DNA of 64,000 bases from Candidatus Poseidoniales archaeon (GTDB lineage Archaea; Thermoplasmatota; Poseidoniia; Poseidoniales; Poseidoniaceae): positions 9,073 to 73,072 of the forward strand of contig JAYOTG010000006.1 of the NCBI GenBank assembly GCA_038150305.1. Direction: 5' to 3'. The notes beneath the pieces were generated by a model that saw nothing but the letters and a program-made list of their open reading frames with translations, did no database searches and had not been told where the DNA came from. The position numbers were made by a program, and so were the translations under genes. Below are positions 1-64,000 of the stretch, one piece after another. Numbering within the stretch: position 1 is the stretch's first letter; the number at the start of each line of letters is the position of its first letter.

Positions 1-628
1 TGTAGGCCTCGGCACAAGCCCGGCTCATCGCGATGGGCACGTCCTCGTCCTCTTCCCCATGTGCGAGGATCACCGGACACTGCGGCGTCAGTCCAATCGG
101 ATTGAGCGCGGTCCATGGCGTGGCCTGGTCCTCCGCCGGGCTTCCGACCCAACGGCGTACGGCGTCCCCACCATCGGAGAGCGCAGCCGCATCGGCGGCC
201 ACGAGATCACTCACCGCAGCTTGTGCCACGCACACCTTCGGGTGGCGTTCTGAGAGGGCGGCGACGACGAGCGCAAGATGGCCTCCAGCAGAATGTCCGA
301 TGACGGCGGTCCTTGACGCGTCAACGCCGTCGAGGCCTTCGAGATGGCCCCATGCGCGCAACACGTCGCTGATGGTCTCCTGCCACACGCCCTCGTCGTC
401 GGGACGCCAGCGTCGGTATTCCACGTTCCACACGATCAGGCCTGCTTCAGCCAAGGCTTCCGCGATGGGCGTCATGAGGCTGCGATCATAGGCCTGCTTC
501 CAGAATCCGCCATGCAGGAGCATGACCGCAGGCGTGCCGTGTTCGTTGGTGAACGGACCTTCTTCCTTGGGCAGGTGAAGGTCTGCGACGTGGTCTGGCC
601 CGTCGCCCCAACGGATTTCCTTGCGCAC
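1..628 (-). CDS. alpha/beta hydrolase (esterase/lipase type); C-terminus lies beyond the window start
   Basis: Absent from the ORF track because it runs off the window. My reverse-strand translation from GTG 628 reads VRKEIRWGDGPDHVADLHLPKEEGPF..PAVMLLHGGFWK..TAVIGHSAGGHLALVVAA..PVILAHGEEDEDVP. It shows the HGGxW oxyanion motif and the GHSAGG nucleophile elbow. There is no in-frame ATG/GTG/TTG upstream of 628. It lies 37 nt downstream of the aspS stop on the same strand. Confidence 0.7.
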   Translation of the reverse strand, partial: MRKEIRWGDGPDHVADLHLPKEEGPFTNEHGTPAVMLLHGGFWKQAYDRSLMTPIAEALAEAGLIVWNVEYRRWRPDDEGVWQETISDVLRAWGHLEGLDGVDASRTAVIGHSAGGHLALVVAALSERHPKVCVAQAAVSDLVAADAAALSDGGDAVRRWVGSPAEDQATPWTALNPIGLTPQCPVILAHGEEDEDVPIAMSRACAEAY

Positions 629-665
629 GAAGGGCGCTGTCCTCGGAGGGGCGTCAACCTGTCGC

Positions 666-2075
666 TCAGGGGCAGACGCGGCGTCGGTCGCGTGGGAAGA
701 GCACCGTTTCCCGGACGTTCTTGGCCCCGGTGAGCACCATGAGGATGCGCTCCACGCCAAGGCCCCAACCGGCATGCGGCGGCACGCCGTGGCGGAATCC
801 CGCGACGTAGAATTCGAACTCTTCAGGGTCAAGATCCATGTCGCGCAAGTTGTCGCACAGCACATCGATGCGGTGTTCTCGCTGTCCGCCAGAGGTCATC
901 TCGTCGCGGCCGAAGTTGAGGTCAAATCCACGGCTCAGTTGTCGTCCTGTGGAGCCGTCTTCACCCTCGACGTGGTGGATGTAGAAGGGCTTCAGGTCCA
1001 TCGGCCAGCGCGGGATGAAGTAGAATTGCGGCAGCCCTTGGGCGAGCAGATCGCTGTTCTCGGCGTCGATGTCGTCACCCCACTCAATGGAACCACCGCG
1101 TTCCTTGATGATGCGAATGGCATCGTCGTACTCGACGCGAGGGAAAGGCAGCTCGGGAACGATGACCTCGATGGGCTCCTCGTCCTGACTTGCCCGCCAA
1201 TCGTTGATGGCCTGGATGTGGCCTTGGCAGGCTGCGTCGTTCGAGACCGATGACCAGATGTGGTGCAGCATGCGCTCGAGGACGCCCATGACGTCGTCAT
1301 CGGTCGACCACGAGGATTCGATGTCGAAGGAAATGAACTCGTTGAGGTGCCGATAGGTGTCGTGCTTCTCGGCGCGGAAGGCGGGGCCGATCTCAAAGAC
1401 GCGCTCCAGGCCTCCGCTCATGCAGAGTTGCTTGAACAATTGCGGCGATTGGTTCAGGAAAGCCGGTGTGTCGAAGTAGGTCATCGGGAACAAATCCGTT
1501 CCGCCTTCGGTGGCCGTGGCCACGATTTTCGGAGTGTGGGTTTCGATGAACCCCTCGGTAATGAGGTGTTCACGGCCGTATTGGAGGACCTTGGCACGCA
1601 GGCGGAACATGGCGTTGACGTGTGCCCTCCTGAGGTCGAGGAAACGGTTGTCCAATCGAGTGTCCAAACCAACGCCGACGGTGTCGGTGACCCCGAGCGG
1701 AAGCGGAGCCTCGGCCGCTGCGATGACCGAAATGGAGCTGGCCAGCACCTCGTACGCGGGAGGTGGAGGTGTTTCACCTTCCTTGGTCTTCGGCGGGCGC
1801 TTCTGAGCCACCGTGCCGGTCACGGTCAGCGTGCTCTCTCGGGTCAAACCTTGGAGGAGGCTCAGCTGATCTTCGCCAAGCGTGTCGGCTTTGGCAAAGA
1901 CCTGGGTCATGCCCGTGCCGTCGCGAAGGTCGGCGAAGCAGATCGCGCCCTTGCCACGGCTCGCGTGCAAAAATCCGGCAACAGTAACTTCTTGGCCGAC
2001 AAGCTCCGCTCCTTTGCGTTGGATGTCGCCAAGCGTGTGGGTGCGGTAGGTCGTGGGGTGCCACGTCTCGTCCAT
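666..2075 (-). CDS. aspS: aspartate--tRNA ligase, archaeal/eukaryal type
   Basis: Track ORF 666..2192. The internal ATG at 2075 gives MDETWHPTTYRTHTLGDI, the YRTH N-terminus typical of archaeal AspRS. Class II motifs IGPAFRAEKH and GWGLGVERILM are present. The 39 upstream codons would invade the metK promoter and CDS. Confidence 0.9.
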   Translation of the reverse strand: MDETWHPTTYRTHTLGDIQRKGAELVGQEVTVAGFLHASRGKGAICFADLRDGTGMTQVFAKADTLGEDQLSLLQGLTRESTLTVTGTVAQKRPPKTKEGETPPPPAYEVLASSISVIAAAEAPLPLGVTDTVGVGLDTRLDNRFLDLRRAHVNAMFRLRAKVLQYGREHLITEGFIETHTPKIVATATEGGTDLFPMTYFDTPAFLNQSPQLFKQLCMSGGLERVFEIGPAFRAEKHDTYRHLNEFISFDIESSWSTDDDVMGVLERMLHHIWSSVSNDAACQGHIQAINDWRASQDEEPIEVIVPELPFPRVEYDDAIRIIKERGGSIEWGDDIDAENSDLLAQGLPQFYFIPRWPMDLKPFYIHHVEGEDGSTGRQLSRGFDLNFGRDEMTSGGQREHRIDVLCDNLRDMDLDPEEFEFYVAGFRHGVPPHAGWGLGVERILMVLTGAKNVRETVLFPRDRRRVCP

Positions 2076-2142
2076 GCTTGCTGCCGACCCCCGTCGCTCA
2101 TCAAGCCATCGTCCTGAACGCTTCTCCTGCACGAGGCGACCC

Positions 2143-2150
2143 TTCATATG
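2143..2150 (+). promoter_or_regulatory. TATA-like box (TTCATATG) 30 nt upstream of the metK ATG
   Basis: A/T-rich octamer in an otherwise GC-rich spacer. It belongs to the recurrent -29/-30 box family described in the findings. Confidence 0.35.
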
Positions 2151-2172
2151 CGTCGCTTTCAGCGCAACGGCC

Positions 2173-3405
2173 ATGACCGTCGAGTTGTTCACGTCCGAAT
2201 CGGTGACTTCAGGTCACCCTGACAAACTCTGCGACGCCATCTCCGACACCATCGTCGACGCCTGCCTGGCGGTGGACCCGCACGCCCGTGTTGCGGTGGA
2301 GACCTTGGTGAAGGGCGCGCCTGACAAGAGCATCATCGTGTTGGCGGGTGAGGTTTCGTTGAGCGGCGATGCACCGGATTACGAAGCCCTTGCTCGCTCG
2401 GCCGCCGGAGCCATCGGTTACGCCAACCATGCCATCGGTATGGACGCGACCAACCCCGACCTGACGGACGTTCACGTGCACATCACCACGCAAGCCGCGA
2501 ACATCGCGCAGGGCGTCAACGACCTTGGAGCCGACCAAGGTGCGGGCGACCAAGGCCTCATGTTTGGCTATGCCTGCGACGAAACCGAGGCTTACGACGA
2601 CCTCAAGGGCCGGTATTTTCCCCTCGCCGCTGCGCTTTCGCAGCGCTTGACGCGCCGGCTCACCACGGTCCGTGAGGAGGGCATTCTCCCGTGGGCGCGC
2701 CCTGACGGAAAGTCCCAGGTCACGGTACGCTACGAAGAAGGCGCAGCGCCCTTGGTGGACACGGTCGTGATTGCGATTCAGCACGACGATGCGCTCATCG
2801 ACGTGCACGGCAGCGAAGAAGCCGAGCGCGCCTTCGTCGAGCAGGAGGTTCGCGAGAAGGTGGTCGAGGTTGCGATTCCAGCCGCCTTGTTGCCTGCGGA
2901 TTACCGCCTTGTGGTCAACGGAACCGGTCGGTTCGCGGATCCAGGTGGCCCGCATGCGGATGCAGGCTTGACCGGTCGAAAGATCATCGTCGACACCTAC
3001 GGTGGCATGGGCCGTCATGGCGGTGGGGCCTTCTCTGGAAAGGACCCCTCCAAGGTTGACCGGTCGGCGGCCTACGCCGCCCGGTGGGCGGCAAAGCACG
3101 TGGTTGCAGCTGGCCTTGCCTCACAATGCGAGATTCAGTTGGCCTACGTGATTGGCGTCGCCGAACCCGTGAGCCTCCGCGCCGAATCCTTCGGAACGGG
3201 GACGATGGACGACAAGTCACTGTCCAACCTTGTCGGGGATGTCTTTGACTTCCGGCCGGCGGCCATCGCGTCTCGGTTGAACTTGCTCCAGCCGATTTAC
3301 GCCCCGACCGCTGCAGGAGGTCACTTTGGCCGCCACGCCGGAACCGACGGGACCTTCCCCTGGGAAGCCTTGGACCCGGCCATTCTGGACGCACTCCGCT
3401 CTTGA
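2173..3405 (+). CDS. metK: S-adenosylmethionine synthetase, bacterial/eukaryal type
   Basis: MTVELFTSESVTSGHPDKLCDAISD, GAGDQGLMFGYA and GGGAFSGKDPSKVDRSAAY signatures. Start trimmed from track position 2053 to ATG 2173. Confidence 0.93.
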   Translation: MTVELFTSESVTSGHPDKLCDAISDTIVDACLAVDPHARVAVETLVKGAPDKSIIVLAGEVSLSGDAPDYEALARSAAGAIGYANHAIGMDATNPDLTDVHVHITTQAANIAQGVNDLGADQGAGDQGLMFGYACDETEAYDDLKGRYFPLAAALSQRLTRRLTTVREEGILPWARPDGKSQVTVRYEEGAAPLVDTVVIAIQHDDALIDVHGSEEAERAFVEQEVREKVVEVAIPAALLPADYRLVVNGTGRFADPGGPHADAGLTGRKIIVDTYGGMGRHGGGAFSGKDPSKVDRSAAYAARWAAKHVVAAGLASQCEIQLAYVIGVAEPVSLRAESFGTGTMDDKSLSNLVGDVFDFRPAAIASRLNLLQPIYAPTAAGGHFGRHAGTDGTFPWEALDPAILDALRS

Positions 3406-3479
3406 GGCGAAGTGTCGGTTCATCCGACCGAAATTGCGGTGGCCTCAAGAGGCATCGGCCCGAGGCACCAACGGTTCCC

Positions 3480-6400
3480 ATGACGACAGAACGCCGCTCC
3501 GCCGTCGTCCTCGTGGTTTCTCTGCTTCTGGTGAGCCTCAGCCCAATCATCGGCTCAGCAGCAGCCGACGATGCCATTCACCTTTCTGTTGACGTTCAAC
3601 ACGTGGTGCTGACGCCCGGTGCCGCGACCAATGTGACCCTCACGATCACCAACAACGGCTCCTCCATCGACAGCTTCGATGTCGAGGTGGACAACGCCTC
3701 CCTCCACCCGTCATGGGAGGTTCTGGCGTTGGATGCAACCGTCACCAACGTCTTCCCAACGTGGTCAAAGAACACCACCATTGTTGTCCGCTTGGACGGG
3801 ATGGGGGTTCCTTCCCATGCGGACACGGTCGAGCTGGTGGTTTCGGACGCAGACGGTACGGCGGAGACCCGCCTCACCCTCGCTCTCTCCGTGGCGGACG
3901 TACACGCTCCGCGCATCGAAGCCTCGGGAGCAGGGAACGGTGGACTCGTGGTGCTCCAGCCTGGTGATGTCGTCGACGTGACCGTTCCCGTCCACAACGA
4001 CGGCAACGTGGTCGACACCATGTTGCTCGACGTCAACGCCAACCCTGATCTGGCAGGCTTCTGGGCCAATTGGTCGTCCACCGGCGGTTCAGAGAACGTC
4101 TCCAGCAACCAAACCGGTGGCAACAGTACGACTTCCTATGAGGTCTTGATGTACGGCAATTCCTACACCGCGGCCAATGGTCTTGACGGCCTTGTGCAGG
4201 ACCTTCTGAGGGAGGTTGGTGATGCCAACGTGTCGGCCAATGCCGGCGGAGGCATGACCCTCGAAGGCCACCGTGCCAAGGTCAACGCCAGCGGAGATGC
4301 GTGGAACACCAGCCTAAGCGGTCAGGCCTGGGACATGGTTGTGCTCCAAGATCAGTCGCAGATTCCTGGCTTCCCCCGCACCCAATCGGATTGGGTGGAT
4401 TCCAAGGACGCCGCCATCGCGCTCACCGAGCGCATCGATGACGAGGGCGCTGACGTCATGCTGCTGATGACGTGGGGGCGCCGCTCCGGTGACAGCATGA
4501 ACAGCGTGAGGTACCCAAATTTCACGGCCATGAACGACCATCTCCTGCAAGGCTACCTCGATTACGCCAACAACGCGACCAGCGCCCATCCCTCTGCCTC
4601 GGTGTTCGTGGCTCCAGTTGGTCTCGCTTTCGCGAAGATTCACGACGATCTTTTGGCGATAGGCACCGCCCCTGACCAGAGCGGGACCTTGTTCCATGAC
4701 CTCTACACCAGCGACGGATCACATCCCTCGTTGCATGGTTCCTACCTTGCTGCAGCAACCCTCCATGCCGCCATCCATGGCGGTTCTCCCGTCGGTCTTG
4801 CCTTGCCAAGCGGCATCAACGCCAGCGCAGGTCAGACCCTGCAGTTGGCGGCCGCGCACGCGGTGTTCAACGCGACCTCGTCGTGGACCTATCCATGGAC
4901 CGCGAGCGGTTCCGGCACCTCGGCCTCGGCTGTGGTCGGAGGCGACCTCCTCGCTTTGTTCAGCGATGACGTGATTGAGAACGTGAGCGCGTTCTCTTCG
5001 CAAAGCGCGACGCTCCGGCTCGAGGTGGCGCCAAACGCTGTGCCCGGAGATGTCGGTTTGGACCTCGTGGTGGCGTCAACTCAGGGCAACATCACGTCCA
5101 GCAGCACGCTGGTCGTTCGCATCGAAGCCGTGCCTGATCTCGCGATTGGAAACATCGATCCGTCCCAGCTGTTGCCCTTTGGCGTCGCTTCACAGACGTC
5201 GGTGGAGGTGACCAACACGGGTACGTCTGCAGCGGAGTGGACATGGTCGCTCGGGGCCAACGGTGCTGCAAGCTGCGTGTGGGACCTGCTGGACATGTCC
5301 AGCTCATTCACCGGCCCCGGGGACGTGGACACAGTCGGCCTCTCGGTCGAGGTGCCTCCTGCCTCCTCATGGCCTTCAGGGGTTCAGGAAGTCTGCGAGG
5401 TGGAACTCATCGCCTCATGGGCCAACGACAGTTCGGTGCAGGTCAGCCGTACCGTTGGTTTCGTGGTCGATGAACGGGTGGACTCGACCTTTGACGCACC
5501 AATGTCGGTCGACGTTGACGTCGAAACAGGCACCATGTGGCAGGCCACCTTCCAAAACGCAGGCTCCCACGACCTGAGCGTGACGTTGACCTTGATGGCA
5601 CCGTCGCCGCCGCTCGATGCATGCGACGGCCGGATGTCGACGTCATTGTCATCCTCTTCGACGCAAACCGTCGCGGCGGGTACAACGGGCGTGTGGTCCT
5701 TTGAGACCACCGTTGACGCGACCGATTCATGCGCGCTGACGCTCGAAGCCTCCACGGTTCATGGCGTGGTTACGGAGACCGTTCAACTCACGCCCGCTGA
5801 CCATGCGGCACTCACCGTTGAGGGGCCAAGCGATGCTCGTGTGGTGGTGGAGGCCGGCAGCGCTGCTGAGGTGAACCTGACCCTCGACCTCACAGGAACC
5901 GAGGACCTTGCTCTCGTGCTCAGCACGGTTGGCCTCCCGGGTGGCGTGACCATCAGTGACGTGTCTGGAGCCACCTCGTATTCCCTTTCCTCGCTCGCAC
6001 CGTCCATGATCGTGACCCTAGCCGTGGTCGCTGGACCCGAAGCGACCACGGGAGACCATGACGTCACCTTGACCTTCACCGACAGCACGCATGGCTCATG
6101 GGCACTGGAGCTGGCGGTGCAAGTGGGCGCTCGCCGTGGCGTTGACGTCGTCGCCACCTCTGGGGACGGGCAAGGGGACGATGTGCCGCAAGACGTCGAC
6201 ACGCCCCATCCAGGAGCGCCGACCTTGGGCGGGCTCGCTCAAGTGACGACCAGCATGACCGTGGTCAACACAGGGGCCAATCCTGCGACGTTCGTGCTGG
6301 ATGCTTCCACCGTGCACGGAAGCCAGGAGCTCGCCGTCACCCTCGAGCAGGACGTGGTGAGCCTTGCTGCAGGCGAGAGTGCGGTCATTTCTGTTCATCT

Positions 6401-7517
6401 CAGCCTCGATGGCTCTGCTGTGAACGGTGAGGTGTTTCACGTGGCGCTGACGGCCACCTCTTCCTTGGACAGCGCTGTTTCTGACGCAGTGATTCAGTCG
6501 GTCGTCTATCGCTCGCAGCAGGTGACCCTCGTCCTTGATGCCGACGCCACGAACGTCGAGGCTGGAGGTACTGTGTCTGGCACCCTTCGCCTTTCCACCC
6601 GCGTCGATGACCGGTTGTCCCTTTCAGCGTCTGGCGCCACATGCGATCTCCCAGGTCCAATGAACCTGAGCGGCTCAAGTGAACCGCTGGCTTGGTCGTG
6701 TACCATCGCCGAAACCGCGTCGGCGGGTCTTCTCGCGTTGAACGTCAGCGTTCGCAGCGCGGTTGGCGCCCTTGGAGCGGACGTCGTGGCCGGCGACGCC
6801 GTCGTGGTCACGGTGTTGCCGTCCTGGTCCGAGGCAGGCCCCCTCGAGGTGGTGGTCGAAGACGACGCCCTGTCGATCGAGACGAGCGGCTCGTCCACCA
6901 CCGTGGTTCGAATCACCAACACGGCCAACGCGTTGGCCGAGGGTGAACTGGAACTTGCAGGCTCGAACCTCGCCTACCTTCAGACCACGTGGGTCAGGCT
7001 CGGGGACGGTGCTCGAACGAGCAGTTTCTCGCTCGAGCCAGGAGCGTCGGCCCGCTACACCCTCGAGATGGTCCGCTTGACCACGAGCGCGTCCACCGCG
7101 GAGCCTGAGGTGCTTGCGACCTACACCTTGGCGGGCGTTGAGCGGTCGGACAGCGGCGGTACGATCGCCGTTGATCTTCCCGGGCCAACTTTGCCTCCTG
7201 GAGGCTTGGATCTTGGCTTCGCCCAGTTGAGCAACCAAGATTCCCTGATTGGTTTGACGTCAGGGTGGGTTGTTGCGCTGTTGCTTTTCGGCCTGCTTCG
7301 CATTCGTCGATCCTCGAACGCGCCAACCGAGGAAGAGCCTGATAAGGAACCCGAAGAGGAACCCGTTGAATTGGGTCACAACGAAGCGCGGATTGAGGAC
7401 GGGAACAGGGTGGCTTGCCCGAGTTGCGAGGCCGTGCTCGGCGTACCCGCCGGGAGTGAGCCCCCATTCAGGTTCACGTGCCCAACCTGCCAATCGAGCA
7501 TCCGTGTCTTGCCCTAA
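3480..7517 (+). CDS. giant surface protein: signal peptide, CARDB/Ig-like repeats, embedded SGNH/DUF4886-like esterase domain, C-terminal TM helix and cytoplasmic zinc ribbon
   Basis: ATG 3480 gives MTTERRSAVVLVVSLLLVSLSPIIGSAAADD, a signal peptide. Repeated beta-rich modules are present (VTLTITNNGSSIDSFDVEV, VTVPVHNDGNVVDTMLLDV). Positions 4134..4790 read YEVLMYGNSYT..VVLQDQS..LLMTWGRR..DGSHPSLHGSYLAAATLHA. The TM helix is LIGLTSGWVVALLLFGLLRI, and the tail contains CPSC..x17..CPTC. Confidence 0.8.
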   Translation: MTTERRSAVVLVVSLLLVSLSPIIGSAAADDAIHLSVDVQHVVLTPGAATNVTLTITNNGSSIDSFDVEVDNASLHPSWEVLALDATVTNVFPTWSKNTTIVVRLDGMGVPSHADTVELVVSDADGTAETRLTLALSVADVHAPRIEASGAGNGGLVVLQPGDVVDVTVPVHNDGNVVDTMLLDVNANPDLAGFWANWSSTGGSENVSSNQTGGNSTTSYEVLMYGNSYTAANGLDGLVQDLLREVGDANVSANAGGGMTLEGHRAKVNASGDAWNTSLSGQAWDMVVLQDQSQIPGFPRTQSDWVDSKDAAIALTERIDDEGADVMLLMTWGRRSGDSMNSVRYPNFTAMNDHLLQGYLDYANNATSAHPSASVFVAPVGLAFAKIHDDLLAIGTAPDQSGTLFHDLYTSDGSHPSLHGSYLAAATLHAAIHGGSPVGLALPSGINASAGQTLQLAAAHAVFNATSSWTYPWTASGSGTSASAVVGGDLLALFSDDVIENVSAFSSQSATLRLEVAPNAVPGDVGLDLVVASTQGNITSSSTLVVRIEAVPDLAIGNIDPSQLLPFGVASQTSVEVTNTGTSAAEWTWSLGANGAASCVWDLLDMSSSFTGPGDVDTVGLSVEVPPASSWPSGVQEVCEVELIASWANDSSVQVSRTVGFVVDERVDSTFDAPMSVDVDVETGTMWQATFQNAGSHDLSVTLTLMAPSPPLDACDGRMSTSLSSSSTQTVAAGTTGVWSFETTVDATDSCALTLEASTVHGVVTETVQLTPADHAALTVEGPSDARVVVEAGSAAEVNLTLDLTGTEDLALVLSTVGLPGGVTISDVSGATSYSLSSLAPSMIVTLAVVAGPEATTGDHDVTLTFTDSTHGSWALELAVQVGARRGVDVVATSGDGQGDDVPQDVDTPHPGAPTLGGLAQVTTSMTVVNTGANPATFVLDASTVHGSQELAVTLEQDVVSLAAGESAVISVHLSLDGSAVNGEVFHVALTATSSLDSAVSDAVIQSVVYRSQQVTLVLDADATNVEAGGTVSGTLRLSTRVDDRLSLSASGATCDLPGPMNLSGSSEPLAWSCTIAETASAGLLALNVSVRSAVGALGADVVAGDAVVVTVLPSWSEAGPLEVVVEDDALSIETSGSSTTVVRITNTANALAEGELELAGSNLAYLQTTWVRLGDGARTSSFSLEPGASARYTLEMVRLTTSASTAEPEVLATYTLAGVERSDSGGTIAVDLPGPTLPPGGLDLGFAQLSNQDSLIGLTSGWVVALLLFGLLRIRRSSNAPTEEEPDKEPEEEPVELGHNEARIEDGNRVACPSCEAVLGVPAGSEPPFRFTCPTCQSSIRVLP

Positions 7518-8305
7518 GCAGAGCGACGCTGGGCGATGAGCAGGAAGGCCGTGTGTCCGAACGGGCCGTTTGCCGGACGTACACCGCCCCGTGAGGCGCG
7601 GCTCCACGGGCGTTCCATGATTTCTCCAGCCCAATCCACTGCCAAGCCTGCAGCCTCACACGCCTCCCACGCTCGCTCGAGTTGGCTGGTTACGGGGCAG
7701 TAACACGCCAGACGCCCTCCCGCGCGCAGCAGCGGTGCGAGGGCCGCAATTGATGGCGTATGATCGGCCATGTCAAGGACCACGGCATCGAGGCCTTCCG
7801 ACGCAATGCTCTGAACGTCTTCAGCGACGTCTTCGGCCAGGCCGTTGATGTGCGTGTGATGGGGTCCATCTGGCCACGCAACGGCGGCGCGCTTCAGGTT
7901 GTCCAAACCGACCTTCGCGTGTTCTTCCCGTGGTTCGACGGTGATGTGGTGGCCGGAGGGTCCCAGTGCACGCGTGATGTGGAGGCCCAGTCCAGCGCTT
8001 CCTAGCCCCGCTTCCAAGACGGTGTCGTCACGGCCGATGCCGAGCCTTGCGACCAAGATGCCTGCGTCCTTCTCACCGATGGTTTGGGCTCGCCTTAACA
8101 TGCCGCGACGTAATTCTGTGAGTCCAGCTGGTAGGATTGTTAATTCCTTGCCGGCGAGAACAGCAATGCCCCCAACCGAGTGCTCCTTCAACATTTGAGC
8201 AGGGTTGAAGACGCCCAGCCCCTTGATTTTGATGTCCTCGTCCACGACGTTGACGGTCCACGTTCGACCGTCTTGAGCGACCAAAGCCACCATGTTCGGC
8301 GTCAT
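7514..8305 (-). CDS. trmI: tRNA (adenine-N1)-methyltransferase TrmI/Gcd14 family
   Basis: RRAQTIGEKDAGILVARLGI, the SAM motif VLEAGLGSAGLG, VVLDMADH and a C-terminal HTAFLLIAQR. ATG 8305 (MTPNMVALVAQDGRTW) aligns with the N-terminus of archaeal TrmI as I recall it. The track start at 8362 is a TTG. The stop overlaps the convergent surface-protein stop. Confidence 0.8.
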   Translation of the reverse strand: MTPNMVALVAQDGRTWTVNVVDEDIKIKGLGVFNPAQMLKEHSVGGIAVLAGKELTILPAGLTELRRGMLRRAQTIGEKDAGILVARLGIGRDDTVLEAGLGSAGLGLHITRALGPSGHHITVEPREEHAKVGLDNLKRAAVAWPDGPHHTHINGLAEDVAEDVQSIASEGLDAVVLDMADHTPSIAALAPLLRAGGRLACYCPVTSQLERAWEACEAAGLAVDWAGEIMERPWSRASRGGVRPANGPFGHTAFLLIAQRRSA

Positions 8306-8365
8306 GGCCCCCGATTCGGCGGTCCCGATTTGACCTCTTCGGAACAAGGACACCACGCGCAATGT

Positions 8366-8373
8366 TTCATAAG
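8366..8373 (+). promoter_or_regulatory. TATA-like box TTCATAAG 29 nt upstream of ATG 8395
   Basis: The same octamer occurs upstream of sufC. It supports 8395 rather than 8362 as the start of the surface-protein gene. Confidence 0.4.
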
Positions 8374-8394
8374 TCTCACAGCCATCCTAGAATT

Positions 8395-11300
8395 ATGAAC
8401 CAAATGCGTACGCTGGCTGTCCTCCTTGTGGCGTTGATGATGGGCAGCCTTTCGGTTGGCCTTTCTTCGACCTTGGTCGACGTTCCTGAGGAACTGGACA
8501 ACACGCCTGCGGTCATGTCCGCCACCAGCCCGGGTCACCCGGTCTTTGCCGAGTACGTGGGTGCCCATTGGTGTGGCCCCTGTAAAACGTCATCAACGAA
8601 CCTCCACAGCCTCTATGGCAGCAACGGCGGTGGTGGAGGCACATCAGAGGACTTCACCTACATCTCATTTTACGAGTCATCGTCAACAGGTTGGCCCTCT
8701 GAGGCGCCCATCAATCGACGCTCGCACATCAACCCCACGGGGTATCCTACCGTGGTGTTCGGTGATGCGGCCTCAGGGCAATACAAGACCACTGGCGGGC
8801 AAAGCTACGACTCGTTCTACCAAAACGGCGGGAACATGCACAACGCCAACGATTACTCGCTTTCCATTGCCCAGTCGGAAAACGGCAACAACATGGACAT
8901 CGACATCACCGCAACCTACCTCGGTTCAGGAAGCAAGACGGTCTACATTTACGCCGCTGTGACGGAGGAAACTTCCCCCGAGACGTATGACGGAGGCTCT
9001 CCCAATCCACATCACGTTTGGAAGAAATGGCTTCTCAACGGTGCCGGAAGCGGGTTTGAATCCGTCACGCTAAGCAACGGAAATTCCGTGACCACCTCGT
9101 GGTCGGTGCCGATCAGCACCGTCCGCGCAGGCGGCGGTGTTACCGCGGCTGAGAACTTCCTGACCGTTGCCGCCCTCATGGACGGCGACCACACCACCCA
9201 TCGCAATGTGGTCAGCGCGGCGGACTCCAACATGGGTCCGAAGATGGACATCGGCGTCACCGGCATGTCGGTGAGCAACGACGATGCCTCCGATTCCTAC
9301 ATCCGCGGGGACACCGTTGATCTTGAGGTCACCGTTCGCAACACGGGCGACCTTGATTACGTCGACGGCGGCGGGGTGGAGTTCTACTACCAAAACGGTG
9401 TCAACAAGGTGACCATCGGCGGCACCCAATCTCTGCCTGCGACCGTCGCGACCACCGGCACGCACACGTACACGGCAAACTTCGACACCAGCGTCCTCTC
9501 TTCCAACGCCTGGAAGACGACCTTCGGGGCTCGTCTCACTGGCCTGACCGGAGACATGAGCAGTTCCAACAACGACGTGAACACCCAGTTTGATCACGAC
9601 CGACCGCCTGTGGCCCTGACGCCTCAGATCAGCCCGACGTCGGTCGAACGTGGCGACGAGGTGCTCATCACCGTTCGTGCCGATGCCAACGACGAGGTCG
9701 ACACGATCTCCAGCACCACGTTCGAACTCGAGACCCGTCCCTCCGGAACGGCCACGTGGTCGTCGAACGGCATCAGCGGTGGCGAAGATGTGGTCTTCGC
9801 CGGTTCGGAGTATGAAGGGCGCGAGTACACCTTTGCCACGACCACCGACATGGACGCGGGCACCTACGACCTTCGCGTTCGAGCCATCGACGCCCGCGGC
9901 CAGGCCTCCGATTGGAAGGTCGTCCTGGGAAGCGACGGCGTCACGGTGACCAACGCCCTGCCGACGATTTGGGCTGAACCTGTGCCGACCGTCATGTGCG
10001 ATGAGCCAACCAAGATCAGCATGGTGGGCCACATCATTGACCGCGAATCTGCCTTGTCCGAGCTCAGCGTGACGTCGACGTCTCCCTCTTTCCTTGGATG
10101 GGACGCCACCACGCAGGAGATTGAGGTGCTGTTCGCCTTTGACGATTTGCGTGGTTGCCCAATCGGCCAAAACGGCATTGAGGTCACAGTGAACGACGGC
10201 GAGGATTACACCAACAGTGACCTGCCGTACGGGACCCTCTTGTTCAACGTCATCGAGAACGGCCAGCCCCGCTGGGACGGCCTGCCCACGCGCACGGTTG
10301 ACGAAGGCGGTGAAGGCAACCTCGCCTTGTTCCCCTATGTCTTTGACACGGATGAACAGGGCACCCAGGTTGATTCCCAGGGCCTGACATTGTCCATCGT
10401 CAGCAACTCCAATCCCGAGGTGTTCAACGTCGGCCTTGAGGGCGATCTCCTCTCGTACAGCACCGTGGACGACGACGTCAACGGCGAGGCCACGGTTACC
10501 CTCCGCGCCAGCGACGGTGTGCAGGCCGCGGACCAAACCATCGTGCTCAAGGTTGCCCCGGTGAACGACGCACCTCGCATGGACCTTGGTGACCTTGCTT
10601 CGCTCGAACTGAAGCGCGGCAAGACCTACGTCTACGACATCCAGAGCCTCGTGTACGACATCGACGATGACGACGCTGCCTTCATTGTGGTGACGCCAAG
10701 CGAGAACGGAGCTGCACGCTTCGATTTGTTCACCGGCCTCATGACCGTCGAGTTCGAGGAACTCGGTACCCAGACCATCACCATCACGGCTCAGGACAAG
10801 TACGACTCGAACTCCTACACCATCATGGTGGACGTGTACGACTCGAAGCCCTTCTCCGCTTCGAAGGACGTGGACACCGGGTACATGACGGTCAGCCTCG
10901 ACAACGCCTACCTTGGCGAGGTCGCCACCGCCAACCTCTTCCTCACGGAAAATGCGCCCACCTTCACCTCGCTGACCACCATGTGGCAGGTGTGCGAAGG
11001 TGACACCGGCGTGTGCCTGAACCAAGTCAGCTACCCGCTTGACGTGACCGCCTCCGAGCGCGGCTGGACCATCGATCTCGCGTGGGACGATGTTCGCCCC
11101 TACGGCCTCCAGTACAACGACGACGTCAAGCTCGGCAACGTCCTTGCCACCGACGACACCGGTGAAGAGTACAAGCTCATGGCGCCGATCTACTGGCGCG
11201 TCACCGAGGAAGCGCCCGGTCCAAGCACGATGGACGATGAGACACTCGCTCTGCACATCACCGACCTTGAATCGAGCATTGAAGAGCTCAAGGCGGAAAT

Positions 11301-11775
11301 CGATGCATCGGAAGGAGACACCACCGACATGGAGGCTCAACTCGCGCTCCTCGAGGCTGACCTGGCGACCGCTTGCGATGACCCACGTGCGGACTGTTCC
11401 AGCGACGGCCTGCAGGGCAACGGCGACACGGAGACCAACGCTGGTTTCAACACGGACGTCATCATCTTGATCCTCGGGGTCCTGGTGCTTGCGGCTCTGC
11501 TCGGTGTGCTCTTCACGCGACGAGGCGGCTCCATGGAGCAGCCCAAGTGGGACGAATCCGCCCTGCCCGCGTCCGACGCCGTGGCCAACTCCATGTACGG
11601 AGGAGCACAAGACCTCTTCCAGCAGCCCATGGCGCCTGCCATGCCGGCCATGCCAACGATGCCTGCACCTGTTGCGCACGCCGGTCCGCCCCTGCCCGCC
11701 ACGGGCCTCCCAGAGGGTTGGACCATGGAGCAGTGGGCCTACTACGGCCAGCAATACTTGGACGGCCACCAGTGA
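8395..11775 (+). CDS. giant surface protein: signal peptide, thioredoxin-like WCGPC domain, CARDB and cadherin-like modules, coiled coil, TM helix, Trp-rich cytoplasmic tail
   Basis: [25 protein letters not shown] is a signal peptide. Domain landmarks are [28 protein letters not shown], the cadherin-like [11 protein letters not shown], and the coiled coil [17 protein letters not shown]. The TM helix is [19 protein letters not shown] and the tail ends [22 protein letters not shown]. Confidence 0.8.
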
Positions 11776-11837
11776 GACGCCGAGGCGATGTCGGTCACGA
11801 CGCCGCTGAAAGCCTCAAAGGGGAGGCGAACGCAGGT

Positions 11838-13946
11838 ATGCCCGTGAGCGGAGACACCGACGAGGTATCGGGTACGCCTGGGGACGAGACGAATGATCTC
11901 GTCGAGGCCTCCCCTCCCGTCGAGGATGATGTTGAGGTCACGGTGTGGTCCGCAGAATCCGATGACGCCTTCGACGAAGCCATCCTCGGACAGCCCAGCG
12001 ACGACGTCCTCCAGAGCAGCGTTGAGGCATGGATCAACGACATCGGCATGACGTCGACCAAAGAAGTCCCTGTTCCGGACCGTCTGGTCGATCAGGTCAT
12101 TGGTCAAGAAGCTGGATCGGTCATCATCCGAAAGGCGGCCGAGCAGCGCCGCCATATGCTGATGATCGGTGACCCAGGTACGGGCAAGTCCATGCTCGCC
12201 AGGTCGATGACCGAACTCCTGCCCCGTGACGCCTTGGAAGACGTGCTCGTGTATCCCAACGAGGAAGACGAGAACGAGCCCCGTGTGCGCTCCGTTCCCG
12301 CTGGCCGTGGCGACCGCATCGTCAAGGTCCAGAAGGAAGCCATCCGGGTTCAGCGGGAGAAAACCCAGCGCATGCTCCTCATTGGTTTCGTCGCCATCGC
12401 GTTCCTCCTTGCCATTGCGACCCTCCAGAGCGGTGACATCGTGACCCTCCTCTTCGGGATGTTCCTGCTGACCTTCGGGTACATGTTCCTTCGCTCGCGC
12501 TTGGGTGCTGCGGACGAAAGCCGCATCCCTAAGGTGCTCGTGAAGCACGACACGAAGGAACTCCCTCCCTTCGTCGACGCTACGGCCACCCTCTCAGGTG
12601 CCCTGCTTGGTGACGTCCGTCACGACCCCTTCCAGTCGGGTGGCATGGAGACGCCCGCTCACGAGCGTGTCGAGCCCGGCGCCATTCACCGTGCCCACAA
12701 AGGCGTGCTCTACATCGACGAAATCAACCTCCTCCGGCTTGAGGAGCAGCAGGCGCTGCTCACCGCCATGCAAGAGCGGGCCTTCCCCGTTTCGGGACGC
12801 TCGGAGCGTTCGAGCGGAGCCCTGACCAAGACCGAACCGGTCCCTTGCGACTTCATCCTGATTGCGGCTGGAAACCTGGACGCGATCCAGGGCATGCACC
12901 CCGCGCTCCGAAGCCGCATCCGTGGCTACGGCTACGAGGTGTACGTGAATTCGGAAATGCCGGACACGGCTCGAAACCGCCGACGCCTGATTCGCTTCAT
13001 CGCGCAAGAAGTTCACCGTGATCAGGACACCCTGCGCGAAATCCCACATTTCGACGTGGGCGGTGTTGCGGCCATCCTCAAGGAGGCACAACGGCGGTCT
13101 GGGCGTCGTGGGAAACTCAGCCTTCGCCTCCGCGAGCTCGGTGGACTGGTGCGCATTGCCGGAGACTTGGCGGTGGAGGACGGCACAGAACTCGTCACCG
13201 CTAGGCACGTCATCCGGGCCCGCTCCATCGCCAAGCCGCTCGAACAGCAGGTTGCTGACCGCATGATCGAGCGACGCCGCGACTACAGCCTCCTCGTGAA
13301 TTCCGGCGAGCGGATTGGCCGCGTCAACGGCCTTGCCGTCCTCGGGGCAAACTCGGGCCTTTCCGATTTCAGCGGCATCATGCTGCCCGTCGAGGCGCTC
13401 GTGACTCCCTCGCAGGGTGGCGGTGGGAAAATTCACGCCACAGGTGGTCTTTCCGACCTGGCCAAAGAGAGCGTGACCAACGTCAGCGCGGTGGTCAAGA
13501 AACTCACGGGCAAGGACGTTTCCGACTACGACATCCACATCCAGTTCGTGGACACCCACGGCGTGGACGGCGATTCGGCCAGCATCACCATCGCCACGGC
13601 CATCATCTCCGCGATTGAGAACATCCCCATCCGCCAAGATTTGGCGATGACGGGGTCACTCTCGGTCCGTGGAGAAGTGTTGCCCATTGGCGGCGTGACG
13701 GCGAAGATCGAAGCCGCAGGACACGCTGGCGTGCGCACGGTCATCATTCCCCGCTCGAACCTGCAAGACGTGGTGCTGGACCATCAGTGGGAAGGCAAGG
13801 TCGAGGTCATTCCCGTCGACACGCTCGACGAAGTCATGGAACATGCGCTCATCAAGCACGAGCAAAAGGCGAGCCTCGTGGAACGTCTGGGTGGCATCAT
13901 CGACCGCTTGACGCCTGAGATGTCATCCAACGTTCGACCGGTCTAA
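11838..13946 (+). CDS. lonB: archaeal membrane-bound Lon protease (LonB)
   Basis: Walker [11 protein letters not shown]. Two TM helices are inserted in the AAA+ module ([17 protein letters not shown] and [17 protein letters not shown]). Walker B is VLYIDEI. The protease Ser is in [12 protein letters not shown] and the Lys in [13 protein letters not shown] 11838 is preceded by GGGGAGG; the track start at 11547 overlaps the upstream gene. Confidence 0.9.
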
Positions 13947-13958
13947 CACAGGGCGCGG

Positions 13959-13966
13959 TTTGATAC
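13959..13966 (+). promoter_or_regulatory. TATA-like box TTTGATAC 30 nt upstream of the MFS gene ATG
   Basis: Only A/T-rich element in the 42-nt spacer. Its spacing matches the recurrent -29/-30 box. Confidence 0.3.
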
Positions 13967-13988
13967 CGCGAACCGTTTTCCGTGAGCC

Positions 13989-15320
13989 ATGGAAGCATCC
14001 GAACAGAGCACTGTTCGGGGTCAACTCATGATCCTCTTTCTGGTCACGTTCATCGACATGATCGGCTTTGGCATCGTCATTCCATTCTTGACCTACCTCG
14101 TCGAAGATTTGGCCGTCGAAGCCAGCATCACGGCCATTGGCCTGTGGGTCGGGCTTGTGATGACCGCGTACCCCATGGCGCAGTTTCTCTCTGCACCGCT
14201 GTGGGGCAGCCTCTCCGATCGCATCGGGCGCAGGCCAATCTTGATGATCGGGCTGGTTGGGAACACCTTTTGCTTCGCGCTCTTTGGGTTGGCGCCGACG
14301 TTGTTCATCGCCATCGTGGCCAGGTTCCTCGCCGGCTTCTTCAACGGCAACATCGCCGTGGCACGAGCCTACATCGGAGACATCAGTCGGCCCGAGCAAA
14401 TGGCCAGCCGCATGGGGCTCATCGGCGCCTCCTTCGGCTTGGGGTTCACCTTCGGGCCCTTCATCGGAGGCGAGCTCTCCGCCCCTGCCGAGCGGTGGGC
14501 GGTGTTTGAAGGGACCATCTTCGACGCCTACCCTTACCTCCTCCCATGCTTGGTGGCCAGTGCACTTTCCATCGTGTCCCTCGTGCTGGCGCGGACCCGG
14601 CTCCCGGAATCCTTGCCCAAGGAGGCTCGCGAGAGCACGTCCAACCTGGATTGGGGCGGGACCATGAAGTCCTCGTTTTCCAGTTTGTTCACGTCGATGC
14701 GAGCACCGGCCATCGGGCCCTTGCTGTGGGTCAGCATGCTGTACAGCTTCGGCTTCACCATCATGCACGCCGTGTTCATCCTCTTCACGGAGATGTCGCC
14801 TGATGCAGGAGGTTTGGGCTTCACTGAAGCGCAAAACGGGCGCGTGTTTGCCGTGATCGGCTTGACCGGTATTGTGGTGCAGGGGGGCCTCATCCGCCCC
14901 TTGTCCAAGCGCTTCTCGTCGCGGGGCATGCTGCCCGTGGCGGTGGTGATCACCGGCATCGGACTTGGCGCCATCCCGTACGCTTCCGTTGAGTACGCAT
15001 GGCTTTGGTTGCTGCCCACCTGCATTGTCATCTCAACAGGCAGCGGCATCTTCCAACCGACATCATCGAGCCTGATGGCCTCGTACGCCCAAGACAGTGG
15101 CAAAGAATTGGGCGGAGTGATGGGCGCCATGGAATCGGCGTCTGCTTTTGCCCGGATCCTTGGTCCGGTGACGGGCGGCTTGGTGTGGACCCTGACCGTG
15201 GACGGCTCGGGCTGGCTGACCTACCGTAGTGTGTTTCACCTATGCGCGACCATCATGCTCCTGACGCTCCTGGTCTCGCTTCGCCTTCCCAAAGAAGTGC
15301 GTTTGACCGCGTCGGAATGA
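13989..15320 (+). CDS. MFS transporter (drug/H+ antiporter-like)
   Basis: About 12 hydrophobic segments. MFS motif A reads GSLSDRIGRRPILMIGL. The N-terminus LFLVTFIDMIGFGIVIPFL is typical of the TCR/Tet-like subgroup. Confidence 0.85.
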   Translation: MEASEQSTVRGQLMILFLVTFIDMIGFGIVIPFLTYLVEDLAVEASITAIGLWVGLVMTAYPMAQFLSAPLWGSLSDRIGRRPILMIGLVGNTFCFALFGLAPTLFIAIVARFLAGFFNGNIAVARAYIGDISRPEQMASRMGLIGASFGLGFTFGPFIGGELSAPAERWAVFEGTIFDAYPYLLPCLVASALSIVSLVLARTRLPESLPKEARESTSNLDWGGTMKSSFSSLFTSMRAPAIGPLLWVSMLYSFGFTIMHAVFILFTEMSPDAGGLGFTEAQNGRVFAVIGLTGIVVQGGLIRPLSKRFSSRGMLPVAVVITGIGLGAIPYASVEYAWLWLLPTCIVISTGSGIFQPTSSSLMASYAQDSGKELGGVMGAMESASAFARILGPVTGGLVWTLTVDGSGWLTYRSVFHLCATIMLLTLLVSLRLPKEVRLTASE

Positions 15321-15380
15321 GGCGCTGAACAGCCTCCAATTTGGGGCGAATCATTGAAACCGCCATCCCCATGGGCGGGC

Positions 15381-16823
15381 ATGAAGGATGGTGCGTTTGA
15401 GGAGGGTGAGTTCAACCGCTCCCTGTCCACCATCGTGTACGTTTGCGCCATTCTGACCATCGTGTCCTTCTGGCTCATTCAGCTGGAGTCCGTGCTCAAG
15501 CCTTTCTTCATCGCTCTCGCGGTGTACTTCGTGCTCAAGCCCGGTGCTGATGCCTTGTCGGCGAACGGGTTTCCCCTGGTGTTGTCCTACTTCACCATGC
15601 TCATGGCCTTCTTTGCCGTCGTCGGCGCAGCCGGATTCTTTGCCTACGTGCAGGCGGATGCGCTGATGAGCGACACCGCCACGGTTGAGGACTACAACGA
15701 CAACCTCGAAGAAAAGTGGAATTGGTTGCGTGACGACAGCGTCGCCTCAGGCGCCGTTCAAAATTGGGCGGGTTCCGAAAACGCCACCCTTGCGGAAGGG
15801 CTCAGTCAACTCGGTCTTGTGGGCTCCAGCGGCCAAATTTCTGACATTGTGGTCAACATGTTGGCCGGTGTCGGAGACATGATTTCAGCCAGCCTGATCA
15901 TCACTTTCTTTCTCATCTTCATGATCCTCGAAGCCGCCTTGCTCCCTGCCCGCATCGAGCGCGCCTGGCCGAGCGGTGGAAGCGCCAAACTGGCGGAAGT
16001 CCGGGAGCAGATCGAAACGAGCGTCAACACCTACGTGATTGTGAAGACCGGTGTGTCGATTGGTACGGCAGCGGGTGCATCGATCCTGATGATTTCCTTT
16101 GGCATCGATCTCTGGTTCACCTGGGCCTTGCTCACCTTCCTGTTCAACTACGTCCCGTACATTGGTTCAGTGTTCGCGATGATTCCGCCTTTGATTCTCG
16201 GCGCAGTCATGCTCAGTCCCGGTGCGCTGCTGACCTTCGCCATCCTCTCCATCATCAACCAGCAGGTGTGGGGCAATTACATCGAAAACCGATGGGCTGG
16301 TCGCGCCCTCGGCGTTTCTCCTCTCGTCCTGCTCCTCGTCACCTCGTATTCCTTCTGGCTCTGGGGCTTGGTGGGGATGATCCTCGCCGTGCCCTTCGCC
16401 GTGTTGGTGAAGATTGTCCTTGAGAACGTCGACGCCACGAAGCCCGTGGCCATTCTGCTTTCCGAGCGCGCGCCGTCCTTGGACGAAGCGTGGGAAGATG
16501 CGGTGCGGGACGGCCTCATCTCGTCGTTTGAGGGTCGTTCCCTGCTGGAATTGCAGCACCTCTTGGATTACACCGACGAGCAGGTGGCCATCATCGCAGC
16601 ACGCTCATCCGCGCGTCGAGCCGTGCGACGCGGGCGTGTCAGCCAGGCGCAGTTGGATTTCTTGATGCGCGGCCTTCCCTTGATCGACGGGGAGTGGACG
16701 GTCATCGCTGGTCTGAAGCCCGGGAAAGTGCCAAAGGAGCACCGCCAACTCATGGCCAACTTGTTGCACGCCTTTACGGATGCAGCCGGGCGCCCAGTCG
16801 ACCATCACCAGGAAGAAGCCTGA
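15381..16823 (+). CDS. AI-2E (PerM/UPF0118) family transporter with cytoplasmic C-terminal extension
   Basis: TFLFNYVPYIGSVFAMIPPLILGAV plus about 8 TM segments, followed by a roughly 120-aa soluble tail. The track start at 15354 is a TTG; the first ATG is 15381. Confidence 0.8.
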   Translation: MKDGAFEEGEFNRSLSTIVYVCAILTIVSFWLIQLESVLKPFFIALAVYFVLKPGADALSANGFPLVLSYFTMLMAFFAVVGAAGFFAYVQADALMSDTATVEDYNDNLEEKWNWLRDDSVASGAVQNWAGSENATLAEGLSQLGLVGSSGQISDIVVNMLAGVGDMISASLIITFFLIFMILEAALLPARIERAWPSGGSAKLAEVREQIETSVNTYVIVKTGVSIGTAAGASILMISFGIDLWFTWALLTFLFNYVPYIGSVFAMIPPLILGAVMLSPGALLTFAILSIINQQVWGNYIENRWAGRALGVSPLVLLLVTSYSFWLWGLVGMILAVPFAVLVKIVLENVDATKPVAILLSERAPSLDEAWEDAVRDGLISSFEGRSLLELQHLLDYTDEQVAIIAARSSARRAVRRGRVSQAQLDFLMRGLPLIDGEWTVIAGLKPGKVPKEHRQLMANLLHAFTDAAGRPVDHHQEEA

Positions 16824-16828
16824 CGCGA

Positions 16829-17095
16829 TCAGAGCAGTTCCGTGAGGAGCTTCTCAAGTTCGGTGTTGATCATCAGGATGAGGGTTCCAAACTCCGGCGG
16901 GATGTTGGGGTCCTCATACAGTTCCTCGAGTTTGGCTTGGGTCATCGCCACGCGAACATCAGTTTTCTTGCCGGTGTTCAACAACCACTGTTCCGTGACT
17001 TCCTTGGCTTGCCTCCGGATGTTCCGCGGGACTTTGGAGTCGTCAATTTCAGCGATGACTTTCGCTACATTTTGGAGTCGGGTCTCGATGTCCAT
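16829..17095 (-). CDS. UPF0147 family protein
   Basis: 88 aa: MDIETRLQNVAKVIAEIDDSKVPRNIRRQAKE..YEDPNIPPEFGTLI. The VPRNIRR and DPN-P motifs mark this conserved archaeal family. Only the last third of track ORF 16829..17632 is credible. Confidence 0.8.
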   Translation of the reverse strand: MDIETRLQNVAKVIAEIDDSKVPRNIRRQAKEVTEQWLLNTGKKTDVRVAMTQAKLEELYEDPNIPPEFGTLILMINTELEKLLTELL

Positions 17096-17129
17096 GCACG
17101 TCACGCCCCGGTGTTTCTCCAGCGGGCCC

Positions 17130-17137
17130 GCTATAAG
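17130..17137 (+). promoter_or_regulatory. TATA-like box GCTATAAG 29 nt upstream of GTG 17159
   Basis: Sits in the divergent spacer between UPF0147 and the A24 peptidase gene. The spacing is identical to the other boxes. Confidence 0.3.
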
Positions 17138-17158
17138 GTGATTGTGTCGTCGCGGTTT

Positions 17159-18148
17159 GTGGACGTTCAGGCGGCGCACGTCATCGCTGTGGCCCGAGGT
17201 GCCACCTTGCTGGCAGGGATGGGCGTCGCAGCATGGCTCGACCACCTCAACCGCCGCGTGCCAAACCGGCATTGGATCGTGTGGAGCCAGCCCGTGCTCC
17301 TGCTGTGGGTCCTCGACCTCGCCGTCAGGGAAGCCGATGCCGCCGTGTGGCTCACGATGTTGCTGCCATGGGCCTACGCCAGCGGTGCCGTGATTGGACG
17401 GCCGAGTTTGGCTGATTTGCGCGCCGGTTCCAAACTCGACCTCGCTGCGGTTCTGGTCTACCTGCTCGCGCTTGTGGGCCTGGTCTGGGGTGCTCAACTG
17501 CACGCGTCTGTGGAACCCATCGACCTCGTCTTGTGGAACCTCGAAGGCGCCCAAGCCCTGTGGTGGGAGCTGGTTGCGGTCACGTTGGTCCTCGTGGTGA
17601 TCGACCTCGCATGGCGCCTTCGCTTGCTCCACGGCGGCGCTGACGCCAAGGCCCTGATGTGGGTGGCCATGCTCCTTCCCACGTGGGGGGCCATCACCTG
17701 GTTGTCCTCAGACAGCACCGTCGTGCTGGCCTTGCCGCCCGCGCTGTCCATTCTCCTTTGGGGAGGCTTCGCCTTCCTGCTCATTCCGCCGACGAACCTC
17801 GTCCGGAACGCCTACCGTGGCGACCTCAAGGGTCTCGGCGACCTTCGTCATGCCTTCCACGCCGAACGCATGCCCTTGCACGGGGTCAAGGACGCCCACG
17901 TTTGGATGCTCTCAGGCGTGGAGTCCGGCCTTGACGGGGTCGAGCGGGTGGTGCACCGCGTTCGCGCTCCACGTCGGACGCCGAGCGAAGAGGCCCTCAA
18001 TGAAGCCATCATGGCGTTGGAGGCCCTTGAAGTGGAACGTGTGTGGGTCACCCGCAAAGTGCCGCTGCTCGTCGTGTTGTGGCCGGCCTGCGTCGCCGCT
18101 CTTGTGCTCGGTGATGTGGCGGGGTTGCTCTTCGCACCCCTGGTTTGA
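17159..18148 (+). CDS. archaeal type IV prepilin/preflagellin peptidase (A24 family) with C-terminal extension
   Basis: The two catalytic Asp motifs are VLDLAVREADAAVW (DLxxRE) and HGGADAKALMWVAMLLP (GGADAK), within multiple TM helices. The start is uncertain: GTG 17159 fits the box, with GTG 17138 and ATG 17219 as alternatives. The track ORF start at 16694 overlaps AI-2E and UPF0147 and is rejected. Confidence 0.65.
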   Translation: MDVQAAHVIAVARGATLLAGMGVAAWLDHLNRRVPNRHWIVWSQPVLLLWVLDLAVREADAAVWLTMLLPWAYASGAVIGRPSLADLRAGSKLDLAAVLVYLLALVGLVWGAQLHASVEPIDLVLWNLEGAQALWWELVAVTLVLVVIDLAWRLRLLHGGADAKALMWVAMLLPTWGAITWLSSDSTVVLALPPALSILLWGGFAFLLIPPTNLVRNAYRGDLKGLGDLRHAFHAERMPLHGVKDAHVWMLSGVESGLDGVERVVHRVRAPRRTPSEEALNEAIMALEALEVERVWVTRKVPLLVVLWPACVAALVLGDVAGLLFAPLV

Positions 18149-18158
18149 CGCCTGGTGA

Positions 18159-18308
18159 TCAGGGTCCGCGGCGCTCCACGTTCTTGGGGCGCAGGCCCTT
18201 GTAGCCGCACTTGCGGCAGCGGGCGGCTCGCACCGCGTTGCGGGCGTTGCACTTCATGCAGATCTTGCGATGCAGCATGCGTGCTTCGGCCTCGGGGAAG
18301 CGAGCCAT
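18159..18308 (-). CDS. rpl40e: 50S ribosomal protein L40e
   Basis: [49 protein letters not shown], 49 aa with a C4 zinc ribbon. ATG 18308 is preceded by GGGGGAGG. Confidence 0.9.
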
Positions 18309-18400
18309 GAGCCGGCGACCGCCTCCCCCTATTTGAGCGCACCGCAGCCCACTTGTGACCGTCAAGCGAGCGTTGAAGCCCCGTCTCCCGATGGAAGGGC

Positions 18401-19171
18401 ATGCGGATGACGCGCCTGCCGGGCATCCACCACGACGCGAATTGCGTCGTGGTTCAGGGTGAGGCCTCCGTGGTGCTCATCGACGCGGGTACGTCGTGGT
18501 ACCAAGCGCTTCAGGTCGAGCGCATCTTGGGGTTGATCGACGAAGCGGTGCAACCCGAGCATCTGCTGCTGACCAGCCGCAGGTATCCGTTTTCGGGTGC
18601 GGCCGCTCATTTTGTCGAACGGTGGCCGGGCCTGCGCGTCCACGTGGGCGAAGCCGGTGTGGCCGCACTCGAAACAGGCGATTTCTTCTCCACATGGGCC
18701 AACCGGTACGACTCGGACATGCCCGCCGTTCATGCAGAGCCAGTGGCCGACATGGACATGATTGCCCTTGGCGACGGAGGCGTACAGGCCATGGCCCTGC
18801 CGGGCCACGCGCCGGAGGGACTCGGCTTCCTGGTCGAGGACCGCTCGACGATGGTCGTTGGAGCCGCGCTGCCCCGGGCCGACCTTCCGGCACGGCTGGA
18901 TTTGCCAGGTTCCTCCCTGCTGGACCACGTGGCCAGCCTGACGCGTCTGCTTTCCCTTGACCTCGAAGCCGTGGTGCCGATGCGTGGCCCTGCCATTCGT
19001 GGGGCTCAGCACGTGCGAGAGGTGCTCTCCCGTCATCTGGAGCACTTTCAGTTGGTGCTCGAGGACGAGGGTCGAAAACCGCGTGGTTGGGCCAGACCAG
19101 CGCCGTCCGCGCTGTGGTTGACCCCAAGGGATCCGTGGCCGCTGGAGGAGCGTGAACAGCCGTCCGCATGA
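18401..19171 (+). CDS. metallo-beta-lactamase-fold protein lacking the HxHxDH metal site
   Basis: The MBL-like order is VVLIDAGTS, then [14 protein letters not shown] where THxHxDHxGG is expected, then LPGHAPEG, then VVPMRGP. Confidence 0.6.
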
Positions 19172-19744
19172 TCACATCGGCGCAATCAGACGATGGTCGG
19201 GTCCAACGACCAAGGTGCTGCGCCGCCGCGGATAGCGACGCGAGGTCGGGCGGACCGGGACCTGCGTATCGAGCGTCGTCCCTTGCCAATCAAGCGTCAC
19301 GTGCGTCCCACGCACGGTGGCGATGATGGCATCCTCGCCAACCCGCAACGATGCGACGGGACCGTCCATCTGGGCGAGGGTGCTGAAGGCCTCAGTCTCG
19401 AGGTCCACCACGGCAACCGTCCCGTTTGAGGTGGCCACCATCACGTCACCATGTTCCGTCGGGCTTGCGGCCAGCGCTCGAATTCGACCCGCGTTAAGTT
19501 CGACGCGAGCAGCGACTGTAGCGAGTTCCATGGGAATCACGTGAAGCCGTCCGTGCGCATCGCCGACCAAGAGGATGTCTTGCCCCTGGCGGTTCGGCAT
19601 CGTCAGCAACACGCTTGGGACAGAGGCGATGGTCACGCGACGCTCGCGGTGACCAGGGACGCGGAGGTTGATTGAGCCGTCGTCGTGAGCGACGACGGTG
19701 GTGTGTCCACTGATGAGGGAGCGAACGACGGTTTTGCTGCGCAT
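19172..19744 (-). CDS. hypothetical protein with beta-propeller-like (WD40/PQQ-like) repeats
   Basis: Four blade-like repeats: VVAHDDGSINLRV, LLVGDAHGRLHVI, VMVATSNGTVAVVDL and AIIATVRGTHVTLDW. No recognisable catalytic motif. Confidence 0.45.
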   Translation of the reverse strand: MRSKTVVRSLISGHTTVVAHDDGSINLRVPGHRERRVTIASVPSVLLTMPNRQGQDILLVGDAHGRLHVIPMELATVAARVELNAGRIRALAASPTEHGDVMVATSNGTVAVVDLETEAFSTLAQMDGPVASLRVGEDAIIATVRGTHVTLDWQGTTLDTQVPVRPTSRRYPRRRSTLVVGPDHRLIAPM

Positions 19745-19816
19745 ACCTTGGAACTGAACGCCGGGGGTTCACCTACGTTACCAAGGGGGTAGGTGTGAAA
19801 CTGAAAGTGAAGGTGA

Positions 19817-20083
19817 TCAGTAGTAATCGTCCTGTTTGTTCGTCTTTTTCCACGAACGGTAGCACGATTTGCAGACGCGAACGCGGTTCTTTCGGACGAT
19901 TACGGACTTGCCCCACATGTCCTCGGCGTCGGTCACGGAGAGGGAGCGTCCGCCCATGGTGCTGTCCGCCCAGCCCTCACAGCCGTTGACGCCACAGGGT
20001 TCCTTCCCGGTTTTCGCATCCTTTTTTTTCTCGTCGTCGCCGGTCTTCGCTTGGTTCGCCCTTGCGCGTGCCTTGAAGCCCAT
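19817..20083 (-). CDS. small basic Cys-rich (putative zinc-binding) protein
   Basis: 88 aa with a Lys-rich N-terminus and the cysteine pairs CGVNGC..x39..CKSC. It lies 43 nt downstream of tfb on the same strand. Confidence 0.5.
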   Translation of the reverse strand: MGFKARARANQAKTGDDEKKKDAKTGKEPCGVNGCEGWADSTMGGRSLSVTDAEDMWGKSVIVRKNRVRVCKSCYRSWKKTNKQDDYY

Positions 20084-20126
20084 GCGAGCGGGTCAAGTGC
20101 CCGACACAAGAAGGTTCGGACGCCGT

Positions 20127-21098
20127 TCAGGAGCGCTCTTCCATCCGGTCGAGGAGCACCAAGGTTTCGTTGATGATGCGAACCAAGCCACGGAGCGTCA
20201 CTTCCGAGACGTTTGCGATGCGGCAAATCTCAGACTGGGTGCGGGGCGTCTCTGAGGTTTGCGAGGCCTGGTAGATGATGGCCGCAGCGACGCCCATGGG
20301 CTTCTTGCCCTGCCAGACTTCGTCGTGCGGGGCGATCCTGTTCCAAATCTCGTCCACGTTAAGGCGGAAGGAGGGCGGCAAACCCAGGTCGTTGATGAAG
20401 CGGTCAAAGTACTGGTCTGGGCCGCTCACGCGGTGCAGGTTGAGCTCGCGGGATGCTTTGCGGATCAGGCGAGAAAGCTCCTTTTCGTCCACCCCAAAGG
20501 ATTCGCACAACTCAGGAATCTGACGGGGCAAGCGTTCCTCCCGCGCAACAAGGTAAGTGCACGCAGCGGTCACGCCGGCGATGGAGCGTCCGGTCACGAA
20601 TCCCTTGGAGGAGAGGTGCCGGTAGAGGCGGGCCACTTCTTCCTGAAGGGAGATGGGAAGTCCTGAGCGATCACGGATGAACTGGTTGGCCTTGACGAGG
20701 TTTCGCTCACGGGAACGACGGGTCTTGGATCGCTCGTCGATCACGCGTCGTCGTCGCCAGTCTCGGCGTGCCTGTGCGCTCATGCCATGCGAAGCGGCGG
20801 AACCCGAAGACAGGTCGCGCGCGTCAATGCTCGTGTTCAACCCGCGGTCAGCAAGCCGGTTGGTCATCGGCGCTCCTGTGCGGGCGCGGTCTTCACCGCG
20901 GTCCCGGTTGGTCCATTCCGCTCCAGGATCGATCAGGTTGTCGTCGGCAATGAGGCCGCAGACGTTGCAGACCACTTCGCCACGGCTCATGTCCATGTGC
21001 CAGTCCACAGCGCCACAGTCCTCGCACGGCGAAGAGTGGCCGTCGAGGGTGCGACGTGGCTTGTTCTGGGCTTGATGGCGGGGGTATGTACGGTCCAA
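20127..21098 (-). CDS. tfb: transcription initiation factor IIB (TFB)
   Basis: N-terminal zinc ribbon CEDCG..x17..CNVCG, a B-finger/linker, and two cyclin-fold repeats (SLQEEVARLYRHL.., RLNVDEIWNRI..). The track start at 21197 is a TTG that places a TTATATA box inside the ORF. I prefer TTG 21098, preceded by GGAG, which gives 323 aa. Confidence 0.88.
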   Translation of the reverse strand: MDRTYPRHQAQNKPRRTLDGHSSPCEDCGAVDWHMDMSRGEVVCNVCGLIADDNLIDPGAEWTNRDRGEDRARTGAPMTNRLADRGLNTSIDARDLSSGSAASHGMSAQARRDWRRRRVIDERSKTRRSRERNLVKANQFIRDRSGLPISLQEEVARLYRHLSSKGFVTGRSIAGVTAACTYLVAREERLPRQIPELCESFGVDEKELSRLIRKASRELNLHRVSGPDQYFDRFINDLGLPPSFRLNVDEIWNRIAPHDEVWQGKKPMGVAAAIIYQASQTSETPRTQSEICRIANVSEVTLRGLVRIINETLVLLDRMEERS

Positions 21099-21134
21099 CT
21101 TCTCAACTCCTTGTTCAATAGTGGTTTTCCAGAG

Positions 21135-21141
21135 TATATAA
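21135..21141 (-). promoter_or_regulatory. TATA box (TTATATA) of tfb
   Basis: Best TATA consensus in the window. On the minus strand it lies 37-43 nt upstream of TTG 21098. Confidence 0.45.
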
Positions 21142-21323
21142 TTGTGCGTCCGAACGGTGCAAACAGAATCCGAAGGCTGTGCGTGTTTACCTTCCAATTC
21201 GGTGCAACAAATGCACCAAGGTGGAAACGGTGAACCTTGTTAAATCTCAGCACCATATTCTCATGAGGTCGACTCAGGCAGGTTGATGGAGCGGTCATGC
21301 CGACCTCGGCTCGGAGTGAGCAC

Positions 21324-22625
21324 ATGCCAGCGACCGTCGTCTTGGGTGCGCAATGGGGCGACGAGGGCAAAGGCAAGCTGGTGGACCGGCTGGCCGAAGG
21401 CGCGAGCATGGTGGCCCGCTTCCAAGGCGGCAACAACGCCGGCCACACCGTCGTCCTTGGCGAGCGGGTGCTGAAGTTCCACCTCCTTCCTTCGGGCATC
21501 ACCCGCGAAGACTGCAGGCTCGTCCTTGGGGACGGTATGGTGATCGACCCGTGGGTCCTCGACCAAGAGCTGCAAGGCTGGACCGCTGAGACCGGCCAAG
21601 AGGTCCGTGGGCACCGCCTGTTCATCTCCGAGCGCGCCCACATCATCCTCCGTTACCACCGGTTGTTGGACGGTTTGGACACCGTCATCGGGACCACCGG
21701 GCGCGGCATCGGTCCGACCTACGCGGACAAGATCAACCGGATTGGCGTCCGCTTCGGTGACGTCGTCGAACTGCTTGCGGACGACGCGGCCTTGTCAGCG
21801 ATGGCCGAACGCATGACCGCCTCGCTCGCCGCGGGTGGTTTGGACGAGCCGATCACGGCGGCCAGTTTGCACGAGGACCTCGCGTGGGTCAACGCCACCT
21901 ACGCTTCCTCCATCGCCAACACCGGCCTCATGCTCGACCACGCCCTGTCGCTTGGAGAACGCATCATCCTCGAAGGAGCCCAAGGCTGCCTCCTCGACAT
22001 CGACCAGGGGACCTATCCGTTCGTGACCTCCTCGGTCACCTCGCGTGGCAACGCCACCCATGGCGCCGGCATTCATCCGGGTCACGTGGACGAGGTCATT
22101 GGCATCACGAAGGCCTACATCACCCGGGTCGGCAACGGCGCCATGCCTACCGAACTCGAGGACGAGATTGGGCATCATCTGGGAACGGTCGGCCACGAGT
22201 TCGGCACCACGACCGGTCGCAAGCGACGTTGCGGCTGGTTCGATGCCGTCGTGATGCGGCACGCCCAGCGTGTGAACGGCTTCACGTCGCTCGCTCTGAC
22301 CAAGCTCGACGTGCTCGGGGGCCTCGATACGCTGCGCATCTGCGTCGGGTACCGCCTCGACGGCCACGACATCACCGAGATGCCGGCGAGCGCCTCCGCC
22401 CTTGCCCGCTGCGAACCCATCTACCTCGACAGGCCCGGCTTCGAGGCCTTGACCGACGAGGGTTGGCTCAACTGGGCGCGCCGCGCCAACGCCAACGGCC
22501 TTGGCTTCGCTGCGCTCCCTCAGGCCGCGCAAGACTACATCGCTCGTCTCGAAGCCCTGACCGGCGTCACCGTATCCAGCGTCGGCGTGGGTCCAGATCG
22601 CGACGCGACCATCGACCGGGCTTGA
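21324..22625 (+). CDS. purA: adenylosuccinate synthetase
   Basis: MPATVVLGAQWGDEGKGKLVD P-loop, GNNAGHTV, GTTGRGIGPTYADK and TKLDVL. An alternative ATG at 21297 would add 9 aa. Confidence 0.93.
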   Translation: MPATVVLGAQWGDEGKGKLVDRLAEGASMVARFQGGNNAGHTVVLGERVLKFHLLPSGITREDCRLVLGDGMVIDPWVLDQELQGWTAETGQEVRGHRLFISERAHIILRYHRLLDGLDTVIGTTGRGIGPTYADKINRIGVRFGDVVELLADDAALSAMAERMTASLAAGGLDEPITAASLHEDLAWVNATYASSIANTGLMLDHALSLGERIILEGAQGCLLDIDQGTYPFVTSSVTSRGNATHGAGIHPGHVDEVIGITKAYITRVGNGAMPTELEDEIGHHLGTVGHEFGTTTGRKRRCGWFDAVVMRHAQRVNGFTSLALTKLDVLGGLDTLRICVGYRLDGHDITEMPASASALARCEPIYLDRPGFEALTDEGWLNWARRANANGLGFAALPQAAQDYIARLEALTGVTVSSVGVGPDRDATIDRA

Positions 22626-22685
22626 GGCCTCGACCCCGTCGCGCTTCCACAGGGATGATATGCAACCGGCCTACCGGCAGGGCAG

Positions 22686-22758
22686 GGGCGCTTAGCTCAG
22701 TTGGAAGAGCGTCTGGTTTGCAACCAGAAGGCCGGGGGTTCAAATCCCCCAGCGTCCA
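22686..22758 (+). tRNA. tRNA-Ala (anticodon UGC)
   Basis: Manual cloverleaf folding. Acceptor stem GGGCGCT/AGCGTCC carries the G3:U70 alanine identity pair. D arm GCTC-AGTTGGAA-GAGC. Anticodon arm TCTGG-TTTGCAA-CCAGA. Variable loop AGGCC. T arm GGGGG-TTCAAAT-CCCCC. Discriminator A. CCA is not encoded. Confidence 0.93.
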
Positions 22759-22933
22759 CTTTGCCTCCTGCTGTTGCTGGCGTGGACGCTTTGCCACGGG
22801 CTTCCCTCGCTACGCTCAGTCCAGCCCGTTGGCCCCAGCGTCCCTGATGGCTATGCATGCGATGGAGTCCGATTCTGAGTTGGTACCACGAGCGTTGCCG
22901 AAGTCTCTTTGTTTGCGACGGAATGGTTGAATC

Positions 22934-25900
22934 ATGCGCGTGTGGATGGTGACCGCCATTCTGCTGGCCGTCGCGCTCGCACCGGTGTTCGATGCACCCA
23001 CCGAATTGGGCGATGTTTCGCACGACGTCCAGCCTTCCAGCCCGCTGCAGGCCACCGTCTCGCCCAGCACGGGCTGGACCGCCGGCGGCCAGGAGGTCAC
23101 CATCACCGGCAGCGGGTTCCTCGACCTGGCGGACAGGAACGTGACCGACGATGGGCAGACCCACCAATGGGCGCAGACGACGGCGGATTACAGCGATGAA
23201 GCCGGCCGGTGGAATGCCGTGGCCGTGGATTCAAACGGCCATGTCCACGTGGTTCACATCAAAGATACGAGTTACCAACTCCGGCACAGCGTCTATGACG
23301 GGACGAGTTGGAGTTCTTCGGCCATCAAAAATTGCGGACACACCTATTGTTGGGACGTTCACATGGTCATCGACGGCAACGATGAGCTTCACGTGGCGTA
23401 CACGACCTACACCCAATGGGCTGAAACGCTGCAGTACATGCACTACGACGGCACCACGTGGACCAGCTCAGAGGCCTCACCAAGCGCCCTCTTCGGGCCG
23501 GTGGGCATCGCCGTCGACTCGAACAATCACCCGCACATCTCCTACGCCGCCAACGGGCAATACTGCGGCAATGGCCTCCGCCTTGCTTCACATGACGGCA
23601 CCGGGTGGTCGAACCAAGGGGTCGACGTCGGAAGCATTCGGGGTTGCGATTCGGCGATTCTGATCGACGAGAACGACCACACCTACATCGCCTACCAAGA
23701 CCGCAGCGCATCGAAATTGAAGATCGCCACGGACAAGAACGGCCAATGGGACGACTACACCGTCAACACAGGGAGCCATCCAAGCGACATTTACCCTGGC
23801 TACATGACGTCGATGGCCATGGACACACAAGGCCAGTTTCACATCGCCCATTTTGAGGAGCAAGACGACGATTTGCGGTATTCAACCGGCGCTCCAGGCG
23901 GGCCGTGGACCACCACCGTCGTCGATGCCTCAGGGCACACGGGACGCGACCCCTCCATCGCCGTTGACGCCGCGGACCGACCGCACATCGTGTACCACAC
24001 GTGGACCGGTCAGAACCTGAAATACGCCACGCTCGACTCGCCCACGTCCAACTGGGCCGTCACCACCCTCGCGAACACGGGCGATGTGGGAGAAGGAAAC
24101 GCCATCGTCATCGATTCGAGTGGCGTCATGCACGTGCCGTTCAACGACGCAACAACGGGCTACATGGAGTACATGTCGAAATCCACGGGATTGAGCATCA
24201 CGGACGAGGTCACGGTTGAATTCGGTCAGCTTGGCGCCGTGACGGCCGATGTGGTCAGCGACACGACGATCCACGTGACCACGCCCAGCGTCGGCTCTGC
24301 GGGGACGGTCGACCTCACGCTGGTCGACAAGGACGGGAACGAACACCTGCTGTCCTCCTCCTTCGAGTTCATTGATCAGAACGACCTCGATGGCGACGGC
24401 GTGCAGAATGCCGACGACGATTGTCCCAACGATGCGGGGACCTCCACGCAGGACCTGGACGGCTGTCCTGACGACGACGGCGACGGCTACAGCGACGCCG
24501 GCGACGCCTTCCCCGACGACGCCAACGAGTGGGAGGACAGCGACGGCGACGGTGTGGGCAACAACGCCGACGCCTTCCCCAACGATGCCACCGAGACCTT
24601 CGACAGCGACGGTGACGGCGTGGGCGACAACAGCGACATGTTCCCCTTCAACGCCTTCGAGACCTTCGATTCCGACGGCGACGGCGTGGGCGACAACGGT
24701 GACGCCTTCCCGAACGACGCCTCAGAATCCGCCGACACGGACGGTGACGGCGTGGGCGACAACGCCGATGCCTTCCCGACAAACGCCTTTGAGCAGTACG
24801 ATTCCGACGCCGACGGCGTCGGCGACAACACGGACGCCTTCCCGAACGATGCGAGCGAGTCCGCCGATACCGACGGTGATGGCGTGGGCGACAACGCCGA
24901 CGCCTTCCCGAACGACGCGAGTGAATCCGTGGATTCCGACGGCGACGGCATCGGTGACAACGCCGATGCCTATCCAAACAACGCCAACGAATCGATGGAT
25001 ACCGACGGCGACGGCATCGGCGACGCGGCCGATCAATGCCCCGACACCGAGAGTGGCGTCACGGTTGATGCCAACGGATGCGTCCTCGACGGCGACAACG
25101 ACGGCGTTCCTGACGTCAACGACCAATGTCCAGAGGTGGACGCCTCGGACCTCGATGAGAACGGTGACGGATGCCTCGACGACGACGACGGTGACGGGGT
25201 GCTCAACCCGCAGGACGACTGCCCCTCAACAGAGGGCGGCGCTGAGGTCTCGGAACAAGGCTGCAGCGAAGCCCAACTGAGGCTTCTGGACGAGGATTCC
25301 GACGGCGTCTCCGACTTCGAAGACGTCTGCCCCTTCACGCCTCCAAACACCGTCGTCAACGCCGTGGGCTGCGTGGACGTGGTTGAAGAGGACGGTGAGG
25401 AAGCGACAACCTCCGGGCTGGCCTCCTTCTTTGCAGGACAGAACGATCCGGTGCGCACCACCGTGAGCATTGGCGCTGTCTTGCTGGCCCTGTTTAGCCT
25501 GCTCCAAACGAACGCCGTGGCGGCGATGCTTCCCGAGACCTTCCGCTGGATGCAGGTGCTTCGCAAGAACGCCAAACTCACCGAGGAAGAACGCGAGGAG
25601 CTGCGCTATTTGCAGTCCATCACGCAAGCCTACCACCACCTCCCGCAGGAGTTCGCCGACGAACTCGACCAACTGAAGGCCGACCTCACGGGCCGTTACA
25701 CCAACAACGAGATCACGAAAGAGACGAGGGAGAAGCTGTTCACCCTCATCGAGGACCTGCGCGGCTCGACGCCAGAGGAATTGTACCGCATCGCCCACAA
25801 CGAGGCCTACTTTGGGCTCGCCGGCGCCATCGACTCAGAGGACAGGACGAGGCTGCTTCACGAGAAGCTGGCCATGAGCGACGAGGGCGTGAACCCTGTG

Positions 25901-26071
25901 TCCACCTCGGCCGCCCTTCCCGGTCAGGCGCTGGTCGTCAACGAGCCGCCGGTGTCCGAAGTCGGCGTGGTCAAGGACGACGGTTACGAATGGATTCAGT
26001 GGCCGCCTGGTCACGCCGATTGGTGGTACCGAGCTGCCCATTCCAACGACCTCTGGCAACGGTGGGAATGA
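22934..26071 (+). CDS. giant surface protein: signal peptide, IPT/TIG domains, beta-propeller-like repeats, thrombospondin type 3 Ca-binding repeats, TM helix, helical cytoplasmic domain with Trp-rich end
   Basis: MRVWMVTAILLAVALAPVF is a signal peptide. VSPSTGWTAGGQEVTITGSGF is IPT-like. Repeated HVAY/HIAY/HIVYH blade motifs follow, then a DxDxDGxxDxxD array. The TM helix is VSIGAVLLALFSLL, and the C-terminus reads DDGYEWIQWPPGHADWWYRAAHSNDLWQRWE. Confidence 0.85.
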   Translation: MRVWMVTAILLAVALAPVFDAPTELGDVSHDVQPSSPLQATVSPSTGWTAGGQEVTITGSGFLDLADRNVTDDGQTHQWAQTTADYSDEAGRWNAVAVDSNGHVHVVHIKDTSYQLRHSVYDGTSWSSSAIKNCGHTYCWDVHMVIDGNDELHVAYTTYTQWAETLQYMHYDGTTWTSSEASPSALFGPVGIAVDSNNHPHISYAANGQYCGNGLRLASHDGTGWSNQGVDVGSIRGCDSAILIDENDHTYIAYQDRSASKLKIATDKNGQWDDYTVNTGSHPSDIYPGYMTSMAMDTQGQFHIAHFEEQDDDLRYSTGAPGGPWTTTVVDASGHTGRDPSIAVDAADRPHIVYHTWTGQNLKYATLDSPTSNWAVTTLANTGDVGEGNAIVIDSSGVMHVPFNDATTGYMEYMSKSTGLSITDEVTVEFGQLGAVTADVVSDTTIHVTTPSVGSAGTVDLTLVDKDGNEHLLSSSFEFIDQNDLDGDGVQNADDDCPNDAGTSTQDLDGCPDDDGDGYSDAGDAFPDDANEWEDSDGDGVGNNADAFPNDATETFDSDGDGVGDNSDMFPFNAFETFDSDGDGVGDNGDAFPNDASESADTDGDGVGDNADAFPTNAFEQYDSDADGVGDNTDAFPNDASESADTDGDGVGDNADAFPNDASESVDSDGDGIGDNADAYPNNANESMDTDGDGIGDAADQCPDTESGVTVDANGCVLDGDNDGVPDVNDQCPEVDASDLDENGDGCLDDDDGDGVLNPQDDCPSTEGGAEVSEQGCSEAQLRLLDEDSDGVSDFEDVCPFTPPNTVVNAVGCVDVVEEDGEEATTSGLASFFAGQNDPVRTTVSIGAVLLALFSLLQTNAVAAMLPETFRWMQVLRKNAKLTEEEREELRYLQSITQAYHHLPQEFADELDQLKADLTGRYTNNEITKETREKLFTLIEDLRGSTPEELYRIAHNEAYFGLAGAIDSEDRTRLLHEKLAMSDEGVNPVSTSAALPGQALVVNEPPVSEVGVVKDDGYEWIQWPPGHADWWYRAAHSNDLWQRWE
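24536..25063 (+). repeat. 8 tandem in-frame 66-bp (22-aa) thrombospondin type 3-like repeats
   Basis: Repeat units start at 24536, 24602, 24668, 24734, 24800, 24866, 24932 and 24998, an exact 66-bp phase. The consensus is DSDGDGVGDNADAFPNDASExx. Looser TSP3 units extend to about 24385..25340. Confidence 0.9.
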
Positions 26072-26139
26072 GTCCTCCCGCACCAGGGCGTTCACCCAGG
26101 TCCGGCACGACGGGACGCTCACGAAGGCGACCGCAATGG

Positions 26140-26147
26140 TTCAAAGT
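26140..26147 (+). promoter_or_regulatory. TATA-like box TTCAAAGT 29 nt upstream of ATG 26169
   Basis: The spacing is identical to the other boxes. It argues against the track start at 26136. Confidence 0.3.
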
Positions 26148-26168
26148 CCGCCTTCACAACCACCCTGC

Positions 26169-26558
26169 ATGACCTGCCGCGTCTTCGTGAAATTCGTCTC
26201 CGACCCTGAAATTGACCCAATGAAATCCGTCGTCGGCCTTGCCTGCGCCGCGCAAGCCGTCAGCGACGGTCACGACGTGGACGTGTTCTTCGCGGCGGCG
26301 TCCACGCGCATGCTCGTTCCCGGTTACCTTGAGGGCCTCGCGGAGCGGATGGGTGCGCCTCCAGCGATGGCGCAGGGCTTTGTTCAAACGCTGATCGACG
26401 GCGCCCGATGGCACTGTTCCTTCAACTCGCTCAAGGCCACCGCTGACATCGAAGAAGGCCAGAGCGGCATCATCGTGCCCGACGAGGCCATCGCGTGGAG
26501 CGGCCCTCCCGGGGTCATCGCCTTGGCCACCGCAGCGGACACCGTCCTCTGCTACTGA
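26169..26558 (+). CDS. DsrE/DsrF-like family protein
   Basis: MTCRVFVKFVSDP..VVGLACAAQAVSDGHDVDVFFAAASTRML..WHCSFNSL..VLCY. The layout is typical of the small DsrE-fold family. The assignment rests on pattern only. Confidence 0.5.
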   Translation: MTCRVFVKFVSDPEIDPMKSVVGLACAAQAVSDGHDVDVFFAAASTRMLVPGYLEGLAERMGAPPAMAQGFVQTLIDGARWHCSFNSLKATADIEEGQSGIIVPDEAIAWSGPPGVIALATAADTVLCY

Positions 26559-26580
26559 CCCGCGCTGAAGGAAGGGCTAA

Positions 26581-26892
26581 GTGCAGAAGCACGGGTCACG
26601 TCTCATGCTCAACGACATGGAGTGGGACATGGCCGGCGCCCTTGGCCGCCTTTTGGCCGCATTGAAGGAAAAAGGAATGACCGCTGACGAAGCCTTCGAG
26701 CAGATCGACACGGACGAGGACGGGAAGCTCAACGGACCCGAACTCCTGAACGGCCTGTCGGCCCTTCTTGGCGAGGACCTCGACCCTGCCAAGGTGTCTC
26801 GCATCATCACCTCCTCGGACGTCGACATCAACCACCGCGTCGACTTGTTTGAGTGGCGCGCGATGCTCGGTCCCACTGGCGAGGAAGAGTAA
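26581..26892 (+). CDS. EF-hand pair calcium-binding protein
   Basis: Canonical loop DTDEDGKLNGPE (26707..26742) is flanked by helices. The second loop, DVDINHRVDLFE, is near-canonical. GTG 26581 is preceded by GGAAGGG; ATG 26605 is an alternative. Confidence 0.65.
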   Translation: MQKHGSRLMLNDMEWDMAGALGRLLAALKEKGMTADEAFEQIDTDEDGKLNGPELLNGLSALLGEDLDPAKVSRIITSSDVDINHRVDLFEWRAMLGPTGEEE

Positions 26893-26948
26893 ACAGGGTC
26901 CCGCTTACAGGCGGAAGGCCTTAGAGGGCTTGCGCAGGGCAAGCGAAC

Positions 26949-28265
26949 ATGGGTCGCCCCCTGAACGACGTGCTCGGCATCCCCGACAACTTGGTGGATT
27001 TGTCAGCCGTGGATGCGCTGGAATTTTGGATGCAAGCCATCATCGCCGTGGCCTTTGTGGGGCTTGCTGCCCTCTTCACGAACAAGGTCATCCTCGGCCT
27101 GATGCGGAAATTGGCTGGACGAACCCAGCCGTCTTGGGACGACGACCTCGTCGAGATCGTGTCCAGCCGTGTGCTGCTCAGTGTCACCCTCGTGGCGGCC
27201 CTGTTCATGGTGCAATGGCTCTTCGATGATTTCGCTAAGTCTGCGCCTGCGTACGTCTACGCCTCGCTCATCCTCATCTCCGCCTCTGCCCTTTCGGCGA
27301 CCATCAAGGTGGTCTTCACCACCTTCCTCGACAACATGCAGAAGAGCCGTGACGTTAAGGTCGAAGGCTCCAATCCTCTGCTTGTCTTCCTCGCTCGAGG
27401 CACCGTTTGGGCTCTTGGTATCGTGCTGGCCGCGGAGCAGTTGTCGATCAACCTCTCCGGCGTGCTCGCGTCCCTGGCCGTGTTTTCCATCATCATCGGT
27501 TTGGCCGTGCAGCACACGCTTGGGAACATCATGAACTCCTTCATGCTCTCCCTCGATCGCCCGTTCGACAACGGCGACCGCATCGTGGTCGACGGCATCG
27601 AAGGCACGGTCATGACCATGGGCATGCTTTCCACCAAGATCCTCACCCTTGAGGAAGAACTGGTCATCATCCCCAACAACACCCTCGTGAACACCACCAT
27701 CACCAACATGGCCCGTGGCGGTGGCGATGGCCTTCCACGTCGTGTGGTCCTGAGCGTCGACGTCGGTGTTGATTACGCTGAGAAATCCGCTCACGTCAAG
27801 CACACGCTGCTTCGCGTCGCCCGCGACTCGGAGTACGTGTTGGACGACCCCGCGCCCCACGTCGAATTCCTCGAGATGTCGGACTATGCCAAGGTCTACC
27901 GGCTCTATGTGTGGCTTGCTTCCTTTGCCGACAAGCGCATCGCGAACGACCAGCTGCTCAGCATGATCGACGCTGAATTCGCGCAGGAAGGCATCGTGAT
28001 TCCCTTCCCCGTGGCCGTCGAACTGGACAAGGCGCCCGCTCCAACCGAGGAGAAGCTCTCGCAGAAGCGCGCTCGCCAGCACGCAGCTCAGGCCCGCATG
28101 AAGGTGATCGACCGCCGCACAGAGCGTCAGCGCCTGGCCATCCGCGAGGACATCAACATCCTCACCGAGCGCCTCGAGGAACGCATCGGCAGCAAGGAAC
28201 GCCGTTCCATCGAAGAAGAGGTCGCGCGCCTCGAAGCGGTGTTGTCCAACCTCGACCTCGACTGA
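26949..28265 (+). CDS. mechanosensitive ion channel, MscS family, with C-terminal coiled-coil extension
   Basis: TM helices followed by LSLDRPFDNGDRIVVDGIEGTVMTMGMLSTKILTLEEELVIIPNNTLVNTTITNMAR, the MscS beta domain. The tail RQRLAIREDINILTERLEERIG is predicted helical. Confidence 0.85.
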   Translation: MGRPLNDVLGIPDNLVDLSAVDALEFWMQAIIAVAFVGLAALFTNKVILGLMRKLAGRTQPSWDDDLVEIVSSRVLLSVTLVAALFMVQWLFDDFAKSAPAYVYASLILISASALSATIKVVFTTFLDNMQKSRDVKVEGSNPLLVFLARGTVWALGIVLAAEQLSINLSGVLASLAVFSIIIGLAVQHTLGNIMNSFMLSLDRPFDNGDRIVVDGIEGTVMTMGMLSTKILTLEEELVIIPNNTLVNTTITNMARGGGDGLPRRVVLSVDVGVDYAEKSAHVKHTLLRVARDSEYVLDDPAPHVEFLEMSDYAKVYRLYVWLASFADKRIANDQLLSMIDAEFAQEGIVIPFPVAVELDKAPAPTEEKLSQKRARQHAAQARMKVIDRRTERQRLAIREDINILTERLEERIGSKERRSIEEEVARLEAVLSNLDLD

Positions 28266-28274
28266 GGCCTCAGC

Positions 28275-28838
28275 ATGGTCCGCACCGTGGTGTTGGGGCG
28301 CTTCCAGCCCTTTCACTGTGGACACGAGGGTGTGGTGAAGGCCGCCTTGGCCCACGCTGCACCGGACGACGTGATGATCGCCATTGGGTCCTCAGAAGCC
28401 GAGGCCTCTATGCGCAACCCGTGGTCGGCGTCCGAGCGCGAAGCGATGATTCGGGCATGGGCCGCAGACGCTTGCAGCGCGGAAGACGAGGCCCGCTTGA
28501 CCTACGGCCACATCCCCGACATCAACGACCCGCCGGCCTGGGTCGAGCACGCCACCGCCGTCCACGGCGAAGGCGTCTTGCTGACCTCCGACGAAGACAC
28601 GGCCGTGCTGTACGAAGCGGGTGGCTGGACGGTGATTCGCGTCCCCCTTGAAGCGCGTCGGGACCGAGAGGGATGGCGCGTCCGGGAAACGGCTCGCATG
28701 CTCTCCACGGTCGGCGACGATGACGCGGTGCGCACCGTGCTTGGGCCCAACGTTCCTGCAGCGGTCATCGAATGGATGCTTGAGCACGACGCGCTCTACA
28801 GGCTTTCGCTGCTGCATGAAGGCGCCGTGGTCGGCTGA
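28275..28838 (+). CDS. nadM: nicotinamide-nucleotide adenylyltransferase (archaeal type)
   Basis: VVLGRFQPFHCGHEGVV (GRFQPxHxGH nucleotidyltransferase motif) in a protein of about 187 aa. Confidence 0.85.
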   Translation: MVRTVVLGRFQPFHCGHEGVVKAALAHAAPDDVMIAIGSSEAEASMRNPWSASEREAMIRAWAADACSAEDEARLTYGHIPDINDPPAWVEHATAVHGEGVLLTSDEDTAVLYEAGGWTVIRVPLEARRDREGWRVRETARMLSTVGDDDAVRTVLGPNVPAAVIEWMLEHDALYRLSLLHEGAVVG

Positions 28839-28839
28839 G

Positions 28840-29358
28840 TCAAGCCGCCACGACCACACGGCTGGCTTGCAGCACGCGGTCATGGAGCATGAAGCCGGCC
28901 TCGAGTTCCTCGATGACCTGCCCGGCTGGATGTTCGTCCGTCGCCGGCACGGTGGTGATGGCCTCCATCTTCGAAGGATCGAAGGCGTTCCCTTTGGCCT
29001 CGATGCGAACGACGCCCGCCGCCTTCAACTCGGCCGTCAAGCGATCGTGAAGCAGCCGGAGGGCGTCGACGGCCGGCCCGTCTTCGCCTTCGGTGGACGT
29101 AAGGCCACGGCCGACGTCCAGAAGGACGCTGACCATGCGCCGAGCAAGGTGCTGGGCGCCGTAGCGCGTGATCTCCGCACGGTCCTGGGCGAAGCGCTTC
29201 CGTGCGTTCTGCAGGTCCGCCTCGCGGTACGCGATTTCCTTCTCGGCCGCTTCGGCCCGTTGCAAGGCTTCGGTGAGGGGGTCGACGGGTTCCGGTTCAA
29301 CCTCCGGTTCCTCGACGGTCACCTCGATGGGCTCCTCCTCTGGGAGGTCTTCCGTCAT
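28840..29358 (-). CDS. grpE: nucleotide exchange factor GrpE
   Basis: Acidic N-terminus, then EKEIAYREADLQNARKRFAQDRAEITRYGAQHLARRMVSVLLD and the C-terminal beta domain GQVIEELEAGFMLHDRVLQASRVVV. Start taken at ATG 29358 (MTEDLPEEEP). Confidence 0.85.
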   Translation of the reverse strand: MTEDLPEEEPIEVTVEEPEVEPEPVDPLTEALQRAEAAEKEIAYREADLQNARKRFAQDRAEITRYGAQHLARRMVSVLLDVGRGLTSTEGEDGPAVDALRLLHDRLTAELKAAGVVRIEAKGNAFDPSKMEAITTVPATDEHPAGQVIEELEAGFMLHDRVLQASRVVVAA

Positions 29359-29395
29359 GGTGGTGGCCTTTCTGCCCCCGTCTTTCAACCCGTCG

Positions 29396-30097
29396 TCACT
29401 CGGACGTCGGAAGGCCGTCATGCAGGAGGGTGGTGAGGTTCCATGCCCCATGGCCCCACGCTGTCGCGGTCAGGTGTTCACGCCCAACGATGCCCACAAG
29501 GTTCCCTTCTGCGGCCAACCTCCCGAGGGCGTGCGACAAACTCCCCGTGGCCCGAACGTGGGCCTCATGGGTGGGAAGGATGCGTGGGTCGCGGTGCTCA
29601 TCGAGCGTCTCGCCGAGCGCTTCGCGACGTTGCATCCAGTCGAGGATCACCGCTTCGACGAGTTCTGTTTCCGTCCGTGTCCCGGCCGATGCGCGGATCG
29701 CCGTCCAGGTCGACGCTGCGTAGAGGTCATCGACGTGCGCGACCTCACGGCCGAGCAGGACGTCGAAATACAGGAAGGCTCGGCCCTCCCAGACTTCCCA
29801 CGCGCCGGGGCTGGCCCATCGCATGAGGTGCAGCAGGCCTTCCTCGCCGTCCTCGCACGTCGGCAGCGAGGCGTGAAGCGGGAGGCTGCGGTCCACGCCT
29901 GTTTGTGCCTCGGACCAATCGAGCCACTCCGCCTCCGCATCGATGTCGAAGGGACGGACCAGTCTGGTGTCGGCGTCGGGTCGGTCAGGGCGCAGTTGGG
30001 TGGCTTCCATGGCGGCGTCAACCTCGTCCCACGTGCGCTCAAGAAGCGCGGCCAACCGAGGCCGGTCCACGAGAAGGAGCACCAACTCGAGGCCCAT
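29396..30097 (-). CDS. hypothetical protein
   Basis: Continuous ORF with GC3-rich codon usage, divergent from DRG. ATG 30097 (MGLELVLLLVDRP); the track start at 30181 is a GTG. No recognisable motif. Confidence 0.4.
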   Translation of the reverse strand: MGLELVLLLVDRPRLAALLERTWDEVDAAMEATQLRPDRPDADTRLVRPFDIDAEAEWLDWSEAQTGVDRSLPLHASLPTCEDGEEGLLHLMRWASPGAWEVWEGRAFLYFDVLLGREVAHVDDLYAASTWTAIRASAGTRTETELVEAVILDWMQRREALGETLDEHRDPRILPTHEAHVRATGSLSHALGRLAAEGNLVGIVGREHLTATAWGHGAWNLTTLLHDGLPTSE

Positions 30098-30198
30098 GCC
30101 TTGAGCGCATGCTTCGCGTGTTTCAAGCCTCGCTCTCGGGCCAGTTCCAAGGGTGAGGTTGAAGCCTGACTCGCGGACCACAGGGACGGGGACGACGC

Positions 30199-31314
30199 AT
30201 GGCGACGATCCAGGAGCAAATACAGGCGCTCCAGGACGAGATCCATAAGACCCAGAAAAACAAGGCCACGAACGCCCATATTGGGAAGTTGAAGGCCAAG
30301 ATCGCCCAGCTCAAACTCAAGCAGGAAAAGGCCGCAGCCTCGGCGCGGAGCGCAGGTCCAAGCAAGGGCTTCGAGGTCCGCAAGTCGGGTGACGCCACGG
30401 TGGCCTTGGTCGGTTTTCCCTCGGTCGGAAAGTCCACCCTCATCTCCAAGGTCACCGACGCCCATTCGGAGACCGGGGCGTACGCCTTCACCACGCTGAC
30501 GTGCATCCCCGGCGTCATGGAGCACCGCGGGGCGAAAATCCAGATTTTGGACCTGCCCGGTCTGATCAAGGGTGCGGCCGAAGGCAAGGGACGAGGGAAG
30601 GAAATCCTCGGCGTGATCCGTGCGGCTGACATGGTGCTGTTCATCGTCGATCCCTTCCAAGACGGCCACTTCGACGTGCTGTACCGTGAATTGCACAACG
30701 CAGGCTTGCGCCTGAATGAGGAGCGCCCTCCTGTCTTCATCGTGCGCTCCGACAAGGGCGGCATTGACGTCCGTACCACGGTGGAACAAACCCACCTGAC
30801 GCCCGAAGAGATGGGCGCCATCATCCGGACCTTCGGCTACACCAGTGCCATTGTGACCTTGCGTCACGACACCACGGCGGAACAAATCGTGGACGCGCTC
30901 GCCATGAACCGCGTCTACGAGAAAGCGGTCGTGGCCATCAACAAAATCGACATCGCCACGGAGGAGCAACTCCAGCACGCGGAGTCCATGCTCCCCAACG
31001 AGTGGCCCATCATGCGCATCTCTGCGTTCAAGGAGCAAGGCCTGGAGGAACTGAAGGATTTCATCTACGACAATTTGGGATTCATGCGCGTTTTCCTCAA
31101 ACCACAGGGCGGTGAAGCCGACCTTGAGGAACCGCTCATCGTGAAGGACACCTCGACGGTCGAGACCATCTGCAGCAAGTTGCATCGTGATTTCGTACGG
31201 AAATTCCGATACGCGAAGGTCAAGGGTCCGAGCGCGAAATTCGATTGGCAGCGCGTGGGCCTTGACCACCTGCTCAAGGACGGTGATCTGTTGACCATCG
31301 TCGTCAAGCGTTGA
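30199..31314 (+). CDS. developmentally regulated GTP-binding protein (DRG, Obg-like GTPase with TGS domain)
   Basis: MATIQEQIQALQDEIHKTQKNKATNAHIGKLKAKIAQLK; G1 GFPSVGKST; G3 DLPGLI; G4 NKID; C-terminal TGS-like KDGDLLTIV. Confidence 0.9.
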   Translation: MATIQEQIQALQDEIHKTQKNKATNAHIGKLKAKIAQLKLKQEKAAASARSAGPSKGFEVRKSGDATVALVGFPSVGKSTLISKVTDAHSETGAYAFTTLTCIPGVMEHRGAKIQILDLPGLIKGAAEGKGRGKEILGVIRAADMVLFIVDPFQDGHFDVLYRELHNAGLRLNEERPPVFIVRSDKGGIDVRTTVEQTHLTPEEMGAIIRTFGYTSAIVTLRHDTTAEQIVDALAMNRVYEKAVVAINKIDIATEEQLQHAESMLPNEWPIMRISAFKEQGLEELKDFIYDNLGFMRVFLKPQGGEADLEEPLIVKDTSTVETICSKLHRDFVRKFRYAKVKGPSAKFDWQRVGLDHLLKDGDLLTIVVKR

Positions 31315-32038
31315 GGTCAACGGCCGCCAAGGCCGCGCCAATGAGCCCAGCATCTGCACCGAAGGTTGCCTTGCGCAGCCGCGCCGAACCCTTGAGCAGC
31401 GGCGAGAAGGTGTTCCAGTGTTCGGTGATGCCACCTCCAACGATGATGAGGCTGGCGTCGACGGCCTGTTCCATCACGGCCAAAGCCTCGTTGAACCGAC
31501 TTGCCCACGTCGGCAGGTCCAGCGCCTCGAGTGCACGAGCGCGACCGCTTGCGTGCGTTTCCAGCACACCACCACGCGTGGGATGATGAAGCAGGCCCAG
31601 TTCGAAGCCCGGCACCAACCGTCCCGCGTGGTGGACCCCACTGCCCAGGCCCGTCCCGACGGTGATCACGAGCACCGTTCCATCTTCATCAGCGGCAGCC
31701 CCGAGGCGCTGTTCGGCCACGGCCGCCGCGTCCGCATCGTTGAGCAACACGAGGTCGGGCCTGCCGAGGGCTTCGGCCACATCGGTACCCGGCCACGTCG
31801 AGCGAAGGTTGGGTGCTGCACGCACGGTGGTGCCGTCCACGCGTCCGGGAAAACCGAGCCCCACTGGAAGTGGAGGGAAGCCGCCGAGCGCACGTCGAAG
31901 CGCCTCGAGGATCTCTTGCGCCGACGTGTCGAGGTCATGGCCCAGCCGGACCACGTCGCCTTCGACCTCGCCAGTGAGGGTGTTGACCACGGCGAGGCGA
32001 CAACCGCTGCCACCGACATCGATTCCGATGGCCCGCAT
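31304..32038 (-). CDS. ROK family sugar kinase (glucokinase / polyphosphate-glucokinase-like)
   Basis: MRAIGIDVGGSGCRLAVVN, GLGFPGRV, LLNDADAAAV, ITVGTGLGSG and LIIVGGGI. It starts 1 nt after the stop of the upstream gene. Confidence 0.8.
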   Translation of the reverse strand: MRAIGIDVGGSGCRLAVVNTLTGEVEGDVVRLGHDLDTSAQEILEALRRALGGFPPLPVGLGFPGRVDGTTVRAAPNLRSTWPGTDVAEALGRPDLVLLNDADAAAVAEQRLGAAADEDGTVLVITVGTGLGSGVHHAGRLVPGFELGLLHHPTRGGVLETHASGRARALEALDLPTWASRFNEALAVMEQAVDASLIIVGGGITEHWNTFSPLLKGSARLRKATFGADAGLIGAALAAVDLNA

Positions 32039-32039
32039 C

Positions 32040-32942
32040 TCAGCGACCTCGCTCGTGCGCGGCGATGGCGTAGGGCATCAACACGTCCGCATCGAAGGGG
32101 CTGAGGCCTGGCGGTGCAAGGGCGTGGAAGGGAGGAGCCACCCAACGTGCAGGCCCCTCAAGGAGCGCGTGCAGGTCCTCGGTCGAAGCGCCCGCAAGCA
32201 GACCAAAGCAGGTCTCGTCTTCACCGTCTCGTTGGGACGACCAGCGGAGCCGACCAAGGTCTGCCCCCTTCGGATCTTCGCCGTGCAGCACGAAACCAAC
32301 GGGAAGTTCAGGCAGGCCTTCGACAAAGCTGGCGTCCATGCCTGCGCCCAACGCGAGCACGTGGGCACGGCGGGCGTTCATGGCCACGCGCATCGGCCAC
32401 GCTTCCTGGCCTTGCTGCGTCCATGCCTCGATGGACGCCGGCGAAGTTTCTGAGGCGACGTCCAGCACAAGAATGACCTGGCGCATGTTCGCATGGTGCA
32501 GCACCATCTTCCAACCGATGTCCATCTGAAGTTGCAGGCCTGCATGGTGCCGGACGCGGTTGGCGTCCACCTCGACGCTGAGGTTGCCGTCCTCGGCTCG
32601 GAACGCGTCGGGCCAAGCCCTCCAGTCTTCGCCTTCGGATTCGGCAATGGTGGCGTGCACGGCGTGATGAACGCGCCACGGTTCTTCGCTCAGCCATGCC
32701 GTGATGTGCTCGTCGTCGATCTCGACGTCTTCAGCCAAGCCCCGGTGGAGCGAGGCGTCGAAGGCCAGCCCGGACTGCGGCCGGCCGTCTGCGTCAAGGG
32801 CCGCCAACATCGGAACGCGCCAAAGCCCAAGCCCAAGATCGGCCAACAGGTCGATCCAGCGCATCGCGGCTTTGCGCACCTCACCGATTCCCGCCCCAGA
32901 GGGCAGGCTTCGAGGGTCGAGGCACACGCCCGCTCGTCGCAC
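32040..32942 (-). CDS. GH77 (4-alpha-glucanotransferase/MalQ)-like protein, short and divergent
   Basis: The N-terminus RRAGVCLDPRSLPSGAGIGEVRKAAMRWIDLLADLGLGLWRVPML resembles the amylomaltase N-terminus (GLLLHPTSLPG..G.G.LG..A..F...L...G...WQ.LPL). No RIDH nucleophile motif is visible, and at about 300 aa it is well short of the roughly 500 aa expected. GTG 32942 avoids overlap with sufT. Confidence 0.45.
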   Translation of the reverse strand: MRRAGVCLDPRSLPSGAGIGEVRKAAMRWIDLLADLGLGLWRVPMLAALDADGRPQSGLAFDASLHRGLAEDVEIDDEHITAWLSEEPWRVHHAVHATIAESEGEDWRAWPDAFRAEDGNLSVEVDANRVRHHAGLQLQMDIGWKMVLHHANMRQVILVLDVASETSPASIEAWTQQGQEAWPMRVAMNARRAHVLALGAGMDASFVEGLPELPVGFVLHGEDPKGADLGRLRWSSQRDGEDETCFGLLAGASTEDLHALLEGPARWVAPPFHALAPPGLSPFDADVLMPYAIAAHERGR

Positions 32943-32979
32943 GGTTCGGGATGGCGGGCCTTGCTTCAAGGCTGTGACG

Positions 32980-33294
32980 TCAGTCCCAGATGCCCATGTC
33001 CATCCGCGCGTCTTCACTCGCGTGGATGCTCGGATCCCAACGCGGCGTCCATACGAGGTTGACGTGAACGGTCGAAAGGCCGCTGTTCAGCGCCGCTCGG
33101 TGGGTGGCGGCCATGATTTCTGGAGCCGCAGGGCATCCCGGGCTGGTCAGGGTCATGTCGATCTCAGCATGCGGCCCCTCGTCCTTGGCTTCGATGCGGA
33201 CAGCGTAGACGAGGCCAAGTTCGACGATCGAAATCTCCAACTCGGGGTCCTCGACCGCTTGCAGCGCCTCCAGAACGTCCCCTTCATTCACCAT
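32980..33294 (-). CDS. sufT: Fe-S assembly protein SufT/DUF59 (MIP18 family)
   Basis: LEALQAVEDPELEISIVELGLVY..DMTLTSPGCPAAPEI..VNLVWTPRWDPS. Confidence 0.8.
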   Translation of the reverse strand: MVNEGDVLEALQAVEDPELEISIVELGLVYAVRIEAKDEGPHAEIDMTLTSPGCPAAPEIMAATHRAALNSGLSTVHVNLVWTPRWDPSIHASEDARMDMGIWD

Positions 33295-33700
33295 CGCTCA
33301 TCGCCTCCAGCCGTTGGGTGATCATGTCGAACATGGTGCGCACGCCGTTCGAGCGACTCGGAGTCAGGGAATTCAACACACCGGCTTCCTTGATGTGGTC
33401 CACGGTCATGGCTCGGGCCACGTCAAGGGGTTGATCGTGCATCCCAAGCGCCAGCAGCCCCATCAGGCCCTGAACCAAACGAGCGTCTGCACCGCCCCTC
33501 AGCAGGACGCGGTCGTTTTCGAGGCTGACCTCGAGGTGGGCCTGCGACTGGCAGCCCTTGACGCGGTTGTCGTCGTTCCACGCCTCCATGGGAAGTTCAG
33601 GGACGTCGTCGGCAAGGTCGAAAATGAACTCGAACCGTTCCATGCGGTCTTCGATGTCGGCCAATTCTTGGATGATGTCCTGCAAGGCCTCGGAGATCAT
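33284..33700 (-). CDS. sufE: cysteine desulfuration protein SufE
   Basis: FEFIFDLADDVPELP..NRVKGCQSQAHLEV. The GCQSQ motif carries the persulfide-acceptor cysteine. The ATGA start/stop overlaps sufS. Confidence 0.85.
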   Translation of the reverse strand: MISEALQDIIQELADIEDRMERFEFIFDLADDVPELPMEAWNDDNRVKGCQSQAHLEVSLENDRVLLRGGADARLVQGLMGLLALGMHDQPLDVARAMTVDHIKEAGVLNSLTPSRSNGVRTMFDMITQRLEAMSDGE

Positions 33701-34899
33701 GACGACCCCCCGAAGCGGTCCAACACGTGCCCCAAGGCTTTGACGAAGCCTTCTGCTTCTTCCATCGTGTTGTAGAGGTAGAAGGAGGCGCGGACGGTGC
33801 TCGAGATGCCCAAGCGGTGCAGCAAGGGTTGGGCGCAGTGATGGCCGGTGCGCACCGCGTAGCCTTGCGCGTCGAGCAAATGGGCCATGTCCTCCGCGTG
33901 CAGCGCGGGGTGAAGGAATGAGACGACGGCCGAATCGAGGTCATCGTGGCGGCCGTAGACCGTGCAACCCAGGTCGCGCAGGGCTGCTGCCGTCCATCGT
34001 GCAATGCCGAGCAGGCGGTGGTGTTCCGCGTCAAGGTCCACCTTCTCGAGGTAATCCATCGCCGCCTTCCATCCGATGGCTTCGGCGATGCGAGGGGTCC
34101 CAGCCTCGAATTTGTGCTCGTTGTCTTGGTAGGTGGAGCCCTCGATGGTGACCTGGTCGATCATGTCGCCGCCACCCATGAAGGGCGCCATTTCGTTAAA
34201 CGCCGCTTCGCTGACCGTCAAACAGCCAATGCCGGTCGGTCCGAGCATCTTGTGGGCCGAGACCGCGAGGAAATCCACGTCAAGTTCGGAGACGTCAATG
34301 CGCGTGTGGGGCGCGCCTTGTGCTGCGTCAAGCAACACGCGAGCGCCAGCGGCATGGGCCTGTTCGATGATGCGCTCCACGGGATTGCGGACGCCCAACA
34401 CGTTGGACGTGTGCACGACGCACACGAGTTTGGCCCCTTGCAACGAGGCCTCGTAGGCTTCCATGTCGAGGGTCATGTCCTCCAAAACCGGAACGTAGCG
34501 CAGTTCAACACCACGTTCCTTGGACAGCATTTGCCACGGGACGATGTCGCTGTGGTGCTCCATCTCGGTCAGGACCACCGCATCACCTTCACTGAGGTTG
34601 GCACGGCCCCAACCATGCGCCACGAGGTTGATCGCTTCCGTGGTGCCGCTCGTCATCACGACACGGTCGGCGTTGAACCATGCCTTCAGGCTGGTTCGGC
34701 AGGCTTCGTAGCCGTCAGTGGCTTCGCCTGCGAGGGTGTGCACCGCCCGGTGAACGTTGGCGTTGCTGTTGGTGTAGTAACGGTTCATGGCGTCGATGAC
34801 GACCTGTGGCTTCTGCGTCGTGGCCGCGTTGTCGAGGTAGACCAAGCGCTTGCCGTTCACCGTCCGAGAGAGGATGGGGAAATCGGAAGCGTCGACCAT
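33697..34899 (-). CDS. sufS: cysteine desulfurase SufS (class V aminotransferase, group II)
   Basis: YLDNAATTQKP, SAHKMLGPTGIG (PLP lysine) and RTGHHCAQPL (active-site Cys loop). Confidence 0.93.
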   Translation of the reverse strand: MVDASDFPILSRTVNGKRLVYLDNAATTQKPQVVIDAMNRYYTNSNANVHRAVHTLAGEATDGYEACRTSLKAWFNADRVVMTSGTTEAINLVAHGWGRANLSEGDAVVLTEMEHHSDIVPWQMLSKERGVELRYVPVLEDMTLDMEAYEASLQGAKLVCVVHTSNVLGVRNPVERIIEQAHAAGARVLLDAAQGAPHTRIDVSELDVDFLAVSAHKMLGPTGIGCLTVSEAAFNEMAPFMGGGDMIDQVTIEGSTYQDNEHKFEAGTPRIAEAIGWKAAMDYLEKVDLDAEHHRLLGIARWTAAALRDLGCTVYGRHDDLDSAVVSFLHPALHAEDMAHLLDAQGYAVRTGHHCAQPLLHRLGISSTVRASFYLYNTMEEAEGFVKALGHVLDRFGGSS

Positions 34900-34908
34900 G
34901 CGATGACC

Positions 34909-35982
34909 TCAGGTGATGCGGGCACAATCCAGGTGAACCGTGAGCCGGTCGCGAAGCGTACGCCTTGCCTCCGCTGCAGCGATGGGCCGGAACGCGTCGG
35001 CAAGGAAGCCTTCGACGATCATCGCGGCTGCCTCTTCCGGGCCCAATCCGCGGCTCATCAGGTAGTGGAGCTGGCCTTCGTCGAGGCTTGCGCTGGCCGC
35101 ACCGTGTGCGGCCGAGACGTCGTCGGCCAGGACCTCGAGTTCAGGGATGGCATCAGCACGCGCACCCTGACTCAACAGCAGGTTGCGGAACACCTGGCCG
35201 GCGTCGGTGCCGTCGGCGCCGGCGTCGATGACCAAGCGCCCGGTGCCGACGCTGCGGCTGCGTCCACCGCACGCAACGTTGGCCACAAGGGACGAGGTGG
35301 TGTGGCCCACGTGGTGATGGATCTCGACGTGATGGTCGTCATGTCGCGTGCCCTGGCCATGAACCGCCAGTCCGATGCGGACGTTTCCTCCCATTGCGTC
35401 GAGGTGGTGGCGGAGGTCGGACTTCCTTCGGAAGCCTCCGACCGACAAGGTGCCCGTTTCGAAGGTCGCATCACGGCCAACGCGCCAATCGTCGCAGCGC
35501 ACCACGCGAGATTCGAGGTGAAGTTCGTCGGTCACGACCACGCTGAGGTGGCTGCCGTTGGCGACCTTGCCGGTGAGGTGGAGCCCGCACCAGCCGGCGT
35601 CGCCTGAAAGGTGCAGGTGAACGACGGCCTGTCCTTTGCAGGTGATGTGAAGGCGTCCCACGGCCACGTGGCCGGCCGCTCGGAGGTCGACGTTGACGAC
35701 CTCCTCGTGGTGCCCTTCCAGGCTGAGGTGCATGGGGGCGGTGTCGAGGTCGGCCAAGGTGTGTCGGGCGATGTCGTCCACGTCGGGGAGGGTCGTTTCA
35801 GGTCCGTCGACCACGACAGGAAAGAGATCGGGACTCCCCTCGCTTAGGGACGCCGTGCCGGTGGCGTCATGGAGCACCATCCGGACGGCCGTGCTGTCGG
35901 CGTCATCGGGCCGCATCCACGACCAAGGCGTTGAGCGCCAAAGATGGACCGCGCTGGAGGGGTCCTCCATCGCGGTGCTCAT
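34909..35982 (-). CDS. sufD: Fe-S cluster assembly protein SufD
   Basis: Beta-helix repeats and the C-terminal [37 protein letters not shown]. Its start overlaps the sufB stop (ATGA). Confidence 0.85.
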
Positions 35983-37385
35983 CCGATGGCTCCCTCCATC
36001 TCGATCTCAAGGAGCTTGTTGAGTTCCGAGGCGTATTCCATGGGAAGTTCGCGGGTAAATGGCTCAAAGAAGCCGTTCACGATGAGGCCCATCGCTTCAG
36101 CCTCGGTGTGACCTCGGCTCATGAGGTAGAAGAGTTGGTCGCCTGCAATCTTGGACACGGAGGCTTCGTGTTCAAGGTCGGCGGAGGCGTTGCCGACTTC
36201 CATCGTCGGGTAGGTGTCGCTGCGGCTGTCCGCATCGAGCATCAGGGCGTCACAAACCACCTTCGAGCGGCAACCCTCCGCTTTCGGACGCACCTGCAAC
36301 ATGCCGCGGTAGGTGGAGCGGCCGCCGTTCTTCGAGATGGATTTCGACAGGATGTTGGAGGTCGTGCGTGGCGCGAGGTGGTGCACCTTCGACCCCGCAT
36401 CCTGATGCTGGCCTTCTCCGGCGTAGGCCACAGAGATGATCTCCGCATGGGCGCCTTCGCCCTTCAGGATCACCGCGGGATACTTCATCGTCAATTTCGA
36501 GCCGATGTTGCCGTCCACCCATTCGACGGTGGCGTTGGCGTGCGCAACCCCGCGCTTGGTCACGAGGTTGTAGACGTTCGAGGACCAGTTCTGAATGGTC
36601 GAATAACGGATTTTTGCTCCGTCCATCGCCACAAGTTCGACCACAGCTGAGTGCAGCGAATCGGTGGAGTACGTCGGTGCTGTGCAACCTTCGACGTAGT
36701 GGATGGAGGACCCCTCGTCGGCGATGATGAGGGTGCGTTCGAATTGGCCCATGTTCTTCGCGTTGATGCGGAAGTAGGCCTGGACGGGCATTTCAACGTG
36801 AACGCCCTTCGGGACGTAAATGAACGAGCCGCCGGACCACACCGCGGTGTTGAGGGCACTGAACTTGTTGTCCGTGTAGGGGACGACGGTGTTGAAGAAG
36901 CGCTTGACAAGTTCAGGATGCTCGCGAAGGCCTGAATCCATGTCGAGGAAAAGGACGCCTTGGGCTTCCAAGTCCTCTCGGATGCTGTGGTAGACCGCCT
37001 CGGATTCGTACTGGGCGGTCACGCCTCCGAGCCACTTCTGTTCGGCGTCGGGGATGCCGAGCCGGTCAAAGGTACGCTTGATGTCTTCAGGAACATCGTC
37101 CCAATCGCGCTCGGTGCCTTCCGACGACCGCAGGAAGTAGGTAACGGCATCGAAGTCGATGCTGTTGAGCAGGGATTCGTTGCCCCAGTCGGGCATCGGT
37201 CGCTCGACGAAGTGGTGGTAGGCTTTGACCCTGATTTCCGTCATCCACTCCGGCTCGTCCTTGAGCGCGGAAATGTCGCGGACGACCTGCTCGCTGAGGC
37301 CCTTGTCGAAGCGGATGGTGGCCACTTCGGGATCGTGGAAACCGTAGCGGTACTCGCCGACCGCGTCCCTTGCTTCGTCGCTCAT
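35979..37385 (-). CDS. sufB: Fe-S cluster assembly scaffold SufB
   Basis: [52 protein letters not shown]. Highly conserved along its full length. Confidence 0.95.
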
Positions 37386-37394
37386 GTGCTCACC

Positions 37395-38141
37395 TCATGC
37401 CGTGGCAGGCATCAGCCACTCATAACCGTCCGCTTCAAGCCGTTGCGCCAATTCTGGACCACCGCTCTGGACGATACGTCCGTCGATCATCACGTGGACC
37501 ACGTCAGGGACCACCAATTCGAGCAGGCGGTTGTAGTGGGTGATGAGCAGCACGCCGCTTTCCTTGGAGAGGCTGTTGATGCCTTGGGCGACCGCCTTCA
37601 AAGCGTCAATGTCCAACCCGGAATCGGTTTCATCCAGGAGGGCCATCCGTGGTTGGAGGAGCAGCATCTGGAGGATTTCCAGTCGCTTCTTCTCGCCGCC
37701 ACTGAATCCGTCGTTGACGTAACGGCTCAGGAAGGACCGGTCCATGTTCAAGACCTCCATGGCCGCTTGGAGTTCCTGCCTGAAGGCGCGAGCCTTCGGG
37801 GCTTCGCCGCGCACGGCGGCGACGGACTTCCGCAGGAAGGTACCGACTTGGACCCCAGGGATGGCGTGCGGGTACTGGAAGGACAGAAACAGACCAGCGC
37901 GGGCACGCTCGTGAACTTCGAGTTCGGTCAAATCTTGGCCGTCGTAGTGAACGCTTCCCCCCGTGATCTCGTAGTCAGGGTGGCCCATGATGACCGAAGC
38001 GAGGGTGGATTTCCCTGCGCCGTTGAGGCCCATGATGGCATGAACCTCACCGGCTTTGATGGTCAGGTCAACACCGCGGAGGATTTCGGTCTCTTCCACG
38101 GTAGCGTGGAGGCCTTTGACGTCAAGCAGTCCGCCGGCCAT
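37395..38141 (-). CDS. sufC: Fe-S cluster assembly ATPase SufC
   Basis: GLNGAGKSTL, FSGGEKKRLEILQML and ALLDETDSGLD. Confidence 0.95.
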   Translation of the reverse strand: MAGGLLDVKGLHATVEETEILRGVDLTIKAGEVHAIMGLNGAGKSTLASVIMGHPDYEITGGSVHYDGQDLTELEVHERARAGLFLSFQYPHAIPGVQVGTFLRKSVAAVRGEAPKARAFRQELQAAMEVLNMDRSFLSRYVNDGFSGGEKKRLEILQMLLLQPRMALLDETDSGLDIDALKAVAQGINSLSKESGVLLITHYNRLLELVVPDVVHVMIDGRIVQSGGPELAQRLEADGYEWLMPATA

Positions 38142-38162
38142 GAATGTTGGTCCAAGCCCGGT

Positions 38163-38170
38163 CTTATGAA
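38163..38170 (-). promoter_or_regulatory. TATA-like box TTCATAAG 29 nt upstream of the sufC ATG
   Basis: The octamer is identical to the one at 8366..8373. A weaker TTCTAAGAT box at 38207..38215 (+) lies 28 nt upstream of the divergent nifU-like ATG. Confidence 0.4.
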
Positions 38171-38234
38171 GCGGATGGTTTCAGCAGACCCACTTCGGCC
38201 GCGAGTTCTAAGATGATGTGAGCGTGGGCTGTTC

Positions 38235-38702
38235 ATGGACGCGGAGGATTTGGTAGCGATGTACGCCGCCCAAGCCAAGGCTTCCATGGAGGCGGAAGCC
38301 AACAAACGGCTTGAGGCGTCGCTGAACCCTGAGGAGGAGGAACGCCTCAGGAATCTCCCGCTCTCCGACGCCGCCGGGACCTCTCATTTCGTGCCGGCCC
38401 TGCTGGCGCGCCTTGGCACCGTTCGTGCCGCGCTTGACGGCCATGGAGGTGGCATCAAGGTCACGCAACACGAGGTCACCTCAGATGGCCTTGACCTCGT
38501 TCTGGACTTGACTGGAGCGTGCGTGTCCTGTGGCGCCGCCCCGGGGACGCTGCAGGGCATCAAGGCCGACCTTGAAGCCGATCTGGAGGTGCATCGCTTG
38601 CGCTTCGACAGGGTGCTGCTCGACAGTTTTGACGACCTCGGCCGAGATTTCATTTTGGCCCACGGAAACGTAGAGTTCGTCGACGTGGGGGCGAACGCAT
38701 GA
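38235..38702 (+). CDS. NifU C-terminal (Nfu)-type Fe-S scaffold protein with N-terminal helical extension
   Basis: LGTVRAALDGHGGGIKV..LDLTGACVSCGAAPGTLQGIKADLE (CxxC Nfu motif). Confidence 0.75.
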   Translation: MDAEDLVAMYAAQAKASMEAEANKRLEASLNPEEEERLRNLPLSDAAGTSHFVPALLARLGTVRAALDGHGGGIKVTQHEVTSDGLDLVLDLTGACVSCGAAPGTLQGIKADLEADLEVHRLRFDRVLLDSFDDLGRDFILAHGNVEFVDVGANA

Positions 38703-39358
38703 GGGAAATCCGCCTCAGGTACGGATCGGATGTCTTGTTGGGCACGGAATTCGTGGAGCAGCTCAACCGCATCGAGGAATTCGAACTGCTGAACACGCTG
38801 GGCCGTTCAGATGCGAACGATGCGGTGACCGTCATGGTCCGGTTGCGCCTTGCGCCCGACGCCACCTTCGAGGACATCGACGACATCGCGTGGTTGAAGA
38901 TCGAGGAAGTCGTTCGATCGGAACCGACCGAAAACGGCGAGGCGCACTACGCCATCGTTCGTTTCACGCACCCGTTGGTCACCATCCCGCTGGAGGTGGG
39001 AGACGCCATCATCAGCCCAGGCACCCGCATCGGCCGGCGCGGGGCAGAGATCGTCCTCCGCGGTTCAAGCGACGGTTGCCAAGCCTTGGTGGCTGCCTTC
39101 CGGTTGTGGAACGACCGATGCACCGTCGCCGTGGTCCGCTCGGGTGATGCCGACCATGACGCCGATGCTGGTTTGACCCCTCAGCAAGTTGAGGCGGCTC
39201 GACTGGCGTGGTCCATGGGTTACTTCGACGTGCCCAGAGGCTGCGCCCTGAGCGACATCGCCAAGGCCGCAGGTGTGTCCAACGCCACCATCAGCGGCCA
39301 CCTGAGGGAAGTGGATCGGGTCGCACACCGCCGATTGCTCGATTGGATTGGCGAATGA
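38699..39358 (+). CDS. HTH_10 (bacterio-opsin-activator type HTH) transcription regulator
   Basis: The C-terminus LTPQQVEAARLAWSMGYFDVPRGCALSDIAKAAGVSNATISGHLREVDRVAHRRLL is the classic GYF(D/E)xPR + HTH pattern. ATGA overlap with the nifU-like stop. Confidence 0.7.
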   Translation: MREIRLRYGSDVLLGTEFVEQLNRIEEFELLNTLGRSDANDAVTVMVRLRLAPDATFEDIDDIAWLKIEEVVRSEPTENGEAHYAIVRFTHPLVTIPLEVGDAIISPGTRIGRRGAEIVLRGSSDGCQALVAAFRLWNDRCTVAVVRSGDADHDADAGLTPQQVEAARLAWSMGYFDVPRGCALSDIAKAAGVSNATISGHLREVDRVAHRRLLDWIGE

Positions 39359-39400
39359 CGTCAGCGACAGGCCCAAAGGCGAAACAACGGACGTGGCGGC

Positions 39401-40078
39401 ATGAAGGAGGTTCGGCTGCGCTATCCTGCCCACGTCATCGCGAATTCAGAGTTCAATGACCAGATCTCGATTTGTCAAGAGGCCGTGCTGATGGCCAGCG
39501 TGAGCCGCCATTACGAGCAGGACACCATCGTTTACGTGCTCCAGCTTACGCTCGCCGAGAGGATGACGGTCGAAGACATCGACCGCGTGCCGTGGTTCAG
39601 GCTCATCGAGGTGATTGGCGAAGAGATCGTGGGCGGTCGCGTGCTGGTCACGGCTCTGGTTGAAAATTCACATGAACTGCTGAAACTTGGCCGAGACATC
39701 TGGAATGCCGTGGTGGCTCCTGGTTCATCCATCGGCGTTTCCGGTGCGAACATCATCGTACGTGGGACACCAGCTGGCTGCAGTGCGATGGTCAAGGGAT
39801 TCCAGTCGTGGAATCCCAACGGAACGGTCTCTGTTGTCCGCCTCACCGAGCAGGAAGGCAGCGATTTCGCCGGACTGACCGAGCATCAGATGCATGCCTT
39901 CTCGACGGCGTGGAGGTTGGGCTACTTCGAACGCCCAAGAAAATGCACGCTGGCCGACGTGGCCACCGAAATTGGGGTCTCACGAGCGACGATTAGCGGC
40001 CACTTGGGCGCCGTCGAAAACACCGCACATCGGCGTCTTGCAGCACGGCTTGGCCTACGTGGCGATGGAACGCTTTGA
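39401..40078 (+). CDS. HTH_10 family transcription regulator, paralog of 38699..39358
   Basis: Colinear with the upstream gene: MKEVRLRY.., VEDIDRVPW.., IIVRGTPAGC.., LTEHQMHAFSTAWRLGYFERPRKCTLADVATEIGVSRATISGHL. Confidence 0.7.
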   Translation: MKEVRLRYPAHVIANSEFNDQISICQEAVLMASVSRHYEQDTIVYVLQLTLAERMTVEDIDRVPWFRLIEVIGEEIVGGRVLVTALVENSHELLKLGRDIWNAVVAPGSSIGVSGANIIVRGTPAGCSAMVKGFQSWNPNGTVSVVRLTEQEGSDFAGLTEHQMHAFSTAWRLGYFERPRKCTLADVATEIGVSRATISGHLGAVENTAHRRLAARLGLRGDGTL

Positions 40079-40081
40079 AGG
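40074..40081 (+). promoter_or_regulatory. TATA-like box TTTGAAGG 29 nt upstream of the tgtA ATG
   Basis: Overlaps the stop codon of the upstream HTH gene. The spacing matches the other boxes. Confidence 0.25.
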
Positions 40082-40102
40082 ACAAGGTGCAGTGCGTAGG
40101 CC

Positions 40103-42298
40103 ATGGCGGCGTGGCGCGAGGATGCACGGGACAATCCGAAACCCTCTCGCGAGGCTCACATCGGCCGCTTTGAGGTCAAGGCACGCGACGGGAGAGCACG
40201 CGTTGGTGCCCTGTCCACAGCGCATGGTGAGGTTACCACGCCAACGCTGTTGCCGGTCATCAATCCGAACCTCCGAACCATTGAACCTCGTGAGATGTGG
40301 GACACCTACGGCATCGAGATGCTCATCACGAACAGCTACATCATTTGGAAGCACGAGAAACTACGCCAGCATGCGCTCAAGCATGGTGTGCATGACCTGC
40401 TGGATTACCCCGGCGCCATCATGACCGATTCGGGCACCTTTCAGGCCTACGTGTACGGGGACGTTGAAGTCGGCGTGGAAGAAATCGTGACCTTTCAACG
40501 CGACATCGGCGTTGACGTCGCAACCATGCTCGACGTGTTCACCCGCCCAGACATGACCCGCGACGAGGTGCACGAGGCGGTGGTTGAAACCACAGCGCGC
40601 GCCGAGGCCAGCCTTGCGGCCGCCGGATCGACGATGCTCAACGGTCCGATACAAGGTGGGCTGCATCCTGACCTGCGCCGCATGAGCGCCCGCGGCATGG
40701 GCGCTCACGGGTTCAGCGTTCACCCCATCGGTGGCATCGTGCCGGTGATGGAGCAGCAGCGCTATGCTGATTTGGCGCGCATCATGCTCGCGTCCATGCC
40801 GGAACTTCCCCCAGAACGTCCGGTGCACATGTTTGGCTGCGGACATCCAATGCTCTTTCCCATGCTCATCGCGCTGGGCGCAGACCTCTTCGATTCAGCC
40901 GCGTATGCGCTGTTTGCCAGGGATAACCGCATGTTGACACCGACCGGAACCGTGCATCTTGAGGACCTCAGGGAATGGCCTGTGCTGATGCCGTGCGTGG
41001 TTTCTGTGACGCCAGAAGACGTCCGGAAGATGGACGACGACGAACGCATGGTGCTCCTTTCGCGGTTCAATCTTGAGGTGACTTTGGCCGAACTTGCCGC
41101 CTGCCGTCAGGCCGTCCATGATGGACGGATTTGGGAACGCGCCGAACGCCGCAGTCACGCACATCCGGCGCTCCGCGAGGCCTTCCTCTGGTTGACCACC
41201 TCTCCCGCACGTGGAACCGCTCCAATTCCCGCGGCCGAGCACCTCCTGATGAACGACCGAGCAGCAGCCAGCGACACGTCGCCTGCGCGTGGCCAGTGGG
41301 AATCGGCGTGGGATTGGGTCGTTGAAGCACAGAACACGCCCGGACAGGGTGCCCTTCGCTGGGCCGGCGAGGACACCTTCGTCCGTCCCTCGGTCGTCGC
41401 ATCACGTCGGCGCCTTCACCGCGCGTGGAGGCCGGCTTCGGACGACGGGGCCGTCGTCATCCTTCATGGCGCACCTGGGCCATGGCGGGACCGCGCAGGG
41501 GCCCACGTGATGCGGGCCCGTGCCGCCAACCCCGGCCTCGAGGTGCTGGTGCTCAGCCCCATCGGCCTTGTGCCGTGGTCGTTCGAAGATCTGCAACCCT
41601 TTGCCCACGTCGAAGGGCCGGAATGGCTCTGGCGCCGACCGGTGGACCATGCTTGGGTGCGCCGTGAATTGGCGCGCTTGCATCTCGATCAGCGGCCTTT
41701 CGTCACGGTTGACCTTCGCGCCGACAGCGTGGGCGATGCCTTTGATGCAGCTTTGCGTGACGCAGGCCTTGAGGCGAGGGTGGCCCCTGACGCCGATGGC
41801 CTCAAAGAGGTCGGCCTCGCGATGCTTCGCGCTCAAACCGTGGACAAGAGCATGCTCGAATTGAACCTTGAACGCTCCGTCGCGACAAATTTTGTCGGCC
41901 AAGCCACCTTTGTCATGAGCAGCACGGGGCGGGTGCGGAACGTCAAGGACAACCAAGGCCGGCACATCCTGTCGCCCCGCCTCGGCAACGGCGGTTTGTC
42001 CCTGACCGATGAAGGCGCGAAGGTCCTGCATGCCCTTGGCCTCGACCACGAGGCCGCACCTGCGACCATCACCGTGGTCGAAGACGCGGTGCCCTTTGTC
42101 GGTGCAGGGCGCAACGTCATGCACGGCTTCATCCTCGCCGCTTCGGAGCACCTGCGCCCGGGTGCCTCCTGCTTGGTGCTCGACCCTGAAGGTGCCCTTG
42201 TCGCCCACGGCGTGGCCCAATGCACGGCGAAAGAAGCCATGGCGATGCAGAAGGGCATCGCGGTGCGCGTCCGAGGTGGCCTGCAGCCCTCTTCTTAA
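40103..42298 (+). CDS. tgtA: archaeosine tRNA-guanine transglycosylase (ArcTGT) with PUA domain
   Basis: FEVKARDGRARVGALSTAHGEVTTPTLLPVINPN, IMTDSGTFQ (catalytic Asp), VHMFGCGHPMLFPMLIALGADLFDSAAY, and the C-terminal PUA VEDAVPFVGAGRNVMHGFI..GIAVRVRGG. At 731 aa it is long for the family. Confidence 0.85.
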   Translation: MAAWREDARDNPKPSREAHIGRFEVKARDGRARVGALSTAHGEVTTPTLLPVINPNLRTIEPREMWDTYGIEMLITNSYIIWKHEKLRQHALKHGVHDLLDYPGAIMTDSGTFQAYVYGDVEVGVEEIVTFQRDIGVDVATMLDVFTRPDMTRDEVHEAVVETTARAEASLAAAGSTMLNGPIQGGLHPDLRRMSARGMGAHGFSVHPIGGIVPVMEQQRYADLARIMLASMPELPPERPVHMFGCGHPMLFPMLIALGADLFDSAAYALFARDNRMLTPTGTVHLEDLREWPVLMPCVVSVTPEDVRKMDDDERMVLLSRFNLEVTLAELAACRQAVHDGRIWERAERRSHAHPALREAFLWLTTSPARGTAPIPAAEHLLMNDRAAASDTSPARGQWESAWDWVVEAQNTPGQGALRWAGEDTFVRPSVVASRRRLHRAWRPASDDGAVVILHGAPGPWRDRAGAHVMRARAANPGLEVLVLSPIGLVPWSFEDLQPFAHVEGPEWLWRRPVDHAWVRRELARLHLDQRPFVTVDLRADSVGDAFDAALRDAGLEARVAPDADGLKEVGLAMLRAQTVDKSMLELNLERSVATNFVGQATFVMSSTGRVRNVKDNQGRHILSPRLGNGGLSLTDEGAKVLHALGLDHEAAPATITVVEDAVPFVGAGRNVMHGFILAASEHLRPGASCLVLDPEGALVAHGVAQCTAKEAMAMQKGIAVRVRGGLQPSS

Positions 42299-42346
42299 GC
42301 CCATGTTGGGGTCGGGTTGAAAGGCCCTCCACGCCAACCGCGGCCC

Positions 42347-43321
42347 ATGGTCGAAGCGCGTGCACCCATTGTGCACACGAAGGCGCTGACCAAAGCATAC
42401 GGAGAGCACGTGGCCTTGAACGCCCTCGATCTGCAAATCGAGGCGGGCGCCACCGGGCTACTGGGCGCCAACGGCGCAGGGAAATCCACGCTGCTCAAGA
42501 CCCTTCTCGGCCTCATCCAAGTGACCTCCGGAGAGGGCCATGTCCTCGGCCATGACATCCGCACCGAGGGGCCGAGCATCAGGCAGCGCATCGGCTACAT
42601 GCCGGAGTACGAAGCGCTGGATCCTCGCATGGACGGCATCCATCAGGTCCGCTACGCAGGTGAATTGCTCGGCATGAATCCGGTCGTGGCCATGCAGCGG
42701 GCCCACCAGTGCCTCGAATACGTCGGACTCGGCGAACAACGCTACCGTCGGATTGACGGGTACTCCACGGGCATGCGGCAGGCCACCAAACTCGCGTGCG
42801 CCATCGTTCACGACCCTGAGATGATCATCGCCGATGAGCCGTCCAACGGTCTCGACGCTGCGGCGCGTGATTTCATGCTTCAGACCTTGGACACAACGGT
42901 GCGAAACGGCCAGCGGAGCGTGCTGATGGCCTCGCACCTGATGGACGACGTCGAGCAGGTCTGCGAACGCATCGTGCTCTTGCACAAGGGGCGGCTCGTT
43001 GCAGAGGGCAAGATCGAGGACCTGAAGGCCATCGACCGCGAGTACGAAGTGCACGTATGGGGCGCGGCCGATGCGATGGAGCGCGGCATGCTTGACCGAG
43101 GCTTGCGCGTCCGGCGCCAAGGGCGGGTCATGCGCGTTGCCGACGACCGCGAGGATCTGCCGCGCGAGGTGCTTGAGGTGGCCGCCTCCACCGGCGCTCA
43201 AGTGCGCCGCCTCCACACCTACGAGGCCTCCCTCGAAGACCTGTTCATCGCCATCATGGAACGGCTTGGCCACGACGTCAAGTCCAGCGAAGATTTGCTC
43301 GCTGGGGGTGGGAAGGGATGA
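42347..43321 (+). CDS. ABC transporter ATP-binding protein (cassette 1)
   Basis: GANGAGKSTLLK, YSTGMRQATKLA, IIADEPSNGLD and a roughly 100-aa C-terminal extension. The track start at 42317 is a TTG; ATG is at 42347. Confidence 0.85.
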   Translation: MVEARAPIVHTKALTKAYGEHVALNALDLQIEAGATGLLGANGAGKSTLLKTLLGLIQVTSGEGHVLGHDIRTEGPSIRQRIGYMPEYEALDPRMDGIHQVRYAGELLGMNPVVAMQRAHQCLEYVGLGEQRYRRIDGYSTGMRQATKLACAIVHDPEMIIADEPSNGLDAAARDFMLQTLDTTVRNGQRSVLMASHLMDDVEQVCERIVLLHKGRLVAEGKIEDLKAIDREYEVHVWGAADAMERGMLDRGLRVRRQGRVMRVADDREDLPREVLEVAASTGAQVRRLHTYEASLEDLFIAIMERLGHDVKSSEDLLAGGGKG

Positions 43322-44355
43322 GCGAGGAGGCGGCCGGACACACGGCGGTCGAAGAGATCGACGAGGAGGTCCGCTTCGATGAAGCCTCGCCCGTCACCGG
43401 TGCATCGAGGATCGAAGCCGCGTACTCCGCGGACGACGCGGGACAGGCCAGCGTCGCGAAATCCGGGCCGAGCGGGCAGGTCTTCACCCAAACCTACCTG
43501 CCGTGGACGGGGACGCTGAACCCTCGCTGGGCGCGCAATTACGCCGTGTACCGGCATCACATGCTCGGTTTGGTCAAGAGCGGTCACCGTCCTTGGCCCA
43601 TTTTGGTGCGCGTCTACCTCGTGCTGGTCCTCATCGGATCGATTGGGGACATTTTCCCGGTGCTGCTCGGCTCTTTGTTCGGTGAGGGCTTCGGCCAAGT
43701 CTTCATGGTCAGCAGGGACAGTTTGTACGCGCACGTGCTCGGCTTCTTCCCAAGAAACGTCCTCTACTACCCGGTGGTTACGGCGCTCATCGTCGGCACC
43801 ATGATCTCAGAGGACCGCTTGAACGGGACGTCTGCGCTTTACTTCAGCCGACCCATCACGCGCCTCGATTACGTCGCCATGAAGTACCTCGCCGCCGCGA
43901 CGGTCCTGTTCATCCTGTGCGTCTTCAGCCTGTTCGTCTACTACACCGTCGAGGTGCTGGCCATGGGGCGCGGCTGGGCGTGGATCGTCGACACCTTCCC
44001 CATCTTGCTTGGGGCCACAGCGGCCGGCATGCTGCTCGTCGTGACCTACACCTCACTTGGTTTGGGGATGTCAAGCGTGTCCACAAACGGCTTCTTCCCT
44101 GCCATCGGTCTGCTCGCCTTGGTGCTGGGGTCGAAATCCGTGGCCTTCCTTGTCGCCCTGATCTTCGAGCAGGACGTGCTCTACCTCTTCTCACCGTACG
44201 ATGCCTTGGCCAACGTCGGTCAAGCTTTGGTGGGCACCGAATCCAACTACAGCATCCCGTGGACCTGGTCGCTGGTCTCTGTGGTGGCGATGAACGTGCT
44301 CTCCCTGTATCTGCTGGCCAACCGCGTGGCGAGCATGGAGGTGACCCGGGAATGA
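43318..44355 (+). CDS. ABC-2 type permease-like membrane protein (cassette 1)
   Basis: Acidic N-terminal tail followed by about 6 TM helices. MISEDRLNGTSALYFSRPITRLDY matches the ABC-2 E..GT..L...P..R motif. ATGA overlap with the upstream stop. Confidence 0.65.
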   Translation: MSEEAAGHTAVEEIDEEVRFDEASPVTGASRIEAAYSADDAGQASVAKSGPSGQVFTQTYLPWTGTLNPRWARNYAVYRHHMLGLVKSGHRPWPILVRVYLVLVLIGSIGDIFPVLLGSLFGEGFGQVFMVSRDSLYAHVLGFFPRNVLYYPVVTALIVGTMISEDRLNGTSALYFSRPITRLDYVAMKYLAAATVLFILCVFSLFVYYTVEVLAMGRGWAWIVDTFPILLGATAAGMLLVVTYTSLGLGMSSVSTNGFFPAIGLLALVLGSKSVAFLVALIFEQDVLYLFSPYDALANVGQALVGTESNYSIPWTWSLVSVVAMNVLSLYLLANRVASMEVTRE

Positions 44356-45347
44356 TACCGGACCTCAGCCAGGTTGGGCCGGCAACGGAACCGGTCATCG
44401 AACCGGTTCCGGAGAAGATTCCCGCGGTGGTTTTCGACCGCGTCGGGAAAACCTACGGTCGTATTCATGCGCTGAGTCAGATCAATTTGGCCATCTCCGG
44501 CGGCGTAACGGGTATCCTCGGGCTCAACGGTGCAGGAAAATCGACCCTGTTCAACCTCCTGATGGGCCGGTGCAAGCCGACCACCGGGCAGGTTCGCCTG
44601 TTCGGCATCGACCCGTGGCAGGACCCCACGCCGTACGGCCGGGTCGGTTTCGTGCCCGAATCCGAGAAACTCCACGACTGGATGACCGCCTTCGACTTCG
44701 TGACCACCTTCGCGAGGCTGCACGGTTTCACGCGGGACGAAGCGAAGGTCGAAGCCGAGCGGGTGCTCGATTTTGTGAACCTGAAGGAGGTGATGCACAC
44801 CCAGATCGGGCGCTATTCGAAGGGCATGCGGCAGCGGGTGAAAATCGCGCACGCGCTGGTCAACGATCCTGACCTCATCGTGCTCGACGAACCCCTCACG
44901 GGGTGTGATCCCTTGGCGCGGACCACGATCATGAACGTGGTCAGGGAGCTTGGCCGAATGGGCCGCACGGTCTTGGTCAGCAGCCACATCTTGGGCGAGA
45001 TTGAACGCATCACCGAACAAATTGTGCTGCTTCACCGTGGCCAAGTGCTCGCGCTTGGAAACGTGCACGGCATCCGTGAACAACTCGACCGCATCCCACA
45101 CCGCATCCACATCCATTGTGAGGAGGCGAAGCGCCTGGCGAAGTCGATCATCGACATGGACGACGTCCATGGCGTGATGATCCCGTCGTCAGGTGTGGTG
45201 GATGTCCTGACCCACGACCTTGGTGCTGTGCATCAACACCTGCCGGCCCTCCTCATTGACGGTCAGTTCAAAGTGACCCGGATTGAGAATCCAGACGATG
45301 ACCTCGAATCGGTCATCGGCCATCTTGTCGGTGGAGGTGGACGCTGA
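44352..45347 (+). CDS. ABC transporter ATP-binding protein (cassette 2)
   Basis: GLNGAGKSTLFN, YSKGMRQRVKIA and IVLDEPLTGCD. ATG 44352 overlaps the upstream TGA. The track ORF start at 43917 lies inside the permease gene. Confidence 0.85.
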   Translation: MIPDLSQVGPATEPVIEPVPEKIPAVVFDRVGKTYGRIHALSQINLAISGGVTGILGLNGAGKSTLFNLLMGRCKPTTGQVRLFGIDPWQDPTPYGRVGFVPESEKLHDWMTAFDFVTTFARLHGFTRDEAKVEAERVLDFVNLKEVMHTQIGRYSKGMRQRVKIAHALVNDPDLIVLDEPLTGCDPLARTTIMNVVRELGRMGRTVLVSSHILGEIERITEQIVLLHRGQVLALGNVHGIREQLDRIPHRIHIHCEEAKRLAKSIIDMDDVHGVMIPSSGVVDVLTHDLGAVHQHLPALLIDGQFKVTRIENPDDDLESVIGHLVGGGGR

Positions 45348-46525
45348 TGGCCTCGTCGACCAAAGCATGGAGCAGCCTTGACCGAAAGGCGACCGCGGTG
45401 GCGGAATTCACGCTAAGGCAGTACCGCACGCGGCTGTCGACCTGGGTCGTGCTCGCCTCCTGCCTGGTCGCGCTGAGCACCGTGCTTCTGTTCTACATCG
45501 ATTTCATGAACGACCCCATCGAGTCGGTTGACAACGACGGAGACGGTCTGTTCGACGAGGACGTGCCTGATTTCCCAGCCGTCACGGACGCCACATCCAC
45601 CACGATGGGCGCGGACGAGGACGGCGATTGCCTGGAGGCCGATCGTCCCAATGGCGCGAAGGACACGAACGGGAACGGGGTTAGTTGTGACGGCATCTTA
45701 CGCAAGGATTGGTTCGGTTCGACGACCATCCTGTGGGACAGCGGCGTGGACGAAGATCCCGATGACGAGGCCTTCATCCAGGAAGCGACCCATCGTGCCT
45801 TCCTGCTCGGGTACGGCAAACTCGGCGTGGTGTTCCTGCTCGGCATTTTCCTTCCGCTGTTTTTGGCCACCGGGCTCATCCGCGGAGAGATGACCTCCGA
45901 AACGATGCATTTCCTGCTCGCGAAGCCCATCGCCCGCGGTGAAGTGCTCCTGTACCGCATGCTCGGATACCTCACCTTGGTCTGGCCGGCAAGCGCCATC
46001 GTGGTGCTCTTGTCGGCCCTTGTGACCGGGTTTGCCGCCCCCGGGGACGGTTTCTTCCGCTTCGAGGACCTTGGGATTTGGCTGGCTATCCTCTTGGCCA
46101 CGTGGCTCGCTCTGCTCGTCTACGGGATGTTGTTCATGTCGCTGGGCGTGATGTGGAAGTACGGCATCGTGCTCGCCATACCTTTCGCGGCATGGGAATT
46201 CGGCATGGCCTTCCTTTCCATGGGGTTGCCTTCCTCGCCGTTGCTTCGCGTGTCCGTGATTGGATGGTGCTTGGCCATCATTGACGCGGCCACGGCCCTG
46301 TCGTGGGCCGATCAAGACGCCTTCATCGCTTACACCACGGACTACAGCATTTGGTCCAGCCAGCTCGTTGCACCGGGCGAACCTCTGGCCTTCCTGGCCT
46401 CGGAAGCACCGTTTGACCTCTCTCCCACCGCCAACATGGCCGTCGCCGTGCTTGTGCTTCTCTTCCAAGCCAGCGTCATTTGGGTGGTCGGGCAATCGTT
46501 GTTCAAGGGCAAGGAGATCGCCTGA
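45347..46525 (+). CDS. ABC-2 type permease-like membrane protein with Asp-rich extracytoplasmic insert (cassette 2)
   Basis: IRGEMTSETMHFLLAKPIARGEVLLYRML is the ABC-2 motif, with about 6 TM helices. The insert is DNDGDGLFDEDVPDF..DEDGDCLEADRPNGAKDTNGNGVSCDG. Its start overlaps the upstream stop (TGATG). Confidence 0.6.
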   Translation: MASSTKAWSSLDRKATAVAEFTLRQYRTRLSTWVVLASCLVALSTVLLFYIDFMNDPIESVDNDGDGLFDEDVPDFPAVTDATSTTMGADEDGDCLEADRPNGAKDTNGNGVSCDGILRKDWFGSTTILWDSGVDEDPDDEAFIQEATHRAFLLGYGKLGVVFLLGIFLPLFLATGLIRGEMTSETMHFLLAKPIARGEVLLYRMLGYLTLVWPASAIVVLLSALVTGFAAPGDGFFRFEDLGIWLAILLATWLALLVYGMLFMSLGVMWKYGIVLAIPFAAWEFGMAFLSMGLPSSPLLRVSVIGWCLAIIDAATALSWADQDAFIAYTTDYSIWSSQLVAPGEPLAFLASEAPFDLSPTANMAVAVLVLLFQASVIWVVGQSLFKGKEIA

Positions 46526-47676
46526 TGCAGCCTCCGCACTTCCTCGGCGACCTCAGCGGGTTGTGGCGCTTGGATCAGCGCCCTCCCATTCGTGGGTTGA
46601 CGTGGGATTGGTGGTGGTGGTTGGTGATGCTCGAAGACGAGCAAGGCCGCCCAACCGGCAAGCAGCTGATGACGCTCTGGTCGACCAAAGATGCACCCCG
46701 CGTCGAGGTCAATGGACAGACGTGGCGTCCGGAAGGCCGACCGGGCGTGGACGAACACGGCGGCATGTCGCTCGACGGGATGGTCTGCGCGTGGTGGTTT
46801 GACGGCCGGATGATGCACGACGCCGTCTTGGCGAAGCGCTGCAGCATGGTGGTGCTTCCCGGCGGGCATCCGTCATGGCCCGGCGAGGCCACGCCGGGTC
46901 GCGGCGCAGGAGCCGTCGTGCCTCTGCTGAATGAGGATTACAGCATGGGCATGGACGACGACGGCTCAGGCTTCTGGTTGACGCTGAACCCGATGCCGGA
47001 AGGCGCGCCGTTCGCTTCGCTGGACCTGAGGCTGGAGCCGGCCTCGGAACGGCTCTCAACGGCACGTGAAGCCACCGCCACGTACGCTGCAGGCCTCGGG
47101 TACGACATCCTTCGGCTCCACGGCACCAAAGCATCCGGGCACATCGATGGGGCAGAGGTTCGAGGCACGGCGTACTTCCAGAAGGTGAAGGTCCAGGCCC
47201 CTTCTGTGCCGTGGTATTGGGGGGTCCTGCACCTGTCTGACGGTTCGTACATCGACTGGTTCCTCCCTCACGTCTCCCCAACCCTGAGTTCGCTCGACGA
47301 CCGCGCCTGGACATCCCGCGACCTCGGGCACGTGGCGTTGAGCGAGGGTGGTTTGCTGCACGATGAAACGCGCGGCCACACGGAACGCTTCGCCCGCGTG
47401 GTGGTCGGGAAAGAGAACGAAGGCGATCTGCCCGTGTTCTCGATCCGCATGTGGAACGGGCGCGTCTCCATCGAGCTCGAAGTCGCCGCCCTCGCCCGTG
47501 CGCACTGGACCTTCGACCAACCCACGCGAGCGGGCCTTCGGAGCCACCTCACCTACAACGAGTACCCGCTTGAAGTCCGTCGGCTGCGCCTCGAGGACGA
47601 ACAGGGTGTGCGGACTGAAGCGGACTTCGACTGGATTCGCGGCAACGCTGAGCACGCGTGGGGCTTGCTGCACTGA
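46525..47676 (+). CDS. hypothetical soluble protein, possibly AttH/CrtC-like (lipocalin-type) fold
   Basis: ATG 46525 overlaps the upstream TGA. It is Trp-rich: GLTWDWWWWLVML and GTAYFQKVKVQAPSVPWYWGVLHLSDGSYIDWF. The second segment recalls the G.aw.D..W....W.W..l.l.dG pattern of AttH/hydroxyneurosporene-synthase-like proteins. Low certainty. Confidence 0.5.
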   Translation: MQPPHFLGDLSGLWRLDQRPPIRGLTWDWWWWLVMLEDEQGRPTGKQLMTLWSTKDAPRVEVNGQTWRPEGRPGVDEHGGMSLDGMVCAWWFDGRMMHDAVLAKRCSMVVLPGGHPSWPGEATPGRGAGAVVPLLNEDYSMGMDDDGSGFWLTLNPMPEGAPFASLDLRLEPASERLSTAREATATYAAGLGYDILRLHGTKASGHIDGAEVRGTAYFQKVKVQAPSVPWYWGVLHLSDGSYIDWFLPHVSPTLSSLDDRAWTSRDLGHVALSEGGLLHDETRGHTERFARVVVGKENEGDLPVFSIRMWNGRVSIELEVAALARAHWTFDQPTRAGLRSHLTYNEYPLEVRRLRLEDEQGVRTEADFDWIRGNAEHAWGLLH

Positions 47677-47771
47677 TGGCGCGGGAAGGGGGGATGCAAG
47701 CCCTCATTGTTCAATCCCGTATCGTGGAAACGTTCATGTCGTTCTCAGCGAGACAAGAGGTAGGTGTCCCA

Positions 47772-48794
47772 ATGACGGAGGAGGTCAACGACGCGCCCGC
47801 AGCGCCTGCTGAGTCGCCAGCGCCCGCCGAAAGCGAGGCGGCGACCAACGCCAGCCTTGAGAAGAAATTCCGCACCATCACCGGTGAAGAAATACTTCGA
47901 CACACCCGGCCGTCCTTCATGGCCTTCTTCGGATATTACCTCCTTGCTGTGCTCATGATGGGTGTGCACTGGCTCTTCTTCAACGACAACCTCGCTGGGC
48001 TCCTGACCAACGACGACTCCAGTGCCCTGTCCACCTTCTTGTTTGGACTGTTGGCCAACGATTTGACCTTCATGGGCGTCATGCTTTCGCTGACCTGGTT
48101 CAACCGGATGCTGAACGGCAGCACCTCGAACCGCTGGTTGACGGTGTGGATGCTTCTCGCGAGCGTTGCTCCCTTGTTGGTGGTCTTGGACAACTGGCTC
48201 ACCGGGTTGCTCGGCGACGGTTACCCGAGCATCGGAAGCGGGGGCGGTTTGTTGCCCGAATACAACTACATCATCGCGGGTGTCCTCTTTTCCGGTTCGC
48301 TGATTCTGCTGACCGCGATGTATCAGCGGTCCTTCCATTACGCCGTCACCAGCGATGCGGTCATCTTCGACCACCGCTTCCTTCTCGTGCGTGGCCACCG
48401 TCGAATCCTCTTCGAGAAGATCTCTGAGGTCTTGGTGGAGCGTTCGATGCTTGGCACCATGCTTGGATTTGCCACCATCTCCCTGATGACCGATTCAGGG
48501 ATCGGTCTGGCGCAGGAGACGCGAGGCGTTGCAGCCGCATCGTCTGCCCCTGAAGCGATGAAGCCCGACGAGGGCGACACCAACGCGGAGAAGGCTGGAA
48601 AGAACGTCATCCGCAGACTCTTGGCCCTGATCACCTACCAGCGCACCGTCACCACGGTCAGTCCAGATCCCAAGCTCTGCTTCTACAACGTCCGTGGATG
48701 GGAAGACACGAAGCAGTTGCTGAATGAACTCCACAAGAAGCACAGCCAGTCCAGTCAACTCGACGAACTCAAGGCGGCGTTGACGCAGGAGTGA
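47772..48794 (+). CDS. membrane protein with bacterial PH (bPH_2/YdbT-like) domain
   Basis: TM helices followed by YAVTSDAVIFDHRFLLVRGHRRILFEKISEVLVERSMLGTMLGFATISLMTDSG. Start uncertain: ATG 47772 is preceded by GAGGTAGGTG, with 47658 and 47736 as alternatives. Confidence 0.55.
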   Translation: MTEEVNDAPAAPAESPAPAESEAATNASLEKKFRTITGEEILRHTRPSFMAFFGYYLLAVLMMGVHWLFFNDNLAGLLTNDDSSALSTFLFGLLANDLTFMGVMLSLTWFNRMLNGSTSNRWLTVWMLLASVAPLLVVLDNWLTGLLGDGYPSIGSGGGLLPEYNYIIAGVLFSGSLILLTAMYQRSFHYAVTSDAVIFDHRFLLVRGHRRILFEKISEVLVERSMLGTMLGFATISLMTDSGIGLAQETRGVAAASSAPEAMKPDEGDTNAEKAGKNVIRRLLALITYQRTVTTVSPDPKLCFYNVRGWEDTKQLLNELHKKHSQSSQLDELKAALTQE

Positions 48795-48845
48795 GCCGAG
48801 GCCTTGAAGAGCAGGCCCCGCCCCGTCGGGGTGGAGGCCCCCGCC

Positions 48846-49361
48846 ATGTCCGACGACCTGCTTCGACCCGCCCTTGACACGTTTGCCCAAGGTGACCTTC
48901 AGGGCGCCGTTGACATGCTCGATGCCCTTCGCGGTGAACACCGCGGTGTTGCCGCGGTTCACCACACCTTCGCCGAGTTTGCCAACATGCTGAACATGGA
49001 GGCCCAGGAGGACGTCGTTCCCGGCGGGAAAATCATGATGGCGTACAAGAAGGCCATGGAACTCGACGAAGAAAACGACGAGTACATCGCAGATTTTGCT
49101 GACTTTGCCCTCGAATGCAACCGCATTCCCGTGGCCGTCAAGGAGTTCAAGCGCTACGCAACCCGCCTCGAGATGGCCGACATTCCCTACGACGACCGCC
49201 TCTACAACGCTGCACGAAACCTCGTGGACCGCATCGAGGTCGTTGATCCTGAGCGAACGTCCGACATCAGCCAGCCATGGCTCAAGCAAGCCTTGCTCTG
49301 GTCCATCGGTGGCCTGGGCTTCAGCGCTGAAGACGTCAAGGGCCTCCTTGAGGACGCTTGA
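48846..49361 (+). CDS. hypothetical helical (TPR-like?) protein
   Basis: MSDDLLRPALDTFAQGDLQGAVDMLDAL.. with an all-helical appearance and no catalytic motif. The track start at 48804 is a TTG. Confidence 0.45.
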   Translation: MSDDLLRPALDTFAQGDLQGAVDMLDALRGEHRGVAAVHHTFAEFANMLNMEAQEDVVPGGKIMMAYKKAMELDEENDEYIADFADFALECNRIPVAVKEFKRYATRLEMADIPYDDRLYNAARNLVDRIEVVDPERTSDISQPWLKQALLWSIGGLGFSAEDVKGLLEDA

Positions 49362-49373
49362 GGTTGTTGAGCG

Positions 49374-50273
49374 ATGGGCGAACTCGTCCATCTGGCTTTG
49401 CGGGTGGGTTACCTCGGCGATGCCTTTCACGGCAGCCAAATTCAGCCTGACGTGGTGACGGTTCAGGGAGAACTCCAGCGCGTCTTGCGCTCGCTTGGAT
49501 GGTGGAACGCCGAGGAGCACACCATGATCCTCGGCAGCCGCACCGACGCAGGCGTCAACGTGCGACGCAACGGGGGTCTGCTCACGCTCGACCGCGAGCT
49601 CTACGAAAAAATCGGGGACCGAAAATTGGTCCGCGCGATGGCCGATCGCTTGCCCGACCATCTTGCGGTCTTGGACGCCACCGAAGTGCCTCAAGGGTGG
49701 AACCCGCGGCTGGCGGATCACCGCGTGTACCGGTACCGTCTCGAGGGCATGGAGGGCTGGTGGGCCGACGACCAGGAACGATTACAGCGCCACCTCGACC
49801 TCTTTGTCGGCACCCATGACGTACGGAATTTTGCTCGCATGGAGGAGGGAAAAAACCCGATTCGAACGGTGGTGTCCGCCTCGCCATGGTCCGTTGGTGG
49901 CCGGATTGTGGGCTTCGAAATTGTCGGCCACTCCTTCCTCTGGAATCAGGTCCGCCGAATCGCGATGGCCGTCCACAGCATGGAACTCGGTCGATTGAGC
50001 GAGGACGAGGTCCGCGATGCCCTCCATCGGCCGGAGGTTCCGGTGGATTTCGGTGTGGCTCCGGCCGAGTGGCTCATCCTGTGGGACGTCGTTTGGGACG
50101 CCCTTCCGCCCGTCGCAAGCCCGGAACGGGCGATGACGTGGCAACCCTCGCCAACGCGCGCCGAGGGGGCTGAGCGGACCATGCGCCGCCGCTGGAGCGC
50201 CGCTGCATCGGCTGAGATCGAGGCGTTGCTGCACCACGAGTGGTCGGCGCTTGGACGCCTCCATTGGTCATGA
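49374..50273 (+). CDS. truA: tRNA pseudouridine synthase A (TruA/Pus1 family)
   Basis: LALRVGYLGDAFHGSQIQP, GSRTDAGVNV (catalytic Asp), HDVRNFAR and SFLWNQVRRI. Confidence 0.85.
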   Translation: MGELVHLALRVGYLGDAFHGSQIQPDVVTVQGELQRVLRSLGWWNAEEHTMILGSRTDAGVNVRRNGGLLTLDRELYEKIGDRKLVRAMADRLPDHLAVLDATEVPQGWNPRLADHRVYRYRLEGMEGWWADDQERLQRHLDLFVGTHDVRNFARMEEGKNPIRTVVSASPWSVGGRIVGFEIVGHSFLWNQVRRIAMAVHSMELGRLSEDEVRDALHRPEVPVDFGVAPAEWLILWDVVWDALPPVASPERAMTWQPSPTRAEGAERTMRRRWSAAASAEIEALLHHEWSALGRLHWS

Positions 50274-50741
50274 CGTGCTCAGGGTCAACGTCACGCGGTC
50301 TCCGTCCTCAAGCGACAGTCGCTCCCGGAGGAATTCCTTGGAAATGAGTTCGACCACGTCAATGTGGCGCGTCAGGTCAGGGATGAGCACAGCACATGGG
50401 ATGGAGGCTTCGCCGACCGTCATCGTCGCGAGGAAGGCGCTGGCACCGCCAAAGGACACACCGTCCCTGAGGAAACCACGGATGCGATGCAGGTCAAAGC
50501 CGGAGGTGTCCACGGCTTTGGCGGCGGCACGGACGTCATCATCCACGTCCAAGGTGTCGAGGCCTGCCAGTTGGCGAAGCGCGATGTAATCGATCAGGTC
50601 GCTGCCTTCCACGGTCACGTTCAGGGTGCCCGGCCAAGCCGTTGCACCAAGCAGGCCACGGAATTGGTCCTGGTAGTGCGGTTGGGCCATGAACACCTGC
50701 GCACGGCCAAGGCCGGTGCCCACCACGCCTGAGAGGTCCAC
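50268..50741 (-). CDS. ribK: CTP-dependent riboflavin kinase (archaeal RibK)
   Basis: DLSGVVGTGLGRAQVFMAQPHYQDQFRGLLGATAWPGTLNV..VLIPDLTRHIDVVELISKEFLRERLSLEDGDRVTL. GTG 50741 is preceded by GGGGGAGG; TTG 50810 is an alternative. The track start at 51104 overlaps kbl. Confidence 0.7.
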   Translation of the reverse strand: MDLSGVVGTGLGRAQVFMAQPHYQDQFRGLLGATAWPGTLNVTVEGSDLIDYIALRQLAGLDTLDVDDDVRAAAKAVDTSGFDLHRIRGFLRDGVSFGGASAFLATMTVGEASIPCAVLIPDLTRHIDVVELISKEFLRERLSLEDGDRVTLTLSTS

Positions 50742-50843
50742 GGTTCCGCGGGAAGCCTCCCCCTCTTCAAGCCGTGCATCGCTTCGTTCTGGTGGCTGCG
50801 GGATGCTCAAGAACCCGCGCGAACAGCGAGGGACGGGATTGGC

Positions 50844-52025
50844 ATGCCAGGTGACCTCTCGTGGATGCAAGCCAGATACGACGAACTCGCGGAGCGCTCC
50901 TTGCTCTGGGAGCCTCCGACCCTCGAAGGGCCGAGCGTTCCGCGTTGCCGGATGGACGGGAAGCCCACCATCATGCTCTCCGCCAACAATTACCTCAACC
51001 TCACCACCCACCCGAAAGTTGTCGATGCAGCGGTTGAGGCCACCAAGACCTACGGAGCGGGCAGCGGCTCGGTTCGAGCGATTGCCGGCACCATGGACCT
51101 CCACCTTGAGGCCGAGAAAGAAGTGGCCGCCTTCAAGCGAGCAGAGGCGGCGCTCATCTATTCCGCAGGCTACACGGCGAACGTGGGGTTGATCCCAAGC
51201 CTCGTCCGTGGCTCAGAGGACCTGATCATCAGCGACGAGTTGAACCACGGTTCGATCATCGACGGCGTTCGCCTCACCAAGGCCAGCCGGGCCGTGTATG
51301 CGCACAACGACATGGGCGCGCTGGAAGAGGTGTTGAACGCCAACAAGGCAGCGGAACGCAAACTCATCATCACCGACGGCGTCTTTTCCATGGACGGCGA
51401 CATCGCGCCTTTGGACGAGATTGTGGCCTTGGCCGAAGAGCACGATGCCATGATCATGGTCGACGATTGTCACGGCGAGGGCGTCCTCGGTGAAGGTGGC
51501 CGGGGCATCGTAGACCATTTCAACGTCCACGGCAAGGTGGAATTCGAAATCGGTTCCTTCTCCAAGGCCCTCGGCGTTCAGGGCGGCATCATGGCGGGCT
51601 CAGAACTCAGCCGCCAGCACGCGCTGAACCACTCGCGATCGTGGCTGCTTTCCGGCTCACAACCCCCCGGTGTCGCCGCGGCCCAGCGGGCTGCCATTCA
51701 GGTGCTTCAGGAGGAGCCGGAACACCACCAGCGCTTGTGGGACAACACCGCGTATTTCCGAGGGGAACTCCAGAGCCTCGGTTTCGATACGGGCGTTTCG
51801 GAGACGCCGATCATTCCCGTCATGTGCGGCCCATCGAAGACCGCGAAGGCCCTCTCCGCCGCGCTCGCGGGCGAGGGCGTCATGGCCGGTGCGATCGTCT
51901 TCCCGATGGTGGCGCGCGACAAGGCCCGTGTCCGCACCCAGATGTCTGCAGGGCTCACGCGTGATGACCTCGACGACGTGTTGCGCATCTTCGAGCGCGT
52001 CGGCGGCCACTTGGGCCTGCTTTGA
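50844..52025 (+). CDS. kbl: 2-amino-3-ketobutyrate CoA ligase / 8-amino-7-oxononanoate synthase family (PLP acyltransferase)
   Basis: LSANNYLNLTTHPKVV, GSGSVRAIAGTMDLHLEAEKEVA, VDDCHG and GSFSKALG (PLP lysine). Confidence 0.85.
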   Translation: MPGDLSWMQARYDELAERSLLWEPPTLEGPSVPRCRMDGKPTIMLSANNYLNLTTHPKVVDAAVEATKTYGAGSGSVRAIAGTMDLHLEAEKEVAAFKRAEAALIYSAGYTANVGLIPSLVRGSEDLIISDELNHGSIIDGVRLTKASRAVYAHNDMGALEEVLNANKAAERKLIITDGVFSMDGDIAPLDEIVALAEEHDAMIMVDDCHGEGVLGEGGRGIVDHFNVHGKVEFEIGSFSKALGVQGGIMAGSELSRQHALNHSRSWLLSGSQPPGVAAAQRAAIQVLQEEPEHHQRLWDNTAYFRGELQSLGFDTGVSETPIIPVMCGPSKTAKALSAALAGEGVMAGAIVFPMVARDKARVRTQMSAGLTRDDLDDVLRIFERVGGHLGLL

Positions 52026-52026
52026 C

Positions 52027-52674
52027 TCATTCCTCTTCGGAGAGGATGGTGTCGAGCACGTCCTTGAGGTCGTCGTCGTCCTCAACGATGGCTTCCATGT
52101 CCGTCTCGGTGTCAACCGGCTCAATGCCGACGTCTTCGAAGGGGTCCAAGCCATCTTCGAGACGGCAGAGCATGCGCCACCTCGGCGCCCAACTGAGGTG
52201 CACGTACAACGGGCCCGGCAGCAGGAGCAGGAACCACACCAAGGCGGCAGGAAGGGCGAGCAACTCGGTGATGTTGGCGCCGAGCACCGCGAGACCGACG
52301 AAGGGCATCGCGTACAGGACGGTGCGTGGCGGGGCCACGGGCGGTCGCTTGGAAAAGCGGGCGATGATGAGGGACGCGAAGCCGAGCAGCATGCACGCTG
52401 CGATGAGCAAGGACGCGTGGAAGATCCACGTCGGCCACCAAAAGGCGTCGCCGTAGGACACCCTGTAGGGCAGCAGCAACGCCATGGCGATGAGGATGCC
52501 ATAGAATCCTGCAACGTTGGCAGGGTGGTTCAGCCACATGGGGAGGCTGACGAAGCGTCGTGAGAGCGACGTTCCAAGCAGCAATTCCGCCTGTTTTGGG
52601 GCGAGGTGGTCCAATCCAGACCGCCAGTCCGCCCCTGTCATGGGCCGTGGCTTTTCTTTCGGGATTATGAACAT
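52027..52674 (-). CDS. hypothetical membrane protein with acidic C-terminal tail
   Basis: About 4 TM helices, ending DTETDMEAIVEDDDDLKDVLDTILSEEE. ATG 52674 is taken because the track start at 52848 overlaps the upstream gene. Confidence 0.5.
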   Translation of the reverse strand: MFIIPKEKPRPMTGADWRSGLDHLAPKQAELLLGTSLSRRFVSLPMWLNHPANVAGFYGILIAMALLLPYRVSYGDAFWWPTWIFHASLLIAACMLLGFASLIIARFSKRPPVAPPRTVLYAMPFVGLAVLGANITELLALPAALVWFLLLLPGPLYVHLSWAPRWRMLCRLEDGLDPFEDVGIEPVDTETDMEAIVEDDDDLKDVLDTILSEEE

Positions 52675-52708
52675 GAAGGGAGGCGGATGTGCTTCGCAGC
52701 ACTTCTGC

Positions 52709-53341
52709 TCACTTCGGTGTGCGGGCCGTCTCCAGCCAGCGGGAGAGCGCGGAGCCCCCATCGAGGGCGTCCTCCTCCTGCGGCCACTCGCGTTCCAACA
52801 GCTCCGTTTCCCCCGCAGCGCGTCGGCGCGCTTCCTCTGCTTGCTCATCGTGCCCGTTCACCGCGTCTCGGAGGGCCAGCGCGGTGTTGCCGATGACCAA
52901 CCAGCGCTGAAGTCGTGCGGCGGAAGATGCGGGCCAACGCACGACGGTGTCCCACGGTTCGTGGTCCTCCACCACCAGAGGTTCGCCAAGAAGAGGATCC
53001 GTGTGCAATTTCAACCGGTGGTCTCCCAATTCCTTCCACGTGCCGTCGGCCGCTCGAATCGCCACTTCGGCCGAGCCCATCGCTTGGTCGAGGACCCAAG
53101 GGTGGTTGGCGTTCACCGCGAAGGGAAGGTCCCTGAGCCCTTGGCTTCGACGCCACTGGACGCCAGCCAAAACCAGCAACAGAAGGGCAGGCGCGAGAAG
53201 AACTCTGGCGTTGAGGGCAAGAAGCAGACCAAGTGCGCCACACACGGCCATCACCTGGGCGCTCGTTCGTGTGGTCTTGGCCACCTCATCACCCACCTCG
53301 GTTGTACCGAGTTCCAGGAAGCCACGCGGCGGTTCAGTCAC
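52709..53341 (-). CDS. hypothetical membrane protein
   Basis: Two N-terminal TM helices (VMAVCGALGLLLAL, LLAPALLLLVLAGV) followed by a soluble domain. 8-nt overlap with the upstream DUF309 gene. Confidence 0.45.
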   Translation of the reverse strand: MTEPPRGFLELGTTEVGDEVAKTTRTSAQVMAVCGALGLLLALNARVLLAPALLLLVLAGVQWRRSQGLRDLPFAVNANHPWVLDQAMGSAEVAIRAADGTWKELGDHRLKLHTDPLLGEPLVVEDHEPWDTVVRWPASSAARLQRWLVIGNTALALRDAVNGHDEQAEEARRRAAGETELLEREWPQEEDALDGGSALSRWLETARTPK

Positions 53342-53735
53342 GGGCTTCCCTCATGTGCATGGGGAGGCGCAGTCCCTCTTGGTTCATCGTGCAGCGCTCT
53401 GCGTCATGTGCAAAAGGCTCGAGCATGGACAGCAAGGCCTGGACGTTCACGCCCCACGCGTCCACGAAGCCGGCCAGTTTGGGCTGGAGTTTTGCCCATT
53501 GATTCAGCACGCCGCGCGTGGTCCCGCGTCGGTGGTTGTACAACAAGGCCGCGCATTGGATCAATCCCTGAAGGAGCAGCACGTCCCTTGGCGCGGCTTT
53601 TCTCGCCTTCATCGAGACCCAGGCGTCCTCCCACGCCTCGTGGGCTTCCCACCATCGCCCTGCGTCGAACTCCTGACGGCCCAACTCGAATTGAATGGGC
53701 TCCTCGTCCTGCAACGCGGCAGGTGCTTCGCCCAT
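53334..53735 (-). CDS. DUF309 domain protein
   Basis: GRQEFDAGRWWEAHEAWEDAW...LLLQGLIQCAALLYNHRRGTTRG matches the DUF309 pattern (yWEAHE.wE..W ... lqGLIq.A). Start taken at ATG 53735. Confidence 0.65.
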   Translation of the reverse strand: MGEAPAALQDEEPIQFELGRQEFDAGRWWEAHEAWEDAWVSMKARKAAPRDVLLLQGLIQCAALLYNHRRGTTRGVLNQWAKLQPKLAGFVDAWGVNVQALLSMLEPFAHDAERCTMNQEGLRLPMHMREARD

Positions 53736-53833
53736 GCTGCGGCCTCGTTGAGACGGGGAATAAACTCCCGTGCGGGACCTTGCAAGCGACGTGACCTTCA
53801 AACGCCGTCATCGCCGCTGAAGAGGGGAGCAAG

Positions 53834-55534
53834 ATGGTGGACTGGCCACGCGGGGAAGTGCTTGAGGTTCGGCGCGGTGGTGCCGAAGTGCTCGAGGTCA
53901 TGCTCGCTGATGCGGCCACCCTCGGTTTGAGCGGGGCGCTGATGGTCCGTGGAAGCGAGGGTGCATCCGGCGTCCTCGCGCTCGCCTCGGGCGCTCCAGT
54001 TGGCGCCCTTCACGATCAGGACGGCGTGCTTCGATGCGGCGAGGAGGCCCTCGGTCCCTTCCGTGAGCTGTTACGAAGCGGCGCAACAGAAGTCGAGGTG
54101 CACCACCTCCCAGGTTCGCTGGTTCAAGAAGCGCTGGCGATGCACGAAGGGAGCCGCTTTGCCCATGGTGTCGAGCATGAGGATGTGCGTTGGTGGGAAG
54201 GCCGCCTCCCAACACCACGGCGATCACGCGCCCCAAGGCTGCCCACCATGGCGCCGACGGTGCGTGCACCCGAGGAGGTGCGCGAATCCATCGACCGCAC
54301 GCGCACTCGGCTTCACGTCGACAGCGTCGACCTTGCGCCGGGGAGTGTGCGCTTGGTGCACGCCGATTCGCCGGAGGCCTTGGAGCGCATGGCGTCCATG
54401 TGGGCCAAGGCAGGCGGGTGCAGCATCATGCTGACCCGGCGCGCTGAAGACGTGCCCGAAGGCGTCCATCACCTCTGGATTCACGAAGGGGCACTGAACC
54501 TGCCCGACGCGGCCCTTGGCGATGAGCCACTCCTCGTGGTGAGCGTTGACCTGCACCTCCTCTCGGTCATGCTTGGCCCTGAAGTGGCCGCTTCCTCCTT
54601 CGCTGACGTGCTCGATCACGGTCGCGAACGTGGCGCAGTCCACCTGCTCCATATCGACGAACAGATCCTGACCACGGCTGAATTTACTCGCTTCTCTCGG
54701 TATGGGGCGCCAATGCCGGTTGATGACGTCGCTGCGCTTGCCAGCGATGAGCGCAGCCTCAAGGGCCTGAGCGGGTTCGACATGGACGTGATTCTTCGCA
54801 CCAGGGAGCGCTTGGCTCCCGGCGTTGAAACGGCCCTGGAGCCTGAACCTGAAGTCATCGTCGAGGTCGAGCCCGTCGCGCCAGCACCGGAGCCGAGGCC
54901 TGAACCCATGCCGGAACCCGTCGTTGAGGAGGTCGTCGAGGATGCTCCTCCTCCCGTCACTCGAGGCCCGCGTCGCGCCAAGCGCGTGCGGGCCCGCAGG
55001 CCTGCTCCACGACGTGACGCGCGTGTCGAGAAATTCTCGCCGCCACGCGGCGATGTGCCTGCGGCGACATGGCCCTCTCGACATGCATCGAACAGCACCC
55101 CTGACCTTGTCCGGAACGCACCCGCCTCCGCCGATGGCCTCCCAGCATCCCGCCAGATCAAAGCGCTTGGATTGGCTCGTGTGCGTGACCTGCCTGCCAT
55201 GGAACCGCTCGTGAACAAGCCACCACTGGCGAGGCCAGAGGTCTGGCCCGATGCGCCACCGACGGACGCCATGAAGCGGAGGCAAGCATGGGACTCCCTC
55301 CGTCTGGCGCGCCGCTACGCGCCAGAGCAAAGGCCTGTCACCGTCCCGAAGAGCAAGGGCTTGCGCGAGGCGGCTGTGCGTGCCCAGCAGTCCTTTGACG
55401 TCGACGGTGCACACGCACGTCTGTTCACCTCGCACGACGATTCGCCTGCAGCGCCTTCCGTCGAGGATGCGCCCAAACGGCGCCGTCGAACGACGCGCAA
55501 GACCCGGCGACTTGGTGGTGATGACGATGCGTGA
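53834..55534 (+). CDS. hypothetical multidomain protein with Pro/Glu-rich linker and Arg-rich tail (DUF4388-like N-terminus and DUF835-like middle are tentative)
   Basis: The N-terminus LSGALMVRGSEGASGVLALASGAPVGALHDQDGVLRCGEEALGPFRELL fits the G.l.l..G.iv.A....GeeAl pattern. The middle reads LAPGSVRLVHADSPEALERMASMWAKAGGCSIMLTRR..HHLWI. The linker is EPEPEVIVEVEPVAPAPEPRPEPMPEP and the tails are RRAKRVRARRPAPRR and KRRRRTTRKTRR. Confidence 0.5.
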   Translation: MVDWPRGEVLEVRRGGAEVLEVMLADAATLGLSGALMVRGSEGASGVLALASGAPVGALHDQDGVLRCGEEALGPFRELLRSGATEVEVHHLPGSLVQEALAMHEGSRFAHGVEHEDVRWWEGRLPTPRRSRAPRLPTMAPTVRAPEEVRESIDRTRTRLHVDSVDLAPGSVRLVHADSPEALERMASMWAKAGGCSIMLTRRAEDVPEGVHHLWIHEGALNLPDAALGDEPLLVVSVDLHLLSVMLGPEVAASSFADVLDHGRERGAVHLLHIDEQILTTAEFTRFSRYGAPMPVDDVAALASDERSLKGLSGFDMDVILRTRERLAPGVETALEPEPEVIVEVEPVAPAPEPRPEPMPEPVVEEVVEDAPPPVTRGPRRAKRVRARRPAPRRDARVEKFSPPRGDVPAATWPSRHASNSTPDLVRNAPASADGLPASRQIKALGLARVRDLPAMEPLVNKPPLARPEVWPDAPPTDAMKRRQAWDSLRLARRYAPEQRPVTVPKSKGLREAAVRAQQSFDVDGAHARLFTSHDDSPAAPSVEDAPKRRRRTTRKTRRLGGDDDA

Positions 55535-57185
55535 TTCACCGCTCCGAGCAGCAGCCCTCCGCGCGCGCCGTAGCATGGGTCGAACCGAGCCTTCAGGGCC
55601 TGCAGATTCGCCGCCGTCCGGCCTCGTCGAGGCCCTCTCGACGCGGGTCGATCGACCAAAGGTGAGCCGCCCGCGCTCCATCACGGCATGGCGGCCGACT
55701 GAGGACGCCCGCGCCTCACCGCCGGAGGAACAAGGCCTGGAAGGAGAATTGGCCCGTCGTTTGTCCCGTCGTGTGGAGGGGCACGTGTCGACCTTTCACC
55801 CTGATTCTGCCGCGGGTGACGTTACCACCGCCCAAGCGTTCGGAGAGGGCCTTGGAGGTCATCCCTTGTGGCAGTCCGTGCTCGGGCACGATTCGCGCCC
55901 GCGAAGGCCAGCCTCTCCTCTTCCCGAAGCGTGGGCATGGGGCTTACGCTGGTCCGACCAGCACACCTTCCGTCAGTGGACCGTGCTGGAGAGCAACCGT
56001 GAAGCCACCGGATGGGCCGACCACGTCATCGCACATCCCACGGACATCAACCCCCTCGTGATCCGAGGTGCAGGCGGAACAGGGCGAAGTCATCTGCTCC
56101 ATGCCACCGGTCAAGCCATGCTGCGGGGCCAACAGGGTGGTGTCGTGCTCCTGCGCCATCCAGCGTCGATGTCCCTCGATGAAATGGACGCGCAGCTCAC
56201 CGAAATCGACATGCGTCTTTCGACGTCGAGCGGTCTGCTGATCGACGACATCGATCGCGTAATGCACGATGCAGACCGAAGCAGGCGGCTCCACCACATA
56301 GTCGATCTTGCGATGAACCTCGGCGTCCAAGTCGTGGTCGTCTGTGAGCACCCGCCTGCAGCGTGGCCATCCAGCCCCCTCGCTCGGGTGATGCAAGAGG
56401 GTGTGGTCACGACGATGGCCTCCCCTGGGCCCGTCGATCGCTTGGCAGCGCTCCGTTCGATCGTCATCCGCGAGGGTTTGGTCGTCGAAAATACGGACTT
56501 GCAACAGATTGCGGAAGGCCATCCCACGTGGCGGTCGTTGGACAACGCCCTTCGCGCCCACCTACACGCCTCCGATTCGCGTTACGCGGAACCCGCTCCA
56601 TCGGTCACGGATCACGTCGAGACCGCCACGACGGTCATCGAGCGTGCGCTCGATGCGGTCGATGCCGGCGGCGTCATTGGCGGCATCGAGTTGATGGCTC
56701 CAGTGCCTGAACTCTCCGATGCATGGTCGCCGGACGTCCCGGAAGCAGAGGAATTGTTGGCTGGCGCTCCTCGCCCCGAAGGGCCTGCTCGCGCCGTGTT
56801 GGAGGTGGTCCGGGACCCGCGGGTGGACCAATTGCTGCGGCCGGACGAGCGTGATCAATACCTCGTTCGCAACGTCGAGCATCTTGAGGCCAGCGATGCG
56901 GTACGTGCGGCCGAAGCTCTGGTGGAGATCGACCTTGGTGCCGAGACCGCCATCGCCCGTCGTCGGCACCACGCCGAGGATCAGAGCCTTCGTCTCGAGG
57001 CCCTCAAGGCTCGAATGGAGGCCTTGGCCGACCAGGCGCGAGAGGCCGATGTCGAAGCCCTGCTGGCCATCACGGATGAGCTCCAAGCCATCGACGAGGA
57101 GTTGGAGCGAATCGCGCAGAACGCTCGCGGCCCCGCTCGTTTGGCCATGCTGCGTCCAGTCCGTGTCCCGGAGGAGGGGGCGTGA
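55521..57185 (+). CDS. DnaA/Hda-like AAA+ protein (Walker A Lys replaced by Arg) with acidic coiled-coil C-terminus
   Basis: HTFRQWTVLESNREA, INPLVIRGAGGTGRSHLLHATGQA, GLLIDDIDRV, VQVVVVCEHPP, PGPVDRLAALRSIV and WRSLDNAL are colinear with DnaA domain III landmarks. No DnaA domain IV is present. Start uncertain (ATG 55521, 55527 or 55575). Confidence 0.6.
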   Translation: MTMRDSPLRAAALRARRSMGRTEPSGPADSPPSGLVEALSTRVDRPKVSRPRSITAWRPTEDARASPPEEQGLEGELARRLSRRVEGHVSTFHPDSAAGDVTTAQAFGEGLGGHPLWQSVLGHDSRPRRPASPLPEAWAWGLRWSDQHTFRQWTVLESNREATGWADHVIAHPTDINPLVIRGAGGTGRSHLLHATGQAMLRGQQGGVVLLRHPASMSLDEMDAQLTEIDMRLSTSSGLLIDDIDRVMHDADRSRRLHHIVDLAMNLGVQVVVVCEHPPAAWPSSPLARVMQEGVVTTMASPGPVDRLAALRSIVIREGLVVENTDLQQIAEGHPTWRSLDNALRAHLHASDSRYAEPAPSVTDHVETATTVIERALDAVDAGGVIGGIELMAPVPELSDAWSPDVPEAEELLAGAPRPEGPARAVLEVVRDPRVDQLLRPDERDQYLVRNVEHLEASDAVRAAEALVEIDLGAETAIARRRHHAEDQSLRLEALKARMEALADQAREADVEALLAITDELQAIDEELERIAQNARGPARLAMLRPVRVPEEGA

Positions 57186-57652
57186 GGCGAACGCCGTGGT
57201 GGAACGCCGGCGTCAATTTCGCCTGCCAACCGGATTGCGGCGCGTGTTGCGATCAACCCGGTGGCGTGGTGTTTCTTTCTCGCACCGACATTCAGCGTCT
57301 CGCTGCACGAGCGGGCATGGAGGAACTTGAATGGATTCGTCGGGACTGCACCACGTCCCTGAACGGAAGGCTCGTCCTTCGGAGCCGCCCCTCCGACGGC
57401 ATTTGCATCTACCTGCAAGGCGACAAACGCTGCTCGGTCTACAGCGACCGGCCGCAGCAGTGCGCCGCCTTTCCATGGTGGTCCGAAAACCTCCGTTCCA
57501 TGCGGGCATGGCGCAGCATCAAGGAGACCTGCCCAGGCATCGACGCTCCTGATGCGCTGCGCGTTGAGGGTGATGTCATTCGGCTCCATGTCGGGCGTGA
57601 CCTCGAAGCCGGAAAGGGCGTTCGGCTCCCACTGCCGCCCCTCGACGCGTAA
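57182..57652 (+). CDS. YkgJ/UPF0153 family cysteine-cluster (CxxCxxCC) protein
   Basis: FACQPDCGACCDQPGGVVFL..GICIYLQGDKRCSVYSDRPQQCAAFPWW. GTG 57182 overlaps the upstream TGA (GTGA). Confidence 0.75.
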   Translation: MRRTPWWNAGVNFACQPDCGACCDQPGGVVFLSRTDIQRLAARAGMEELEWIRRDCTTSLNGRLVLRSRPSDGICIYLQGDKRCSVYSDRPQQCAAFPWWSENLRSMRAWRSIKETCPGIDAPDALRVEGDVIRLHVGRDLEAGKGVRLPLPPLDA

Positions 57653-57668
57653 AACCCACAGAGCCGGA

Positions 57669-57674
57669 TTTATA
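57669..57674 (+). promoter_or_regulatory. TATA box (TTTATA) upstream of citrate synthase
   Basis: GGATTTATACGG lies 39 nt upstream of ATG 57708, implying a leader of about 10 nt. Confidence 0.4.
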
Positions 57675-57707
57675 CGGAGTGCCGCTGACGCGTGACCCGG
57701 TGCAGCG

Positions 57708-58871
57708 ATGACCAACGACGAGCCACTCCTGTCGGTCACCTCTGCTCACCTCAACACCGGGCTTCGTGGCATCCCCGTCGGGACGTGCCGGACCTCCTTT
57801 GTGACCCCGACCGAGGGCGTGCATTACTGCGGTTATCCCATCGCAGAATTGGCTGCCATGGACGTGGAGGACGTCATTTATCTCCTGTTTCACAAGGAAC
57901 TCCCCACCGCAGAACAATCCATTGCGTTCCGCGCCGACCTGTCGGCTCGTGGTGCGGTGCCCGAGGGCGTGGCCACCGTCTACGCTGCTCTGCCACGTGA
58001 AGGCCACCCGATGGACTGGCTGAGCGTCGGGATGCACACGCTCGGGATGGCCGAGACCACTGGAGATTGGTTGGAGGACGCCCTCAACCTCGTGGCCCGC
58101 ATGCCACGCGTGATGGGCCTGCTCTTCCGCTACCGAGAGGGTCGTAGCGAAGGCATCCCTGCGGACGACCTCAGTCTGGGTCTCGTCGATCGCTTCATCG
58201 CGACCTTGGACCCCGAGGGCGTTGATCGCTCAATCATGCGCGAAGTGCTCAACGCCTACCTCGTGCTTCACCTTGATCACGGCGGCGGCAACCTGTCCAC
58301 CTTCACCGGCAAGGCCACCGCAAGCGGCAAGGCCACCCTGTACGCTTCGATGGCCAGCGCCATGAACAGCCTCTCAGGTCCACTCCACGGACGTGCGAAT
58401 CAGTCGTGTTTGGAGTTCGTCCTTGGCATCGGAACGTCCGATCCCGCAGAGGTTGAATCCTTCATTCGCGGCGAGCTTGAGGCCAAGCGACCGGTGTTTG
58501 GATTCGGCCATGCCGTGCTCCGCGCCGAGGACCCGCGCGCCACGTACCAATTCGCGTTGGGTGAGCGGCTGTGCCCCGACGACGAGAACTTCGCGATCAT
58601 CCGCACTCTGCGCGAGGTGGCGCCCCGCGTCTTGGCGGAGAACCCGAAAATCTCCAATCCCAACGCAAATGTCGACATCGCAAGCGGGACCCTCCTTCAC
58701 CACGTTGGCCTCCGAAACCCGGAGTACTACACGACCTTCTTCGGTTGGGCCCGTGTGGCCGGCATTGGTGCGCAAATCGTCGATGAACGCACCGTGATGC
58801 GTGACGGTAAGGGTGTGCCCATCTACCGTCCCAAGTACATCGCCGAGGAGCAATCGCTCCGTCACGTCTGA
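57708..58871 (+). CDS. gltA: citrate synthase (type I/2-methylcitrate synthase-like)
   Basis: GLRGIPVGTCRTSFV, LVLHLDHGGGNLSTF, LSGPLHGRANQ, GFGHAVLRAEDPRA and NVDIASG. Confidence 0.9.
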   Translation: MTNDEPLLSVTSAHLNTGLRGIPVGTCRTSFVTPTEGVHYCGYPIAELAAMDVEDVIYLLFHKELPTAEQSIAFRADLSARGAVPEGVATVYAALPREGHPMDWLSVGMHTLGMAETTGDWLEDALNLVARMPRVMGLLFRYREGRSEGIPADDLSLGLVDRFIATLDPEGVDRSIMREVLNAYLVLHLDHGGGNLSTFTGKATASGKATLYASMASAMNSLSGPLHGRANQSCLEFVLGIGTSDPAEVESFIRGELEAKRPVFGFGHAVLRAEDPRATYQFALGERLCPDDENFAIIRTLREVAPRVLAENPKISNPNANVDIASGTLLHHVGLRNPEYYTTFFGWARVAGIGAQIVDERTVMRDGKGVPIYRPKYIAEEQSLRHV

Positions 58872-60148
58872 GACGTGACGCGGTGCAACACGGGGCGAGG
58901 CGTCTTGCCTGCTCCGCGATGACCGACCATGCGAACGGCTTCCCATGGCATCGTGCTGCCGCTTTCGTCGACGTCGGCCATCAGGTCATCCACCTCGCGT
59001 TTCCATCCCCAGCGCTTGCGCCACGCCTCCAGGTGGCGTCCATGAGCGGCTTTGTCGAGTTCGTGCCAAGGGGCCACCTCGCGTTCGAGATCCCTGAGCA
59101 TGCTTCTTGCCTCCTCGTCAGAGGCCACGCTTGGCATGCCGCCGTCCAGCGGTGCGGTGGCCAGCCGCTTCCATCGCAGCCGTCCGTCAACGTGACGTAC
59201 GCGTGGATCGGCGACGCTGTCCGAAACCAAACTCAGGCCGGCATCGATGAGGGCCGTCTCCATGCGGTACGGAGCGGGCCAGACGTATGCGGGAAAGCCT
59301 TCCAACGTCGCCTTAAGGCGCTCCCGAGCACGACCCGTCAAGCCGACGCTTCGTCCCAAGGGGAGGTGACGTCGTATGCTGTGCATGTAGTCGAGCGCAC
59401 ACGGCATCATCGGCGAACCGGCAGCACGGTGGCTCTTGACCAAGCGGGCGAAGGAATTGCGGATGAAGGACGGTGCGGCGACCGCACGCTGTGCAGCGCC
59501 GCTGCCGTACGGCGGAAGGTTCGGGGTCAAGCGTGACCAAGGACGGGACCACCCAGAGGTCTTGACGAGGTCGCGCATCCTCGGATGAAAGGCATACAGC
59601 ACCGTGTTTTGCTCGGGGATGTCAGCTTCCTTGAGGGCCGCCGCCACGTGTTGCGTCAGGACGGACATGTGCGCAAGGTCCCGGCGGTCATCGTTCCACC
59701 ACCCTCGGCCGATGTGTCTTGGGTGCGGGCGCTTGATTTCGATGACGCCGACTTTGGCCTGTTCTCGCCAGGCGGTTGAGATGACGGGGTCAGCGAGCAT
59801 CTCGTCGAATGTCTCGGCGCCGAATTCGCGGAGTTCCTCCAAGGTCCACGCTTCCACGTAGGGGGGTCGTCCCTCCTTCTCGTGTTTGGGGATCATTGGT
59901 GTGCGATCATGGTGGAGCACGAGATGGCCGTCGAGGGTCATGCGGAGGTCGAATTCGATGCCGTCCGCATGGACCATGGCTTCGCGAAGGGCGGCGAGTG
60001 AGTTTTCGGGCAACTCCCTCGCCATGCCATAGCCTCGCCCTCCTCCTTCATCAAGGCGAGGAATGCAGCCTCCGGAAAGAAGGGTCAGAACATCAACAAC
60101 GTGGGAATGCTCAAGCGGGAACCGTTTGAGGCAGGCCCATGAGCCCAT
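58862..60148 (-). CDS. glycerophosphodiester phosphodiesterase (GDPD) domain protein with unusual termini
   Basis: ELPENSLAALREAMVHADGIEFDLRMTLDGHLVLHHD is the GDPD core. The expected upstream HRG is GRG. A canonical VGHRGAG sits 15 aa from the C-terminus. An alternative start at ATG 60025 has a CTTGATGA box 29 nt upstream. Confidence 0.65.
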   Translation of the reverse strand: MGSWACLKRFPLEHSHVVDVLTLLSGGCIPRLDEGGGRGYGMARELPENSLAALREAMVHADGIEFDLRMTLDGHLVLHHDRTPMIPKHEKEGRPPYVEAWTLEELREFGAETFDEMLADPVISTAWREQAKVGVIEIKRPHPRHIGRGWWNDDRRDLAHMSVLTQHVAAALKEADIPEQNTVLYAFHPRMRDLVKTSGWSRPWSRLTPNLPPYGSGAAQRAVAAPSFIRNSFARLVKSHRAAGSPMMPCALDYMHSIRRHLPLGRSVGLTGRARERLKATLEGFPAYVWPAPYRMETALIDAGLSLVSDSVADPRVRHVDGRLRWKRLATAPLDGGMPSVASDEEARSMLRDLEREVAPWHELDKAAHGRHLEAWRKRWGWKREVDDLMADVDESGSTMPWEAVRMVGHRGAGKTPRPVLHRVTSQT

Positions 60149-61575
60149 GGACCATCATGATGGCTCTGGTGTTGCTGCTCACCCCAGTCATCTGTTGGGC
60201 CTTCACGCTCCATGCGCCGGACACCCGCACAAAGCTCAACCGAATTGGGACGTTGGTCCGTGAGCAGCGGTACTACCTGCACGCCCTCGGCTACCTGCTG
60301 ATCATCACGTGGAAAGGGTTCACGGACAATTTGAACGAGCCGGTCAAGGTCGTGACCGGACACTGGACGGGAATGGTGCACGGCCTCGAAGGCAACATTG
60401 TGCTCTGGATTCAGGATGCTTTTGCGTCACCGACGTTGACGGCGGTGCTGAATTTCCATTACCTTTTCATCTACCTCTTCCTCATTTACGTGACGACCGT
60501 CTTCTACGGCTACGTCGGGGAGCGGGATTTGACGGACAAGGTCACGATGAATTATCTGCTCATTTACGCCCTTGCGGTGCCCTATTACCTCTTCTTGAAC
60601 GTCGAGGTCACCTCCTCGTGGATCCCTGGGATGGATGCTCTTCTCTACCACGATGGATTGTATTCAACATTCTACATCGAAAACGATCCGTTGGACAACG
60701 CCGTACCCTCGCTGCACATCGCCATCCCCTTCGGCATCATTCTGCTGAACGTCCTCCACGTCCGCGACCAAGGCATCCGAATGAAGGATTGGGTCCATCG
60801 GGGCTACCATCGTTTTGTGGTGTACAACACCATCGTCTTCGCGTTCACCATCCTGTACCTTGGCATCCACTGGATCATCGACATTCCGCTTGGTATGCTC
60901 ATCGGCGGCATGGGTGCGCTGTTCATCCACTACCTTCAGCCGCGTTTGCGCAACGACCACGGTGGCTGGTTCCGGGGCGTGGACCGTCAGAAGGTCATGC
61001 AGCACGTCCTCGTTGAGGGCACCGTGGTCCTGCTCATGGCGGCCGCTTTTGCCGGCGTCACCATGCACCAAGCCGACACCGTCGACGAGCGCGTTTCGTA
61101 CCGTCTTGGTCCGGGAGATTCCACCCATGAAATCATCCAGCGCTTCGGCTACGGCGAAGAGGTCATCGTGACCGTCACGAACCTCGATGACGTGACGCCG
61201 GTGCACATGGCCTTGCGCATTGCGGAGTCATCAGAACCGGCCATGGAACGCGGTTACCTGAATTGGGACACACTTGCGGATGCAGGCTCAGGGGAGGTCA
61301 TCACCCTCGAGCCTGGCGCGACCATCAACCTGACCGTGGACCAACCCAAGGTGTGGTGGATCCTTGTGTTCCATGTGGACGAGGATGCTGCAAGCGAGAC
61401 CGTGGAACTCCGGGTGTTGAACAATTACGGTTACGTTCCAATGTGGCAGGCCGTCCTGCTTTCCTTGCCATCGCTTTGGATGACCGGGTTTGTGCTGCAT
61501 CGCATCGCACGGGCCCGCACCTCTGGGCGGCACTGGTTGGAATCGATTCCGTCCCACCGCTGGGAAGAGGCCTGA
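60139..61575 (+). CDS. PAP2-superfamily (PAP2_3/Aur1-like phosphotransferase) membrane protein with C-terminal extracytoplasmic domain
   Basis: Multiple TM helices with NAVPSLHIAIPFG and LGIHWIIDIPLGMLIGG (PSxH and HxxxD motifs). ATG 60157 is possible, since TTTGAGGC lies about 33 nt upstream of it. Confidence 0.6.
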   Translation: MSPWTIMMALVLLLTPVICWAFTLHAPDTRTKLNRIGTLVREQRYYLHALGYLLIITWKGFTDNLNEPVKVVTGHWTGMVHGLEGNIVLWIQDAFASPTLTAVLNFHYLFIYLFLIYVTTVFYGYVGERDLTDKVTMNYLLIYALAVPYYLFLNVEVTSSWIPGMDALLYHDGLYSTFYIENDPLDNAVPSLHIAIPFGIILLNVLHVRDQGIRMKDWVHRGYHRFVVYNTIVFAFTILYLGIHWIIDIPLGMLIGGMGALFIHYLQPRLRNDHGGWFRGVDRQKVMQHVLVEGTVVLLMAAAFAGVTMHQADTVDERVSYRLGPGDSTHEIIQRFGYGEEVIVTVTNLDDVTPVHMALRIAESSEPAMERGYLNWDTLADAGSGEVITLEPGATINLTVDQPKVWWILVFHVDEDAASETVELRVLNNYGYVPMWQAVLLSLPSLWMTGFVLHRIARARTSGRHWLESIPSHRWEEA

Positions 61576-61617
61576 CGCGGCCGCGCGCTTCTTGATGGAG
61601 GGCTGCCCCCTCGGTTC

Positions 61618-62424
61618 ATGTCGGGAGCCTCGGATCTGGTCCAGGTCCTCGACGATTGGGGCAAGAGCCCGATGGGGCAAAGCCTCGGGAAAGCACGAGA
61701 TCACGTGCGAACCCGCCTGCCCGTTTTGCTCGGCTTGGGCCTCATTGGCTTCGTGGCGGCGTTTCCGTTCACATCAGACGTGGTGCAGTGGCTCATCGCG
61801 GAAGAGCGCCTTCCCGACGGCGTGCGGATCATTGTCACCACGCCGGTTGAATTCCTCTTGCTCCAAGTCCGACTGGCCGCAGATGTTGGCTTAGGCCTCA
61901 TCCTGCTCGTGCTGCTTTCCGACTTGTTTCGGGCGGCCGCGCGCGGAAGCACGCCTGCGATGAAGGATGCTGTGGAGGCGGTGCGTGGGAAGGTCAACCT
62001 AGGTGCGCTGGCGTTGTTCGTTCTCTCGGCTGTAGGTTTGGCTGTGGCGGGACTGTTGTATGCCTCGACGGGCTTGGTGCCTTTGTTGCTGGATTACCTG
62101 ACCAACGACGCTCAATCCGTTGGTTTGAGCACGGATTGGCGCCTCATCGCCTACGTGGGTTTCCTCGTTCGTTTGCACCTGGCTTCGGCCGTGGGATTCC
62201 AAGCGCCCCTCGTGACCTTGGCCGTGTTGCGCGGCGGCCTTGTTGATCGTTCAACCCTCGTGGCCCACCGTCGTCACGTGTGGTTCGGTTGCGTGGTCAT
62301 GGGCGCCTTCGTCTCGCCGCCCGACCCGCTGTCCCTGTTTCTGGTGGCCCTTCCGGTGGTGCTCCTCTTCGAGGTTGGACTCATCATCGACCGGCTGCTT
62401 GGCCGTGCTCCCGCAAGTGCCTGA
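61618..62424 (+). CDS. tatC: twin-arginine translocase subunit TatC
   Basis: About 6 TM helices with VTTPVEFLLLQVRLA and GAFVSPPDPLSLFLVALPVVLLFEVGLI. Confidence 0.85.
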   Translation: MSGASDLVQVLDDWGKSPMGQSLGKARDHVRTRLPVLLGLGLIGFVAAFPFTSDVVQWLIAEERLPDGVRIIVTTPVEFLLLQVRLAADVGLGLILLVLLSDLFRAAARGSTPAMKDAVEAVRGKVNLGALALFVLSAVGLAVAGLLYASTGLVPLLLDYLTNDAQSVGLSTDWRLIAYVGFLVRLHLASAVGFQAPLVTLAVLRGGLVDRSTLVAHRRHVWFGCVVMGAFVSPPDPLSLFLVALPVVLLFEVGLIIDRLLGRAPASA

Positions 62425-63268
62425 CTGCTTGAGGCAGGTCCGCCATCGGGACCGGCCGATGTCCGGGGCGGGGATGATGCTCCGGACCATGATGGTCTGA
62501 ACCGGCCGTGACCGACAACCCACGTTCCACCGCAGCACGCCACACCTCGTCTCGGTAAGCGTCCGTGTGTCCTCCGTGGAAGGCCTCCACCGCTTCGATG
62601 CCCAACGATGAGAGCAGATCCAGCACCTCGGCGGTTGGCACGCCGTAGTACACGGGATGAGCCAAGGAGCAGAAGCCGCCCGCGGCGTGCACACGTGCAC
62701 TGGCCTCCGCCAAGGTCGGTCGTGGGCGTTCCACGTTTGCGGGTGCGCCGTCGCCGATCCAGTCGTCGAAGGCTTGTTGGAAGGTCTCGACCACACCCAT
62801 CTCGAGGAGTTCGGCCGCGAGGTGCGGCCGACCCACCGCGCCATCCGCGCGAGCGAGAACCTTAGCCTCGTCCACGTGGATGCCAAAGGTTGCGAGCCGT
62901 TCGATCATCATCGACATGCGCGGCCCCCGGGCTTCGGTCAGGCCGGCGATCCACGAGCGAATCTCCCGCACTTCCGGAGCATCCATCGGTGTCGGGAAAT
63001 ACGCCAACAGGTGCCATGAGCCCTCCCTCGCCGCGTCAGCGGAGGGCGAGAGCGCCGGGACACACGTGAGTTCCACGCCAGGAAGGAAGGCCATCTCGTG
63101 GAGGTTCGCTTGCTCGGCGGCGTCTTCCCATCCCGATGTGGTGTCGTGGTCGGTGAGGCTCCAAACGCGGACGCCCTCACGGGCCAGGCTCGCCGCAAGC
63201 GTGGCCACGTCGAGCGTGCCGTCGCTGTGGGTTGAATGCGAATGAAGGTCGACGTCTGAGCACCACAT
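62384..63268 (-). CDS. PHP-domain metal-dependent phosphoesterase (TrpH/YciV-like)
   Basis: DLHSHSTHSDGT, SLTDHDT, LAHPV and GSDHHG. The 3' end overlaps the tatC 3' end by 41 nt (convergent). Confidence 0.8.
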   Translation of the reverse strand: MWCSDVDLHSHSTHSDGTLDVATLAASLAREGVRVWSLTDHDTTSGWEDAAEQANLHEMAFLPGVELTCVPALSPSADAAREGSWHLLAYFPTPMDAPEVREIRSWIAGLTEARGPRMSMMIERLATFGIHVDEAKVLARADGAVGRPHLAAELLEMGVVETFQQAFDDWIGDGAPANVERPRPTLAEASARVHAAGGFCSLAHPVYYGVPTAEVLDLLSSLGIEAVEAFHGGHTDAYRDEVWRAAVERGLSVTAGSDHHGPEHHPRPGHRPVPMADLPQAVRHLREHGQAAGR

Positions 63269-63277
63269 GATGCCACC

Positions 63278-64000
63278 TCAGAACAGGTCGTCCAGGCTGT
63301 CCAGCAGGTCGCCCATCCCGTTGTCGGTCGGGCGTTGCGGAGCGTCCTCTGGCGGCGCATCAAAGAGGTCGTCCAACCCGTCGAGCAGGCCATCCAAATC
63401 CGCAGCAAGGTCGCTCGATGTCGTGCTGTCCTTGTCGAGGTCCGGCATCGTGGGTAACGGGATGGCCGCCGCAGGAGCAGGTGCGGAGGGCGCTGGCGAA
63501 GGTGCTGCTTCGGCGGGTTCCGGAAGCGGGAGGTCCAGCACCGGTGCGGGTTCGGTCACGGCCTCCGGTTCAGGAGCCGGGAGTTCCACCGTGCTTGGTG
63601 GAGGTGCTTCCAGCGGCTTGGCCTCGCGCACGATGGCGCGCTGCGGCATCTTCGCTGCGGCGACCACGCGGGCGGCTTCTTGGCCGGTTTCATCCGCATC
63701 GAGGTGCGCGATGGCCGCGGTCACGTCCCCTTCGGCCTCTGCCTCTGCCCCAAGGATGCTCTGGACGATGGCCTGCGTGGTGGCCGACGCACCGCCGGTT
63801 TGCGGTGCAGACCGGACGGTGATGCCCCCCGCTTCGAAGTCCTGCAACTGGTCGGAGATGGAACGCTGGTCAAGGGTCGGCACCGGGCGCGGCTGCGAGG
63901 CCCGATTTTGAATGATGAACAGGGCGACGATCACGACACCCACCGCAGTTTCCTGATGGTACCATCCCGTGGGCGCCCACCACGTGCCGTCGAAGCGGTC
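63278..64000 (-). CDS. hypothetical single-pass membrane protein with Pro/Ala-rich linker and duplicated acidic C-terminal motif; N-terminus outside window
   Basis: The frame stays open to position 64000 (DRFDGTWWAPTGWYHQETAVGVVIVALFII), so the track start at 63943 (GTG) is probably internal. It ends DGLLDGLDDLF..x16..GDLLDSLDDLF. Confidence 0.5.
   Translation of the reverse strand, partial: DRFDGTWWAPTGWYHQETAVGVVIVALFIIQNRASQPRPVPTLDQRSISDQLQDFEAGGITVRSAPQTGGASATTQAIVQSILGAEAEAEGDVTAAIAHLDADETGQEAARVVAAAKMPQRAIVREAKPLEAPPPSTVELPAPEPEAVTEPAPVLDLPLPEPAEAAPSPAPSAPAPAAAIPLPTMPDLDKDSTTSSDLAADLDGLLDGLDDLFDAPPEDAPQRPTDNGMGDLLDSLDDLF

Follow-up and report, generated by a model that had tools for sequence, protein, structure and literature searches.

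Three overlapping + strand genes, here called A, B, and C, lie in a 64,000-nucleotide piece of chromosome (hereafter the window) from uncultured archaea of the order Poseidoniales (Marine Group II, MGII), and the second of them encodes an AAA+ protein of the bacterial DnaA type. From the homologies, gene fusion, synteny, and motif states that we document here, our preferred reading, to which we give a probability of roughly 55%, is that the operon encodes no replication initiator but a scaffold or switch that binds nucleotide within a complex of signalling type. It is very unlikely that B starts replication, because the DNA-binding domain of DnaA has been lost and the partner of B is of a signalling type.

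Layout and conservation of the operon

The operon and its parts have the following coordinates in the window.

53736..53833, no strand: short divergent intergenic region between a DUF309 gene (- strand) and gene A; presumed promoter region
53834..55534, + strand: gene A, 566 aa; N-domain, DUF835-like domain, acidic Pro/Glu-rich linker, Arg-rich C-terminal region
53834..54142, + strand: N-terminal domain of A, ~aa 1-103; PATAN/DUF4388-like (DUF2226-type)
54329..54706, + strand: DUF835-like (inactivated KaiC) domain of A, ~aa 166-291
55521..55534, + strand: A/B overlap; ATG 55521 and ATG 55527 both precede the TGA of A (55532-55534)
55521..57185, + strand: gene B, 554 aa (552 aa from 55527); DnaA-type AAA+ with its own N- and C-terminal extensions
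55953..56570, + strand: AAA+ module of B, aa 145-350; best structural matches DnaA/Hda
56889..57119, + strand: long, coiled-coil-like C-terminal helices of B, aa 457-533
57182..57185, + strand: B/C overlap GTGA; TGA of B at 57183-57185, GTG of C at 57182, with GGAGGAGGGGG just upstream
57182..57652, + strand: gene C, 156 aa; CxxCxxCC putative Zn- or Fe-binding protein, PF03692

All three reading frames proposed in an earlier note on this DNA are present, each overlapping the next at its stop and start codons. That note had started B at ATG 55521, 14 nt inside A; the overlap is real, but ATG 55527, which gives an 8-nt overlap (ATGCGTGA), is favoured as the start because a Shine-Dalgarno-like GGTGGTGA lies at 55514-55521. 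The ORF of B itself is listed with two start options, 55380/55521. The GTG of C overlapping the TGA of B, also claimed in the note, can be read directly in the sequence. Upstream of A, the ATG used by many orthologues reads ATC at 53810 in the window, and the start of the DUF309 gene, whose family was assigned by Pfam, was placed at ~53735 from the orthologous product length of 132-133 aa.

The host is archaeal, as the note had held: an archaeosine TGT and an archaeal LonB are encoded within the window, and homologues carry the names Poseidoniales or Poseidoniaceae. Orthologues of gene A were found only in Poseidoniales, where the expected co-location of the three genes is borne out in ~69 species-representative genomes. 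Because the neighbouring gene order is likewise conserved throughout the order, synteny alone says little within Poseidoniales, and the argument for A-B linkage is carried by the gene fusion described below and by the conserved overlaps. When the start codon nearest to the stop is taken as a heuristic, 43 loci have an A-stop/B-start overlap of 4 nt, 13 have one of 8 nt, and 3 one of 1 nt (thus 4 or 8 nt in 56 of the 59 evaluable loci), and the B-stop/C-start overlap is 4 nt in 61/61; the 4- and 8-nt overlaps persist even at 25-31% identity between B sequences. In more divergent lineages A and B are still adjacent, and C adjoins them on the opposite strand; the tie of C to A-B is confined to a single lineage of Poseidoniales. 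The description of C as a CxxCxxCC protein is upheld by a PF03692 match of 41.7 bits (cut-off 23); a relative with a solved structure was not found for it.

The locus is inherited vertically, is apparently a core operon of Poseidoniales, and has the GC content of its surroundings. It is very improbable that it represents recently acquired mobile-element or defence cargo, such as an IstB/DnaC-like helper ATPase or a STAND-like NTPase. B does match IstB weakly below threshold (21.6 bits) and nSTAND_NTPase5 at 21.6 bits against a cut-off of 34; its DnaA scores, however, lie far above its IstB scores, PADLOC matches none of A, B, or C, no transposase, integrase, or flanking repeats were found at the locus, and its position between housekeeping genes is fixed in ~69 species. 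Conserved chromosomal position and vertical divergence effectively refute a recent acquisition of this kind. The GC-skew switch or ORB-like repeats for which the note had suggested looking are both absent near the operon; since the skew is flat, no such repeats were found, and MGII has Cdc6/Orc1 (PMC3914693), this is not an origin locus.

The DnaA-type AAA+ protein

The assignment of B to the DnaA/Hda type, rather than to Orc1/Cdc6, IstB, or generic AAA+, was the central claim of the earlier note, and several approaches agree with it. Every motif string that had been quoted for the protein occurs in its translation. The Pfam profile Bac_DnaA matches B at E = 3.2e-10 (40.9 bits, cut-off 23), the NCBIfam profiles for DnaA, Hda, and IstB give 55, 50, and 22 bits, and phmmer of B against the PDB returns DnaA chains only. 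The predicted structure (pLDDT 74-94 over residues 141-350, mostly 86-94) finds DnaA domain III or Hda at all of ranks 1-14 in a Foldseek search of the PDB (E 1.6e-13 to 2.8e-8). With an order-wide HMM of B, genuine DnaA proteins score 74-96 bits, E. coli Hda 25, and E. coli DnaC 23; by this measure B is closer to DnaA than to E. coli Hda. On the Pfam, NCBIfam, phmmer, and Foldseek matches, its DnaA resemblance is far beyond chance.

Outside the AAA+ module, PF08299 and PF11638 have no match in any B clade, and the control, an authentic DnaA (L075), matches both; the absence of domain IV noted earlier is therefore confirmed, and domain I was likewise not detected. The coiled-coil ending that had been proposed corresponds to predicted helices at residues 457-507 and 511-533 (pLDDT 62-89), in which the pattern L..Le..M..L..ra..Ad..eLi.I.DELr is kept across Poseidoniales, and the acidic GEEE terminus is also conserved. 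In our reading, B descends from domain III, the AAA+ domain, of bacterial DnaA, ancient horizontal transfer being the most probable route; domains I and IV were lost, and extensions particular to the lineage, with a coiled coil at the end, were gained.

The module carries an N-box (HTFRQW..ESNREA), Walker A (GGTGRS), Walker B (LLIDD), and a lid with the sensor-2 WR338. In a motif table of 72 sequences, the Walker B DD and N-box are conserved in all B sequences and the sensor-2 Arg in nearly all. The P-loop of the window's B is non-canonical, with Arg replacing the Walker-A Lys, a point that the note had missed. Of 71 distinct sequences, 27 have K at this site, 13 have R, and 31 have C (Lys gone in 44/71); the Arg marks the window's clade and the Cys another one, and the remaining sequences keep Lys. 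Sensor 1 is Glu in the window's clade and variable over the family, and the arginine-finger position equivalent to DnaA R285 holds no Arg in B and is not conserved. Because of the Walker-A Arg, the sensor-1 Glu, and the missing Arg at the R285 position in the window's clade, B is probably a scaffold that either binds nucleotide and hydrolyses it poorly or is independent of nucleotide.

Degenerate catalytic residues, together with the many spurious ORFs of this GC-rich window, would also suit a decaying, functionless remnant of a transferred dnaA whose reading frames have stayed open by chance, the genome being GC-rich. The chance of this is negligible: frames, domain boundaries, and stop/start overlaps are kept at 25-31% identity, residue blocks such as SHLLHATGQ are invariant (71/71 B sequences), and the B sequences form a single clade with a bootstrap support of 100%. 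This conservation pattern refutes the remnant.

Protein A and the fused proteins of other Thermoplasmata

In the earlier note A was a protein with an Arg-rich tail of nucleic-acid-binding appearance. The basic tail stands, being disordered and Arg/Lys-rich in all clades, but the protein is not simply that, as PATAN-like and DUF835 domains precede it. The N-domain profile retrieves a Theionarchaea DUF2226/DUF4388 protein at E = 1.9e-6 (hmmsearch, 1.84e9 proteins); this transitive evidence suggests that the domain is PATAN-like. Direct hhalign against PATAN profiles gives P of only about 0.001-0.008. The window's own A sequence has no Pfam match, and the aligned region of divergent orthologues matches the DUF835 profile PF05763 at 54-81 bits (cut-off 33). 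The predicted structure of A was unusable (pLDDT 40).

A query with the N-domain of A alone retrieved proteins of other Thermoplasmata in which this domain, a canonical DnaA AAA+ domain, and DUF835 are joined in a single chain. Six cluster representatives of this fused form match Bac_DnaA at 154-227 bits and keep all DnaA catalytic motifs. By hhalign, the N-domains of A and of the fused proteins match with 98.3% probability (E = 1.2e-14), and the A family matches the fused proteins at 98.5% (E = 1.6e-15), an alignment that spans the AAA+-to-DUF835 part of the fused template and not DUF835 alone. Housekeeping genes of archaea (Rpb4, L21e, Pus10, PGK) surround the fused genes, whose neighbours fall into clusters of 90% identity or higher with proteins named 'Thermoplasmata archaeon', and a KaiC-like ATPase (PF06745) lies two genes away from the fused gene in loci L161 and L171. 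The AAA+ domain of B shows no detectably greater closeness to the fused archaeal AAA+ domains than to bacterial DnaA.

Because other Thermoplasmata fuse the N-domain, the DnaA AAA+ domain, and DUF835, we infer that A and B work together; the two correspond to one fused protein there. The domain orders differ (N-domain, AAA+, DUF835 in the fused form; N-domain and DUF835 in the split A), so that fission alone does not account for the split.

A chromosome- or nucleoid-associated structural complex without a signalling role, in which B polymerises through its AAA+ module and coiled coil and the basic tail of A tethers the polymer to nucleic acid, would accommodate the long helices of B, its conserved acidic terminus beside the basic tail of A, and a degenerate P-loop. 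We regard it as quite improbable, as both tails are low-complexity and poorly conserved apart from short motifs, domain profile searches detected no DNA-binding domain in A, B, or C, and the basic tail is missing from the fused relatives, whose chain ends at DUF835.

Proposed function and comparison with known systems

In the signalling-type reading that we prefer, the multidomain protein that is one chain in other Thermoplasmata would have its parts encoded here by two genes whose translation is coupled. A and B would form a stoichiometric complex in which the DnaA-type module supplies nucleotide-dependent self-association, the PATAN-like domain acts as a protein-protein adaptor, and the inactivated KaiC domain links the complex to KaiC-type signalling ATPases or another partner; these roles would together make it a signalling or cell-organisation switch and not a replication initiator. 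C, which is small, Cys-rich, and metal-binding and shares the mRNA of A and B in this lineage, may bring a metal or redox input, and is the weakest link of the explanation. A signalling flavour is supported by the published roles of DUF835 and PATAN domains cited below, by the KaiC-like ATPase near the fused gene in L161 and L171, and by an independent bacterial family of tandem DnaA-type AAA+ proteins, which is encoded in a conserved operon with PATAN, Roadblock, small-GTPase, and CheR-CheD-CheB genes. AAA+ domains of the initiator clade are able to bind DNA even when domain IV is missing, and the tail of A is very basic; A-B may therefore have a DNA-linked role.

One such role, unlikely in our view, is that of a replication or cell-cycle regulator, B acting with A on Orc1/Cdc6 or at the origin, either by Hda-like docking onto an initiator-clade AAA+ or as a DnaA-like filament on single-stranded DNA whose DNA affinity the basic tail of A supplies. 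B does fall within the DnaA/Hda branch of the initiator clade, Hda is likewise DnaA domain III without domain IV, the Arg/Lys-rich region of A occurs in all clades, and the fused proteins keep every catalytic motif. Yet by eye no clamp-binding QL[SP]LPL-type or PIP-like motif is present at the conserved termini of B, the Hda equivalog falls well short of its cut-off (50 bits vs 195), the R285-equivalent Arg needed for Hda-type action is not conserved, the Walker-A Lys is lost in 44/71, no origin signature lies nearby, and the partner domains, PATAN-like and inactivated KaiC, are of signalling rather than replication type.

We found no description of this gene combination in the searchable literature, in line with the note's statement that it matches no described system. 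Its parts can nevertheless be compared with known systems. B shares with domain III of bacterial DnaA its AAA+ subfamily, by profile and predicted fold, and keeps the N-box TFxxF/W..xxN..A, the P-loop followed by HLLHA.G, the Walker B hhhDD, and the lid with its sensor-2 Arg. Unlike DnaA, it lacks domains I, II, and IV, has new N- and C-terminal extensions, reaches 55 bits with TIGR00362 (cut-off 344), carries Arg here or Cys elsewhere for the Walker-A Lys, and does not conserve the sensor-1 and R285 positions; its gene adjoins neither dnaN nor DnaA boxes, is translationally coupled to that of a PATAN-like and inactivated KaiC protein, and belongs to an archaeal host with Cdc6/Orc1. Hda/HdaA, the DnaA-related inactivator of DnaA-ATP, is also a DnaA-type AAA+ protein without a DNA-binding domain and is among the best structural matches of the B model (3bos, 5x06). 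Hda, however, is a protein of ~230 aa in which a clamp-binding motif lies at the N-terminus and the arginine finger is functional, whereas B has 554 aa and neither feature; TIGR03420 scores B at 50 bits against a cut-off of 195, and E. coli Hda reaches 25 bits on the B-family HMM.

In table rows and passages of Galperin et al. 2018 (PMC5847659), DUF835 is given as an output domain, an inactivated KaiC, in response regulators of archaea, and those rows and passages do not include its combination with PATAN-like and DnaA-type AAA+ domains. The central domain of A orthologues is DUF835, as is the terminal domain of the fused Thermoplasmata proteins; unlike the response regulators, A lacks a receiver (REC) domain, has a PATAN-like N-terminal partner, and is paired with a DnaA-type AAA+. 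Among PATAN (DUF4388) regulators such as PatA and PixG/PixE, bioRxiv 10.1101/2021.06.11.447907 describes PATAN response regulators that bind the motor ATPase PilB1. The N-domain of A shares their core pattern, ...tG.l.v....G.l.f..G..v.A....G.eAL, and the Theionarchaea protein connects it to PF14332, but it resembles PATAN only weakly when the two are compared directly (P about 1e-3), the alpha-helical insertion of PATAN and a REC domain are absent, and the host is archaeal.

The fused proteins, known from Thermoplasmata MAGs, are uncharacterised and carry the automatic JGI annotation 'chromosomal replication initiator protein DnaA'. They hold all three domains of A and B, lie in a chromosomal housekeeping context, and always adjoin a Cys-rich metal-binding protein, there a convergent double-zinc-ribbon protein as against the CxxCxxCC protein beside A-B; they differ from A and B in forming one polypeptide with another domain order and a fully canonical ATPase.

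Layout and conservation of the A-B-C operon

The operon comprises three overlapping genes:

53834..55534, + strand: gene A, an ORF of 566 aa
55521..57185, + strand: gene B, an ORF of 554 aa; the open frame extends back to a GTG at 55380
57182..57652, + strand: gene C, an ORF of 156 aa

Translation confirmed these three plus-strand ORFs, which an earlier note made from the sequence had placed at the same positions, and recovered every peptide string that it had quoted. The window's archaeal origin, also taken for granted there, agrees with the presence of an archaeal LonB and an archaeosine tRNA-guanine transglycosylase with a PUA domain, as well as with the names attached to A and B homologues (e.g. 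Candidatus Poseidoniales, Poseidoniaceae archaeon). Two in-frame ATGs for B precede the TGA of A (55532-55534), one at 55521 (14-nt overlap) and one at 55527 (8-nt overlap); given the position of the Shine-Dalgarno-like GGTGGTGA at 55514-55521, the second appears the likelier start. B and C overlap by GTGA, in which the start codon of C (GTG, 57182) runs into the TGA of B, and GGAGGAGGGGG lies directly upstream. Many A orthologues have an upstream ATG eight codons earlier (MAAE..SKM); the corresponding codon reads ATC in the window (53810-53836), so ATG 53834 is the usable start of A here.

When one genome per GTDB species was scanned with a sequence pattern, 69 loci were recovered; apart from a bacterial control (L075) and a few that are evidently mis-binned, these are of Poseidoniales type. 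Contigs carrying A-B-C also occur in species-representative MAGs labelled Salinimicrobium sp., Salipiger bermudensis, and Verrucomicrobiales bacterium (L011, L040, and L047), where they are probably binning contaminants. The earlier note had treated the three genes as one unit, and in relatives they do stay together: A, B, and C are same-strand neighbours in all scanned loci long enough to be judged. With overlap lengths assigned heuristically from the nearest start codon, the end of A and the start of B share 4 nt in 43 loci, 8 nt in 13 (those of the window's clade), and 1 nt in three; the end of B and the start of C share 4 nt in each of 61 loci. Given that B identity to the window protein drops to 25-31% across loci and that A becomes just detectable by HMM (E from 1e-5 to 1e-12), these junctions have been maintained over long divergence.

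As a caveat to this linkage, the entire neighbourhood is syntenic within the order, running through pseudouridine synthase, riboflavin kinase, aminotransferase, two small genes, DUF309, A-B-C, citrate synthase, GDPD, and TatC. The two small genes (52027-53341, minus strand, ~204 and 210 aa) lie between the aminotransferase and DUF309 genes, are transcribed with DUF309 and divergently from A-B-C, keep their position in all Poseidoniales loci examined, and gave no match in a Pfam search. Elsewhere in the window, a 1371-aa ORF (3402-7517, plus strand) has a C-terminal zinc ribbon as its sole Pfam match (FGT1-type, 29 bits), and a 1137-aa ORF (8362-11775, plus strand) had none in the same database. 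A and B remain neighbours, 30-60 nt apart, in a further two, more divergent lineages (L165-L168), where the adjacent CxxCxxCC gene lies on the opposite strand.

Identity and ATPase motifs of B

Textbooks present DnaA as the initiator of bacteria and as missing from archaea. Residues 146-281 of B match Bac_DnaA (PF00308) at 40.9 bits against a gathering score of 23, and the other B clades score 30-55 bits. In Pfam, no Orc/Cdc6, IstB, or generic AAA family scored above threshold with B, and Cdc6/Orc families were absent from the Pfam and NCBIfam results at E ≤ 1. The NCBIfam models for DnaA and Hda are matched well below their cut-offs (DnaA TIGR00362, 55.4 bits, cut-off 343.9; Hda TIGR03420, 50.2 bits, cut-off 194.8). 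A phmmer search against all PDB sequences returned DnaA chains only. In an AlphaFold model built on a 19-sequence alignment, residues 141-350 have block-mean pLDDT values of 74-94, with the AAA+ core at 145-350 and long C-terminal helices predicted at 457-533. Foldseek searches with this model placed DnaA domain III or Hda at ranks 1-14 and p97 and RFC only thereafter, with no Orc/Cdc6 chain among the best 50 matches. Conversely, with an HMM of 72 B-family AAA+ domains, genuine DnaA reached 74-96 bits, compared with 25 for E. coli Hda and 23 for E. coli DnaC.

The flanking DnaA domains were looked for in the same manner. Neither the window protein nor any of four divergent orthologues matched domain IV (helix-turn-helix, PF08299), and no B clade tested matched domain I (DnaA_N, PF11638). 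L075, which proved to be an ordinary Chloroflexota DnaA and was used as positive control, matched DnaA_N, Bac_DnaA (221 bits), and Bac_DnaA_C (70 bits) in the same scan. Together, the Pfam, NCBIfam, PDB, Foldseek, and B-HMM scores and the lack of domains I and IV establish that B is a derivative of DnaA domain III, and that it is not DnaA, Hda, DnaC/IstB, or Orc1/Cdc6. These searches agree with the earlier assignment of B to the DnaA/Hda type rather than to Orc1/Cdc6, IstB, or generic AAA+, and the absence of the DNA-binding domain IV noted at that time holds against a control in which this domain was recovered. A neighbour-joining tree of AAA+ domains, which included few DnaA sequences, recovered the B family as monophyletic with 100% bootstrap support, on a long branch beside Hda and the domain of a bacterial tandem protein, without resolving the sister group.

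Motif counts across 71 distinct Poseidoniaceae-type B sequences indicate uneven retention of the ATPase machinery. The N-box (TF[KR]QW..EN..AT), the DD of Walker B, and the SHLLHATGQ helix vary little or not at all, and the sensor-2 Arg is kept in nearly all sequences, with Gly in two (TWGSV). Walker A of the window protein reads GGTGRS; 27 sequences retain K at the lysine position, 13 (the window's clade) have R, and 31 (Poseidonia spp. among them) have C, the last group having lost the first P-loop glycine too. The sensor-1 column is variable across the family, and V, M, or L occupies the column aligned with R285, the arginine finger of E. coli DnaA, such that B departs from the canonical GxxGxGK[ST], sensor 1, and arginine finger. 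Two more divergent lineages retain GKT/GKS in Walker A, and the lysine is therefore ancestral. We infer that hydrolysis is no conserved requirement in the B family and that the window protein would be a slow ATPase at best; nucleotide binding may persist. This natural K, R, and C series provides a ready experiment on how an AAA+ switch becomes a pseudo-ATPase. Outside the AAA+ domain, K- and C-type orthologues (e.g. L020 and L022) share a conserved C-terminal tail (...LAR[IL].P...L.GEEE), which looks like a short linear docking motif; the C-terminus in the window's clade reads ...RPVRVPEEGA.

Domains of A and C and the fused Thermoplasmata proteins

The window's A protein, searched whole and in pieces, had no Pfam or NCBIfam match, with DUF835 undetected even at E ≤ 10. 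A model built on a shallow alignment reached a pLDDT of 40, too low for use, and returned no Foldseek match at E ≤ 0.001. Orthologues of A from diverged Poseidoniales align over the full length, and the central region of these aligned proteins matches DUF835 (PF05763, ~136 positions) at 54-81 bits against a cut-off of 33. Because of these orthologue scores, and because the A-family profile aligns with fused proteins from other Thermoplasmata at 98.5% probability (see below), we count the window's A as a DUF835 member by orthology, albeit one diverged in sequence. Among the output domains of archaeal response regulators, DUF835 is listed as an inactivated form of KaiC ('iKaiC'; Galperin et al. 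2018, PMC5847659).

A profile of the N-terminal ~120 residues of A, searched against 1.84 billion representative proteins, matched only 101 proteins, including the Poseidoniales A proteins and two informative groups; a word-indexed homologue search with this domain found Poseidoniales fragments only. The Theionarchaea protein P0166, which has three copies of the domain, matches the profile at E = 1.9e-6, and in Pfam it scores 51.8 bits with DUF2226 and 35.8 bits with DUF4388/PATAN (cut-off 25). The link from A to PATAN (PF14332) is transitive, via P0166. Direct hhalign comparison of the A N-domain with PATAN/DUF4388 profiles is only suggestive (P = 0.008, or 0.0008 with a broader profile; PF14332 gave no direct Pfam match), and comparison with single PATAN sequences was not significant. 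With moderate confidence, we regard the A N-domain as PATAN/DUF4388-like. Roadblock/LC7 was tried as an identity for this domain and rejected (hhalign P = 0.07-0.57). C matches the CxxCxxCC/YkgJ family (PF03692) at 41.7 bits against a cut-off of 23 over residues 14-117 and carries the motif CQPDCGACC, as the earlier description of a CxxCxxCC protein would have it.

The second group matched by the N-domain profile consists of single-chain relatives, found in Thermoplasmata-type contigs (L161-L164 and L169-L171); in its six representatives, of 613-768 aa, the N-domain is joined to Bac_DnaA (154-227 bits; the lid is of Hda type) and to DUF835. As neither the AAA+ domain nor DUF835 was part of the query, the recovery of both on one chain is independent evidence. 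In hhalign comparisons with these proteins, the A N-domain aligned with their N-domain at 98.3% probability (E = 1.2e-14), the A family at 98.5% (AAA+ domain into DUF835) and 96.9% (a stretch starting at the N-domain), and the B family at 99.4%; the N-terminal extension of B had no similarity to the linker of the fused proteins (P = 0.23). Their AAA+ domains are fully canonical, including NVRELGGAL. The fused genes lie among archaeal housekeeping genes (PGK, a ProRS/ThrRS-type synthetase, Rpb4, L21e, Pus10, DUF655), the products of which cluster at ≥ 90% identity with proteins named 'Thermoplasmata archaeon'. Taken together, the fusion, the overlaps, and the universal adjacency make the A-B linkage strong, and the fusion yields a testable prediction, namely that A and B form a complex; the link of C to A-B is weaker and lineage-limited.

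Downstream of the fused gene, a convergent gene for a 428-641-aa protein was present in four of four lineages examined, in three different neighbourhoods. In the encoded protein, double zinc ribbons at the N-terminus and helical repeats at the C-terminus are accompanied by an acidic linker; it had no phmmer match to the proteins of the window locus. Split and fused forms alike thus adjoin a Cys-rich metal-binding protein, the two being non-homologous. In two lineages (L161 and L171), a KaiC-like ATPase (PF06745) is encoded two genes from the fused gene.

Proposed function and comparison with known systems

It is very unlikely that this system acts as a replication initiator, since B has no DNA-binding domain, the locus has no origin signature, and MGII possesses Cdc6/Orc1; a global survey of archaeal replication genes records Cdc6/Orc1 in this group and does not mention DnaA (PMC3914693). 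The GC-skew switch or ORB-like repeats for which the earlier note had suggested a check were not found nearby: skew is flat, and no repeat cluster occurs within 50000-60000. The operon adjoins DUF309, citrate synthase, and GDPD genes, and none of the origin features dnaN, DnaA boxes, and skew switch was found there. The 'chromosomal replication initiator protein DnaA' label given to these DnaA-type archaeal proteins by at least one pipeline (JGI/IMG) is almost certainly wrong, and it could mislead origin prediction as well as metabolic and cell-cycle reconstructions. A defence or mobile-element role was rejected, with PADLOC anti-phage models giving no match to A, B, or C at E ≤ 0.01.

The main rival explanation casts the complex as a regulator of replication or of the cell cycle, either Hda-like or linked to DNA, for which the basic tail of A and the initiator-clade fold of B can be cited. 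We consider it improbable. In the first search, the nearest non-archaeal matches to B were proteins of ~650 aa with two tandem DnaA-type AAA+ domains, encoded in bacterial operons ordered as PATAN-TPR proteins, TPR, two Roadblock/LC7, MglA-like small GTPase, tandem AAA+, PATAN-PATAN-TPR, CheR, CheD, and CheB. At least 40 loci from soil metagenomes (L006, L077-L156) preserve this order, a metagenome scan gave at least 582 matching stretches, and we found no published description of the operon. The tandem domains score 53-84 bits with the B HMM, and B is not specifically closer to them than to DnaA. DnaA-type AAA+ modules nevertheless occur beside PATAN domains in both of these unconnected contexts, which we take as favouring a role for such modules outside replication, in signalling or polarity. 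As a separate observation, two database proteins (P0052 and P0079) have C-termini unlike those of their homologues (...CLLYTSDAADE and ...YTHLTLPTNSLV); for these public metagenome sequences, assembly artefacts that stem from adapters seem likely.

We tentatively propose, at a probability of roughly 0.3, that a horizontally acquired DnaA module was rebuilt in Thermoplasmatota into a machine of PATAN-like, DnaA-AAA+, and inactivated-KaiC parts, fused in Thermoplasmata and split in Poseidoniales, with the tandem DnaA-type AAA+ of the PATAN/Roadblock/MglA-like/Che operons as an independently assembled bacterial counterpart. In the mechanism that we favour, with moderate confidence, a shared mRNA would yield A and B in a set ratio, and the two would assemble into a complex that corresponds to the fused protein. 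Its DnaA-type module would provide nucleotide-dependent self-association, perhaps constitutive in the window's clade, and the PATAN-like domain of A would dock a partner, much as PATAN regulators are reported to bind the PilB1 motor ATPase (bioRxiv 10.1101/2021.06.11.447907). The inactivated KaiC domain would connect the complex to KaiC-type hubs, and C might supply metal or redox input. If the proposal of a rebuilt machine is true, the DnaA-type AAA+ has a second role outside replication, as an oligomerising switch in polarity or signalling systems; through it, cell organisation or the cell cycle in one of the most abundant archaeal groups of the ocean might respond to an environmental, metal, or redox signal.

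Poseidoniales are among the most abundant planktonic archaea, and the DnaA-derived ATPase is a conserved gene of this order, with an intact fused form in other Thermoplasmata. The earlier view that the combination matches no described system is in line with the literature searched, which did not link DnaA with Poseidoniales, MGII, or Thermoplasmatota and did not mention DUF2226, although a passing mention in work on KaiC-like ATPases (Makarova et al. 2017) is possible. Among known systems, Orc1/Cdc6 are AAA+ proteins with a C-terminal winged helix, to which B has no profile or Foldseek match. DnaC/IstB are likewise distant, with B scoring 21.6 bits against the NCBIfam IstB model (NF038214, cut-off 200) and E. 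coli DnaC 23 bits against the B HMM. Hda has ~230 aa and an N-terminal clamp-binding motif, whereas B has 554 aa and no QL[SP]LPL-like motif in its conserved N-terminus. DUF835 elsewhere occurs in the REC-containing architectures listed in PMC5847659. Lacking the domains I and IV, the equivalog score, and the origin location of DnaA, B shares with it the AAA+ domain III; what is new here is the host, a different domain of life for an AAA+ domain of the DnaA family, together with its architecture and its partners.
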